DNA of 64,000 nucleotides from Cystobasidiomycetes sp. EMM_F5 (lineage: Eukaryota): contig JBPGPT010000010.1 in assembly GCA_051047955.1 (NCBI GenBank), positions 1 to 64,000 on the forward strand, in the 5' to 3' direction. Below the pieces are notes generated by a model. It worked only from the letters and a program-made list of their open reading frames with translations, did no database searches and had not been told where the DNA came from. The first letter of the stretch is position 1, and each line of letters begins with the position of its first letter. Positions 1 to 64,000 of this stretch are shown in pieces. Position numbers and translations under genes: made by a program.

Positions 1-275
1 AGCATGCATACTGGACTGTTTGGCAAACGATAGGCCATCTTCTCTCAAGCATGTGTAATGGGATTGGTAGGCCTAGGATAATTCAGAATACTGCAATGGA
101 ACCCATTCTTACAGATGAAACAGGCGCTGTTGTGGAATGGTTTGGCAAGGGCATCGAGCACTTGTGGCACTCAATTGAGCATGCATACTGGACTGTTTGG
201 CAAACGATAGGCCATCTTCTCTCAAGCATGTGCAATGGGATAGGTAGGCCTAGGATAATTCAGAATACTGCAATG
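1..275 (+). repeat. 177-bp-period direct repeat (1-98 nearly identical to 178-275)
   Basis: agcatgcatactggactgtttggcaaacgataggccatc...cagaatactgcaatg occurs at 1 and at 178 with only a couple of substitutions. Confidence 0.95.
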
Positions 276-895
276 CGTTTCTGACACGTATTCGGGATCT
301 GACATAGCATCCGCAGAGCACTGGTTCATCGATCATCGGTATTTCTTTATCATCGCACTCGTCATCGGTGGTGTCGCCGGTCTATCGGTGGCTTTCCCGC
401 CAGCAATGATCTTGATCTTGCGCGTGATTCTGATGGCTATGGCACTCATAGTGGGCATCCCGGTAGCAATTTTGTGGTGGTATGTCAACAACAGCAAATT
501 CAGGGTTGGCGAAGTAGAGCGGCGTATTGACGGAAACGGATGCAATTTTCTGCCTGCTCTCACTCTGTACACATTCGCGAGCAAATCTAGCATCGTCGCA
601 AGCGTACGCGGACCTGCCGGCAGGAGAAGCCAGCCTCAGAGTATGACTCTCCAAGTCGAACGCGGCCGAGGGTAAAGATCTGACAAACAAACATCAGATG
701 CGGCAAGGTATGTAGTTGGGAGTTTGAATGCCGGAGGATCCGCGCATCACAGCGCGTATGATTGTGAGTGGGGCCAAATTGTCCTGTCGGCAAAATCTAA
801 TGCGGGCTGACGTGGGATGAGCAGGGTCCGACATGTGGACCGAAAATACACCGTTACGAGACACCGATCAATGGAGCCATGCATCATCGTTTTGA
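1..895 (+). CDS. 3' part of a spliced hypothetical membrane protein with a duplicated Trp/His-rich amphipathic exon followed by two hydrophobic segments (5' end outside window; 3' end uncertain)
   Basis: Introns 67-114 and 244-307 (GTAGGC...AG) join to ...SSMCNGI-DETGAVVEWFGKGIEHLWHSIEHAYWTVWQTIGHLLSSMCNGI-ASAEHWFIDHRYFFIIALVIGGVAGLSVAFPPAMILILRVILMAMALIVGIPVAILW. Further donor/branch/acceptor signals run to ~1100, so the stop could be 675 (unspliced) or 895 (one spliced path). Confidence 0.6.
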
Positions 896-1138
896 GCGGA
901 GACGGACTGTAAGTCTTTCGCCAATGTATCGAAGGCGACTGATGTTGCGTATCGTCACTCTAAGGTCCATGAAGTACTTTGGATGTGACGACAGGTGCGG
1001 ACGAAGCCGATCTGGCATGCGTCAGTAAGACTAAGCCGCCTTTTTCCCGGATCAGCCGACGAAATAGTAACATGGGTCAGGATGAAAACGCGCTTAGGGT
1101 CTGATCGGAATCGCAGAAGAGTCCGTTATACATGCGTG

Positions 1139-1966
1139 TTAGCAAATGATGACTTTCCACCAGCGAGTTCTACGGTCCGCTTTGTTGAACACAGCCTTCT
1201 CGTTATGAGATTTGCCTTTCGCGGTCTGACTGCTCCTCCTACGCAATAGTCCCACTCTATCTGTCGATGCCGATGACTTACTTTTTATGCTTACTCTGCG
1301 TGAGATCTTCTGTTCCGCTACTGTCTTCAGCATTTGCCGCCTCCACTCCAAAAACGAGGTACTACGGAGCTGTCTAATGTTTGCGGCTCTTTCCGGAAAC
1401 TTTTCGCAGAGCGCAGCGACCAACAAAGCTGTTGGGCGCTTCCGCAATTTTGTGCGAACTCTCTTCAAGGGAGGCGGAACGTTGAAGGCTACAGTCGCGA
1501 CTAAGGGATCCTCATCGGCTGCCAACTGTATTGTTTGATCGGCCATCGTGGGAGCAACTAGTCGAGGCTTAACGGCTGTTCTCGTAGAGGTACCATCTGC
1601 AGCTTTTGCAGGTGAGACCCTCACTGATAATAGAGGATCGGGCCTGCGATACCATTTCCAGAATTTGCGGGTCTTCAAGCGATGGGCGATAGATCCTAGC
1701 TTCGCGTTATGCTTATTTCGAAGATGACCATGTAAGGTAGCTATTGGGCTCCTTGGAGTCCTCCTGTGTGGGGTTGCTGGCCCAGCACTGGCGGCATATG
1801 GTCTGTATTCGGGAAGGTCTTCAACGAACACCGAATGGTTGTATGCTCGAGAATGAGGTCTGTTTAGTCGGGGTGATGTGGCAGTGTAGGCCGGACGGTA
1901 TGATATTTCGCTTGAGGCTTTCGCTGGGATGTCAGTAGATACCGGCGAGTTAGGCTGGGTTGCCAT
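1139..1966 (-). CDS. hypothetical basic, low-complexity protein (275 aa)
   Basis: Single ATG-initiated ORF rich in Arg/Lys/Pro/Ser; no recognisable domain. Confidence 0.5.
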   Translation of the reverse strand: MATQPNSPVSTDIPAKASSEISYRPAYTATSPRLNRPHSRAYNHSVFVEDLPEYRPYAASAGPATPHRRTPRSPIATLHGHLRNKHNAKLGSIAHRLKTRKFWKWYRRPDPLLSVRVSPAKAADGTSTRTAVKPRLVAPTMADQTIQLAADEDPLVATVAFNVPPPLKRVRTKLRKRPTALLVAALCEKFPERAANIRQLRSTSFLEWRRQMLKTVAEQKISRRVSIKSKSSASTDRVGLLRRRSSQTAKGKSHNEKAVFNKADRRTRWWKVIIC

Positions 1967-2345
1967 CTACCGGAGCACTGTAAGTTCACTTCCAATGATA
2001 CGATTATTAGCTAAGTCGATCGTGATGACTGCACACAGACATCATCGCGTTGGCTAGCGAGGAGTCTATGGACGGGGCGCGGTGCAGCGGAAACCGGCCG
2101 CACAGTGTCAAGGGGAGAGCATGTGGAATAGCCTGTAGGCGGTTTAGTAGTTCTTGCAGCGAGTCAGCGTGGTGATTCATAAAAAGCTTCTTCTTTGCTA
2201 TATCTTCTATTCAGAGACCGTTCAAATTGCTGATATTCAAGTAGGGCGTTCATTGCTGTCAAATAATGCTGTGTCACTTTAACTGTTAGATGTCACACGT
2301 CTTTGTAGAGACTCACTCAGAGCCTATGCCGCGTATTCTTGGCGC

Positions 2346-2733
2346 TTAATGCGAGGGAGAATGCACTACGGAACGATTTGTTTGGCCGGGCGATGTAACA
2401 CGCATTTGAGGTATGCTACTTGGCTGGTGCGTGAGGATCGGAGTCTTCGGAGCTGGCTGCTTGTGCATGGAATGATCTTTGTTATGTGGAGTGTCATCCT
2501 GTCGCATCCCGTCCTCCTGATGTTTGCCATTCCTGGACGGAGCTGCTGTATCGTATCCGCAATTGCACGTGCAGCACCTAGTGAACGAGGTACTTGTCCG
2601 AGGGTTCCAGGTGATGCACTTTGTGGAACATGTTCAGATAATTAGTGCTATCTGTCTCGACGCGGCAGCCTACCCATGAAAAGAGGCAGCTCGTGCAGAC
2701 CGCACTAAGGCATTGTCCGCATGCATCGTCCAT
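2346..2733 (-). CDS. small two-exon protein (110 aa) with Cys-rich N-terminus
   Basis: Exon 2733-2674, intron 2673-2619 (GTAGGC...CTAAT...AAG), exon 2618-2346 open to TAA: MDDACGQCLSAVCTSCLFSW|CITWNPRTSTSFTRCCTCNCGYD...HQPSSIPQMRVTSPGQTNRSVVHSPSH. Confidence 0.7.
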
Positions 2734-3267
2734 TGAATCAGGGGGAGCAGATCGTAAGCAGTGCAAGCGCAGTCACTCAGAACAATCATGTATGTATAAT
2801 TCGGGATGGATCATCTGTTTGGGTCAGGGAAAACGTTGGTCAGAAGATGTGAAGGATGGGGGGCGCCAGAGCGACCCAATGATTCTTGGATGGGACGATT
2901 CAGTGTGGTAGTTGTGATATTCAGCGCTTTCTAGCAAACAAGCGTGTTGCTTATTGTCTACTAGTCGTACCCAAACAACGCGGCCTGCGCGTAAGTTGCA
3001 GGGCTGGTGCGTTTACGCGAATTGTGACTCGTCCAGAGAGCATTCAGCTTACGAGCACAAGCTATTGCAGTGATTTGACTCGGAGTGCAGCTTGAAAGCT
3101 GACTCGCTCAATAGCTGCTGGCGCGCACTCGGCAGCTGAAACGTCCAAAACTTGAACCCGGTTGGACGGCAACACACTCGAAGGGCACGCGGTCTGCATC
3201 CCACAGGCTTGGATTAGCGACGGCTGGTCGTGCCATGATTCACTGGTTTCGCTCTTAGGTCGCAGTC

Positions 3268-6200
3268 ATGGCTTCGACATCAATTGCGAAACTGGATGAT
3301 GCGGCTACGCCAGCCCCTGCAGCTTCAGCGTCAGAGACGTCCGGCAGCATTTCAGCAGCATCCAGCACTGCAGACACTTCCGCGTCTCCATTGCTAAACG
3401 ACGCAGACACAACTGCAGCTACGTCGGTCGCTGATAGCGAAGCAAAGGACGAGCACCGTGACGCCGAGGACCCTGCCGGACCTGAAAGTGCTAAACGAAA
3501 GTCCAAAGGAAAGGGCAAGGCGACAGAAGTGGAGGAGACCGTAAAGATCCTTATTGATGAACCAGGGCATCGCAAGGAATTGCGAACGTCCAGCACCGGT
3601 CGGCAATATGCTATCGAAACGAGAGGGATGTGGACAATTCTGCGCTCGCTCAATCCGCGGGCTGGGTCGAAATTGAGCGTGCGCGAACGCTTAAAGAAGA
3701 GGCTGAAAGAGGTACTTTCCAATGACTTTGACATGCCAACTTTTTACATGCTCATGTTTTGCACATTCAGTTTGCCACATTCTGGCCCTTTCTCCTTCGC
3801 TTCGCTACGGAAGTCCTTCAGCTCGGGAAATGGCGATTCTTTGTTCATCTCATCGGGTCGACTATCACTGGCCTTGTTCCTGCACTTCGAATATATCTCT
3901 CCTCCCGCCTAATCGCCATTGCGCAAACGGCTGCCGACAAACGTATACTGTGAGTGAGGATTCTACTTAGATGACGGCTTCGCCTGACATGAATGGCACA
4001 GACGCAAGTCAGAGCTCATATCCGTCGCATCTACTGCATACCTATCACTGTTCTTGGAAAATTGGATAGATGGTTTACTGTAAGCACCTTTCGATCGTCC
4101 TGGAGCAGTGATCTAATCGATATCACAATCAGCCTGGATAACAACGGCATTCTTCGTCGGAGATTTGAGTCCATGGTGAATGAGCATCTCATGCAAGCTC
4201 GAGCTCGCCTGGACGTCCGGACTCTTGGCAAGAACCGAGTAATGAAAGACTTTGTCGCCGCGCATTCTCTCGTGCACGCACTTGGCGACGGATCCTTTGT
4301 CGTGGGACAAATCATCGACCTCTTTACGTCCGCCGTTTCGCTAGGTACACAGGCTTCCATGCTCTGGGGAATGAGCAGTTCCGAGAATGCCGACCTCGCG
4401 CTCGTAAGCATGTTCTCCGCAAGTCTGATGCTCCTCAGGTGGTTTTGGAGACGAAACGGGTACTCTATGAGTGCTGTTACGGACACCAACTACAACAGGA
4501 TGTCGCTCATGGAGTACATGAGTCATCCGGTTGCGAGCACCTTTGGAGAGCGTAAGGTTCTCGGTCTTGGCAATTGGGTCCTTGGAGAGTACAAGAAGGC
4601 GTCGAACGCGCTCGGCGATGTCTCCCTGTCACCAAAGGTCACGATAGATCCTTTCGCAACTACCACAGAAGCGATCCGAGCCTTCACAGATACTGCAATC
4701 TATGTCCTCTTTGCGCTTAAAGTATCTCAGAAACCGATCGGCGATGCTACTCTCTCCATGTCGTCCCTTACCTTCATACAATCCGCAGCTCGTGGTCTTG
4801 CAGGTGGTCTCTACCGCTTTGTTCGAGATGTACAGAACTTCGGGTCGGAGTTTTCAGCCTTCAGAGCCTACTATCGTGTTCTAGAGATCAAGCCTGTCAT
4901 ACTTGATCCTGTCGAGCCGGTGCAGTACAAGACTGTTACGCGGCTAATTGAAGAAATACCAAGTGATGGCTCAGAGGCAAGCGCTCCTGCCGCTGACACA
5001 GACAAGTCACATGCCGATGACACTGCTAAGAACATCAGAAGCGGAATGGAGATTGAATTCCGAAACGTCTCCTTCACCTGGCCCGGTAAGCGGGAGAAGG
5101 CGCTCGATGACATCTCGTTCCATATCAAAGCCGGCGACCTCGTGGCAGTAGTTGGATTCAATGGCAGTGGCAAGAGTACAGTCATTGCATTGATGGCTCG
5201 CCTCGTCGATCCATCGAGTGGACAAATATTTATCAACGGCATCGATATTCGCTTGTACAACACCTCAGATTTGCATCGTTACATGTCTTTGCTCTTTCAG
5301 TCATCGGCGGAACTACCGTTAACGATTCGCGAGTTTATCGGTATAGGGAATGTGGATGATATCGACAACATGGACAAGATTCGGCAAGCTGCAACGGAAA
5401 GCGGGGCCGCCGAGTTTGTTGACAAGCTGAAAGACGGCTTCGAGTCCTCCTTCACTGGCCAAGTTGAGATGGAGACTGCAGAGACGATGTACAAAGACGC
5501 TGTGAAGTGGGACGAGGAGGATGAGGAGGATGACGAAGATGGAGATTCCGACTCCGATTCCGAGACGGGCGACGAGGCAGGGGATGTGTCGGAAAAGGAT
5601 CATCTGAAACTAGAGAGCAGTGAATCGAATGAGGGCAATCAACGAGGAGAGACCAAAGGCGACTCCGATAACGGCAGCTCAAGCGATGAAAGCGAAAACG
5701 ACGATGACAAGGATGGGAATCTTGCCTTCTCAGGTGGACAGCGTCAAAAGCTCGTGATGGCTCGCAGCTTCATGCGACAAACTGATCTCGCTGTCTTTGA
5801 CGAGTAGTAAGCATGAGCCTGTCTGACTCCCTCTACTTCGCATTCTAACGAAATCCTTCACAGCTCTGCCAGCCTCGATCCAGTCGCAGAGCATGAATTG
5901 TTCAAGCGTATCACGGTCAATCGTGGTAAACAGACAATATTATATATCACACATCGCTACAGCACAGTCCGACATGGTAAGTGTTTGGTCTGCCATCTAC
6001 TCCCCGCACGCTAATCTTGGGCTTTTGCTAGCTGATAGTATCCTTATGTTGGAAAAGGGGAAAGTCATTGAGTCTGGAACTCACGAACAGCTGCTTGCTA
6101 TTCCCGATGGCAAGTATGCAGAAATGTGTCGCCTTGCTCTTGGTGAGGGGGAAGCAAACGTTAAGGATACGACAGTCGTCAAGCTGGACGATATTGCCGC

Positions 6201-6342
6201 GTCTCAAGATGACGATGAACTGAAGACTCTTGCTTGCAACACTCCTCTACCGTCCTCTCCTCCCTTGTCGGCCACAAAATCAGCAGACCGTGGCATCAAC
6301 CATGAAGCATCGCTCATACCCGAGACCGAAATCGTCATTTAG
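3268..6342 (+). CDS. half-size ABC transporter (TMD-NBD, ABCB/MdlB-like), multi-exon
   Basis: Walker A GFNGSGKST, Q-loop LLFQ, signature FSGGQRQK, Walker B LAVFDE spliced to YSASLDPVAE, H-loop ITHRYSTVRH|ADSILMLEKGKVIESGTHEQLL; hydrophobic N-terminal half. Confidence 0.92.
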
Positions 6343-6686
6343 GGTAAATAGAATCGAGATGCATCGCATCTACGGACCTTGCATCAGTGCCGGGTGGATC
6401 CCGTTCCTGTCAGGTATCGTAGGATCGTATTGTGATTTGTGCTTAGTTTATCTTTCCAGCACTTTCAGATGATGTTGTAGTATACTAGCAAGCTCGTTCA
6501 TAGTACAGTACTAGTAGTTCAATTGCTCATCGTTTACAATTGGCTACAGCGTTGCCGCTAGACTCCGCCTCCAGCTCGTCAAATTTTTTCAAGGGCTGCC
6601 CCTATTTTCAGCATGGTGGTCGCGTGGTCGCGTTCGTCAAAGCTTTTCTTGCTGTTTTCCTTCATCCTCTTGCCTAACATTGCACT

Positions 6687-8596
6687 ATGCTGGCTTCATT
6701 CGGGTTATTAGCTCTGGCAGCTTCAGCTGTAGCGGCACCTTCGCAGTTTCCGTTCGCCTCCCAATTCGACTTTCTCAAATCGTCCAATGATGCCGAAATA
6801 ACAACCTTCAAACACCACAAATTTCCTACACATCAAGTTCGGGCAATTCAGCCAAAGGGATTCTGCGACAGCTCTGTAGAGCAGTGGTCGGGATACCTTG
6901 ACACACCCAACAACCGCCACTTCTACTTCTGGCAAGTTGTACCCTACCCAGCTTTTTGCGATGAGACAGGGCTAATACTTTGAGATGCAGGTTCTTCGAG
7001 TCACGCAATGATCCTGTGAACGATCCCATCTTGTTATGGCTGAACGGCGGTAAGCCTGAAAAGAGCCAACACGTGGTATATGGCTGACATACTGTTCTGC
7101 GCATCAGGCCCGGGATGCTCCTCTTTCACTGGTCTTGTCATGGAACTTGGCCCATGCCGAGTGTCCCCGCCGAACTCCCAAGGTCAAGTTGCCGTCGCCG
7201 AAAATCCATGGAGCTGGAATAACAATGCTAGCATTATCTTCCTTGATCAAGTAAGTAGCGAGCACGAAATCTAATTGCAGATGTTATAAGCTGAAACGTT
7301 TGTCATCGCAAGCCTGTAGGTGTCGGCTACTCATACGCGGACAAGGGAGACAAGGGTGTCTGGACAACAGAAGCTGCGGCGGAAGACGTATACGCTTTGC
7401 TGCAGATCTGGTTCAATGCCTTCGACAAGGACTTCGGCACGAACGACTTCCATAGTGAGTCTCGCCTTTCTTTGTCGACTGACTGCTTCTAAACGCAATT
7501 CGCAAATAGTCTCTGGCGAAAGCTTTGCCGGAAGATACATCCCGGTCTTTTCAGACTACATTGTGGAGCAAAATAAGAAAGAGTGAGAGCAATCGAGTAA
7601 ACACCTTGTACATATGTAGCTGATCTGTACATAACTCAGCAATGGCCTGCGCAAGATCAACTTGAGATCAATGATGATTGGAAACGGCATGACCAACACA
7701 CTCATCCAATACTCATCCTACCATACTGCCGTCTGTACCAATCAGACTGGGTACGGCCCGTACCTGGGCAAGGAAGTGTGCGACAAGATGGCTGCCGACT
7801 TGCCAAAGTGTCAAAAGCTCTTCAAGGCGTGCTACGATGATCCATCGAATGCTGTTGTCTGCCTGTCTGCTACCACATACTGTGAAGCAACCCAGACCGA
7901 GCCCTTCTACCAGACTGGACGGTGAGTGGTCACTATAGAACCGCTTCCGGAACGACAGCTGATACTGCTTCTTACTTCAGCAATGCCTATGACATGGCTA
8001 AGTTTGGTGAATACGATGAGGAGGCTTGGATGGCAACTTTCTTGAACCAAGACAGCACGATGCACGCGCTCGGTGTAGATAAGGCTAGCCACGGCCGTGT
8101 GCATAAGCATACTGGCTGTGATCCTACTGTCGGATACCGCTTCTCTGCCACTGGCGATGGTGCTAAAGCTACATTCCCGCATGTTGCCAATATACTCGAA
8201 AACGGCGTCGCTGCGCTGTTATACTCCGGCGACCGAGACTTCATCTGCAACTGGTTAGGAAACCAAGAATGGGTCAACAACCTGTCATGGACTGGGTCAA
8301 AAGGCTTCCAGTCGACCAGCTTAACGCCCTGGTACGCGAGCCATAGCAATCCTACCTCGACATCTGGTCAATTCAGAACATACCAAAATCTGACATTTGC
8401 GACTGTCGGATCGTCGGGACACTTCGTGCCTTATGTGAGTGACTGGGGCGGATTCTGCATTTGTCTCGTCGACCACTAACAACTCGGTTTTCCGCTTCAG
8501 GACAAGCCTGAAGAATCGCTCAACATGGTAAATGCGTGGATACACTACGGTCCTGCGGCATTTTTAGATATTCTATCACAAAAGTCGGGGCATTAG
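6687..8596 (+). CDS. secreted/vacuolar serine carboxypeptidase, family S10 (carboxypeptidase Y-like)
   Basis: Signal peptide; [49 protein letters not shown]; catalytic [30 protein letters not shown]. Confidence 0.95.
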
Positions 8597-9337
8597 AGCA
8601 GCATCACCTCGGGGTCAACCGAAGCGAAACTTGTATAAAAGGCCTTGAAAGGCCTCGAAATTGTTGTGGCCTTCGTACTGGCCTTCGTACATTAATATAC
8701 CTAATAAGTACACTATGAGCAGCTCTGTTTGAAATTGGCTGCATGTCACTCGTAAACTATGTCAGGGCCACTACGTGAATGATTGACCGCTTGGCGTCCC
8801 CCGGCTTATTTGACGAGGTATCCTTCTTGGTCGAAAGAATCTCAATACCGCGTCTCGTCAAAGTATAGTCGTTAAAGACACAGAGAGGCAGTTGCATGTG
8901 CATGCAGACCGAAGGGTGTGCAGCACTTGCTGAGAGGACCGTGATGTGTTCGTGAAAGCATAGCGCAAGTTTCGCGCAAGACAAGGCGGCCGCTCCGACG
9001 CTGCCTTTGCAAGCGGATGAGGCTCTAACGCAATGTGTCAGCCTTCATAGTGGTCTGATCTTTGTGATGTCCTTCGGCTCACCTTTTGCTTCAATTTTCA
9101 TTGAAGAATTTAGAGAGATCAGCCCGGATGCACATGATGGTCTCGCGTTGATCCTGTTTTATGGCTCAGCGGATACATGAATCCAAGAGCATTTGCGGGC
9201 TACATCGATTGACGCGAAAACAACGAGCGTTCGTCTAGCCAGCTCAAAGCGGCTTTTGGCTGATCGAACAACGCTCGGGCCTTTCATGGCGAAGCGCTGG
9301 CTTCGAAGGGCAGCGATTAGGCTGAACAACGCTGAAC

Positions 9338-11210
9338 ATGCTGCCGACGCTGCTGCAGGGTTGCCTGCTGGTCAGCAGCGTGCTGGCTCACTCGACGCAC
9401 CACCAGCAGGCCGTGTTGCAGCATAATGATGACGCGCTGAAGCTGCCACTACCGCGACCACGCGTCGCAATTGTTGGAGGTGGTGCTGGCGGGACATCGG
9501 CTGCCTTCTTTTTGAACTTCCTCGCAAAGCAGGACCCCTCTCTAGCCGTTGACATTGATCTCTTCGACTCAAACGACTACCTCGGCGGCCGCTCGACCGT
9601 AGTCTACCCATTCGACGATGAAACGCACGCGCCGGTTGAGCTGGGCGCGAGTATATTCGTGAAAGCGAATGAGAATCGTACATTCATTCTCACAGTCAGA
9701 AAGCAGAGCGGATGCTGAAGCTCTTTGATATCCAGTCTACAAAGCCGCTACCAATGAGTTTCGCTTGAGGTTGCAAGATGGACATGGCGGTGGGGCTTCG
9801 TCTGAGGAGGACGAAGGCGGCATGTCAATCTGGAATGGCGAACAGTTCGTATACCACGAGTCGACCAGCACTTGGTGGAACATTGCAAAAATGGCGTGGA
9901 GGTACGGCTGGGCAAGTCCCCTCAAGACGCGTGATGCAGTCGCGAGCACGGTCGATAGCTTTGTCAAGCTGTACGGGAGCGGTTTTCAGAGTCAGGGACC
10001 GTATGATACCATAGCAGACTTTGCACACGGCCTAAAGCTCGATAGCCATGCATTCAAGACTACACTGCAGCATCTAAGAAATCAAGGCGTCAACGATTTA
10101 TTCGTCCAGGAGCTCGTGGGTGCAGCCACGCGCGTGAACTACGGCCAGAATCCCGGCAAAATCCATGCATGTAAGAGTATGACTCTCCTGTTACCGGGCA
10201 GATGAGCTGAGCACGGCGTGAACAGTCGAAGGAATGGTCTCCATGGCAGCGTCAGGCGCTTCTAGCGTCGTCGGCGGTAATCGCCAGATCTTTGAGGGAT
10301 TTGCAGGGAAAAGTAATGCCAGAGTTCGGTTAAGTACGACAGTGGAACGCATCGTCCGTCTACCGGATATCGGCGGTGGTAAACAATGGCGGGTGCACTA
10401 CCGCAACAATAATAGCGGGATTCGCACAGTGGCCGAATACGACTCCATCATCTATGCAACGCCCATGCATTCCCAAGCCGTATCATTCGCACCAAAGGTA
10501 CGTTGGGAGAATACCGATATTCCAGACCGTATTCCTCCGCTGGAGTATGTACAATTGCACGTTACGATCCTCGTCACAAACGCTAGCCGTCCTCGCCCCG
10601 ACTTCTTTAATGGTGCGACGGAAGTGCCCAAGACAATTCTATCGACGTTTGAGCCGTATGAAGCTGGAAAGGTCAAGACTAGGCCCAAGCTCAATTCTCT
10701 CAACTACTTACGAAATCTAGGCAATCTGAGCGAAACGAGCGGTGAAGGGCATGTCATCAAAAGTATGCATTCGCGGGATATCGAGAGGTAAAGAAACGTG
10801 TCTGACGTAAATTGCACACACAGTCTTTTCGGAATACGAATTATTGGATACCCACCTTAACGAGATATTTGGCGAGAACGAAGTGTTTTGGGTAACGCGC
10901 AAGCAGTGGGCGGCGTATCCTGTTGCCGCTCCGTTCGGGCAGGATGAACGTCTACCAGCGTTCAAGCCGGATAATGGTAGTTCGCTGTACTATGTCAATG
11001 CATTCGAAAGATGGGTGAGCACGATGGAGACGGAGGTAAGTCAGATTGCCCAGATGGCGCTTGGACCAGGACGCCTCTCGTAAACAAAATCTGACGAGTC
11101 GTAAACAGACTGTGTCAGCTTGGAACGTCGTCAGTCTCCTCGTACGAGATCTGTTCGGCTATCAGGTGAAAAAGAGTTGGGCGCAATGGGATGGTAGTAG
11201 CGCAGATTGA
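9338..11210 (+). CDS. prenylcysteine oxidase/lyase (FAD-dependent)
   Basis: Signal peptide, VAIVGGGAGG Rossmann motif, LGGRST, VELGASIFVKAN, ATRVNYGQ, GGNRQIFE, YVQLHVT, YYVNAFERWVSTMETE. Confidence 0.92.
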
Positions 11211-11384
11211 TCTGCAGTTTGACTATCAGCATTTTTCAGTTCTTGTAGCTTTCCTGAAGATAGAGAGGTAATCACTCTCTCTTCGCAACCTCGACCTGTA
11301 CAAGTAGATTTGATTCTGCATGACTTTGACAAACTGGCCTGTGGCGATTTTGACCTGTTGTCAACTTCTGCAACCTGTACCAAA

Positions 11385-12113
11385 ATGTCGGACTATGGCG
11401 ATGATGACCCAATTGGCGGCGGTGACGAGTACGTACCAGCGTAGCAGGGCTTATGCCGCAGGAGTTTCATTTCCTGAGCTGTCTCTTCTTCGGATTCAGC
11501 TTCGAGGGCGAGTACGATATCGTGAGCTACTAGGCAGCTCTGGGGAACTCTTGCAAGCATCTGACCACCTCCATTCGAGGAAACAGGATGAACAACGCTA
11601 CCTCGCAGAAGGGTCGAGGGAAGGAACGCCTGTAGAGGGAGTCGAGGACGGTCAGCATGATTCTGGAGAACCGAATGGCATCGTTAGCAGCGGGCAAGCA
11701 CCGCCCAACGGCACAGGCAAGGAGAACAAGGAGAGGATGACAACTCCATATATGACGAAATATGAGCGAGCGAGGATATTGGGAACACGGGCTCTTCAAA
11801 TTAGGTGAGTAACACCTCAGCCAAGAAAAGCGATTCGAGGCCTACTGGATTCTGAGATATTACTTTTCACTCCTCGTGCTACACTAGCATGAACGCTCCT
11901 GTCCTCGTCCCGCTAGAACCGACCGAGACGGATCCGCTGGAAATTGCAATGAAAGAGCTGGCAGCGCGCAAGATTCCCTTGATAGTCAGGAGATTTCTGC
12001 CGGATGGCAGCTACGAGGATTGGCAGTGGGTTTCACAGGATTACAGCAAGTTAGACTATGCTATGCTAAAAATGCTTTTCTTTTACAGCGTTAGCGAACT
12101 CATCATTGACTGA
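11385..12113 (+). CDS. RPB6: RNA polymerase I/II/III common subunit RPABC2/Rpb6
   Basis: [31 protein letters not shown]...[33 protein letters not shown]; acidic N-terminus MSDYGDDD. Confidence 0.97.
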
Positions 12114-12298
12114 TATCGTTTCGCACCCATATTGCATCTGGATTAAGTGAAGTACCGGTACTGTCGTAATATTACAACACGTTGTGTAAGGTGTAGCAAC
12201 ATGGGGTGAAATCGTTGGCGCCAGATCGCGACTAACATGCATCGAACAATGGGTGCTTTACCAATCAGCCTCCTATAAGAGCCGATATTCTTATGGCC

Positions 12299-13324
12299 CT
12301 AATGCGCCATCTGACCTCCCTCTTGCTGTTGTTGCTGTTGCTGCTGTTGGTCAGCATCCGTAATCCGCAGAACCTTCAAGAAGTCGCGATACGCAAAATT
12401 GCCATGCCTATCCGTGAACGGCGGAGACAGAAAGCGAGAGATCTGAATGAAAGGTTCAGTAAAGTTAATCGTGCGCATCTGAGCAAGACTTACCTCTTCC
12501 TGCGTCATCCTGTCACCCAATGTAGCGAGAAATTCGCGTATCTGGGCCACCGGGACATAGCCTGTATCCTTCTCGTCAAAGCACGCAAATGCTTCCAATA
12601 ACTCGTCTTCTGGATCCATTGACAAGAGATGGTCAGAGAACTGTCCGAAGTACGCAGTCAGATTCTGTTGCTTTCTGGCTTCACGACAGCATGCTGACCA
12701 TGGTAAGAAAAGTAGTAAACGACAATTGCCTTGGCGTGATGCCCACAAAGTAGGAAGAAATGACAGACGGTGTAGGGGTCTGGCCTACAGAGAGCATCCG
12801 GATTGCACTGTTAGCCGCAACGACGTAATGGGCTTTCCCGGCTGAGTTGTCTAAGAGCTCACCTAGTTGCTGCAACATCTTTGTCAAGTCGCTCTCGCTG
12901 ATGAAACCGTCCGCGTCTTGGTCCACCATCTGGGCGGTCGCGTGCGTCAGCTTTGTGACCTGTTTGTGGCGGAATGCAAACACAACGCGTACATTGAAGG
13001 CCTGATTCAACATGCACGGCGCGCAAGTGATGATATGGGTCCAGTCAGCGGTGTGAGTGTGCACACAGGGATCATCAAGTCAGGTCTTCCCGCGGCGTTG
13101 AAAATCTGGCCGCACCTCTTTAAACTGCTTGACCTATTGCGTGCATAGCACAACATTAGATACCAGGCGAAAGTCAGCGTATCAGCCTTCGCACACCACA
13201 GATACAACTGATTGCTCACCTGCTCATTCTCAAACATGGAATAGAGCGACTCGCTCGGCTGCCTGCGACCATGGCTGGAGCGCGTCCGCACTTGACTTGG
13301 GTGACCTATACCAAGCGTTGACAT
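12299..13324 (-). CDS. myosin II regulatory light chain (EF-hand), with micro-exons and C-terminal polyQ
   Basis: Spliced FENEQ|VKQFKE|AFN|MVDQDADGFISESDL, FTTFLTM|FSDHL, DPEDELLEAFACFDEKDTG, LGDRMTQEE, GNFAYRDFLKVLR. Confidence 0.9.
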
Positions 13325-13666
13325 TGCGCAGAGTATTGGACAGGCTGATCAAAGCCTGAGATGCGTTTGGTTCAGCTAGCAGTTGTATCAGATTTCCGGT
13401 TGTGCTTAAGCAATGGGATCACCAACGCCACCACAGTCAACACCGCTCCTATCAGCTTTCCACGCCGGTTGAAGGCACAGCAACGAGGCTTCTCCGCCAT
13501 CTACTGTTTCCTGTTCTACAAAAGGAACGACAGGCACGTTCAAAGAATTGCGAATCACTCAATCTACCATCTTTTCATCTAGCAGAACAGACCATGAATG
13601 TACGATGATCTGTACGCGTTACTCAGCGCTCAAGGACTTGCTACTTGACTTGCGGGCTGGGAAATT

Positions 13667-16600
13667 TTAGCCCAGATTTGCTGCCAGAAGACGTAGCGTG
13701 TCATTATACCAAGATTTCGGTATCATGACAACTTCTTCTATCCTGAAAGAGCCTTTGACGTTAGTCATATGAAGGACAGAACCTGCTTATCTATGAGCCT
13801 CACCTGGCATCCAGGTTGGCCTTCTTCAGCAGACCTTGCGGACTCGACTCGTACACCACCTTGACAGTCTGTTCAGCTAGCGCAGCCGCTTCTTGCGGCA
13901 ACGCTATAGCAGACAAGACTCTCAAGGCGACTTCCAATGTCAAAGTCCCCTGGGCTATTTGCTGAAGCAGGCCCAGCAGCTGAATGGTAGAAGTCGTATC
14001 GCTCGCCTGCAGATCTGTATCAGCTGATAAGACAGTCTGCTTTCGAGACTATCAGTTACATGGGTGGCCGGTCGCGACTCCGTTCGCGCGACATGTCGGC
14101 TTTCCGACTCTTCCGTTGATACCGATACATCTACTCGTCGGAGCATAGCAGTTGTCGGCTTTGGAATCATTTGTGCATTTATAGAATTGGCGGCCGGGAT
14201 GAAGGCTGTATCTGCGACCGCATTCGCTGTCGCTGCACCGGAAAGCTGGCTCGCTGCTAAAATTACCGCCTCCGTGTGCGACGAAGAAACCGGCGTCAAG
14301 GTTACCGCTTCGGTCGCATCCTCGAGCGTCCGAGGTACCGCTGTGTCGAAGGGAGCGTTGGGGGGCTCCGAGTCAAGCGACATGGCTTCAGAAGCTGAGT
14401 CAGAGACTGCACCAGCATCAGCCTCGGCGGGCGCCGAGCCATCTCTCGCGACCGCAGCCATCCCGACAACTTGAGCCTCGGTAGCCACAGTGTCTTCTAT
14501 AATCCTTTGAATAGCGTCAGTAGTAGTGACTGTCGCAAGGCTTGAATCGTTTGTCAGAATGGACAGCTCTTGTACAGCGACGGGCGAGCTCGTTCTGCGC
14601 CGTTTCTCAACTACCTCGGACGTTGTTTGCGCAGGCTCTTCACTTCTTCTGCGCTTGTTGTCCACCGGGTTAACGGGAATATTACTCCGTATGTATGTTG
14701 TGTTTGGATAGATGCTCTTACGTTTGTCGCCTGTGGAAGTATTGCTCGTGCTCAATGCAGGACTACTCCTGTTGAATGCGTCCAACCTGCGCAGGAACTC
14801 TTCGTCCTTTCGTCGCTCATGCTCATCGTCACGAAGTCGTGCTGAACGGGGTGGTGGCGAGACACTGCTGCGACGCGACCTGTCTGTCCTTTCCTTGTGT
14901 CCAGAATCCCTATTACGAGCGTCCAGTGAAGAGCCTCTTCGTCTTTCAGCACGAGGAGACCGAGCTCGATCTCGGTCTCGTTCTCCATCTCGATCTCGAT
15001 CTCGTTCTCGTCGTCGATCTCTCGACCTACTTCTAATCCTTCCTGCGCGGCGTTCGCTGCTCATGTTGTTATCGTCGTCTTGCGTTGATCGTCTGCTTGC
15101 CGTTGGCCGGGTTGGCTCAGGCGAGCGCGAGGAGCGGGTAACCGGCCGTCCTCGGGTTCTTGGATCATACTCATCGACATCTTGTCTACTCGAACGCCTT
15201 CCCGTGCTGGGCTCATCTCTTCTGCTACGCCTTCTGCCATCTTCGCTGGAACTGCGACGCGACATGCTGACCGACTCCTCTTCACGCAAGGTGTCACGTA
15301 ATGCCGCAGATCTTCTGGGCCTCTGCTCTTGATCGCGCATCTGACCCTCTTCCGAAGAGGACGATGTTGATATGGCCATCGTTGCACTGACGGGAGCCCT
15401 GTCGCTCTTCGGGGGCGCCTGAGACGCCTGCTGCTGCGGCTGTTTCGCTGTTGGAACTGTCCTGAATTGGGAAGGAGTGAGTTTGCCGAAAAGCGCGCTG
15501 AATGGGTCGGCGGGATCCATATCCACATCAGTAGCGGTCGAAGCGGTAGTCGCACCTGCCCTGCCAGCGATAGAAACAGGTTTGCGCGCATTCTGTTTCG
15601 TCGGTGGAGAAGTCGGCTTCGGATTGGGCGCAAGGGTCGACATCTTCCGGTAGTTATGACTAAGTTTATCCCAGTAAGGCTTTATTGAGGCCTTAGGGCA
15701 TTTCTTCCTACCCAATATCCCGAAGAAGTCCCCAGATAGAGCTCGTCGAGCGAGTTCTTCCTTCCAATAGGACGTGGGGCTTGTAGGTGTCCAACCATCC
15801 CTCTCGGATGTGACGACCATGGGCATGCCACCAACAATGAGGGTTGCACCTTCGCTCGTCTCGCTGTACTTGAGGAAGGGTTCATAAACTTCAGGCTTCT
15901 TGCCTTGTGAGAAGTGAAGGTGCGCAATGTGACCTAAACGTGCGTAGGCGGTATTGGGCGGCATGCATTGGGCAAGGATTCTCCACTCCTCTTCGTCGAC
16001 CTGTGAGCTCCCGCTCTGTATCGGTGGTCTCGCATCATCTCGACTAGGCTTTGGCGATGACGGCCCCATGGATCTGGTTTTCATACGTGTGTCATCCTTG
16101 CTAGCAGAGCTACCATTCTGCAAAGGATCCTTGACCGTTGCGCTAGCGGAGGGGCCTGCCAACGTTGGCGGCTGGCTAGTTTGCAGCTGCTTTGGCTGTT
16201 TCTGGACGTTCGCATCCCCAGAATCATGAGGATTGTTTACCTGCTTGCCCGGGACGACAGCTTCCCGACGACTTTCCGATCTAGATTCCAACGTCGATAG
16301 CGGAGCCAAAGCAGGATGCGCAGAACTCGAAGCCGGCACAGGCGGAATGCGCTGCGACATTCGTATCGCTGCAGCCTCAGTGGTGGTGCCCAAAGCAGCT
16401 GATTTTGATTCCACCGAACCTTGGAGGCCCGATGATTGCACACTCGATGAGGTCGTGTCGTGAAATGGACCTCTTGTGATTTTTGGAGGGAAATTGATAA
16501 ACGAGTGTTGGGGGAACGGAAGTGGCACTGGAGGGCGATTGGCTTGGGAGGTACTGTGGGTGTTGACTTCTTTCTGCACTGGCTTGGATGGAGGAGCACT

Positions 16601-18010
16601 TGATACTAGCACGGGCGATTTTACGGATGAGGATGTCTTCGCTGGATTGGCCTCTCCTTGCACAAACAAGGCTGTCACATCGTTCATCGTGATTGGCTTT
16701 GCAAGGGGCTTGGGCTTATTAACAGATGAAGCTGATGCACGGGGAGGGGAGGATGGAATTGCAACAGACGACGGCTGTTGACTCTGCACATCTGGAACTG
16801 AGGTGTTGCTCATTGAGCTGGTAACGCTTTGGGTGATCGCATTGCCAGCAATCCTCGCCTCCAAACTCGAGGTAGAGTCGTTGGGAGGAACAACAGGTGT
16901 GGGAGGGGGTTGAGCAGGGCTGTTGATCCTATCAGCTATACGCTCTGAAAGCGGTGTACTGTTGGCCGCAGCGTCAGGCTTTGTTGGCGTAAGAGGTAGC
17001 ATCTGTTTCAATCGCTCAAACAGGTCAACTGGCTTTGCGGCAGACGTCTTGGGCTCGCTCGCGGGCGCCTTCGCATTCTCTGTCCGGTTTGCAGGGCTCG
17101 ATGCAGCGGGCCCATTTCTGTCGGAGATGCGTTCTGATAGATCGGATTGCGATCTCGACATAAGACGTTGCCTCAGCCCTGACTCACGCAAATGTGTCGA
17201 CGATTCCCGCAGCCGGGCTTGTAGCGCGCTCTCTTTTTGCACCGTAGGCGCGTCTGTTGCACTGTTCGATGGTGCTGGAGCGAACCGTTGTAAGACTGAA
17301 AGTTCTGGCGATCCAGTCAACTTGCGATCCGGCTGGGCTTTGGTGATTGGTCTTGATCCTGGCAAAACAGAAGCGGGCATGGTAATCTGCGAACTGCCAA
17401 GGGCGAAGGTGTTTGGCTGCCCGGGAGCCGATGAGTCGGGTTTGTAGAAGAGATCATCTCGCGAGAGTGGTCGAGGTGATTCAGTTCTTGGGACAGTATG
17501 TGGTGGGAAGGGAACAGGATCCGCAGGACTTTCCTTCCGCTCGCTGAATCGCATACTATCATTCGGGGTAGAGGACCGTGATTGCGGTGTTCCGTTGCCA
17601 AATGCTGCCAAAAGCGGATTCGAAGCTGGCATTTCTAGCAGTGTATCCATATCTTGCCAATCGTCAATCACTTCCAGCAATTCTTTCCGCTTTGACGGAA
17701 GGGTAGACTCGTCCTGAAGTACGGTTTCCAAGATTCCACGACACAAGGCTGCTCGAAAGACGCCTTCTCGGGCTGCTTCCAAGTTGTCGCTTTCGTAGAC
17801 AAATGTACGGCCGTACAATTCCAGAACAGCAGATCCAGTAGCCTTATTGTAGCTTCGGACAAAAAGGTCTGAAGGGTCGGCTTTGCCACTCGCTTTGGCG
17901 ACAACTAAGCATTGTTCGACGATGGCAGGAACACAGTCACGTAGAGGATGAGGAAGAGGCGGTCGTCAGCAATTCAGACGCAAACACCGCTGGACGGAAG
18001 CACCGCTTGC
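13667..18010 (-). CDS. large, mostly disordered protein with RS/RD-rich block and two similar small globular segments (start uncertain)
   Basis: 1287-aa ORF 13955-17818 stays open upstream past 17905. Downstream introns (GTAACT...CAG near 14060-14008; GTGAGG...CTAAC...CAG near 13803-13743) give a terminal exon ending ANLG* at 13667. Confidence 0.7.
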
Positions 18011-18334
18011 ATCGTTTTATCCTAATTACAGCCGTCGCCGGTGCTGAGCTCGTCGATGTTGCAGGCGCTGCCGTCGTCGTTGCGGTTCCCATTATTGATC
18101 CCGCAGGTGTCCATCCAGACCTGTGTACTCAGTCTGCTGTGGACAAGATAGTGTCAGTGCTTTCCAACCGCAATCACGCCGGCGGCGGAGTTGCGTCAAA
18201 CAGCAGCCAACGTGTAAAGAGGTTTGAGCGTCACTATATCGTTTACAACAAGCAGGCAAGCAAAGAACGCGTTTATACCCAGACACTTTCTGCTTCATCA
18301 AAATCGCCTTTCCCATCTCTTCCGTATCAAGCAT

Positions 18335-20563
18335 CTATCCGGCCTCGCTCTCCCCGCCCTTACGCATCCAGATGGGCACCCTCTTGACCGCGGCGCCTTC
18401 TGCGCCAGGACTAATGGACGGTGCATGCGGGCTCTGCGAGCGAGAATGCTGCATGCCCGGACTGGGCAGTGGACTATTCCCAGATCGCGTTCCCCACTTC
18501 TCCGCAAAGTCTTCCTCTTCCTCCTTCACGTGTATTCTAGGCGATAATTGACCGTGCGACTCGCCAGAAGCAATCGACAGACCAGCGGTAGCTTGTACGA
18601 GGTTATCCGTCGTATCTTGCCCATCGTGTGTGCTAGGCAAATCTGCGCTCAGGCTGTCTGCAACACTACTGGCAGAAGTAGGGGCCGAAGACAGGGCAGG
18701 AGCACTGATATCAGAAGGACCTGATGCCGATGTATCTTGAACGCCTTCATCATACTCTGCTGTATATGTTCCAGCGTGGTCCAATTCGATATCCGGAATA
18801 TCGTCTTGCGCAGGCACGGCTACTACTTCGGCTTGTCCATCATCCGCATCTGGTTGCACAGAAATTGATGTGTTGGTTGTATCTTCCTCTGCGACTTGGT
18901 CAGTCTCTGGAGCCAGTTGCACTTCCGGGATAACATCCACCTCTCGCTGGATCTGTTCTTCCTTTTCTCCGTTATTATCACGATCACGATCACCATCACC
19001 ACTTTTCGCCTTGGCCATAGCCTTGTTATCGCTCTTGCCCGCCAGCAACAATTTCTTTGGCGGGGTATTGACTGACTTGACTACTCCAATTTTCGGTCTG
19101 ACACCCGTCAATGGGGACCCTGCCGGCCCTCTCGTACCCGGCATCCGTTCTCCAATCGTCCCTCTACTCGAGGAGACGACCCGACTATTTGCATTCATAC
19201 CTGCTGAAGCTTTTGTAGATGACGGTGTAGATGCAGAACTCCCATTTCTCTGTGGGGGCGTCCTTGCAGTCTCGTCCTCGTGTCTGGCATGAGCAAGCGA
19301 TGACACAGTAGGTCTTGACAACCTCGCAAATGTCCCTGCACCAGACGGCGATGTTGTAGTGTGCGACCGAGCAGGAGTGGAGGCGGGTGGTACAGGCGAA
19401 GGACTTTTTGCCATTTTAGTTGGCGTTGCTCGTGAAGTCTCTCGTACAGACGAAGCGAGCGGAGATCGTCCAACGCTTGTCGTACTCTGTTTCCTCGCAC
19501 GAATTACCGCTGGCGTCTCGCTTCCAGTCGTAGATGTAGATTGGCGGGGTGTAGTGCGCCCCGGCGTCATTGATCGAGCTACTCGGGCGGTGGAAGGAGA
19601 CATTGAGGAAGAAAGAGCAGAAGTTGGTCGTGCAGAAGTGGGCGATTCGCCATATCCGCCAATAGAGGCTCGTGCTTTTGAAGCAGAAGCGGCCGTCGGT
19701 CTCGTCAATCTCGAAAAGGCAGCAGATGTCGATGCGGTGTGAGGAGGAGAAGGCGAAACGACTTTACGTGGACGTACAGGGGAAGTCGTCGATGACGTTG
19801 CGCTAGTTTGGGATGCTTCACGACGCGCTCGTGTAGCTGATGTATTTGTGGCGGAGGGCGTTTGGGTCGTTCTCATGGCTTTAGTGGCAGAGGAGGGCTG
19901 CGACGTGTCTGGCTTAGTGGGTGTTGTGATTGAAGGAAACGCATTTGCGGGCGTTCGCGTTATGGGCACCGCGACTGGCGCACTTTCGCGTTTATCAACG
20001 GCGGGAGTCTGTGCGGAGGGAGACTTAGAGGGGACCTGATCTTTTCTTGGCGTGGATGACAGAGTCGTCGCTTTCTTATTGATGGATGAATCTGTATTTT
20101 GATTCGTTCGTGCCGCCACTGTTACATCGGCACTCTGGTCGAGGGAGACGGTGTTTGACGAGGTTGACATGTCCATTGAAAGGGTGGATGTGACATTGCT
20201 GTCCCTGTTGACTGCTTTCCCACCCTCGCTGAATGCGACCATCGGCGTGCCTGTGTTGTCCATTATTGTCGCTGATGTACCGGGCTTGAGCCATGTGGGA
20301 TTGGGTGATGGAGACTGTCCAGAGCGAGTTCTCTCCATTGCGGAAGCAGCAGTCGCAGCACCGAGCACGTCCGTCGACGGTCTCCTCGTGTTTCCCGGTG
20401 ATACATCGCGTGAGGTACTGGCACTATCAGGCCACACCTCATTCGACCCAAACGAGTGCCGCGGTTTCAACGGTGCGCTGTCGCCCGTCACATCGATGTT
20501 GCTCTGGAAGCGCGCTATCAGGTCCCTCGCCTTTGCAGCCCTGCTCTCGTCGGGTAGGGGCAT
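18335..20563 (-). CDS. Ser/Thr/Pro/Arg-rich disordered protein (742 aa), basic N-terminal part and acidic C-terminal part; possible microtubule-associated protein
   Basis: Intronless ATG ORF; repeated motifs FSRLTRPTAAS and FARLSRPTVSS. Confidence 0.7.
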   Translation of the reverse strand: MPLPDESRAAKARDLIARFQSNIDVTGDSAPLKPRHSFGSNEVWPDSASTSRDVSPGNTRRPSTDVLGAATAASAMERTRSGQSPSPNPTWLKPGTSATIMDNTGTPMVAFSEGGKAVNRDSNVTSTLSMDMSTSSNTVSLDQSADVTVAARTNQNTDSSINKKATTLSSTPRKDQVPSKSPSAQTPAVDKRESAPVAVPITRTPANAFPSITTPTKPDTSQPSSATKAMRTTQTPSATNTSATRARREASQTSATSSTTSPVRPRKVVSPSPPHTASTSAAFSRLTRPTAASASKARASIGGYGESPTSARPTSALSSSMSPSTARVARSMTPGRTTPRQSTSTTGSETPAVIRARKQSTTSVGRSPLASSVRETSRATPTKMAKSPSPVPPASTPARSHTTTSPSGAGTFARLSRPTVSSLAHARHEDETARTPPQRNGSSASTPSSTKASAGMNANSRVVSSSRGTIGERMPGTRGPAGSPLTGVRPKIGVVKSVNTPPKKLLLAGKSDNKAMAKAKSGDGDRDRDNNGEKEEQIQREVDVIPEVQLAPETDQVAEEDTTNTSISVQPDADDGQAEVVAVPAQDDIPDIELDHAGTYTAEYDEGVQDTSASGPSDISAPALSSAPTSASSVADSLSADLPSTHDGQDTTDNLVQATAGLSIASGESHGQLSPRIHVKEEEEDFAEKWGTRSGNSPLPSPGMQHSRSQSPHAPSISPGAEGAAVKRVPIWMRKGGESEAG

Positions 20564-20942
20564 TCTGCGTGTTGTTTGGATCAGAGTGAGCGCGTAGATG
20601 GGGTTGTAATGGATGATGAGAGATGGAATTGTAATTGCTTACATTGGATTTCAAATGAGATTACCATTCAATTGCTAATCTCTCCTTGTCACCCCCTTGC
20701 CGTTGTCTGTTTCATGCAACATGTCTCTCGTTCGTCGGTTGTCGTTGGCTGGTCATTCGAATGATCGAGTTCTGCAGCAGCCTCCCCTGACAGCTGGGCT
20801 GGTCTGCACACACCCGCACACACGAGCAAGCCACTGCAGCCACTCTACGCTCACTCTGCTCCTCCCATTCCCCCCGCTCCATGGCCCATTCATAGATCCC
20901 TCATCCCCCTGACAGGCTAGCCGAACTAACGCCGGGCAAATC

Positions 20943-23900
20943 ATGGCAATCCAGCATTCATCGACGAGCAGCCATCACTACTACGTAAACGGGCATGCTG
21001 ACAACGGAGACGAGTACGACGGAAGCGAGGACGAGCGGGTAAACCATACCGGCGTGAATGGTCATGCAGGCAATGACACGGCCGAGGAAGGAGAGCATGG
21101 CGGACACGACGGCGAGGGTGGAGACGGAGACGGAGACGGAGACGCGAGCGGGACAACCGAAGCGGCACTCATGAGGCACGGCTTTGAAAGCTACGATGCC
21201 GAAGTCTTGAAGGACCTGGAATCAAAGTACTTTTTATACTATTCCGATGTGGGTGGAGGAGCACATGAATCATTATTCACCGCTCACTAAAACATACTCC
21301 TTCCACAGACACGGCATCAGTCTGTCGGACGAGCAAAACCACCGCCGTACCATCTGCCCCCAGAATGGAGATCCAAAGACAAGGTCAAGATCGTGCAAGG
21401 AGCACTCGTCGTCTGCCTCAAGATTGGTTTCGATCCTCCCGATGTCATCAAGACGCAGCCCTGTGCACGGCTTGAGGCATGGGTAGACACGGCAGCCATT
21501 GGAAAGGAGCGGTGTCAGGAGCAGATTGCCTCAAACCTCGGAAAACAGTTTGAATCCCTCGCCCTGTCAAGCAAAGCTCGCTTCCAGACGTATATGGATC
21601 CAGCGCACGAAGATTTGAGAAAACTGTGCGTCGGCCTGCGAAGGAAGGCCAGGAATGACCGTGCCCTCTTTTACTACAATGGCCATGGTGTGCCCCGCCC
21701 AACTCCGTCTGGCGAAATATGGGTGTTCAATCGACAGTACACTCAGTACATACCCGTCAGCGTGGCAGATGTCGTCGGATATCTATCCGGTCCCACAGTC
21801 TACATCTGGGACTGCTCGAACGCAGGAAACATTGTAAACAAGATCAAGGACCTGCAAGCGCTTCCCGAAGGCAAATTCCCCACGTTTTCAGCAACTACCA
21901 ACAACACATCGTCCAACCAACCCACAAACGCACAAGGCCTCCCAACAGCGCCAGGAAAGGACGAGCCAGACCGACCAGTCAGTATTGCAGCTATTCAAGA
22001 CATTATCCAAATTGCAGCATGCCAAGCGCACGAAACACTTCCGATGAATCCGGATCTTCCAGCCGACCTCTTCACATCGTGCATCACGTCCCCGATCGAA
22101 ATGTCTGTCAGATTCTTCCTCCTCCACAACCCTCTTCGCTCAGACGTTAAGCCCGATCTCGCTATGCGGATACCGGGCAAGCTGTCTGATCGAAAGACAC
22201 CGCTTGGCGAACTCATCTGGATCTTCACGTCCGTAACCGATACCATTGCATGGAACAGCCTCCCGAAACACCTCTTCCAACGTCTGTTTAGGCACGATCT
22301 CGTTATGGCTGCCATTTTTCGAGGCTTCCTTCTCGCTGAACGCATCATGCGCAGGTATAACTGTACGCCCGTCTCTGTGCCTGCTCTTCCGCCGTGCGCG
22401 AGTCACCCGCTCTGGGACTCGTGGGATCTGGCCCTCGATCGCTGTCTTGCCCAAATGCCAGCACTCGTAGCTTACGAAGACGCAAAGAAACGAGCAGAGA
22501 CGTATGGCGATCCTCCACCGCCGCCGTTCCACTACAACAATTCCTACTTCTTTTCCGATCATCTCTCTGCGTTCTCTGTTTGGATAGATCAGGGAACAGC
22601 ACGGACCGTAGAACCAGCCGCACAGTATCTTGAGAGCGGACATATGCTCAAAAGTGGGTATAAGCGAACTCTACCCGACTCGTTTGCACAATTGCCGGTG
22701 CAGGAGAGCAGGCCGAAAATACTCACAAACGGATACCATCATACGGAAACGAGCGATAGTGCGGCAGCAGGACAGCAGCAAGTGGACGGTGCGATTGTTG
22801 TTCCGTTTGTTTCGACTATCCCACCGACTATTGCTGCACTCGATCGTACCCACAAAACGCTGAGAGTGGCCGCCGAACAGCCTGAACACCTGCCTATCCT
22901 GCTACAAGTACTCCTGTCCCAAGTCCACCGGCTGAGGGCTCTCATGCTGTTATGCAAATTCTTCGATCTCGGACCTTGGGCCGTGAATCTCGGCCTTAGT
23001 ATAGGCATCTTTCCATACATCCTGAAACTTCTGCAAGCCCCTTCTCCGGAACTTCGTCCGGTCCTCATCTACATCTGGACACGTATTCTTGCCATTTACC
23101 GACTATGTCAGGAAGATCTCGCAAAGGCAGCAGGCCCTCCGTCAACCACACTTCCCTTCCATTACTTTGCTAGCATTATCGACCCGAATCAACAGCTTCT
23201 CGTCATTCCAAACGTTTCGGAACATCGCGCAATGTGCTGCTTCATCATTTCTATCTTTATGCGCGACTATGCGTATGCGCAACAACTCGCACTCATCAAT
23301 AAACCTCCCAATTCCACCATGAACGTCTTTGAAGCGTGTCTTCACCACCTCAAAGATCCGGATCCTCTGCTTCGACAGTGGGCAGCCCTTACAATAGGTA
23401 TACTCTGGGATGACTTTGATGAGGCCAAAGGCATCGCAGTACGCAACAAGGCACACTCGGATCTGAGTGCAAGACTGCTTGACTCCGTACCAGAAGTTCG
23501 AACGGCTGCCCTGTTTGCGCTAGGCGTGTTTGTAGGTCTGTCTGGCGGAGACGTGCAAGCGAAGAGGGGAAGTGCTGGACGAGCTTTAAGCGGTTGCGCT
23601 ATCGATCGAACAGCTATGACGGAACAATGGCAAGTTGACGAAGAGCTTGGTATAGTCATGACTACACTCAGAATACAAAGCGATGGGTGTCCTCTGGCAC
23701 GTAAAGAGCTGGTCATCCTCCTTTCAGCGGTTGCCTACAACTATCGAGGAGCCTTCGCAGTTGCCGCATACGACCACGCCAAGGATATGGCAGATGGACG
23801 CCGCGCAAGTCCTCAAGAACTGTACGAACAGCGTCTGGAAGTCATGGACCAGAGTTTCCGTCTCTCTGAAGCCTCACAATCCGCACCCTCTACGTATACA

Positions 23901-26246
23901 ATGGAATTTCGAGCCATCTTGTTTACATGCATGTATACCTGCCTGCTCGATCTTGCGGCGGATCCCTGCCCTGATGTCTCGGAACGAGCTAATCTTGTGG
24001 TGGATTATGTACATGAGCACCTCATCGACTCGGATCTACCGTTTGCTGTACCCGCGCCGCCCCTCAGTACAGACTCTTCTGTGGACTCGCCAGCGTCAAC
24101 AGCGGGTAGCAAGCGCAGTGAGAAGGCAAGCACAAGCAGGGCGACTACTCTTGTTGATGGTCGAAGTTCGGATCACGCCAAATCTCGCCATTCTGCATCG
24201 CTCCTGTCTACGTTTAAAGCTCTATCCAAACTTGGTCTTGCGGACGCACATGCTTCGCGCTTCCCTGGCGTCTCTAGTCAAGTTAGTCCGGCGGCTGTCA
24301 CGAGAGTTAATGCAACTGCCACTGGATTGACGAGCTCGAAATCGATGGCACATTTTGGCGATTTTGCTCAATCCTCCAGACAGCTGCGGAATACATCTTC
24401 GGCAGACGACCTGCGCAAAGCGGTCACTGACAAATCTGCACGAGACTCGTCATCAAGAAGCAGTGTACATCATCCTGATCCTGAAAAAGCCACTGTCACA
24501 GTCGAGGAAGCCAAAGACGCACTTTTTGAAATTGATGCACAGGGGCAAGAAAAATCTCGTCATACTCCAGTAGCGGTGGTTGTCACGCCTTCGAGAGTAG
24601 CGGGGCCGGTCACACTTTCACCCAATCCGGCACGCGAACCTCCGCCATTACCGCCGTATGTACCGAATCAGACCATTACAGACGAGAATGGCAAACCGAC
24701 AAGGACCGAGATGCCCTTAAGAAGTGAGTTCTTCGACTGGAGCTGCGAATACTTCATCAATCCGCAGATGAAGGAGAAGGAATCGGACGAACCGGGTAGC
24801 GTCGAGTATAACGAGCGACATTGGCGCAGGGAACGGAATGAAAGGGTGCTTGTGGAAACACAGACCATCAAGGAAAGAGCTAGTGAGTCATTCGGTATGT
24901 AGCATCGGCGCCGTGCTCATGTCAGCCCAGGTTTTGGAAGTTGGGATCACCAGACAGCTGAGCTGGACAATATTACTCCTGCTACTATTCTGGCGTGGCA
25001 TCAATTTGAGCCGCATTTGCTTGCTACTGATGACACTGGCGCTATCCGGTGAGTATCGATGACATAGATTATCAAGCGCCTTAGCTGACCTTTCCAGCAG
25101 ACTGTACGACTGGCAACAGAGACGCCTGCTCACTCGCTTCCAGAGTATCCCCCGACAGGATGAACGCTTCGTAAAGCCTCCTAAAGTGACATCGCTGAAA
25201 TTCCTGAACGATGACGATACTGCCCTCATCCTGATCGGCTCTGGTCAGTCCTTGCTTGGTGATTAGAGCGTGGCATTACGCTGACATTGCTACGAAACAG
25301 CCGACGGCTGTGTGCGTATCTATCGCGACTATGAAACAACCAAGCCTTTCCTTGTGACCGCGTGGCGGGCGCTGCCACACATGCTGCCGACAACAAATGA
25401 TCAAGCTGGACTTGTCGCCGAATGGCAGCAGACTCGGGGTCGCCTCGTAGCAGCCGGTAATTCGAAAATGATCAGGATATGGGACGCTCAGCAGGAATTG
25501 TGCAGTCAAGAAATCCCAACTCGAGCCAATTCTTGCATTACATCGCTCACATCCGATCAAGTCGCTGGAGACTATCTGGTCGCTGGCTTCGGGGATGGTG
25601 TTGTGAGGGCATACGATGTTCGACTACCACCTAAGGACACTATGGTGCAATGTTGGCGAGGCTTCCATGGTTCTTGGATCAAGCAGGTCCACATGCAGAG
25701 AGGTGGACACCGCGAACTTGTCTCTGCAAGGTGAGTCTGTTTTTGGCCAAACATTTGTCTGCCGAGATTGCTCAATTTACGTCCGTATGTAGCTTGAATG
25801 GCGAAGTCTGCTTCTGGGACATTCGGGCCTCTGACCCCATCAAGTCGTTTTCCGCCCATCAGGATGGTCTAAGCGGGCTTTCTGTGCACGAGCATGCCCC
25901 TGTCTTGGCAACGTGAGTTACGCAACTACACAAAGCCGTATGATCACTTATGATTTGTGCAATATCAGCGGCTCCGATTCTGGTATCGTTAAAGTATGGG
26001 ATGTCAACGATCAAGAAGCCCCAGTATCTCGCTTCCGCAATTCTAACGGTGGCCGAAATACATACACCCGTGGCGAACCAATTCACCCCGTTATATCCAT
26101 GGAGTTTCATCCGCACATGATGATGCTTGCAGTGTGCTCTGATAATGCCAAGATCAATGTGAGGCTTCTCCACTACGTTTATACCCGTACAATGCCGCTG
26201 ACATTGTACGATATACCACTAGGTCTACAATTGGAACAGTCAATGA
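20943..26246 (+). CDS. KOG1: TORC1 subunit Raptor/Kog1/Mip1
   Basis: RNC domain ([67 protein letters not shown]), LPILLQVLLSQVHRLRAL, HEAT repeats, C-terminal WD40 exons (FLVTAWRAL, EFHPHMMMLAV). Confidence 0.97.
21120..21143 (+). repeat. (GGAGAC)4 microsatellite encoding GDGDGDGD in KOG1 exon 1
   Basis: Four perfect hexamer copies seen directly. Confidence 0.9.
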
Positions 26247-26474
26247 TCCTGCTGCTTGAGCATGCTGATCTCTGCCGCTGTTTCTCGTTCTTGAAGTACT
26301 TTCCCTAATCGTCCTAAAACCTTCGTCTAGCAGAAGTAGCAATGTGTACCGATTGCATGAGCAGTGATATGTGAAAAAGTTGCAGGGCAGATCCGCAGTG
26401 TAGCATAGAGAAGTAAGGGGGTAATCGTGAGTGGCGTGGTATTCTGGCACGTCTCGATGGATTTAACGGATTCG

Positions 26475-27139
26475 TCACCGCATAACTGGCATCTGCCTGG
26501 GGAAGAGGCCATTCATTCTTCCAGCCAGGCTCGCCTGCTTGCCCTCTTCTCCGCCCGAATGCCTGATTGTCGAAAATTTCGGACCGCCCGTCGCCAGCCT
26601 GAAGAGGTTGACGTCTGTCTTTTCGAGCTCGGCAATAGCAGCTTGCATGGAATCGTATCTCGCTTGCATCTCTGCTTCCCTCTGCTCCCTCACTTGCCGC
26701 CTGTGTAGCTGCCAGGCTCGCATGATTGTCTCGTGGACTCCAAGGGACGGAATAGCTGCATCAACTGCTTCTGCTCGAGCAAGGTTTTGCGCTTTACGTA
26801 TTGTCGGTGTCGTGCCATACAGGAACTGCGGATGTGCGCAAACATTGGGCCATCAGCATGGCCAATCTTTCCGCCCGGCTGTCATTACTTTCTGACCTTT
26901 TTGACTGCTTCAAACTTGTTATCGCTCCCTTCTGCCGCTCTACTATCGCTCTTCACATTGGAGAAACCAGACTTCTTTGTCGGCGCTTTCGCACCGGGTT
27001 TTGTGGTCTTCTTTGCTGCTGCTGCTGCACCTCGTCTCTGCTGGCCGGTGGACGATGCTGCACTTCTTCCACATGTGCAAGCGAGTAGCGACAGTCCAGA
27101 CACTCTTGCTGTTGATGTTGACGCTGTGGTGAGGTGCAT
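26475..27139 (-). CDS. mitochondrial large ribosomal subunit protein mL40 (MRP-L28 family); 3' end uncertain
   Basis: Arg/Ser/Thr-rich presequence, then HETIMRAWQLHRRQVREQREAEMQARYDSMQAAIAELEKTDVNLFRLA...GLFPRQM, the pattern I recall for fungal mL40. Confidence 0.75.
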
Positions 27140-27336
27140 GGTTGTGAATATTTGTACTGCTTTTGGGTTGAAGCCGGGGCAAGCCATGCCGCCTATTTGA
27201 CGTTGACGACCTGGTTTCGTGTCAGGATGATGTCCGGCTGCCATGTCTAAGAAGGCTGCGGGCAGTCAGTGCAGCGTCATGAGCAGTAATGAGCGAGTAA
27301 CATGTAAGTCTCAGTCTTCAAAGCTATGGCGGTCGT

Positions 27337-30300
27337 ATGTTTGAACAAGTTTTGGGGCAAGTCTCGACAGAAACGCCACAAGAACCCGTAAAAATGGACG
27401 ATGAACGAAACCCTCGCAAGCGAAGTACCCCCGAGGATGAAGATATCCAGACTAAAGATGTCCGCCCAGCAAAACTGGCTTGCCTCGAAGTTTCAGCAAA
27501 TTTACCAGACCCGCTCGAAACAAGCACTCAGGACACCTTGACGGAACATGTCCACGCAACATGCGAAGGAAAACCACAGGCAGGACCTGTGACTGAGTCT
27601 GACAGTAACATTTCGAGGACAAATATTCCTACCAGAATCTCACTGCCCGCTTTCGACAATGCTTCTACCAATGATGGCGCTCGGGGCCCCTCTCTACACG
27701 TACAGGTAAACAAGGATACATCAAACACGAACGACGCGTATCTCAGTCCAAACAATGTGCAGCCCTCATCAAACACACCAAAAGATGGACAGGTTCCACC
27801 GCAAAGGCTTCAAATTCAATACTACGGTGAGTGTAGTCTACCCTCGACTCCATGACGCATCTTTGCCACCAAACTTCTTCACCGCTAGCGCTCAACATGC
27901 ATGCTTTTCAATCTTACTAACTTGCATCCGTGTTTGCTTGACAAGCCCCTGAAACTTCAGACCAATGCAACACATTCTTACGCACAGCCGACTCCGGCTT
28001 GCGCTCCTCGCTCGGACGCGAGAATGCCTATCACACCCAGCAAGACACCGAAAACAGCACTGAGACATTCACTGACAATCACAGCTCCTTCCGGAAGAGA
28101 GAGCTCCCTCATGTAGTAACTTCATCTGATCCTGCTCTTCCAGAGTCACAGATTAGCAAATTCGCCCTAGGCAGTCCCGCACTACTGACCGAAAACACAC
28201 AACATCGAGCTCGGTCCTTGTCAGTCGAGCACACCCGTGCTGCTTTCGAGGCAGTTTGTTACACTCCTGCTCGAACGCCGGTCACACCGGCGGTCGTACC
28301 TGCACCCCAATCTCAATCTCTTCATGTAGCCCATAATGAGGCCCAGAATGTAGGTCTCGGAATTAGCGGGGTCCAGTATGGTTCGTTCAACCTCGTACCT
28401 CCTGCTTCTTCGGCTTCGACAAGCACTGCTCATGGTCCAGGCCACTACACTGATTACACAGCGGATAAACACTCCGCTTCGCGTCATGCGCTTTCGCCAC
28501 AACAGCCTGCTTCTGCGAGCGGTCACCACCCTCAACTTTCACACAGTCTTGCATACACTCACCCGAGTTCTCAACAGCAGCATCAACAGCAGCAAATGCA
28601 TCAGTATGTTACTCAGCAGTTCCAACGCGGACGTTCGCTGGCAATGTCTCCGCTTCGTCAGGTGATCACGGCACCAGTATCGAATAGTCTCCCTGTCCAG
28701 AGTCACATTGCATATGACTCATACCCTGGCTCCGTTTCCTCACGGCCTACTCATCCAGCAACGCCTCAATCCCAGTCGCTGCAGCAATTCGCACAAACTC
28801 CACCTGCCGACTCCCATTCAGCTTTTGTGGTCGAACGATACAATTACCTGCAGAAAGATGCACACAACCTCCAAGGGTTGCTGATGCGGCAGACCCTTTC
28901 TGTGGAAGATAGGCAATTGATCGTTAGGCGCCTCAACGAGATCCACAGCCGGATGGGTGCGATCGCTTCAGGCTCTCATTCTCTTTATTCAGACGAGAGT
29001 CGTACTCTGCCACAACAGTCACAATTCAACCTAGCGTGGGACCATCAGCCACGTACCACAACAACTCCGACCGCCCCTCCGCCAAATGCGTTCGGGAGAG
29101 AGTATCGCGCACAGTATGCTGCACATCAGGACCCGAGTAACATACAACAGTACCCGTACAGGCTTGCAGCTTACTCTGGTGATACCCTGCATCCTCTTTC
29201 ACATGCGCACGAAACCTTTTCAGATGGTCGCAGAGGCTCCGTCATCAGCGGCTTGCCGTACCAACCCATCGGTACTGCACAGTCGCCGGCAGTGGGTGGT
29301 AGTAGGCTCTACCCAGCAACACCGCGGACTACAGCAGACTTGTCATCGGCAACAGCTTCCGGTGACTTCTTTCAACCGTACGCTTCTACTCAGCAGGCGA
29401 GTAACGACACTGCGTTGCGGGACAGTGGTTTCCATTCCCATGACGACGATCAGAAGGACGCGCTGATGTTGTCCACCTATACCCACATTGATGACGAATG
29501 TGAGACCGAGGACAAGAAATCCGTCGCTATGGATGCAGAGGATGTCAAAGGTGATAATGGACAGGCTTCCAATAGCAAGGACACCAAGAAGGGCGGCAGG
29601 AAGAAGACCAAGATGGCAACGTCTGGCCAGCGCGGCAAGGGTGATCTCGTCACATTCGGCGATACTGTACGCATGGGACTGCAAGCTACGGTCGGAATGA
29701 TGCTCCTTACCCTAAGATTAGCGCAAGATGATAGCCATTCAAGTCACTTTATCTGGCAGTGGCTTGACCCGGAAGTCAAGGCAGCACGACGACTGGTCCG
29801 CCTCACCAGTGCCTTGAATCCGGTCACCGGTGTCGTTTCTGTTTCTGCGACGCGAGTCCTGCCGCATGAATACAGCCATGCTCGACAGGGGTCTGGTGCC
29901 GACCCAGGCGTTGTTGTCAGCTGTATCTTCAGAGCACAGCTTGATCTACTAAAAGATGAGGCTGGTCAGGATGTCATTTACTGGATCACTCTTCACGACA
30001 TCTTTCGGATTGTGGAAAGTATTCTGGACATCGCGAACCGGAAGGTCCACTTCGATTGGCGATCCAAGTGCAGGGCTCTGAAAATCATTAAAGGCCGCAG
30101 TGTCGCAGTTGACAAGGCTAGGGCTGAAGGGAGCGAACACCCCCTGGCCATCTTTACCAACCAAATTCTAGCATATCCAGGTACGTTGTCGCGGCACCTT
30201 GTCGAGCAGGGTCACTTCCTTAGCCATCCCTGTGTCCGTTTAGAACCCAGGCCCCGCGAGATTGTCCGGAACATGAAAGCTTTGCCATGGCTGGATCTAC

Positions 30301-30399
30301 CAAGCGTTCTCAAAGACTGTCTGGACCTCTTCGTAAGAGCCAGGCTGTAGTCTCAGTTATCCCACGCTGATCTGCTTCTTCAAGTGTATCCTGCTGTGA
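27337..30399 (+). CDS. fungal regulator with Q/H/S-rich region and divergent C-terminal MedA-like (DUF7082) domain
   Basis: WLDPEVKAARRLVRL...VVVSCIF...YWITLHDIFRIVESIL...ILAYP|EPRPREIVRNMKALPWLDLPSVLKDCLDLF|CILL* mirrors the W..E...RRLV / ISCI / TSVD.I.LLE / P.PRNIEKDVKVF.W..L motif order. Confidence 0.7.
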
Positions 30400-30585
30400 G
30401 CACCGAGGGTCCGCCCACGGAGCCAATCCACCTTCATTCCGCTGTGCTTTCTCGAGCCAACGAAACAATCTTATGTACAACTACCTGCCGATTTCCTGAG
30501 GCAATCAGCATGTGACGCGACAACAACAACAATGACAAACATTGCACAACTGCCAAGAGGGAGCAATCTACTTGTAAAAATAGTG

Positions 30586-33500
30586 CTAGATAATGATGAG
30601 ATCGCCTTTGCATGCAGGACACCAGATGAGCTCGTCCCCTACTGATACCCGTTTCGTGAGTCTTGCAATGGCAGTTGCATCGAGCCCATAGTGAGGATGA
30701 AGAGCTTGGTGATCGTTGCCCGATGCCGCACTAGAGTCGCCCGCTGCATTCGCTGGCGAGACGACTTCGTAGCCCATCTCATCCTCCATGCGCGTCTGTA
30801 GGAGTACATCGGAGTCAGAGGGAAAAGCCAATGGATACCGATTGGATCAACCCACCTGCAGCAATTGCAAGGATTGCCTGCGAGCGTGCTTCGTTGCTGA
30901 CGACATTTTCCGGGTCTTTTCGGCGCGCCTCTCGTCGGGTGTACCAACATCAAAAGGCGGAAACTTCTGCGCTTTTGCGGACACCGGCGACGAGTTGGAG
31001 AATGGGTTCTCGAATTGAGGAGCCCCACTGCTGAGGTTTGGAGTGGCCTCAATTAGACCAAGTTTTGGTATTGATGTACTTGCGTCGGATTGTGGGAATG
31101 GATAGTCTGCCCGCGAGCTTGCAGGAACATTTTCGAAGACCGACGGGGCATGCGAGATGGAGCGTTTGTGTGGCGAGCGTTGCGGCGAGCCTGACATGGG
31201 CGGCGGTAAATCAGTGGGTGACAAGCTTGGGAGGCGAGCGCGAGGAGTAGTAGTCGACGATGGTGCTGCGGTCGTCGGCACGCTTCGGGGCGACAGATTG
31301 TTGGGCGACAAGGGCGGTATTTGCGTATTGACCTTGAACCCAAAATCTCGCCGGGCCCGTGGCGGAGTGAAGCTGCCAGTTGCTTCAAACATCTCCGCCA
31401 TCGCCTTGGCAGCCTTGTCCCTCTCAATGAGAATTATGGTATTTAGTTTGGTTATCTTCTCCTCCATGTCAATAACGTCTCGGGACAAGGTGTGTACCTT
31501 GTCTTGCGCACCATGTGCGACGGCATCGAGCTTGCGAATCTTTTCACGGGCTCGCGACATTTCGAGCTCGTGTTGCTGCTTCAGTCCATCTACGTAGTCG
31601 GCATCGAGTTGAGGGGAGGCTGGCGGGAGGGGGTACGGTTTGCTGTGTAACGCTTCTGATAGAGTAGTGACTTGTCCACGTAAAGATTTAATTAGATTGT
31701 CCTTGCTTGTCATGCTTTGCCTCAGTGAGCTAATATCAGTCTGAGCTTTACTGATTTGGTTTCTGTAACGTTGAATCTCTTGAAGATGAGCGCCTTTCAT
31801 ACTATCCAATTGCTTATTGTCCGCAGAAGCATCGGCAGAGCTGTCCGCAGATACTGATGGCGCAGACCTTTGCGCAGCTTCCAGGGCTTGCTTATGTTGC
31901 TCCTGCAACCGCTCTAGCTCCTTCGCGTGTTCATGCAAAGCTGCGGCAAGCCGCTGCGAGACATCCATTCGCTCGCTCTCGGATGTATGAAGCGCGTCAC
32001 GATGTTGTTTGTTTAACTGGTCTCGCTCGGCCACAGACGCATTGAGAGCCGATTCGAGGCGCGCTTTCTCCTCGCCAAGATAGCCGAGACGATTTTGCAT
32101 GTCGCGATTCTGAGAGTCAGACACGCCGGAAACGCTCGAGCTAGCCGTGTCAGACCGTTCACGGTGGTCGCCGCTGTTCACATTGCGGCGAGGATTTGCT
32201 AGCAAGCGCGCCATTTGACTTCGCAGCGAGCGCTCCGTTTCTTCGGCTGCCTGTTGCGCATCAGACACACGGGTCCAAGATTCAGCGACTTGTCTCTGCA
32301 GATCTCGTTCCCGTTCAGCCGCAACGCTCCTCGCTTTGGTGTTTTCTGCCCTGACGCGATCTAGCTCTTCTCGCAATCCTTGTTCTGTCTCGTCAGCAGC
32401 TTGATAAGCAGACTCAACGTCTGCCGCAGCTTTTTGTAACTGATCGCGGAGGTCTTCTTCTACAGTCGCTGCTGTTTGGACAGACTGAGCATGAGCGGTC
32501 CGTAAAGATGCCAGTTCGGCTTGAAGACGAGAACTCGTCTGATTGGCAGTGTCTTGTGCTGCCTCGTAAGTGCGAGTGAGAGCAGCAATGTCAGCTTGGA
32601 GCTTGGCTTCGGCATCTCCTGCTGCGGAGGCAGCGACTTGTGCGGCCTCATTGGCGTCGGTAAGCTGCTGTCGAAGTTGGTTTTCTGCATGTTTGGCTGC
32701 GTTACTGGCGATATCGGCTGCTTCTTTGGCCGCTAATGAGTCGGCAGCGAATCTGGCCTCTTTTTCGGTCAAAGTTTGACTTAAGTGGGTGATTTGCGAC
32801 TCGAGGACTGTAAGCTGCGTCTGTGATTGGATCTCCCTTGCCTCGACAGCCTTACGATCGGAGTCTACTTGGTCTTGTAGATCTAGCACTTCAGCCCGAA
32901 GCCGAGACTCTGTTTCTTGCGCCAGACGATGAGACTCTGTCATTAAGGCTTCGGATTCCGCAACACGCCGCTCAAGGTTGGCTTCTTTTGCTTCTGCAGC
33001 TGACTTCAACTTGACAATTGTAAGCTCAAGGTCACGCTGAGCGGACTCGAGCTCTGCCTGTCGAGTCTTTGCGTCGCTTTGGGCTTGCGCAATAGCCGAT
33101 TCTAGCTTCGTGATGGTGGCGGTCAGCTCCCTCTCGGCTTCCGATGCAGAAAGTCGCGCTTCTTCGGTCGCACTGTTCGCTCGGGCTAATTGATTGCGGA
33201 GATCCCTTTCTACGACTATGGCAGCAGCCTGCGCACTCTTCAAAGCGCCTTGCAAGCCATCTAGTTGGACGTGCAGATCATTTTGCGTTTCGTTTGCTTT
33301 GGAAGCCGCAGTCTTCGCTTCAACTTCAGTCCGCTCCAGCCTTTGTTGCAGATCAGCGTACGCTTTGGCCGCGTCTGCTGTGTAGGACTCCAGGCGATTC
33401 ACGCTTTCGCGTAGTTCCGTCCTCAGTCGCGTCACAGTAGACGTTGCAGTCGCTTTGTCTTCGGCTGCGGACCTCCGTGCTTCTTCGAGCTCTTTCAGCG

Positions 33501-36500
33501 ACTGTTGAGCGGCAGTTGCTGCGCTTTCGCGGATGTCCTGGATCTGCGCAGTCAGACTTTCGGTCTGTTGAAGTAGGTCAGATTGTACAGATGCAGCCGT
33601 CGTCCTCAGGTCTGAAAGCTTCTGCTCCAACTCCTCCGCCTTCTCCTGCAGAATAAGAGCTTCTTCTTCAGAGGTTTGTGAAAGTTCCGCATACTCTTGC
33701 GTAGCCTTGTCCAGTAGCAATTGCATATGTGTAAGTTTCGCTTCAGCATCAGCCCGAACCGTTTCAGCTGATTTATTGGCGTCGACGATGAGCATGTTCA
33801 AGCTGTCCTCTCGCGCACTCGCAGCTTTCTGCACAGAAGCAAGTTGTTCGGTGAAAGTGGACAAATCAGCGCGGTGTTTGATGTCTCTATCCTGCAGATC
33901 TGACGAGAGGGACGATATCTGCTTCTGCAAATCTTCGATGGTGGCGGATGATGCAGCTTCCTGTGCTGCTAAGGCTGTCGCCAAGTTGGAAGACTTGCTT
34001 TGAGCTTGATGTAGCTGAGATTCAAGATCTTGACGGATATTGTCTGCACTGGTCTCGGCAGCTGAAACATCTGCAGAGGCTTTCGCGAGCCTATCCTCCA
34101 GCTCTTGTCGAGTTTTCAAGGCGGCACTTTGCGTTTCATTTGCAGCTTGAACGAGATCTTGATTGTCTGTCTTCAATTGTGCCATCCTGGCAGACGCCTC
34201 GGCATCAGCCAATTTAGCAGCTTGCGTGATCGTCTCAATATGCTGCTGGAGCTTCGTCTGCTGTGTCTCGAGATCCCGAGCGCTGCGTTCTGAGGCTGCT
34301 ATACGCGCTTGTAGCGTGTTACGTTGCTCGTCGCTACTTGCTTTCAGGTCAGATAGCTGTTTTTCCAAGTCGTCTGCGCGGCTGCGGGCAGTCTTTAGCG
34401 AGGATGCTGCCAAGCCCAATTCGTGGTCTCGCTCAATCGACACTTGCTGCAGCTCCTTTTTGTAGTTGTCCACTTCCATACGTAGAGCTTCGGTATCTCC
34501 GGCTTGCGTTTTGCAAATCTGTTGCAGTTTGTTCCGATCGTCATCGATGCTTTCCAGCTGCTTTCGCAATAACGACAATTCCTGGTCACGGGCTCTCGCA
34601 CCTTCCTTCGACGAGCCGCCTTCTCGTTCCGCACGTTCCGCCCTCTCCTTGGCGGCCGCCAACGCTGCTTCTTTCTCTTTCAATGTGGCTTCCGCTGCGT
34701 ATAATTTGCCTTCGAGGTTCATGTTTGCATTGCGGACGCGCGTCATTTCGGTCTCCTTGTCCTTTATGGTCTTTTGTAAAGCGGTCTTGGTTTCGTTAAA
34801 TCCAGCATTATCATCCGAGATCATACCGATCCTTTCTCGTAGGCTTTCCAGGTCGCGTATCAGTTCCTCGTTATCTTTTTGCAGTGATGCCCGCCGCGCC
34901 ATTGTATAGTCGGTTTGCTCCATAGCTTGAGCGGCTGCTTCTTTGGCTGCTCTTTCAGCCGTCCGAGCATTGTGCAGCTGCATCTGAATCTCCGCCAGCT
35001 CGGCTCGCGCCTGGTTGTGGACGCTACGAAGATCTGCGACTTCTCGCTCGTTCATCGCGCTCGTCGCTCGAACATTTTGATGCTCCTTCTGCAAAGCTGC
35101 TAGTTCCCCTCTGCTGCCTTCGAGCTCTTTCTGGCTATCTGCCGCGCTTTTGCGAGCAGCCTCCAGTTGCTGAAGAGACGACCGTAGCTCTTGCATTTTG
35201 GCTTCGATATCTGTTTTGGCGACCGCGTGCTGCTCTCGCAACCTCAATAACTCTGTCTCTGCAGTGTCCGCTTGAGCACTTTTGTTCTTCAATTGAGCTT
35301 CTAGATGGGGAATTACAGCCGCAGAATCCGCTCGCACTTGTAGCTCCGCGATAGCTGACTGCGCTGATGCAATTTGGACCTGCAGGCCCCTCGCGGTCTC
35401 TTGATCACGTGCTTTCTCTGTCTGTAATTCTTCCATTTGACGTTGCAGACGCTCATAATTTCCGAGGATGGTCGCACGTTCACTTTCAACCGCGGCGGAC
35501 GCCTGTTGAAGCTGTTGTATTCGAGCGGCATTTGTGGCGGCATCCTTTGTCGATCTCGCTTCTAAGTCTGCGTTCTCTCGTATCGCTTTGTCAAGTGACG
35601 CCTGTAAATTATTCAATTGAGTGGTGCTTGCTTTTAGCTTGTCGTTAAGAGCGGTTCTCTCCTGCAGAAACCCGTCTTGAGTCGGCAGCGAAGATGGTGT
35701 CCTCTGAGGCGCGCGCGTAGTCTGTATTGGCTGTGGAGGAGGAGCCGTAGATTGGCTGGTCGATGGACCAAACAGATCGGCTGGAATAACATTAACGTGG
35801 TCAGGTAAGGCAGCAGAATTCCTAGGCGGAGAAAACGAGGCGAAAGTAGGCGAAACATAGCCGGCCGGCGCATACGACGCTTTTGGAGCAGGGTCAAAGT
35901 CAAAGAGGTTGGGAGGAACAACAGAGACGTTGTTATGATGACCTGATGATCTCCTTGGAATGAATGAGCTTGTCGCAGGCTGACTAGGGGAAAAGAAGGC
36001 AGCTGCGCTGACGTCGGGGAGCGGTGACCCTCTGCGTTATTTAAATATACATTAAAGTCAGTTTCGCTGAATAATAATGGTCGACATATGTATCAACGTA
36101 CAAGCGCTGTTGAGCTGCTGATCCGTTTATTTGATGATGCCCATTGCTGCTGGATGTACGCCCATTACCATAGTGGGATAGGGCCGGACTCTCCGACCTC
36201 GTGACAGGAGCATTGAATGTTGACGAGCCTGGTGCATATGGTCTGTCATTGTGCGATGATGATGATGGCCAATCTACCGGAGCTAGCTTTGGCGACAGAG
36301 CAGCTTCGGAAGTAGGAGTCGCGCTCCCAGCGGTAGCCAAGGGAGTACTAGCACCAGCAGGAGCGACTTTTGCCTTCTTTGCCTGAAATTTCTTGAGCTT
36401 TTGGACGTTTGCGACCGAATCGCGGCGAGGTCATTGAACACGGTTCGCGTCGAAATATCAATCAGGCCCAGCTCGGCGTAGCGTATAGCTCGCAGACTGC

Positions 36501-36567
36501 GCACCTTTTCCTTAGCTCGCGCAGCTTTAGCAGCTCGCTCAGCTGCCTCAGCGTCCACGTCTGCCAT
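30586..36567 (-). CDS. long coiled-coil protein, golgin-like (GM130/Bug1-type N-terminus, GRASP-binding-like C-terminus)
   Basis: N-terminus AERAAKAARAKEK|LKKFQAKK, >1300 aa of heptad A/E/Q/L sequence, no ATPase or motor domain, last exon ends WCPACKGDLIII*. Confidence 0.75.
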
Positions 36568-36826
36568 GGCCAGGTCGACTGGTGTCAAAGCCGGCCTGCG
36601 ATCAATGTCAAGGAACACCAATTATCGAAGTGACTTTTTGACTTTCTACCTTCCACAACATTGACCACCTCTGACATCTGCGCTGTTACATTGCTCTGAT
36701 AGCGCTTGACTTTCAAAGCGTGCCCGGGCTGTTCAATTACTGTCATGCTGGCCTGATAGTCCGCTGGGCTTCTGCTGCCTGGTGCGCACTCTGGCTGCGC
36801 TGAGTTGCCGTTGAGCTTGCGTCGCA

Positions 36827-37993
36827 ATGGACCAGGACACGCCCACCAATGCCACGGGAGATGTAGCCTGGGAGCCGCCCCACGGCGCGAATGGAGCTTC
36901 CGGACCGCCAGATACTGCCCTTATCGGAACAGATGGAGCGATAGTCAAAGCACACCGGACAGTGCTTTGCGTGTGCACAGAGATCTTTGACGCACTTCTT
37001 TCAATAACTGAAGACGATCAAGCTAGCGACAAGACTCCGGAAGGACTGTCGATAGTAAAGATGCACGAAACGTCTGCCGTACTTGCAGTCGTAATCCCCT
37101 TCTGCTACAACATTGAGGGTCCCGACCTCATGCTTGTGTCTCACGACCTAATGATGCAAGCGTATGAGGCCGCCCACAAGTTTGTCTGCTTGCGAGCCTT
37201 GGAGCGAATCAATGCCGAATTTGGAATGCGGTAAGCTAACCCATGTCAGCGAGATCCAGACAAAGCTGACAGCGGCTTATGCGTACCTGCCCTTGTCTCA
37301 GTTTCTCCCAAAACGACAGGGTTGTAAGAGATCCTGGCCCCGTTCAGCCTCCTTCACCACTAGGTCTATTACAAGGGCTTGGTACAGTCGCCGGCATCGG
37401 AGTCAACGAAGCGCAAGCCCTTAGCGCAAAGGCAAAGACTATTATAAAGGCCCTGGAGGTGTATGCAATGGCAAAAAGGTTTGATGATCGTCAGCTGCTC
37501 AACCTCAGCCGTGGCCGCGCTTGGCAACAGTATGACCTCAACAAACCATTCTTCTTGCTGGAGGAGATAGGCATCGATGATATTACTACATTTGTCAGTC
37601 ACTTTCGCTCGCCAAATCGTCTAGTTTGCTGAAGATGGTCTGCATCAACAGCTCTTGTCAAAGCAAAAGGCCAGGAATAGTCTAAACGTACTGCTCACAA
37701 AAGCAGCAGGCGTAGCACCCAAAGTGGCGAAATGGAAGTGCTGCACGCCTGAATTGCACGCGTCTTTGATGGAAACCTGGACCAACGCGGTCAATAAAGC
37801 ATCGACTCGATTAAACGAGTCGGGTCGGAACTTGACTCTTGTAATCCACCGTCCGAGACGACCCGGCGCCCCACCTGCCATGCAGCCAAATGATGCTGAG
37901 AGAGTAGGCCAGCCAGAGTGCTTCCTCGCCATATTGGATACCTTTGATGCCCTCCATAGAAGCTGGACCGATGTTCTCCGTCCTCACATGTAG
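36827..37993 (+). CDS. BTB/POZ-domain protein, paralogue 1 (intact, 3 exons)
   Basis: PDTALIGTDGAIVKAHRTVLCVCTEIFDALL...IVKMHETSAVLAVVIPFCY...YEAAHKF; introns 37231-37301 and 37594-37651 give a continuous frame. Confidence 0.85.
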
Positions 37994-38674
37994 TATCCGC
38001 CTTTCTGATCGCATGCGCGAAGCGATTCCAAATGCTGTTGTTCGACTAAATCGTACATATGCAGTTACATCAGATTGTGTTGTGTCATTCTCAGCAGCAT
38101 CCCGACGGCCTTTTTTTCTGTTTGTCGCGATTGGTACCAATTGCGCACACCTACTTTGCTTTTGCGGCTGATGTCTCCACAAACGGCTCCTTCCGACTCG
38201 TAAGGCAGGAGAGGCCGCCATTCCTTCGCAGAAGACATAAGCGTGCGCACTTGCAATATGATATGTGCACGCCTGGTCACAACGCTTACGTGGCCGCAGC
38301 TTTGACCTCTCTTTCCCCGCCGCTGGTCTGCAGCTTGATATGTATTCAAGTTCAGCCCGCAATACTGATATCAGTGCTTTTCGCATGGTCGACATCGACA
38401 TCGCGGCAGTCAACCCATGTCGGAAGCCTCGCTCTAAGAGCTACATCCACGATGTCGTCGAGCGATATGGACATCCAAGCCGTCTGGAGCAACCGGAAGA
38501 GACTCTCGAGCAGACGCGCGCGCGCGACGTCAGACTGTTCGACGTGCACCGCGTCGTACAGTAAGAGCTGTAGGGCCTGCGGCACTTTGGAGCGCCTACA
38601 ACTCGCATCACCGCCCTCATCTGCGCTCCGAGCCTGTACTCGCTCGATTTCCGAGTGGGCACTCGTAAGCACTC

Positions 38675-39872
38675 ATGGACAACGGCCGCGTCTCGGACGT
38701 CAATGACGATTCCAGCAGTGATGGTATGAGTCATGAAAATGCTGAAATCACATTTGTCACGCAATGGGAACCGCCAACTCCTACAAATGGCACTTCTGGG
38801 GCTCCTGACATTGCCTTGCTTGGCACAAATAGTCGAGTGCGGAACACAATAACCTTGTTCAAAGCTCACAAAGCGGCCCTGAAGGCAAACACCGAAATCT
38901 TTGACGCGATGCTGTCTGTGGAGGAGGACCTTCATGCGGATATGACGACGCCTTGCGGCCTGCCATGTGTCGTGATGCAGGAAACGATTGCTGTCCTTGC
39001 TATCGTCATCCCTTCTTGCTACAACATCGAAGGACCTTGTCTACATTCAGTGCCTCAGGACACGCTCATGTTGGCTTACGAGGCCGCGAATAAGTATGTC
39101 AGCTTGAGGAGCAAATACAAGATTTGCATGGAAATCGCTCGAAGGTCGGCTTCTCACTGTCATTCTGCATTTGCTGAATCTGATGGACTGCATCCAGGTT
39201 AAAGTTACCTCGCAGTATCAGCGTGACGACCCAAATTGGTTCGCAGGTTTCCGAGCCGATGCTCGACACAGCTATCAACAATTTCGACATTTTCGTGACA
39301 GCTCAGCGTTGCGAAGATTCCTGGCTCATGAATTGTAGCCGTATTGCGGCATTGAAGCAACATTGAAGCAATTCAATGCCGCCACTGCATCTCGATATAC
39401 TTTATTGCTGCCCAGCGATCAAATGTCTGCAATGGCGAGAGGTCACAGCTGTAGGAGATGTGTTGTTTTGGAAAATCTGACAGCGGCATTCTGGCTCGTG
39501 CAGATAGCTAGGCGTAGGGAACTGCAGGCCGCATTGGTCAATATTCTCACAAAGGCTTATATCGAATGCGGAGCAAGCTCGTCGTGGTTATGTTGCGCAG
39601 GACCAGACCAAGACGAGCACCACGACGAGATCTGTCAAAAATGGAACGCCTTTTTGGCTAGAGCCATTCGAAACGTAGTCTCCGACAAGGTGCCCGACAT
39701 CGATCACTGTATCCACACGCATACTCTGCCGGCCTTGGGCCAGATGTACGCAGAGATGGAAGGCGACGATGAGCCGTCTGAGTGCACCATGACGTTGGTC
39801 AATCGAGACGCGGCGATGAGGAAGCGCTGGGCGGACAGTATTCTCAATCACGCAAAGAAGTTTGGGCGTTAG
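38675..39872 (+). pseudogene. BTB/POZ-domain paralogue 2, disrupted by an 11-bp tandem duplication
   Basis: PDIALLGT...FKAHKAALKANTEIFDAML...VMQETIAVLAIVIPSCY...YEAANKY; intron 39145-39197; cattgaagcaa x2 (39350-39371) creates in-frame TGA at 39364-39366. Confidence 0.75.
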
Positions 39873-40200
39873 GCTATGATTCGGTACGCCCAACGCTGTT
39901 CCCCGGATTACAGAAGTCTCTGTCTATCAATGAATGAGTATGCAGCTTCAGCTCGTGAGACCATAACTAGAATGTTGCGGCTCTCGATATGCGAAATCTA
40001 GCTTGTTTTGCTTGCATGCGTTGTTTGGTCTCCTCCGTCGGATGGTCTGTGCGAGCCGAACACGGAGCTAACATGTTGTCGGACGCTGAAATGATGCTGC
40101 ACTTGTTACCACCCTACGGATATCTCTAGCTAACTCCTCGAATACTGGCCCTAGCACGGGCAGATTGACCAGCGCGCATCCATATCGGACATTTGCAGCA

Positions 40201-41286
40201 ATGGCCACTGCATGGGAGCCGCCTCAAGATACAAACGGAGTCTCGGGACCGCCAGATATTGCACTCATTGGCACTGACGGCGGCATCGTCAAGCTCATCG
40301 TACCGTTCTGAGGCTATCTACCGAGGTCTTCGACGCGATGCTGCCAATGGATGAAGATCCAAGCGCCAGTATCACTACGTCCGACGGACTCACTGCTGTC
40401 AAAATGCAAGAGACCAGCGCTGTGCTCGCTCTAATAATCCCACTCTGCTACAATTTGCAAGGGGTTGATCTCCAGACTGTTCCCCACGATTTATTGTTCA
40501 GTGCATACCGAGCGGCAAACAAGTTTACATGTCTACGGGCAAGGGACCGCTTCTCACATGAGTTCGCCATGAGGTACGTTGGTTGACCTTTTCTGTTGCT
40601 CTTGCTGAACTTTGCCGTTCAAACATATATGCAGGGTCGTGATGAAAAAGCGCGGAACTGCGGATAGGAGAAGAGAACAAGCGGCGACGCAGAACAATTG
40701 TTTGGACATCTTCGCCGCCGCTATCCAATGTGAAGATCAGGACCTCATTCAGATCACTCGGATTCCCGCATTCAAGCAATTTGATCTGAATAACCCGTTT
40801 CGCTTAGCAGAAGCCATCGGTATGAAGACCACTCTGCATTTCGTGAGTCCTTTCGTCCATACTTTCCAAAAGAAAATGTCTGTTGATGGTATGCATGCGA
40901 TGGTACAGTTGAAAGAGAAAACAAAGCTCAAGAACGAATTAGCACATCTGCTGTGTGATGCGATGGTGATGCCGGCGAACTACGCGGAATGGACATGTTG
41001 CAGGTCTGAACTACACACGACGTTACTGCGGCGCTGGCTTTCCTATCTCAAAGATGCCATGCGTCAACACATCACGTCCGGTCTTATCCGGCAAAATCCC
41101 TGGCCTGAGATGCCCGACGACATGTCGAGGAAGGATGATTTCCTCGAAATTATGCATTATGCAACAACGACCTACGATGAAGTAGATACTGTCTCGCTGT
41201 GCTATGCCACAATAGACGACGCAATGGGAAAACTTGCCACAAACTGGACGGCGTTATTGCGACGGTATGAGAGCAATATTGAGTAA
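40201..41286 (+). pseudogene. BTB/POZ-domain paralogue 3 with a 1-bp deletion in the BTB domain (or sequencing error)
   Basis: MATAWEPPQDTNGVSGPPDIALIGTDGGIV then aa-gct-cat-cgt-acc-gtt-ctg (KAHRTVL needs one extra base at ~40292); stop at 40309-40311; introns 40574-40634 and 40843-40908 at paralogous positions. Confidence 0.75.
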
Positions 41287-41574
41287 GTGCAAATTTACTG
41301 TGCAATATACCCTCCTTGACAAGGAAGCAGCTTCTTCTACAGGCAGATCTTTCATCACTGAATGCATGCGACTTGAGAACGGAGCACATGATGACAAGTG
41401 GAACATACTTTTCAATGTGCTGCTGGGAGACTTCCAAAAACTCTGAGCCTCGCAATCCTGAAGTTGTTGACAGTCTCCTATTGCTCGCTCGAGTTGCACG
41501 GATCACACTGAAACGCTGAAAACACGAGGCAACCTGCCTAACATAGCAGATTTGCCTACTCTACAGCAATGACG

Positions 41575-42427
41575 TTATGAAACTGTTTTATCTAAAACAC
41601 CGCGAGATTCTGCCAGTGTCAGGTCTACCCCGTCCATTGTAATTCTCTTCAACGATTGAAACGATGCATCCAGCATCCATGCTAAATGCTTCGGTTGTCT
41701 GCACAGGTTTGAACCAGAGAAAGATAGCAATTTGCATTGCGGCGGACTGATTGGAGGGTCGTCATAGCCGGGTGCTCGCAGAATGAGATCTACCATCGTT
41801 CCCTGACCTTGTCCGACAGTGCAGTACAGGTCGCTCGCCTTCAATGTGACCAAATTCGGTAGGTGAGAGAGCAGCCGAGCCAGATGAGAGCATTGTCCCC
41901 CGTCGTAACGGAGCTCCGTGAGACGGACTGCAGGGTGGACTTCTCCGTATCGACGTCGTAATGCGATAGAAGGTGTGTAACGATGAGTCTCCCGGACAAC
42001 AAGCTTTTCGAGGTTTTGCAAAGACAAGCAGCGCATAAACACCTCTTCACCTGTCTGGCCGTCGAACGTCGCAATCCTAAGCTGCCGAACCATAGCAGCA
42101 GCGTGCGGGTTCAGGTTCAAAGCTTCCTGTGAGAATGTTGCTCGACAATCGGACGACTTGCACTGCATTTTGACCTCTTCTCACCATGACTGGCCAGCTG
42201 CGACGCTTGAATCCAATCCAAATCGTCTGGTATAGCATGGGTGAAGCTACGGAATTCCAAGCTGTGGACACTCGACAGCAGGAGGCCAGAAATCTGAGAG
42301 CAGCGACCGGCTGTCTGTGACTATCTTCCTTAGCGTAGTACGTGATGTCGGCATAGGCAGTCTCGATGATTGGCCGAAGCAATTCGATAGGTACTCTTTG
42401 AAAGCTTCTTCTGCGGGATTCACACAT
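41575..42427 (-). CDS. F-box-like/LRR (RNI-like) protein, paralogue 1 (3' end uncertain, possibly truncated)
   Basis: RVPIELLRPIIE...FLASCCRVSTAWNSVASPMLY; intron 42184-42127; LRR-like LQNLEKLVV, LTELRY, LPNLVTLK. Confidence 0.75.
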
Positions 42428-43059
42428 CTTCGTTTGCGCCAAGTTAGCGGTGATAATGCCTGAACGATGAGGAAAAGCAATGCTGAGTTTCGAGCAAATT
42501 GATTGTGGCCTGACTCATTCCCATCACCGTTTTGCGGTGTGAGATGGCCATCCCAGCCCTACGGTTCAACGGACCCTTGCAATCTTGATAATGTGACGTA
42601 GTCAGCAGGCAGGTAATAGTGGTAATGAGCAGAAGCTTGCTGCCATCAGTGGAACGCCGTTGCAGACAAAAGTCCGCTCCGCTAGGTAAACCGTTGTGTA
42701 CGGATACCACACAACCTGGGCGCAAAGATACTACTGAGGTTGTGAGTAGTGTCGATACTGGACATGCATATCTGAAGCTGGCATATCTATGTTGGCACTG
42801 ACGCGGAGGCGTACGGCCAGGCGTGGAGTCGAGGGCTTTCTGCTTAAGCGTCGCTTGAGTAAATCAGGCGTCAATCGCCTGCACGAGCAGATATTGCAGG
42901 GTCTTGGGTTTTGCTGATGAAAAGCCTTCCCCCGTGTAAGACATCATTACGCTACGCTAAAGTGTGTTGCGATAAGACTGCTCTTAATGCACTCTGCTTT
43001 GCGAAAAATTCGTACAGGTCTCGAAAATGCCTGCGGCCAGGAGTAAGTAATACTCTAGC

Positions 43060-44279
43060 TCACGCAACGGCAGACATAAGATCCGCATATGCTTCGTGGT
43101 GGATTGTGATCTTCTTGTGAGTCAGCGTATCGCATATCGCCAGAATCTGACTGACTGGCCAGACATCCGAGTCGGAGAGATGTCGCGGGAAGATGTGAAT
43201 CTGGGGTGTGTGCATAAGAAGCCGTCGCATTCTCAATCTCAGTCTCGCGCGTAATTGCTCACTTCGTCTAGAGCAGGTAACTCTTGTAAGCCAGCGCACA
43301 GATCTGGTGCAGGTTCAGAAGGCAGTGAGTAGGAGTAGCCGGATGACAAATCTACCAGCAACGAAATGACTTGAACATTGGCAAGTACATGCACTAGGGT
43401 GGAGAAACCGACGATAAAATGATCGAGTGTCGCACTCCGGAGAGATTCGGCCGAAGATTGCATGAGCCAGGCTAGGTGCATAGAGTCGCCGCAGATGCCG
43501 GGAGAATCGAGATGCTGTAAGCGACAAGCGGGCGGCTCAAAGTCTGGAAGTAACCCAAATTCCGGAACAAAGATTGGCAGCATTGTGTCGAAATCAGTTA
43601 CCTGAGCAAGCAGGTGCGGCATCGCTGTGCGATTATGTGCAGATTCGCAATGAGTGCGACGTATCTTTAGGTGTGTGAGATGCGGCAAGTGGCTGAGTAG
43701 CTGCGCGAGGTGCGTGCAAGGTCCGCACTCGTACGTGAGGTGCGTCAGATATGGAAGGGGCAGCGGGACTCCGTAAGTGATACGTGAAGCCACTTTGGCT
43801 TCGCAGTAAGTCTGTTGGCTGACGTGAAGGGTGCCGACACTGGATATGGATATACTGCATATCCTGAGTATATCTGAAGCGGTCATTTCATTGTAGCCGA
43901 TGATACGAATACATTTGACAAGGCCTGCTGCCACTGGATTTTCAACGATGCGCCGCTGTGAACGATAGCGCCTCAACACATCACAGTCCCATGCATCGAA
44001 AAATTGTGAAGTCGCTCTCACCAGGAGTCTCTTTCCCTGCTTGCTGTTGTTGAAGCGGAGCGTATTGTATAGCTTTGGCTGGGCAAGAGCCTGCCACGCA
44101 GATGACACGCGGCATAGACGGGCCAGGTAGACGTTACTTGCGGTGATTGCCTTTCCGCTTTCCTTTCCTCTAGCGCCTCTTGCAAAGTCCATTAGATTCG
44201 TGTCGATAACGAGCTCAATTATATTGAGAGGCAGCTTCCCAATACTGCGCAGAGATGCACAGCGATGGTTACTGGGCAT
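43060..44279 (-). CDS. F-box-like/LRR protein, paralogue 2
   Basis: KLPLNIIELVID...YLARLCRVSSAWQALAQPKLY; in-frame intron 44021-43956; LPYLTHLTY, LPHLTHLK, CRLQHLD; terminal exon IHIFPRHL...KKITIHHE. Confidence 0.8.
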
Positions 44280-44724
44280 GAGCTGGGGCAGTTGTGGGTG
44301 AGAGGAAAACAACGACGGTAACGAGAGCCAAGTCTGAAGGCTGCTCCTCACGAGCAGATACGTTGCAGTTGAACGGTATGTGTCCAACCTGCCTCCAGAG
44401 AGGACGACCTATAAAAGTGTCGATGTCTCGCGAGAGCATTAGCAGCTGTCTCCGCATCTCCGCCATAGTGTCTCTCTTTGATAAGAATCCAGCCTCCCGC
44501 TATATGGCACTACTAGTGGTCATAAATGCCATGTCAGCATGTCGAGCAGTCCTAGTAATACTGCAAATAACATCACAAGACGTGTCGATAGCGATGCCAC
44601 AGCTGTAAGCTTTACGCTCTCACATGCTTACGTTGGCGAGTTTTGGAACCGCAGAGTTTTACTCAAGATGTGCGCTACCATTTCAACGACTCTGACCACT
44701 TGAGCGCAGACACTAAGCCATATT

Positions 44725-45886
44725 TCAGGTTTCTAGGTGCACTGTGACTTTCTTGAGCGGCAGCATGTCGCGCAGAGCCAGAATTTGATTAAGCGGCCAT
44801 ATCTCCGTGCTCCCAAAGCGTTGGGGAACAATGTGAATCTAGCATATATTTGTCAGAAATACTAATCATCCCACTAGGTCATATCGGAACTTACCTCGGT
44901 TAGCTTCGCTAGCTGTTGGAAGCCAAAGCAGAGCTCTGGGGCAGGCATAGGCACGATTGAGGAAATCTCAGCGAATAGATTCACTACCAATGTGATTACT
45001 TCGATGTTGATTAGCAAGTGCATAAGATTGAGGATACCAACAACAGAGTAATCGATTGTCATCTCTCGAAGCGATTCGATTGAAGACTGCAGGAGCCAAG
45101 CCAGGTGCACTGATTTACCGCAAGTTCCGCTGACCTCTACAACCCGAAGACGGCAAGCGGGAGGATCACAGTCTGGCAGTGAACCAAAACCAGGGACGAA
45201 AACCGGAAGCATTGTTTCGAATTCGCATAGGCGTGCAAGGAGTTGCGGCATCTCTACGCGACTTTGTGCGGATTCGCAGTAAGTCCATACTACCTTCAGG
45301 TTTACCAGGTGAGGCAAGTGGCTGAGGAGCTGAGCGAGATGTGTACAAGGGCCGCGCTCATATGTGAGGTGTGTGAGTTGCGGGAGTGGCAGCGGCAGGC
45401 CGTATTCGGAGCGTGACGCTATACTCGCCTCGCAATGCGTCTGCTGTCTGACGTGAAGGTTGCTGATACCGGCTATGGACGTAATGTAGGTCTTGAGTAT
45501 GTCTGAAGCAGTCAGGTTGTCATGTGCAACAATGCGGACGCATTTCGCAAGGCCTGGAGGAACTGGCATTTTGGCAAGGCGCCGCTATGCATGACAATGT
45601 GTCAGTAGAATATGAGCAGACACACCGGAGATTCCGCAACCGCGCTCACCATTAACCGTTTCCCTGGTTTGCTACTGTTGAGGCGAAGCGTATTGTACAG
45701 TCTCGGTTTTGCTATAGCCTGCCAGACGGTAGATACACGACAAAGACGAGCAAGGTGCACATTGCCCGCAATTACTCCCCTCCCACTGTCGCCATCTCTC
45801 GCGCCGTATGCGAAGTCCGCCAGATTGATATCGACGATGATCTCGATGAGAACGATAGGTAGTCGTCCGACGGGACAGGGACTCAT
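44725..45886 (-). CDS. F-box-like/LRR protein, paralogue 3
   Basis: RLPIVLIEIIVD...HLARLCRVSTVWQAIAKPRLY; intron 45649-45585; colinear with paralogue 2; terminal exon IHIVPQRF...KKVTVHLET*. Confidence 0.8.
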
Positions 45887-46170
45887 TGCTGTGTATGCAC
45901 TCGGAGTGGTTGGATTAGAATGAATGCTTGGTATGGACGAAGCCCAGGACTACTGCTGATGCTGGTGCCAATCAGCCAAAAACGGGACATCAGTCAAACG
46001 TATGGCGGTGTATAACGTGACGTGAGTAAGCCCTTGTCTGAAGTGATTTGCAACGTACAGAGGTGCTGTTATTCGTGTCTTGCAGATGCAGCCGTCTCCG
46101 CATTTCTTGACTGTGACCATTCTGCAATTGACACCCTCCGTCTTTGCAGTTCCAACACCGCCATGTCAGC

Positions 46171-48085
46171 ATGTCAGCAGATCTTGCATCAGTCAAGGCA
46201 GAGCTCAAGCAGTGGGAGAGGCAATTTCGAGTCGAGCATGGGCGCGAGCCATCCAAGGCGGATATCAAGGCTGTCGCAGCCATAGGTGGGCAGGGCATCC
46301 GGCGATACAGCGGCAGGCCAGCTGAAGCATATTGCAGCTGAGCTGTACAAGGTGTACAGCAAGTCAAGAGCCGACAAGCCTGCAGACAAGCCTGGTCCGT
46401 CAGAGAAGAAGGCCGCAGAGCCAGCGACGTCCGTCGATAATGTAACGCCTCGAAAAGCCAGACCTGTGGAAATATTCAAGACACCTGTGAAGCCGTCACC
46501 CGCAGATACACTACAAGCTCGTCGTGATGCGACTGGCCCACCAATGTCACAGACTGATTTCGCATTTGCACCATCGCCATCCCGTTTACGCGCCCTAGCC
46601 GCGTCGCGATCGTTTTCTGGTTCCCCAAACAGCCGTTCTCCGCTGAAGCCTACGCCATTCGATGCTGCACGCCCAGACGCCTCGACATTCTCTCCTCGCA
46701 GTCTTGGAAGAACAATCGTAGTGCCACGCAAGAATGTCGCAGACACACCCCGCACAAAGGCTCTCAAATGGCTCTCGGGTGATGCTATTACTTCGCCCGT
46801 CAAGCCGAAGCGAGACCGGAAGGGGGGTGACACTGCTTCCTCCAGCCGTCTAAACGAAACGAGGAGTCTCATAGTCTCAGGCTTTGAAGAAACTGGTAGC
46901 ACTATTGGTGCTGCATCGCAAGCACGGCAGCTGTCTCCTAAACGGGCTTCACAGGAAGTGGACATGCAGACAGGACCAGAGGACGACCCTGAAGAGATAG
47001 ATTTCCTGGCTCCGTCTCCGGTCAAAGGCAAGCCTGTCATCGGGATGGACAAGGGCAAAGGAAAACAAAGATTCGTTGACCTGCTTGGAGAAGCCGACAG
47101 CTTACCGCAAGACCCGCTACCCAATACCTCACAACATTCTTCCGAAAACGGTCGAGCTAGAGCTGCCGCCAGCTTTTTTGCACCTGCTGAAGTGCCAATC
47201 AAAGCGGACGAGGGGCAAGACGGTTCCGCTAGTAATCTTGCCCAAGCGTCACAGTCTGAAGGTTATGCAAGACCTCGCAAGCGCAAGAGCACCAAATCAA
47301 CCCTGACACCCTTTGACTCTCTCGAGGACGAGCTCGCAAAGCCGGTAGAACAAGATGCTTCGACCGCTCGAAACTCGGAATCCAATAACGCTGCGAAACC
47401 GACCGCGACGTCAGCCGGAAAATTTGGTGGAGACGGTCAGAAGGCGAAAGAACCTGTCAAGAAGCGCTCACGAAAAGAATCCGCCGCCCTGGCGAAAATG
47501 CTAGAGGAAGCCGACGAAGATGAGGATGCAATCTTTGCCGAGCTGCACGGAGCCGATGGAATGCAAACGGATGAGCCGAGCGCAAAACAGGCGACAGACG
47601 ACGAGGAGTACGAGACGCAAGATCTGGACGTTGAGTACGGTACCATGCCTAAAGAGCAGCACTCGAAATCGGCAGCCGTTGCCATGCTGGAGTCTCAGGT
47701 GCAGCTTGCGGAGAGCAATATGCTGCACGAATCTTTGGACGTAGATCTCGTCTCATTGCTATCTCTGCGATCTTCGCCTGTCAAGAATCGCTTGGCCAAA
47801 TTGCACAAGAAGCGCGATGAGACAGTAAAAGCCCTATTACGCGAGCCGACGTATCTCATTGCACAGAAGCGCGAAAAGCAAAAGAAAGGCTTGGAAGATC
47901 TAGATGACGATGATGCTTGGCTGCCACAGCGTAGACCTGGCGGGGAGGAGGACTTTGAAGATATACATCCCTCAGGTGGCATGCCGGATGAGGCTGAAGT
48001 GTTTGCCGAAGCCAGTGATGATGATTGGGCTAGCGAACCTGAAGGCTGGAAAGACTTGGGAGATGGTGAAATGGATGATCTGTAG
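46171..48085 (+). CDS. SLD2: DNA replication regulator Sld2/Drc1
   Basis: MSADLASVKAELKQWERQFRVEHGREPSKADIKAVAAI|AELYKVY is the Sld2/RecQL4 N-terminal motif, followed by many S/T-P-x-K/R CDK sites (TPRK, TPVK, SPLK, SPVK) and an acidic tail. Confidence 0.88.
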
Positions 48086-48142
48086 TAAGGCGCTGTGCAA
48101 CTTCATTCCATACAGCTCATTCTCGGGCATTGATGCACCAAC

Positions 48143-50231
48143 CTATCTCCCTTCTACAGTGTCTTGACCAGGTCCAGCCTGATCTTGCTTCTTGCGCATG
48201 TGCTCTTCCTTTGCCCTACTGTGTCCTCGTTTTCCACCCTGCCCACCCCGCTTGTTCTCCTCGTTCTGACCCTCGCGTCGATAGTGGCTGATCCATGCCT
48301 TTTGCTCGAAATGTGGTGTTGCATATACAGAAGTTGTCTTCCCTGCTCTCAAGTCTGAATTAATTGCTTGAACAGTCCACGGATGATGTATTGCACCTGG
48401 CGGTACTTGATGTTTGTGGAGAACCTCAGCTAGCTCGGGGACCCAATGTGCCACATACTCTCCCTTGGGATCGTAGTCCTTTCCTTGCTTGATAATGTTG
48501 AATTGTCGTGCCGAGCGAGGGTCGACGCCCACTCCAGCTTGGTATTGCCAGTTTCCATAATTCGATGTCACATCGTAGTCCATGAGCATTGATTCAAAAT
48601 ACTATGTTTTGGCAAGCACGTTTTAGCTTGTATATCAGTACACCAAATCAGCCTTGCGCTCACCTCGGCACCGATTCGCCAGTCTTGATGCCCCATGTCT
48701 TTCGTGAAGAAGCTGGCCACATTTTGACGTCCTCGATTGCTCATGAAACCCGTCTGTGTGATCTCCCTCATATTGGCGTCGATAAAGGCTGAAAAAGCCA
48801 AGATGTGTCAGAATAACCAGAGTATGCATCATACGGGCTGCTGATACGTACGAACACCGGTCTTGCCGTAGCACCATTTCGCGACATCGCTTTGTTCTCC
48901 CTTGTGCATATCGTTTGGTACCCAGTATCCATCAATAGTCTCCTTGCCATTCTTGTTCATACGCTTCTCGCTGGGTGGATTGCCCGAATCGACCGGCGCT
49001 TCCTGCTGTGGTAAAGCTAGTCCCGAGAGGAAAAAGAACTTGTTCTTGTGCTTTTCTATCAGGAAGGAGAAGTAGTCCCTCCAGAGCAACTCAAATCTGA
49101 TTCGTCCTAGAAGTCAGAACGTACGGGACAGCTAGCACCGCTGCAACTTACTTGACCCAGTAGCTGCTTTTATTGGACCCATGCTGATCTTCCCATTCCA
49201 GAATCTTCTGAAAAATTACTTTCGGACTGAGACTGCCATTGGCCAGCCAAGGCGAGAATTTTGTGGAGAACTGATAACCCAACAGGCCATTTCTCGTCTC
49301 CTTGTACGTGGAAAGTGCAGCGTTTGGTCCAGTCATGTATTCGTTCAATCGCTTCTCCCCGGCTGTCATCCCGCCCTTGAAATCCGTCTGTTTACGTCTC
49401 CGGTCTTCGGGACACTTTGTTTCTTCACTTTCAATCGGTTGTAGTAATTGCGGAAGTATATCGGGTAAAGATAATGAGGAGGGTCTCTGCATTATCCCCG
49501 GCGACGTCTCGAGCGTGATTGGTGTCGGAGGTGGTTTGAACTTATCAGGAGCAGGGAAGGGCGGCCTGACCATCTCATCTCTCAGTCCTTCCACCTTTTG
49601 CCGGAAAGCGGTGTAGAAGTCGGGCATCTGTTTACCGGTTGGGTCGAAAGGCAAATCATCCGGATGAATCATCGTTCTCCGACTCTCCACCATCTGTAGA
49701 GCAGCTCCAATCTTTTCTAAAGCCTGTTGTAGTTTCTTCTGTGTTTGTATTTCCTCGTTTGTGTTCTCCCTCCCTATCCAGACGCCTTCCACCCTCATGC
49801 CCTTATCAGTGTAAGCTTTGACGATAGCCGGTACCACTCTCTCTGGATGACCAAAGAAGACTGAAAGAGCGCTTCCTCTCTTTTCTAGGTTTTGCTTGAG
49901 GTCAACCAGGGACTCGTGCAAAAATCTGAAGAGAAGGGCAGTCAATGATAGGTCAGTCATCAATATAAAGATGAGCCTGCTTTGTTCTGTGCACATTGCA
50001 TTTCCAAAAGCCAGCTATTGGGGTTTTGGCAAATTTATTTGGCGCAGCCTTAGAGTACCCTTGAATCCCTGACAGCTCGATCTGACGTTCATCGAACACG
50101 TAGACGGGTAGAATGTGAGTAACGCGGTTGCCCAATGACCCAGAGTGAGCTGCATGAAAGATTGGGTGGTCGACAATTCGAAGGTCATTCCGAAGCAGGG
50201 CAATCAGAATGCATGGCTGGGAGGGTGCCAT
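48143..50231 (-). CDS. cryptochrome DASH (photolyase/cryptochrome family)
   Basis: [138 protein letters not shown]. Confidence 0.93.
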
Positions 50232-50590
50232 GCTTGCCGGTTGTGTCAGATAATAGTTTGTGTGGACGAAGATATCAGGGCAAGAGCTGAGAACGCGTGG
50301 TGATTGAAGTAAATATCAGCTGCTAAACGCGATCGAGATGGCATCGAGAGTGGTGGCGGATGACGTAGTGACAAGCATACACGCCCATAAGGAGTGGAGA
50401 GTACAAGCAGAGACAACGTTAGCAAGGTATGGTTATTCACTCGTTTAACATAATTTGTTGACTGTATTGAGCACTTCTCGATCAGCAGAGCAGCAAGCGA
50501 CAGTGAAGAAGCACACCCTCACCTATGGCTACAAGACGATGTACATTGCCCGCCGACGGGCATTGATGACATACTCTCTAATGTTACCGT

Positions 50591-53481
50591 TCAGAAATCT
50601 ACTGCATATCTGGCTTTACGTTCCGACAGGATTGGGTATAAGATGTTGAAGAATTTGTCGGCTACGAATATGCAACAAGACGTTTGCATCAGCCTTGCGG
50701 GCACAGACGTAACCTGACATGACTCACCTGGATCCTGTTGGTCTTGGCGGGCCATTTCTATGAGCGACAGCAGCCGCTTGATACCAATGTTGATCTTGCT
50801 ATCCTTTCCAGAAAAGCCGGCTTGCAGGAGTTGGTTTGCAATCTTTCTATACCCGACATCAGCAGGCTGGTAAAAGTCTACAGACTGCACGACAGCCATG
50901 ATAGATTCCAGCGAATTGACAGGATAGACTTCAATGTCGGAATCGAAGATGTCGGTCAACTCCATCTGGGTCAGCATTTGCTTATCCGAAGTTGTCGCCA
51001 GAATCAGCAAGCGGCGTCCTTTCGGTGGTAATTTCCGCATGAGGACCTTCAAAGCGATCAGACACGGTGTAGAGAAGCGCGCTCCGATCGGTACCCAGTC
51101 TGTCGACAGAGCACAGTTAGCTTGACCAGGCAGCCATCATCGAATCGACATACCGATGATAGTCTCTATCGAATCAACGACTACGACGCTCATTGGCGAC
51201 CGGTACGAATCGGAGAAGACCTTGTTAATGTAGCTGATCTTTGCCGAATCTGCAAATCCGACCATATTCTCCGCAGAGATGAGCTTTATGAAGGGGAATT
51301 GGGATTTTTGTGCAATAGTCGCTGCTAGAGCCGTCTTGCCAGCGCCTGGTAGACCGTACATCAAGACTGAAACGAGATGAGATCTCGGCGATTCCCGAAC
51401 TTGTTTGACTAGCAGCTGGCCGTCTGCGAGTATCGATTGTATATGAGGAGCGAAATCAATGATGCCATTCTGAACGACTTGAGCGAGCTCCTCCTCTGCC
51501 ACGCCAAACAGGGGCTTGACTTCATCCAGAGCAAGCATAAAGTCGCCGCGGTTGACTTTGAGCTTATCGACATCATCAGAGATGCCAGCTGTAGTCCCGA
51601 CTTTAACGTGTCGATTGAAGGCAAAAGACGTTGCAGACTTGACGAGACCGTTGAGTTCTGCTCCTGAGAAGTTCTTCGTAGAAGCAGCCAATTCGTCGAG
51701 CGATACATCCGTGTCGAGTATATTGTTTGTTCGCATCTTGGCAGTATGGATATTTAGAATTTGCAATCTGCCAAATTCATCCGGCAGGGAAATCTCCATG
51801 TGCACTTCGAGTCGACCAGCTCGTAGCAGCGCTTCATCAATCATGTCTTTACGGTTCGTCATCCCGATAATGAGGATATTGTTGAGCTGATCTACACCGT
51901 CCATCTTGGATAGCAGCTGATTGACGATAGAGTCGCCGACTCCGGTACTGCTACCAGACGAGCCACGTTGTTTGCAAATAGCGTCCAGCTCGTCAAAAAT
52001 GATAATGTGGAGTCCAGACTCGTCTCCCTTCGCTTTATACTATACGAGCACATATTCAGCATAGATGTCACTCGTCTGCGCGATATAAGCTGATGGACGC
52101 ACCTCCTTTTCAGCATCAGCAAACAACTTTCTGATATTCTCTTCCGACTGTCCCACAAACTTGTTCAACACCTCCGGTCCATTGACAATCTTTGGTTCTC
52201 TTGCATTGAGCATCTTTCCAATCTGCCTTGCCATCAACGTTTTACCCGTTCCTGGAGGACCATACAGGAGGATTCCCTTGACGTGTTGAATGCCCAACTT
52301 CTCGACCAAGCCCGGCGGAAAGATACGAGAAGCGAAAGCTCGTCTAAACATTGTTGCAAATTCATCGTCTAGACCTCCTATACCCATATCTGAAAAGTTG
52401 AAGTCTGGTCTTACAACTGCATTCGCAGCTGCTCGTTTGGTAGATGCCTTGATGTTGATTCGCGCGCCATCAGTCTTGACAAACGTGAATTCTGTAACGG
52501 TCGTCACTATGCCAATCTGTCCACCTCCGCCAGCAGCAGATGGCTGTTGTTTGGCAGTAGGCTTCTCTCGCGAAAACTCCATGTTGCCAAGAGTCTGCAC
52601 AACAGCGCGCAGGGTCTTGTTCTGGAAGCTGATGACCAGAGGTTGACCGACGTTGAGTATATTGCCATCGAGGCGCTGATATACATGGCATTGAGTACAG
52701 GTCTAGACAGCGTGTATGGCAAACATACCTGTCTCATTTCTGCTTCGAGGACTTCCGAGTCGAATGGTTGATCTGTCGCAGATTTCTCCGAGTAGAAGGC
52801 GAGCTGAGGGTTGTGTACGAGATAATAGGTCTTGTCAGCCCGATGAAAGCAAGACACGTGTCAGCTTCGCGCACCTCCAGGGTCGCTGAAGCGAGATAGC
52901 TCCTTCCGCCCGTCTCCTTATCGAGGTCTACCTTGTCGACCTGCACGCTGTCTCCCTGGTTCCTCAGGAAGCACCACGCTCTGTGGTCTTTGCCGATAGC
53001 GACTGTACCAGACTGTACTCGTGCGTCTGTCTGTATGCTGAAGAAGAAGGACCCCCTGCTCGACTGGACATTGACGTGCGGGGAGGATGCGAGGTTGAAG
53101 TCGCTGGGCGAGACGATGAGGCGCTTGTAATCAAGCAAGTAAGCACTAGCTTTCGCATATTCAAATAATCAAAGTGCCCACATTCGTCAGCACCAGAGCG
53201 TCCTCTGGCGTGCCGACTACTTCAAACCGTCCACTATGACCGTGCTGCGATGGATAGCCGCCAGTCGCTGGGTGCTGGCCATAGCTCGGCGGGCCAGCAT
53301 TCGTATTCGCACTCGCATACTGGCTGTACTGCGCTCCAGTGCCGCCCGCTGTCGGCCCACCTGGCACCGGCTGACGTCGTGCTGGCATTGCGGGAGGTGC
53401 GCCGTAGTTTGTGCCCATTCCTGAAGATGGCTGCCCTGCTGGCGAGTCTGACCCTCCACCGGGATTCCTGAACCATGCCAT
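50591..53481 (-). CDS. SEC18: vesicle-fusion AAA+ ATPase NSF/Sec18
   Basis: MGIGGLDDEFATMFRRAFASRIFPPGLVEKLGIQHVKGILLYGPPGTGKTLMARQIGKMLNAREPKIVNGPE, MDGVDQLNNILIIGMTNRKDMIDEALLRAGRLEV, D2 Walker A GLPGAGKTALAA. Confidence 0.98.
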
Positions 53482-53793
53482 GGTGTATTTGTATGTAAAT
53501 AACCCTGTTGGCCGGGTTGCGAGTCGTCTTTAAAGATTGGCCATGCCTCGTCTCCTTTTGTGCAGACTGACCCATTATGCGCTCATGAAATGGCCATTAA
53601 TGACATTACTACTGCTCTGTTATAACATGCTGCCCTTTAGACTGCTCGTAGACCAGCCTTGCCAGCTATAACGCAGCCAGTCTCAGCCATCGGGACTCGC
53701 CAAGTCTGCCAGTCCGAAAGACGGATTGAGTGGGCAGGAACATCGCTTGATTGGAGTTGAGAGTGGGCACACTCGTCAGAGCTCGCTGCAAAC

Positions 53794-55394
53794 ATGGACG
53801 ATGTGGTCCTGCCGGCCATCTTGGGCGACGATGGTCCAATACTGCCAGTGCCGCCAGTGGACGAGCAGTCCTGCAGCCTGCTAGGGCCAGTAGCGCTCGT
53901 CGTGCAAGCCATCATGGCCATCCTCGTCATATCCTCACTCCTCGTCAAGCGATACCGCGAGCATCCCCGTCGCCAGTGGACAGTATGGCTGGGCGATGTA
54001 TCCAAACAAGTCATCGGGCAGGCATTCCTACACGCGACAAACATTCTCGTGTCGACCCTCTTCTCCAGACACTCGGAAGAGAATGCGTGTACCGCCTACT
54101 TTGTGTCCATCTTTGTCGACTGTACGCTCGGCGTCCTCGTCATCTACGCCGCAATGAAGGTCCTGTCGCATATTGCAATCAAGAGCATGGGCGTACAGGG
54201 GTGTACGAGCGGGCAGTACTATGAGAAGCAGACGTACGAAAGACGACGGGGTCATCGGCGGGAAGACAGTCGGACGACTTACAAATCATCTACAACCTCA
54301 CCAGACGAACGGCCAGACGATATTGAAGAAGGGCAAAACACTTCCATCGACTCTATCGCACCCCTCTCCTTTTCCGACTTTATGCTCTCTTGGTGGGCCA
54401 AGCAGCTGCTCATCTACGTCCTCGCGCTATGCGTCATGAAGTGTATCGTAATTGTATTCTTCTGGATCCCCCAAGTCTTTGATGCCGGCGACTGGCTGCT
54501 ACGCTGGTTTGACGAAAAGAGCAGGATAGTCTTTGTTCTCATGATCTTTCCTTTGATTATGAATGCATTTCAAGTGAGTCGTCCCCAGTATACTCTGTTA
54601 CTAGGCTAAGCTACCATCCATTCATATAGTTCCTGCTCATCGACACCATCCTCAAATCCAAACAAGCTCTTCTTGATGCTACTGCGGACAGCGGTTTCGG
54701 CGAACCCGCCCAAGGCGATCATGATGCGGATCCTACAGGTCGGCAAGGCATGTACGAGCATCTACGACACGATGAATCAGACGACGACGAGGATATTACT
54801 GGTCGACAGGGCGAGCATCGCGCTTTTCTATCGTCCAATTCAAAACAAGAGAGAAGGAAAGAAGCTGATCCTGAATTGGGCGCATCGGGATCAGCAATGA
54901 CAAACCATTCCAATTTATACAAGTCGGCAAGAGATGCTGCGACGACAAAATCCGGATCCACATCTGTTAGATCTACCGCTACTACGTCCACATTGATACC
55001 ATCCCGCTCTCCCTCGTCTTCGCGTGCCAATTCTCCGATACTGCGAGCTGCTTCGCCAGGTCCAGAGGAGCAAGTCTTGCGATCTCGTAGTCATCTCGCT
55101 CCGTTCGACACACAGAGTGTTGACGTAGATGAGAAGGGTTCAATCATGGATATCGGCACGACTACTTCGATTGCCCAAGTTCCGGTACTGACATCATCAG
55201 TCGTGCTCGTTGATGACAGTCAGCATAAATCAGATGGGACGCTGAGTGTGGAAGATGGAGATGGAAGTGCAAGTAGTGGTAGTAATGGCTGGGAGTGGCT
55301 AGATGATGACCGAGATGCCCATGCACCTTCAATACGGCTGTCGAGCGTCAACAAGCGATCGCCGCATGTCAGTTTATCGAGTGCACGTGTATGA
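53794..55394 (+). CDS. STIMATE/TMEM110 (yeast YPL162C-like) multi-pass membrane protein
   Basis: CSLLGPVALVVQAIM...LLVKRYREHPRRQWTVWLGDVSKQVIG, NACTAYFVSIFVDCTLG, SGQY, WAKQLLIY, VFVLMIFPLIMNAFQ|FLLIDTILK. Confidence 0.9.
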
Positions 55395-55610
55395 GATGAT
55401 ACAACTTGTTATTCGTTACTCGGCATCTGTGTATTCTAGTCAGATGTAGCATAGGCGAGCAATTCTTACATTCATCAACGAGCAACATCGGACATGTCGG
55501 TGTGAGCTGCATGCGCGCACGGCACACATCGCATGCAGCCGCTATCATGAGCCGATCTATTGCTGTAATCCGATCTTACTTCATACAAGCATGCACGTCC
55601 GCCCCTGCTT

Positions 55611-57512
55611 TCAATTATCGGTGTCCTCCGATTTCTCCACGTCATCGTCTAGCGGTACGTTTTCGTAGACGTGTCCACGTGCCTTTATCGCACTAGTACC
55701 TTCGTCGCGTCCAGCATTCGCAGTCTGCTGCATCTCCAAGGAATCGTCCCTGCTCGTGTCTAGTGCATCACCCTGCTGTCTTCTTTTCCGCTCGATGTAG
55801 TAGTATATTGGCAGACCACAGAGCATGAAGATGACTGCGCTGAAGGATGCCTTCGGATTAGAGTATAGTGGCACAAACATCAGCCACAGTGATTGTAAGC
55901 CAGACACGACAGGCGCCACGAGCGGGGCCTTGTATGGCCTGTTGAGGTCGGGGTCGCGCCGACGGAGGAAGAAGAGGCCAATGGTGACCATAAACGTGAA
56001 GGTAGTCATAACTATGCCGCCGAACGTAACCAAGAAAGCCAAGTCACCAGCTACGACGAAAAGCGATGTGTGTATGGTGTAGAATATGACTGCCCGCACA
56101 GGTGTTTGTCGCTCCGGATGCAGGTAGGAAAAGTAAGATAAGAAGTGTCCGTCCCTTGAGACTTTGACAATCACACGAGCGTGCAGGAAGACGACGCTGT
56201 TCACGGACCCAACGGCGGACGCGATGACGATGGCGGAGAAGAGTAAAGCTCCCATAGGGCCCAGCACGTGCAAGCCAAAGTCCAGAGCGATACTGTTACT
56301 TTGAGCGACAACATCTTTGGGAAGTACGGCAAAGTATGCTAGGATATAAAATGACGCCTCACAGTAAGCGAAAACATGATGCGCAAAAAGGAACTGCACT
56401 GACAGAGGTTGACGGCCAGGTATAGCATGATAATTGATGCTGATGAGAAATGTAACGACCTCGATAGCGTCCGTATATTCTTCATTTCGCCAGTCGCAAA
56501 GGCGATACTATCTAATCCACTGTACGCCTAGCCGGAATCGAAAGCGGAAGCGCATCAGATGGTTATTATGTATTTCGTCAAGTGCCGCACCCAGATAGCC
56601 GCATATGCAGCTTCAGCGTATGGTCCGATAGATGTGTGCGAACCGGAAAATAGGTTGACAGCTATATCAGGGCTGACCTGGCCTTTGGCCAATGCTGCAA
56701 CGGCCAGAATAGAGATCAAAACAAGCGCAAGCATCTTCAATACATATCAGCAATCTTCAGTTTCTTGCGCATAGTCAGCTGACCTTGAGAGTAGTGAGGA
56801 CGACAGCAGTATGAGTCGTGGTCGAAAGTGCGTAACAATTGATGAATGCCACAATGACCAAGATCATTACGCCCAGTGTCTTGATCAATACACTATCGCG
56901 TATTGACATTTCCGTGCTATGCTCAGCAACGCTCGCTGGATTCAATAGTGATTTGGCCATCTTCAGCATGTATTCCCCCACAACCAGACAGAGAGCAGCT
57001 GGCCCAGTAGAGAGGACGAGGCTGGCCCAGGACCACATAAATGCCATGAGTTGACCATAAATATGCTTAATGTAAGCCTGATGACCGCCATTGTACGGTA
57101 AGGCTGATCCCTATTAATCATATGTCACCGATCCATAAAGTACGAAACGCGGCCTGCTCACTAGCTCCGCAATGCATGCCGCTTGAGCCCAGCTTGCCAG
57201 ACCAACTAGCAACCAGACCACTAAGCACATGCCGATACTGCCAGTATCTTTGATAATCATGCCCTTTTGGCGTTTGACAGGTTCAGCAAGGGAAATTCAT
57301 CATCTCCAAGATTGCCAGACCCTCACAGAAGAGGCGAATATGCCAGCTCCAATGACATGACCGATGTTGATACTGGTAGCACTTAGCAATGTCAGGTGTT
57401 TGGGCGTGCCATCTTCGGGTCGATCAGCGTCCGGTCGGTGTGACAATAGACTGGCTTGCGATTCGTCGCTATCCGCATTTTCGAGACGCTCATTGAGTGT
57501 CCCGACAGTCAT
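55611..57512 (-). CDS. APC-superfamily LAT-type amino acid permease, divergent copy B
   Basis: IGAGIFASS|G, AEL|GSALPYNGG, W|AYSGLD...GEMKN, LDFG, SRDG, TPVRA, RPYKAP. Confidence 0.9.
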
Positions 57513-57783
57513 CGACAGCTGGCGTGTGCGTAAAGAGGGAGTCTAGTTAGACTGCAAAAATTAGTCCAACGAGCTCTTGGCCGAAGATGATCGGGTTGCC
57601 CAAATAACTGGCCAGGGTCTAACGGTCGAAAGTGTCAGAGGGACAGACATGATGTACCCAATTCAGACAGGCAGCGATGCTCTCGTAGATGTCATCGTTG
57701 ATTGCTTGTCGCATGCATATCGTGATCAGTTTCGTAAAGACATCACATACTGTACTACATTTGACTGATACTGTACTGAGGTA

Positions 57784-60115
57784 TTATCGAGCTGGTGAAG
57801 GTCCGCCTGCGCTTGGATGGCGAGAGTCACCGTCGTCTAGTTCCACTGCTTCGTAGGCGGACCCCACGTCTGTTCGTTTTGAGAACAGCCGAGCAATGCG
57901 GTGTACCAAAGCTTCAATGCCGTCTATGATCCTCTCGGTCCTGGTAGGCGGGAGAGCCATCTCGCCAACAAGTGGTTGTCTGGGCATCCGATGTTGTGTG
58001 TAGAGGTAGAATGGATATCCAGCTGCAATGAAGCCTGGTAAAGCCGCGGTTCCGATTTGATTAGGCAAGCATCGGTGTAGCGAAGTAATGTACTTACTAA
58101 GAGCGGCTACTGCTTGGAGAGGTGCAGAAAAAATGGGCATGAAGAGCAAGAAGATTGCAACACAGCAGAATATGATTGGTGTTCCAAGCCAGGTCTTGTA
58201 AGGTCTAACAAGCGCATTGTCAGCCAGAATCCCGCGTGAATATCAGCATATCTTTCACCTCGGCAAGTTCGGTTCTCGATGCCTTAGGATAAGTAGGCCG
58301 GCTACCGTCAAGAAGTAGAATAACCAGCTGCCAATACCAAAGAAGGAAACGAGAGATGCAAAGTCGCCGACTGCTATCATGCTGAAAGTGAGAAGAGTTT
58401 GCAATATCTGCGTAAAGTTCATCAGAGCGCGTGTGACAGTCGCCATACACCAAGCTCACGATGCTGTTGACCGGCGTCTTCCTAGTCGGATGCAGCTTTG
58501 CAAACCATTTTGGAAGGTATCCATCTTTAGCAGCACCGTGTATTATTCGTGAAGACGTGAAGAAAGAGCTGACGAACGGTAAATACGTTAGCGAGGTACA
58601 TCTCCGAAACGTCTCGTGCGCACCTGTTCAAGGCGCCGAAACACGAAATGACTACGATGACTGCGAACAAAATTCCACCTGCTGCACCAAAAATGGCTTT
58701 GCCAAAATCAAGGCCGACGGTATTAGAATGTGATACGAGCGCCTTGGGAAGGACTATGTAGTAGGCTGCGTACAGGCTGTCAATCAAGTTTGGCGATGTG
58801 GGGCGGCAGACGCCGACTTACAGATATTCGCCAACAAGAAGAGTATCATAACGAGCGGGAGTGAGATATGAATAGTAAGAGGGAGATCTCGCGTCACATT
58901 CTTCATCTCCCCTGCGACATAGCAAGCTTGGTCCCAGCCGTCGTAAGCCTGCTTTCATGGTCAGATCGCATTACACAAGGCCAAAGCTGCTATTGTAATT
59001 GCCTTACCCATAGTCCGCTGTAAAGAGCTAGAGCGTACCTCCCAGGCGACCTCGATGATCCCGCGAATATATTACCAGATAGCGTTTCGCTACGCAGACC
59101 TCTGGCGAGCTGTACTATACCCATGATGGCAACTGCCAACAGCGCCAGCAGCTGTACGCACAAGGTTCAGCATTGTATCAGCGTGCGCGGCGAGAAAGAC
59201 GTCGGACCTTCGTGAAAGTCAAGACGACCTGCGAGCGTGTTCCTATTTTCAGGCTGATGGCATTAAGAGCGGAAATGCAGAAGATAGCTAGCATTGCGAC
59301 TAGCTTGACGACGATTCGTGGAATTGCTTTTGCGCTTTCGTCGCTGCCAGCACTGACGGCCGTATGGTAGGCTATCCGACATACGTATTCGCCAAAGATG
59401 ATTGCTATGATTGCCGCTGAGCCCGGCTTGAGGGCTACAATGGCCGTCCAAGAGAACAAGTACGATAGAGTCGGCCCGTAAGCATATCGCAGGTAAGCCT
59501 GTGCGCCTCCATTCAGAGGTATGGCAGCTCCGAGTTCGGCAAACGACGACGCTCCGGTCCATGCGAGCAGCCCTGCACCAATCCAGACGAGTAGCGCGGC
59601 TCCAACACTACCACAATCAGCAGTTAGGACACCCTGAAGCCAATCAGGAACGGCCAAAATTAGCAGGGTTTCAACTTGTTGTGGACAAGCGTCCGTACAG
59701 GCGAACTGAATATCCCGCTTCCGACTTGCAATCCAATCACCAGGGCTATTCCACCGACGAGATTTAGATGCTGTACTTCGCGACCTTCGTTCAAGCGGTC
59801 GGTTCCTTCGCGCGAGACAGCTATAGGCAACCTTTCGAAGCCAAACGATATTGATGAGAAAGAGCGGCCTCGCATAGGCCGGCTGGGGGGTGCATCGTTG
59901 TCGTATTCGTCGTCTACCGCCTCGGATATGCGACCACTTTGCAGGAATTTTGCAGCTTCGCCCAGCTCGTGCAGCTCGAGGTCACCATCCGGATCACTAT
60001 CCAAAGATCCGTTTCTCGACTTCTCGCCGTCCGCACCGCTGCCACTTTCCAGGGCTCTGCCTCTGCCCTTGTCCGCATTGACGCCTGCTCCGACATCTGT
60101 ATCCTCGCTGGTCAT
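57784..60115 (-). CDS. APC-superfamily LAT-type amino acid permease (Mup1/Mup3-like), copy A
   Basis: IGLQVGSGIFSSP|GV, FAELGAAIPLNGGAQAYLRYAYG, LYSGLW|AYDGWDQACYVAGEMKN, SCFGALN, REPNLPR|PYKTW. Confidence 0.93.
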
Positions 60116-60184
60116 TGCATGATTGGGCACCCACAGAGCTGGTCGGCTATTTTGCGACCAATAAACGCCAAATTACCCTAAATC

Positions 60185-62896
60185 ATGGGCAGCTCAAAGA
60201 AACGTAAAGAGAAAGCAAAGGACTTTTCCGCAAGTCAAGTTCACATTGGGAGTATGACTATTCAGTCTCGCTAACCTCTTCCACCGCAGAAAGCAAAACT
60301 CAAGCTTGGTACTGGCAAAAAAACAGCACCGAAGGCAACGAATGCCTCTTTTACGAGCAAGAGTCGGTGCATGCTGTGCTATTACATGTTTGTGTATCTG
60401 AAGAGTCGTCCACAGCCGTCGGACTCGGTCAGCAATCAATCGGCCGAGAACACAAAGATGAACCTGTCACAAAACGAAACCTGACCCTGGCGGACTTGCA
60501 TACGCAGTTGAAGCATTACAGCGTCAATACCAGGAAAGGTAGCTGAAAATCCTCCGACTGTTGGGTGTCGCTTGTTGAGACACTTTTATTGTCCACTGCC
60601 AGATGCCCTCAGCGGTTTACACGAGTTGCTCACAGCAAATTCCCAGCTTATCTTATCATCCACTTCTACTCTCCTACCTGCTCTCGCCCGTATGATCGGA
60701 GACGAGGAAGCCGCTGCAAGAAAGGCTCTGCTGTCATTCCTAGCTTGGTACTTGCCTAGGGTTCCTTCTGTGAGTTTATAAACTGGAAATGGACGTTGCT
60801 TAGGCTAAGCTGGCTGTGTCTCCTGCCGATGCCAGATCGTGCTACAACCTCACCATTCCGTACTTGTCTTCTTTACGACTTCCGCTTTGTCCCATATATT
60901 CCCGGAGATCCGGCTCGATGGGGTTCGTATGCTCAACCTGTTGCTCGATAACATAGCCGGTGGTATCGTACTGAACTGGTCGACCGAGGAGACGGCGTCT
61001 AAAGAAGTTGCTCACGGTCAACGCTTACTCGAAGGGTACCTGGCTTTGCTGCACATCAGAAGCGGTGTAGCCACAAATGGTTTGCGAACCGATATGTCGT
61101 CTTCCGTGAGTCGCGGCAATACAATGAGTCACCGTAGCGCAGGCTGATTGTTCAAGACTGAGGGTAGTCAAAGGCGATTATACTCGCCTCACTGTCTAGA
61201 TTCCTGCAGCTGTCTCTGGCTCCTGATGGGTCGCACTCGGTCGCTAAGCAGGACGAAAGGGCAATACCATCCGTTCCTACATGGCATCTGGCTGGCAGTC
61301 TGAGGTCGCGAAGGGCTTTCACAGCTTTCCGACAGCTGTGTGATGGCCACAAGGCGAAGCGAAGGGAAGACTGGATCATTGACGAGGAGGGCACTGCTAG
61401 TGACGTTGATGGTCTAGCTGTTTCTTGCGATGATTGCGTAAGCGATGTCGACAGCACTTTTATGCTGGCCGAATTATCTGTCGCAGATCTTCTGGAGAAT
61501 GACGCACAGCACGGAGAGACCAGCACAAATACTCTACCGCATACGCCTTCTGCTTTACTGTCTGTTTTAGCGCCTGTGCTCATCGCTGCGTTCTTGGATT
61601 CGGCGCCTACGGCCTTCACGCCAGCAGCTTCCGCCCCCTCGACCTCGACCTCTTCGCCTACCGAAGCTGCGCTTGACACGGTCATCGCTGTGGCAGACAT
61701 TGCACGAAACTTGTATCGGGCCATTCTGCTTGCCCAGGCCGTGGGGTCAGATGGATGCGGCCTGGTTGGCGCAGCAAAGCAGAGTCTAGAGAAGCTAGTC
61801 AGTCATATGGCTACGTACTTTCCGTACGGAGCGGACCAAGTGACTACCCTCTCCACGTCGGACGAGAAAAAGATGCAGTCACTCAACTTTGCGTACTGCG
61901 AATTGATAGCTTTACTGGTTTTGCACAGGCAAGATGAAGCGCGAACGCAAAAGATGGCATCTAGAAATAGTAAATTAGATGCCCAGCTTTCGATAGTCGA
62001 GCGATACATAACGCAATTACTGAGTATCCAGGTGTGCTGGGAATCTCTCGGCTATTATCAATCACTGATCATCATTTCAACAGTCTTCATCGGGCTTGGT
62101 GCCCTCATCTCAATCGCTTAGCGCTCACGGCTACGTTCAACTGCTGCCTACTATATGGGCGTTGTTGTCAAGTGCCGGGGAGAGGCACTTGACGGGGGAA
62201 CAGGTGCAATCAGCTATCTGGCCGTCTCTGTTGGAGCACTACTTGAGCTTGTCTGCCGCATCTGGAACTAAGAAGGTGGCCGTACAAGCGATATCTCAAT
62301 TTGTTCAGGTTGGTGGACATCATACTCTCACAGCATCGAGGCATAGCAACTGAAGCAGCAGCTTATCGTTACATTGCAGTTGCAAAATCGTCCAGACTAC
62401 ATTGGGTCGTTTGCGTTGAAAAAGCAGATCCAGACTGCAGAGGCTTCAGCAGCTTTTGACCAGTGGTGCTTGTCTCTTCCAAGGTATCTATGGGAGCTCG
62501 GGAACAAAGATTCAGCGACATCCGCCGTAAGTGCTGCTCCTACAGCGGTAGCCTGTGTAGGCAAAGCTGACTATCTGTGTTCGGCCGTAGATCATCATTG
62601 CGCAAATGAAACATCTGACGCTAGCTGGTCTCCTGTCCGAGGATATCTCTGATCAATTCTGCAGTTTCCTGGCCGCTTTCTTCTTTTCCAACCATCCGCA
62701 GCGCGGCGAAATTGCTGGGCCCTGGACAAAGCTTGCACACTTAGATCTACAAAAGGGTGCTCTCGAGCTAGCTTGGTGGATGCAATCTCTTAATGTTCCG
62801 CCGGAGACGCTTCGTCTTGCTGTCGACCAAGCTGTCGCGCATCTTGACGATATCAACCTGAGATTGCATTGGCAGCGGCTGAATGCAATCATTTAA
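60185..62896 (+). CDS. IPI1: pre-rRNA processing Rix1-complex subunit Ipi1/TEX10
   Basis: MGSSKKRKEKAKDFS|KAKLKLG...NASFTSK, QLKHYSVNTRK|DALSGLHELL, MIGDEEAAARKALL, TSALSHIFPEIRLDG, SLPRYLWELG. Confidence 0.88.
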
Positions 62897-63108
62897 TCGT
62901 TTAAGAGTTTATGTAACGGTCTTCCAGAGTGGCAGTGCAGCGCAGTATCCGTGTGTCGTTGTATATACTACGCATCATGCAGATTTATAACAACTGCCAA
63001 CCGGCTTCTCCGCTCTGAGTGGCTTTCGTTTCCTCAAAAGCCTGGACAAACAGAACATGTGGAAACTCCTGAACTACTGTGCACTGCGGCAGACGCAGTA
63101 TATCAGAT

Positions 63109-64000
63109 ATGCCGTCTACTCATGGAGATGTCACGCTGCTGCTTCGCCCACCAGCAGGGAACCGTCGTCAAGTTTCGGCACGGACCTTTACATGCAGCCG
63201 GTAAGACAGCGAGACGAGCAGCAGATACAACCCTTTCAACATTTGCTGTTAGGTGCGGATGGAAGACACAGGACAGTGGTCGCTATAGAAAGCATGTCGA
63301 GCATTATTACTGCCAGATTGGAATCTGTTGCCGATACTGTCAAACTACTGTCAAGAACGAGGCGGCGCTTAACTCAGTATGTGAGACTGCAAACCGCTTT
63401 TCGTATCCTAATGGGCAGTCTGCAGCATATCCGGGATTCACCTGAGCATACTGGACACCCAGGCAATGTTTACAAACCTCGCTCACTGGCGAAGTCTGGT
63501 AGGGTGCCAATGAGATACAGTGACCAAATGCTGAATAGGGGCCGTTATCTGCAGAAACCAATAACGCTGAATCGTGTGCCAATCATCCCAGCAACGCAGA
63601 AGACAAGTCTGCCTGCAAAACCATGGTTCCACAGTGTTCATCGAGCAGCACTAGTGCAAGAGAATCGGAGCAGTCACATAAGACTAGCTCACCTAAGCCA
63701 TCTGAGGCTGTGCCATCATTGAAGATAGCTAGCGGAAGACGAAAGTCGAAAAAGGTGGAGAACACGGTTCAGATAGATGCGATCAGCGGGTCCCTTTACG
63801 AAACGGATGATACTGGCTGCGTAACGTGCAAGCCGTGTAAGAAGACCTTCACATCGTTTCAAGGCTTTCGTCACCATTATTTGCAAGCACCGATCCACAC
63901 CATGCAATCGGAGATTCGCGAAGCCGTGCCTGACATATCACCTGCTTTGACGGTGCCAGCAGTGACTCCACCTCCGCCCTCAGCCCCAAAGATCAGTAGT
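63109..64000 (+). CDS. multi-zinc-finger (C2H2/C2HC) protein, truncated by the window end
   Basis: Three GT-AG introns join FTCSR|CGWKTQDSGRYRKHVEHYYC, ICCRYCQTTVKNEAALNS|HIRDSPEH and VTCKPCKKTFTSFQGFRHHYLQAPIH; the frame is open to 64000. Confidence 0.8.

Follow-up and report, generated by a model that had tools for sequence, protein, structure and literature searches.

The window, a 64-kb stretch of DNA from Cystobasidiomycetes sp. EMM_F5 (contig JBPGPT010000010.1), contains six genes within 9.06 kb (positions 36827–45886) in which three BTB paralogues on the forward strand converge on three F-box-like/LRR paralogues on the reverse strand. This locus raises the question of whether the two arrays work as one system or are simply neighbors. 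A tail-to-tail pair of adaptor arrays is unusual enough that chance should not simply be assumed. From the evidence presented below, the 9-kb region is probably a neighborhood of two unrelated, lineage-specific families of the cullin-RING adaptor class, each produced by old local tandem duplication, and the adjacency probably does not make them a functional unit. Both arrays were recovered in the tail-to-tail arrangement given by the original prediction, and their gene models are as follows.

36827–37993, + strand: BTB1, intact, three exons, 345 aa; the spliced reading is open from ATG to TAG
36827–37230, 37302–37593 and 37652–37993 (including the stop), + strand: exons of BTB1
37231–37301 (71 nt, GTAAGC..CTCAG) and 37594–37651 (58 nt, GTCAGT..AACAG), + strand: introns of BTB1
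38726–39872, + strand: BTB2, a BTB paralogue, frame broken
39145–39197, + strand: intron 1 of BTB2, 53 nt, weak GTCGGC donor
39435–39503, + strand: homologue of intron 2 in BTB2, 69 nt, with a GC donor; reads through in frame without a stop
40201–41286, + strand: BTB3, a BTB paralogue, frame broken
40574–40634 (61 nt) and 40843–40908 (66 nt, GTGAGT..TACAG, in frame), + strand: introns of BTB3
41575–42427, − strand: FBX1, F-box-like/LRR, 264 aa, two exons; intron 42127–42184 (58 nt)
43060–44279, − strand: FBX2, F-box-like/LRR, 363 aa, three exons; introns 43956–44021 (66 nt, in frame) and 43201–43262 (62 nt)
44725–45886, − strand: FBX3, F-box-like/LRR, 346 aa, three exons; introns 45585–45649 (65 nt) and 44839–44894 (56 nt)

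The two arrays are adjacent and convergent, and only 288 bp separate the BTB3 stop codon from that of FBX1. All three FBX genes are intact, with FBX1 lacking approximately the last 100 residues that are present in FBX2 and FBX3. The spliced FBX2 translation corresponds exactly to protein P0002, deposited as [quoted passage not shown]. For the BTB genes, none of 579 candidates in the protein collection was a full-length BTB1 protein (at least 238 aa) and, as a result, the BTB gene models stand without independent annotation.

To the left of the island is a 1729-aa ORF (30850–36036, − strand) that has the look of a coiled coil when judged by eye only and matched no Pfam family. To the right is a Drc1/Sld2 gene whose first exon (46132–46341) scored 40.5 bits. 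A tblastn search over the whole 64-kb window found no BTB or FBX copies beyond the three of each, save for a marginal match at 30408–30539 (E = 0.008), and no relatives of the locus were found in metagenomes. The composition of the island is native, as judged by GC3 values of 0.52–0.58 for its genes and 0.49–0.57 for the flanking genes.

Within each array, the members are paralogues. In tblastn comparisons across the window, the BTB first exons matched each other with E-values of 1e-28 to 5e-36, FBX2 matched FBX3 at 2e-89, and FBX1 matched the other two at 1e-24 to 2e-26; on these E-values, homology inside each family is far beyond chance. The proteins themselves have diverged strongly, with identities of 34–44% among the BTB proteins and 33–57% among the FBX proteins, the upper value being that of FBX2 and FBX3. 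Intron positions are also held in common. Intron 1 of the BTB genes (phase 2) splits the arginine codon of EFGMR, EIARR and EFAMR in BTB1, BTB2 and BTB3, respectively, and intron 2 precedes the last exon. Intron 1 of the FBX genes is in phase 0 and is located 3' of KRLM, KRLL or WPVM. Thus, the original prediction was borne out with respect to the strong divergence, the shared introns and, from the paralogy and introns together, an origin of each array by local duplication. Its F-box gene models were correct in the phase 0 intron but, in FBX2 and FBX3, missed a second intron as well as a short third exon that is homologous between the two (IHIFPRH.../IHIVPQRF...); with these added, the 3' ends of the two genes lie at 43060 and 44725.

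Three of the eleven introns at the locus are in frame and free of stops. As a result, gene callers that work from ORFs read through these introns (compare P0001 with P0002). This is a practical trap, and in the other direction true frame breaks are liable to be taken for introns. An intron was considered for the BTB2 frame break near 39350 and rejected; the break is an 11-bp tandem duplication.

The assignment of the FBX family to the F-box/LRR class was supported by several lines of evidence. Against the F-box-like profile (PF12937), the first exons of FBX1, FBX2 and FBX3 scored 15.9, 15.5 and 14.6 bits, all below the cut-off of 24.3, although all three matched the same profile positions (20/21 to 44/46 of 47). 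When FBX2 was scanned whole, no Pfam family was identified at E ≤ 0.01. A HMMER search of 1.84 billion representatives with an FBX profile returned 27 matches at E ≤ 1e-3, four of which are this window's own ORFs. From the remaining 23, three proteins pass the F-box-like cut-off (P0010, 31.5 bits; P0012, 35.9 bits; P0019, 25.0 bits) and four others carry the domain below it (P0017 at 24.1 bits; P0013, P0023 and P0025 at 16–17 bits). The search E-values were 2.1e-8 for P0010 and 8.6e-5 for P0019. In the case of P0012 (E = 4.5e-7), the alignment joins query residues 4–69 to residues 3–63 of the protein, that is, the F-box-like domain itself (4–58). On this profile evidence, the FBX amino terminus shares ancestry with true F-box-like domains in distant relatives. 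The Atlas clusters nearest to FBX are basidiomycete F-box proteins (0.98).

Searched against the PDB, the FBX profile identified LRR proteins, among them LRRD1 (E = 1.1e-7), LGR4 (0.0026) and the F-box/LRR proteins COI1 (0.0014), TIR1 and KDM2B. An AlphaFold2 model of FBX2 (pLDDT = 78.7, pTM = 0.78) presents helices at residues 18–35, 41–55 and 60–71 followed by alternating strands and helices over residues 73–350. It is from these PDB profile matches and the repeated strand/helix model that the family is assigned to the LRR proteins. A Foldseek search with the FBX2 model gave 22 matches at E ≤ 1e-3. The best was FBXL2-SKP1, and Skp2, FBXL3, TIR1, COI1 and Dia2 were also among them; by entry titles, the matches are F-box/LRR or NLR-type LRR proteins and, besides these, a tubulin chaperone E complex as well as two chains of a cytoplasmic lattice. 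By VIA, residues 13–363 of the model, a stretch that takes in the amino terminal helices, aligned with FBXL17, FBXL2 and Skp2 over 259–270 residues (Z = 11.7–12.1, rmsd 5.8–7.4), but generic LRR proteins tie with them at Z = 10–12.3 (TBCE, 12.3; CD14 and TLRs, 10–11). By fold, then, the match is no more specific to F-box proteins than to LRR proteins in general.

Compared to FBXL-type SCF receptors such as Skp2, FBXL2, FBXL17, TIR1/COI1 and fungal PF12937 proteins, the FBX proteins likewise have three predicted amino terminal helices directly before an LRR solenoid and share the pattern LP..I...I ... L...C.VS..W...A...LY..L. The top Foldseek and whole-length VIA matches of FBX2 are also FBXL proteins. 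They differ from these receptors in having approximately 20–25 extra residues between helix 1 and helix 2, in their small size (264–363 aa) and in falling under the Pfam cut-off in all three cases. Considering the distant homologues with an F-box-like domain, the LRR matches and a model resembling FBXL2, FBXL17 and Skp2, the F-box/LRR class named in the original prediction was retained.

The BTB domain was recognized by Pfam in one copy only. Exon 1 of BTB1 passes the Pfam BTB cut-off (PF00651; 24.8 bits against 20.5), while BTB2 fell below it at 14.9 bits and the pieces of BTB3 gave no match. Against the PDB, a profile of the BTB exons matched 11 sequences at E ≤ 1, every one a BTB/POZ protein; the best was ZBTB17 (7.4e-4), with SPOP and KLHL11 near an E of 1. 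As a sequence similarity to BTB/POZ this is weak but consistent. Like other BTB/POZ Cul3 adaptors, the proteins appear to join a conserved BTB domain to a variable second domain. Unlike those adaptors, their second half of approximately 200 residues lies outside Pfam, with no match to any family and no MATH, Kelch, BACK or zinc finger domain, and carries a W-x-CC motif that is kept in all three copies. A search of the Atlas with this half gave nothing clear (best 0.83).

Of the three BTB genes, only BTB1 is intact, which corrects the original prediction. In exon 2 of BTB2, an 11-bp sequence, CATTGAAGCAA, occurs twice in tandem (39350–39371, + strand), shifting the frame into a stop at 39364–39366. 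With one copy of CATTGAAGCAA removed, BTB2 aligns with BTB1 and BTB3 (AALKQFN against AFKQFD). In BTB3, exon 1 is one base short in an A-run at 40292/40293, reading GTCAAGC where BTB1 has GTCAAAGC and BTB2 has TTCAAAGC. The loss, AA at 40291–40293 against AAA in the other two genes, is a single-column gap in the DNA alignment, and the BTB3 frame stops at 40308–40310.

These breaks could instead be assembly or consensus errors, leaving all six genes intact. The reading frames past the breaks are fully open in the shifted frame, for 166 codons in BTB2 and for 94 and 216 codons in BTB3, and the BTB3 break is a one-base change in the length of a short A-run. On the other hand, a high indel error rate is argued against by the 7040 uninterrupted codons that seven long ORFs in this window add up to, though these ORFs were chosen for being unbroken and both breaks could therefore still be assembly errors. 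In addition, the spliced FBX2 translation is identical to an independently deposited protein, an exact 11-bp tandem duplication is typical of replication slippage rather than of sequencing or base-calling error, and the weak GTCGGC and GC intron donors of BTB2 fit relaxed constraint. Errors of assembly are therefore considered unlikely, and we infer that both breaks are likely real and recent.

Both families are restricted to this lineage, as had been predicted. Word-indexed searches returned only proteins of Cystobasidiomycetes sp. EMM_F5, and among the 1.84 billion representatives searched with the FBX profile, no relative outside this organism had an E-value better than 2.6e-13. Across all six paralogue pairs, pS is 0.61–0.88 and pN is 0.24–0.59, with pN below pS in every pair and domain; for FBX2 and FBX3, dN/dS is approximately 0.19. 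Since synonymous sites are saturated in all six pairs, the duplications are old and the arrays are not actively expanding. The duplicates are thus both old and constrained. Constraint is unequal along the BTB proteins, where the C-terminal half has 20–32% identity and a pN/pS of 0.60–0.80 compared to 51–62% and 0.28–0.41 for the BTB domain (identity to BTB1 being 51% for BTB2 and 62% for BTB3), values that come from paralogue pairs with saturated pS. In the FBX proteins, divergence is similar in the F-box and LRR parts, with no consistent difference in pN/pS, under the same saturation.

The original prediction proposed an island dedicated to proteolytic surveillance, whether antiviral, anti-effector or directed to non-self recognition, in which both adaptor classes are kept together and diversify against foreign proteins. 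Thomas reportedly proposed in 2006 that foreign proteins are the targets of the clustered F-box and MATH-BTB families found in nematodes and plants. Lineage restriction and divergence of both families would agree with such a role, as would the far faster C-terminal half of the BTB proteins; the frame-broken copies fit rapid turnover. The C-terminal divergence, however, fits a variable substrate-binding part in general, and any adaptor family shows likewise. Saturated synonymous sites point to old arrays, pN lies below pS everywhere, and the F-box and LRR parts of the FBX proteins show like divergence. There are only three plus three copies in the 64 kb, and searches inside and beside the 9-kb island turned up neither transposons nor viral remnants nor RNA genes. 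With two of the three BTB genes broken and the closest pairs differing between the arrays, the surveillance proposal was not upheld and is regarded as very unlikely.

A closer relationship between the arrays would be expected if the F-box/LRR proteins recognized the neighboring BTB proteins, as in the dimerization quality control performed by FBXL17, or if the six genes were one co-regulated module. Adjacency and convergence, with little DNA between the BTB3 and FBX1 stops, favor such a coupling, and residues 13–363 of the FBX2 model align with BTB-bound FBXL17 (6wcq_B, Z = 12.1; 6w66_B, Z = 11.8; 8uah_B, Z = 10.4). These scores nonetheless tie with those of FBXL2, Skp2 and generic LRR proteins, and the resemblance to FBXL17 is therefore one of fold class only. 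Nor do the closest pairs, BTB1 with BTB3 and FBX2 with FBX3, mirror one another between the arrays, giving no sign of paired co-duplication, and two of the three supposed BTB partners are frame-broken. Functional coupling is thus judged highly improbable. Its most specific form, in which the FBX proteins would be dedicated SCF receptors for the neighboring BTB proteins and exert a lineage-specific, FBXL17-like control over Cul3-adaptor dimers, is hardly to be expected; if true, the locus would genetically couple two major cullin-RING systems and the broken BTB copies would be partners that were lost.

With the two arrays taken as unrelated neighbors, we infer Skp1 or Cul3 binding and an adaptor function for the FBX and BTB families. 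FBX1, FBX2 and FBX3 would most likely be SCF substrate receptors, with the three-helix F-box at the amino terminus as the docking part for Skp1 and the LRR solenoid as the substrate-binding part. In the BTB proteins, the conserved amino terminal domain is likely the part that docks on Cul3 and dimerizes, and the C-terminal half is likely the part that binds substrate. BTB2 and BTB3 have probably each acquired one recent frame-breaking indel, as is usual in families of this kind, which evolve by birth and death. The side-by-side position of the arrays would most simply be due to chance or to a spot that is prone to duplication.

Some precedent is found in mushroom-forming fungi, for which a remarkable expansion of F-box and BTB/POZ genes is described and F-box proteins are called a fast-evolving family (PMC10282164). 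The present locus resembles the fungal families in its tandem paralogues with common intron positions, an orthology that is hard to trace, strong divergence that is greatest outside the cullin-docking domain, and broken copies among intact ones (PMC10282164). It differs from them in that the arrays are very small (three plus three) and old, with pS saturated and pN below pS, and in that the BTB and F-box classes adjoin (PMC10282164). In a literature search aimed at other questions, no description of such an adjacency of the two classes was found for fungi.

If the reading of two independent families is true, the locus adds two new lineage-specific subfamilies, one of small F-box-like/LRR proteins with an insert in the F-box and one of BTB proteins with a W-x-CC C-terminal domain, to the known fungal pattern of local F-box/BTB multiplication and decay. 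Such a result would not be surprising, and its value would lie in annotation, for a class of basidiomycete yeasts that has been little sampled. The locus as such would be of interest only if the co-clustering of BTB and F-box genes is recurrent or functional.

Six genes lie within 9.06 kb of the window: three paralogues of a BTB family on the forward strand (BTB1–3) and, tail to tail with them, three F-box-like/leucine-rich repeat (LRR) paralogues on the reverse strand (FBX1–3). A Pfam scan of the 51 long open reading frames (ORFs) of the window and further pieces identified an ABC transporter, a serine carboxypeptidase, a prenylcysteine lyase, Raptor, a DUF7082 protein, Drc1/Sld2, a photolyase, an NSF-type AAA ATPase, STIMATE and amino-acid permeases; the gene content is that of ordinary eukaryotic genes interrupted by short introns. 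GC content is ~52% across the whole window, and the composition of the island is native, with a GC3 of 0.52–0.58 versus 0.49–0.57 for the flanking genes. Rfam and repeat scans of positions 36000–46500 identified no transposon, repeat or RNA family except the similarity of the paralogues itself. The island is flanked as follows.

30850–36036, reverse strand, left flank: 1729-aa ORF with no Pfam family
46132–48085, forward strand, right flank: Drc1/Sld2 DNA-replication gene (first exon 40.5 bits, followed by a 599-aa ORF)

The start of the Drc1/Sld2 gene and the FBX3 start codon lie on opposite strands, ~250–300 bp apart. Two ORFs, 38050–38703 (+, 218 codons) and 37814–38440 (−, 209 codons), overlap the 732-bp spacer separating BTB1 from BTB2 as well as the BTB1 3' end; no Pfam family matches either one, and both are unlikely to be genes. 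Elsewhere in the window, AA_permease_2 pieces occur on the reverse strand within 55614–59981 (55614–56507, 58223–58627 and 59181–59981). The matched profile positions suggest two adjoining permease genes that may stem from a further local duplication.

When every exon was compared with the whole 64-kb window by tblastn, the BTB first exons matched each other with E-values of 1e-28 to 5e-36. FBX2 matched FBX3 at 2e-89, and FBX1 matched FBX2 and FBX3 at about 1e-24 to 2e-26. Judged by sequence similarity, the three copies within each family are homologous. The same searches found no further BTB or FBX copy in the 64 kb, apart from a marginal match at 30408–30539 (+) to residues 27–70 of BTB1 exon 1 (30% identity, E = 0.008). 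Flanked by the DUF7082 gene and the 1729-aa ORF's 3' end, this match is probably due to chance but could be a relic. Gene models were made by reading junctions in three frames, with coordinates set by script.

36827–37993, forward strand: BTB1, introns of 71 and 58 nt, clean 345-aa ORF
38726–39872, forward strand: BTB2, introns of 53 and 69 nt, broken frame
40201–41286, forward strand: BTB3, introns of 61 and 66 nt, broken frame
41575–42427, reverse strand: FBX1, intron of 58 nt, 264 aa
43060–44279, reverse strand: FBX2, introns of 66 and 62 nt, 363 aa
44725–45886, reverse strand: FBX3, introns of 65 and 56 nt, 346 aa

Both intron positions of BTB1 recur in BTB2 and BTB3; intron 1 of BTB1 is phase 2, and its 58-nt intron 2 is genuine. 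The FBX genes have in common a phase-0 intron after KRLM/KRLL/WPVM, and a further intron and a short, homologous final exon (IHIFPRH.../IHIVPQRF...) occur in both FBX2 and FBX3. FBX1 stops early without approximately the last 100 residues of FBX2 and FBX3, leaving the final LRRs and the third exon missing; since its end is only 288 bp from the BTB3 stop codon, the absent segment could not fit there. The original prediction of two tail-to-tail arrays, paralogous within each array and with common intron positions, is thus borne out by tblastn, the gene models and the junction reading. It missed the second intron and third exon of FBX2 and FBX3.

All eleven introns are 53–71 nt in length, and three preserve the reading frame and contain no stop codon.

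43956–44021, reverse strand: FBX2 intron 1, 66 nt
40843–40908, forward strand: BTB3 intron 2, 66 nt
39435–39503, forward strand: BTB2 intron 2, 69 nt, with a GC donor rather than GT

Spliced FBX2 is identical to the database protein P0002 ('hypothetical protein EMMF5_002674 [Cystobasidiomycetes sp. EMM_F5]'). A second database match, the ORF-only gene call P0001 (346 aa), reads through one intron because that intron is in frame and stop-free, and it retains 22 intron-encoded residues absent from P0002.

The Pfam F-box-like family is found at the same place on each FBX first exon with 14.6–15.9 bits versus a cut-off of 24.3, so that by Pfam's rule, applied to sequence, FBX1–3 fall outside the family. 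The F-box assignment originally made is supported instead through relatives. A HMMER search of 1.84 billion representatives with an FBX-family profile returned 27 matches at E ≤ 1e-3, four of which were the window's own ORFs. Among the 23 outside matches, F-box-like was above the cut-off in three distant homologues (P0012, 35.9 bits; P0010, 31.5 bits; P0019, 25.0 bits) and present below it in four. In P0012, the matched stretch (3–63, E = 4.5e-7) coincides with the F-box-like domain (4–58). The multiple alignment follows the pattern LP..I...I, an insert of ~20–25 residues, and LA.CC.VS..W...A...LY. Against the PDB, the profile identified the LRR proteins LRRD1 (1.1e-7) and COI1 (0.0014), as well as TIR1, KDM2B and MAX2.

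An AF2 model of FBX2 calculated from a 22-row alignment (pLDDT = 78.7, pTM = 0.78) opens with three N-terminal helices, after which strands and helices alternate; an earlier model from a 5-row alignment (pLDDT = 50.3) was too poor for use. A Foldseek search with the better model returned 22 matches at E ≤ 1e-3, headed by FBXL2-SKP1 (3.7e-5) and including Skp2, FBXL3, TIR1, COI1, D3 and Dia2, plus NLRP3-type LRRs. In VIA, the model aligned from residue 13 onward with FBXL17, FBXL2 and Skp2 (Z = 11.7–12.1), but generic LRR proteins tie with these (Z = 10–12.3). The nearest Atlas clusters were basidiomycete F-box proteins (0.98). Transitive homology gives good support to an F-box/LRR architecture of the FBX proteins, and the modeled fold is consistent with it; Skp1 binding is putative. 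A word-indexed protein search with FBX2 identified three proteins among 2791 candidates, all from Cystobasidiomycetes sp. EMM_F5, a basidiomycete yeast, and a metagenome scan for relatives of FBX exon 2 gave 169 pattern matches, none a relative by tblastn.

As for the BTB family, its assignment by HMM holds for BTB1, in which exon 1 scores 24.8 bits against a Pfam BTB cut-off of 20.5. It does not hold for the pieces of BTB2 (14.9 bits) and BTB3 (nothing for the fragment alone), though in the BTB domain they share 51% and 62% identity, respectively, with BTB1. A BTB-exon profile identified 11 PDB sequences at E ≤ 1, all of them BTB/POZ (top match ZBTB17, 7.4e-4). The C-terminal half (~200 residues) matched no Pfam family, and its best Atlas match (0.83) gave no usable lead. 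This half is otherwise poorly conserved, and a W-x-CC motif occurs in the last exon of each BTB gene.

37652–37990, forward strand: BTB1 last exon, KWKCC
39504–39869, forward strand: BTB2 last exon, SWLCC
40909–41283, forward strand: BTB3 last exon, EWTCC

Word-indexed protein searches found only its own ORF for BTB3 exons 2–3 among 445 candidates, and no longer protein matching BTB1 exon 1 among 579. A metagenome scan for BTB-domain relatives gave 230 pattern matches and no relatives by tblastn. Taken as adaptor types, the identity of both families is supported.

The spliced genes were aligned by codon for Nei-Gojobori counting, the two frame breaks being bridged solely to allow comparison. 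All six paralogue pairs are saturated for synonymous differences (pS = 0.61–0.88) and pN is lower (0.24–0.59), indicating that the duplications are old and that the copies evolved under constraint. The closest pair, FBX2/FBX3, has a dN of 0.30, a dS of 1.6 and a dN/dS of 0.19. Within the BTB proteins, divergence has been much faster in the C-terminal half (20–32% identity, pN/pS = 0.60–0.80) than in the BTB domain (51–62% identity, pN/pS = 0.28–0.41); the F-box and LRR parts of the FBX family are similarly diverged.

The frames of BTB2 and BTB3 are each broken by a small lesion. In BTB2 exon 2, an 11-bp segment, CATTGAAGCAA, is exactly duplicated in tandem at 39350–39371, shifting the frame to a stop at 39364–39366; with one repeat copy removed the exon reads AALKQFN, aligning with AFKQFD of BTB3. 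BTB3 exon 1 has GTCAAGC versus GTCAAAGC in BTB1 and TTCAAAGC in BTB2, a one-base loss that leaves a gap of one column when the DNA is aligned and leads to a stop at 40308–40310. No splice rescuing either frame was found: GT donors at 39335/39341 joined by hand to an acceptor at 39415 gave a frame containing a stop in BTB2, and in BTB3 the stretch from 40278 to 40310 cannot accommodate an intron of workable length. Since the shifted frames remain open past the breaks (166 codons in BTB2, 94+216 in BTB3), the breaks are either recent or assembly errors. Real mutations are favored and appear rather likely. Against errors, the window's seven long ORFs run 7040 codons unbroken, FBX2 agrees exactly with an independent record, and base calling does not typically produce an 11-bp tandem duplication, which is a slippage mutation. 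In BTB2, a weak GTCGGC donor is present besides the GC donor.

How the two arrays came to adjoin may be read in several ways. The proteolytic surveillance locus originally proposed is based on comparison with families of nematodes and plants and is not supported; no test made here favors it, and the old age and overall constraint of the duplicates mildly oppose an actively diversifying locus. BTB domains can serve as substrates of F-box/LRR proteins, FBXL17 being an example, and the arrays could accordingly be imagined as a receptor–substrate system in which the F-box/LRR proteins take the BTB proteins. BTB-bound FBXL17 structures are among the VIA matches of the FBX2 model; however, the likeness is at the level of fold class only, and such a system seems very improbable. 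A complex prediction of the FBX2 LRR (residues 72–363) with BTB1 exon 1 (score 0.00, mark 0.34) is no evidence either way. Co-duplication of BTB–FBX pairs is likewise unsupported, as the closest pairs (BTB1/BTB3 versus FBX2/FBX3) are not mirrored and so give no hint of it, a comparison of little weight for three-member families without an outgroup.

Most simply, two cullin-RING adaptor-type families would each have expanded in tandem long ago, independently of one another, and come to adjoin by happenstance, with birth-and-death decay that would be visible in the BTB array. This account fits the picture described for fungi, and BTB1–3 and FBX1–3 are new lineage-specific members of known families.
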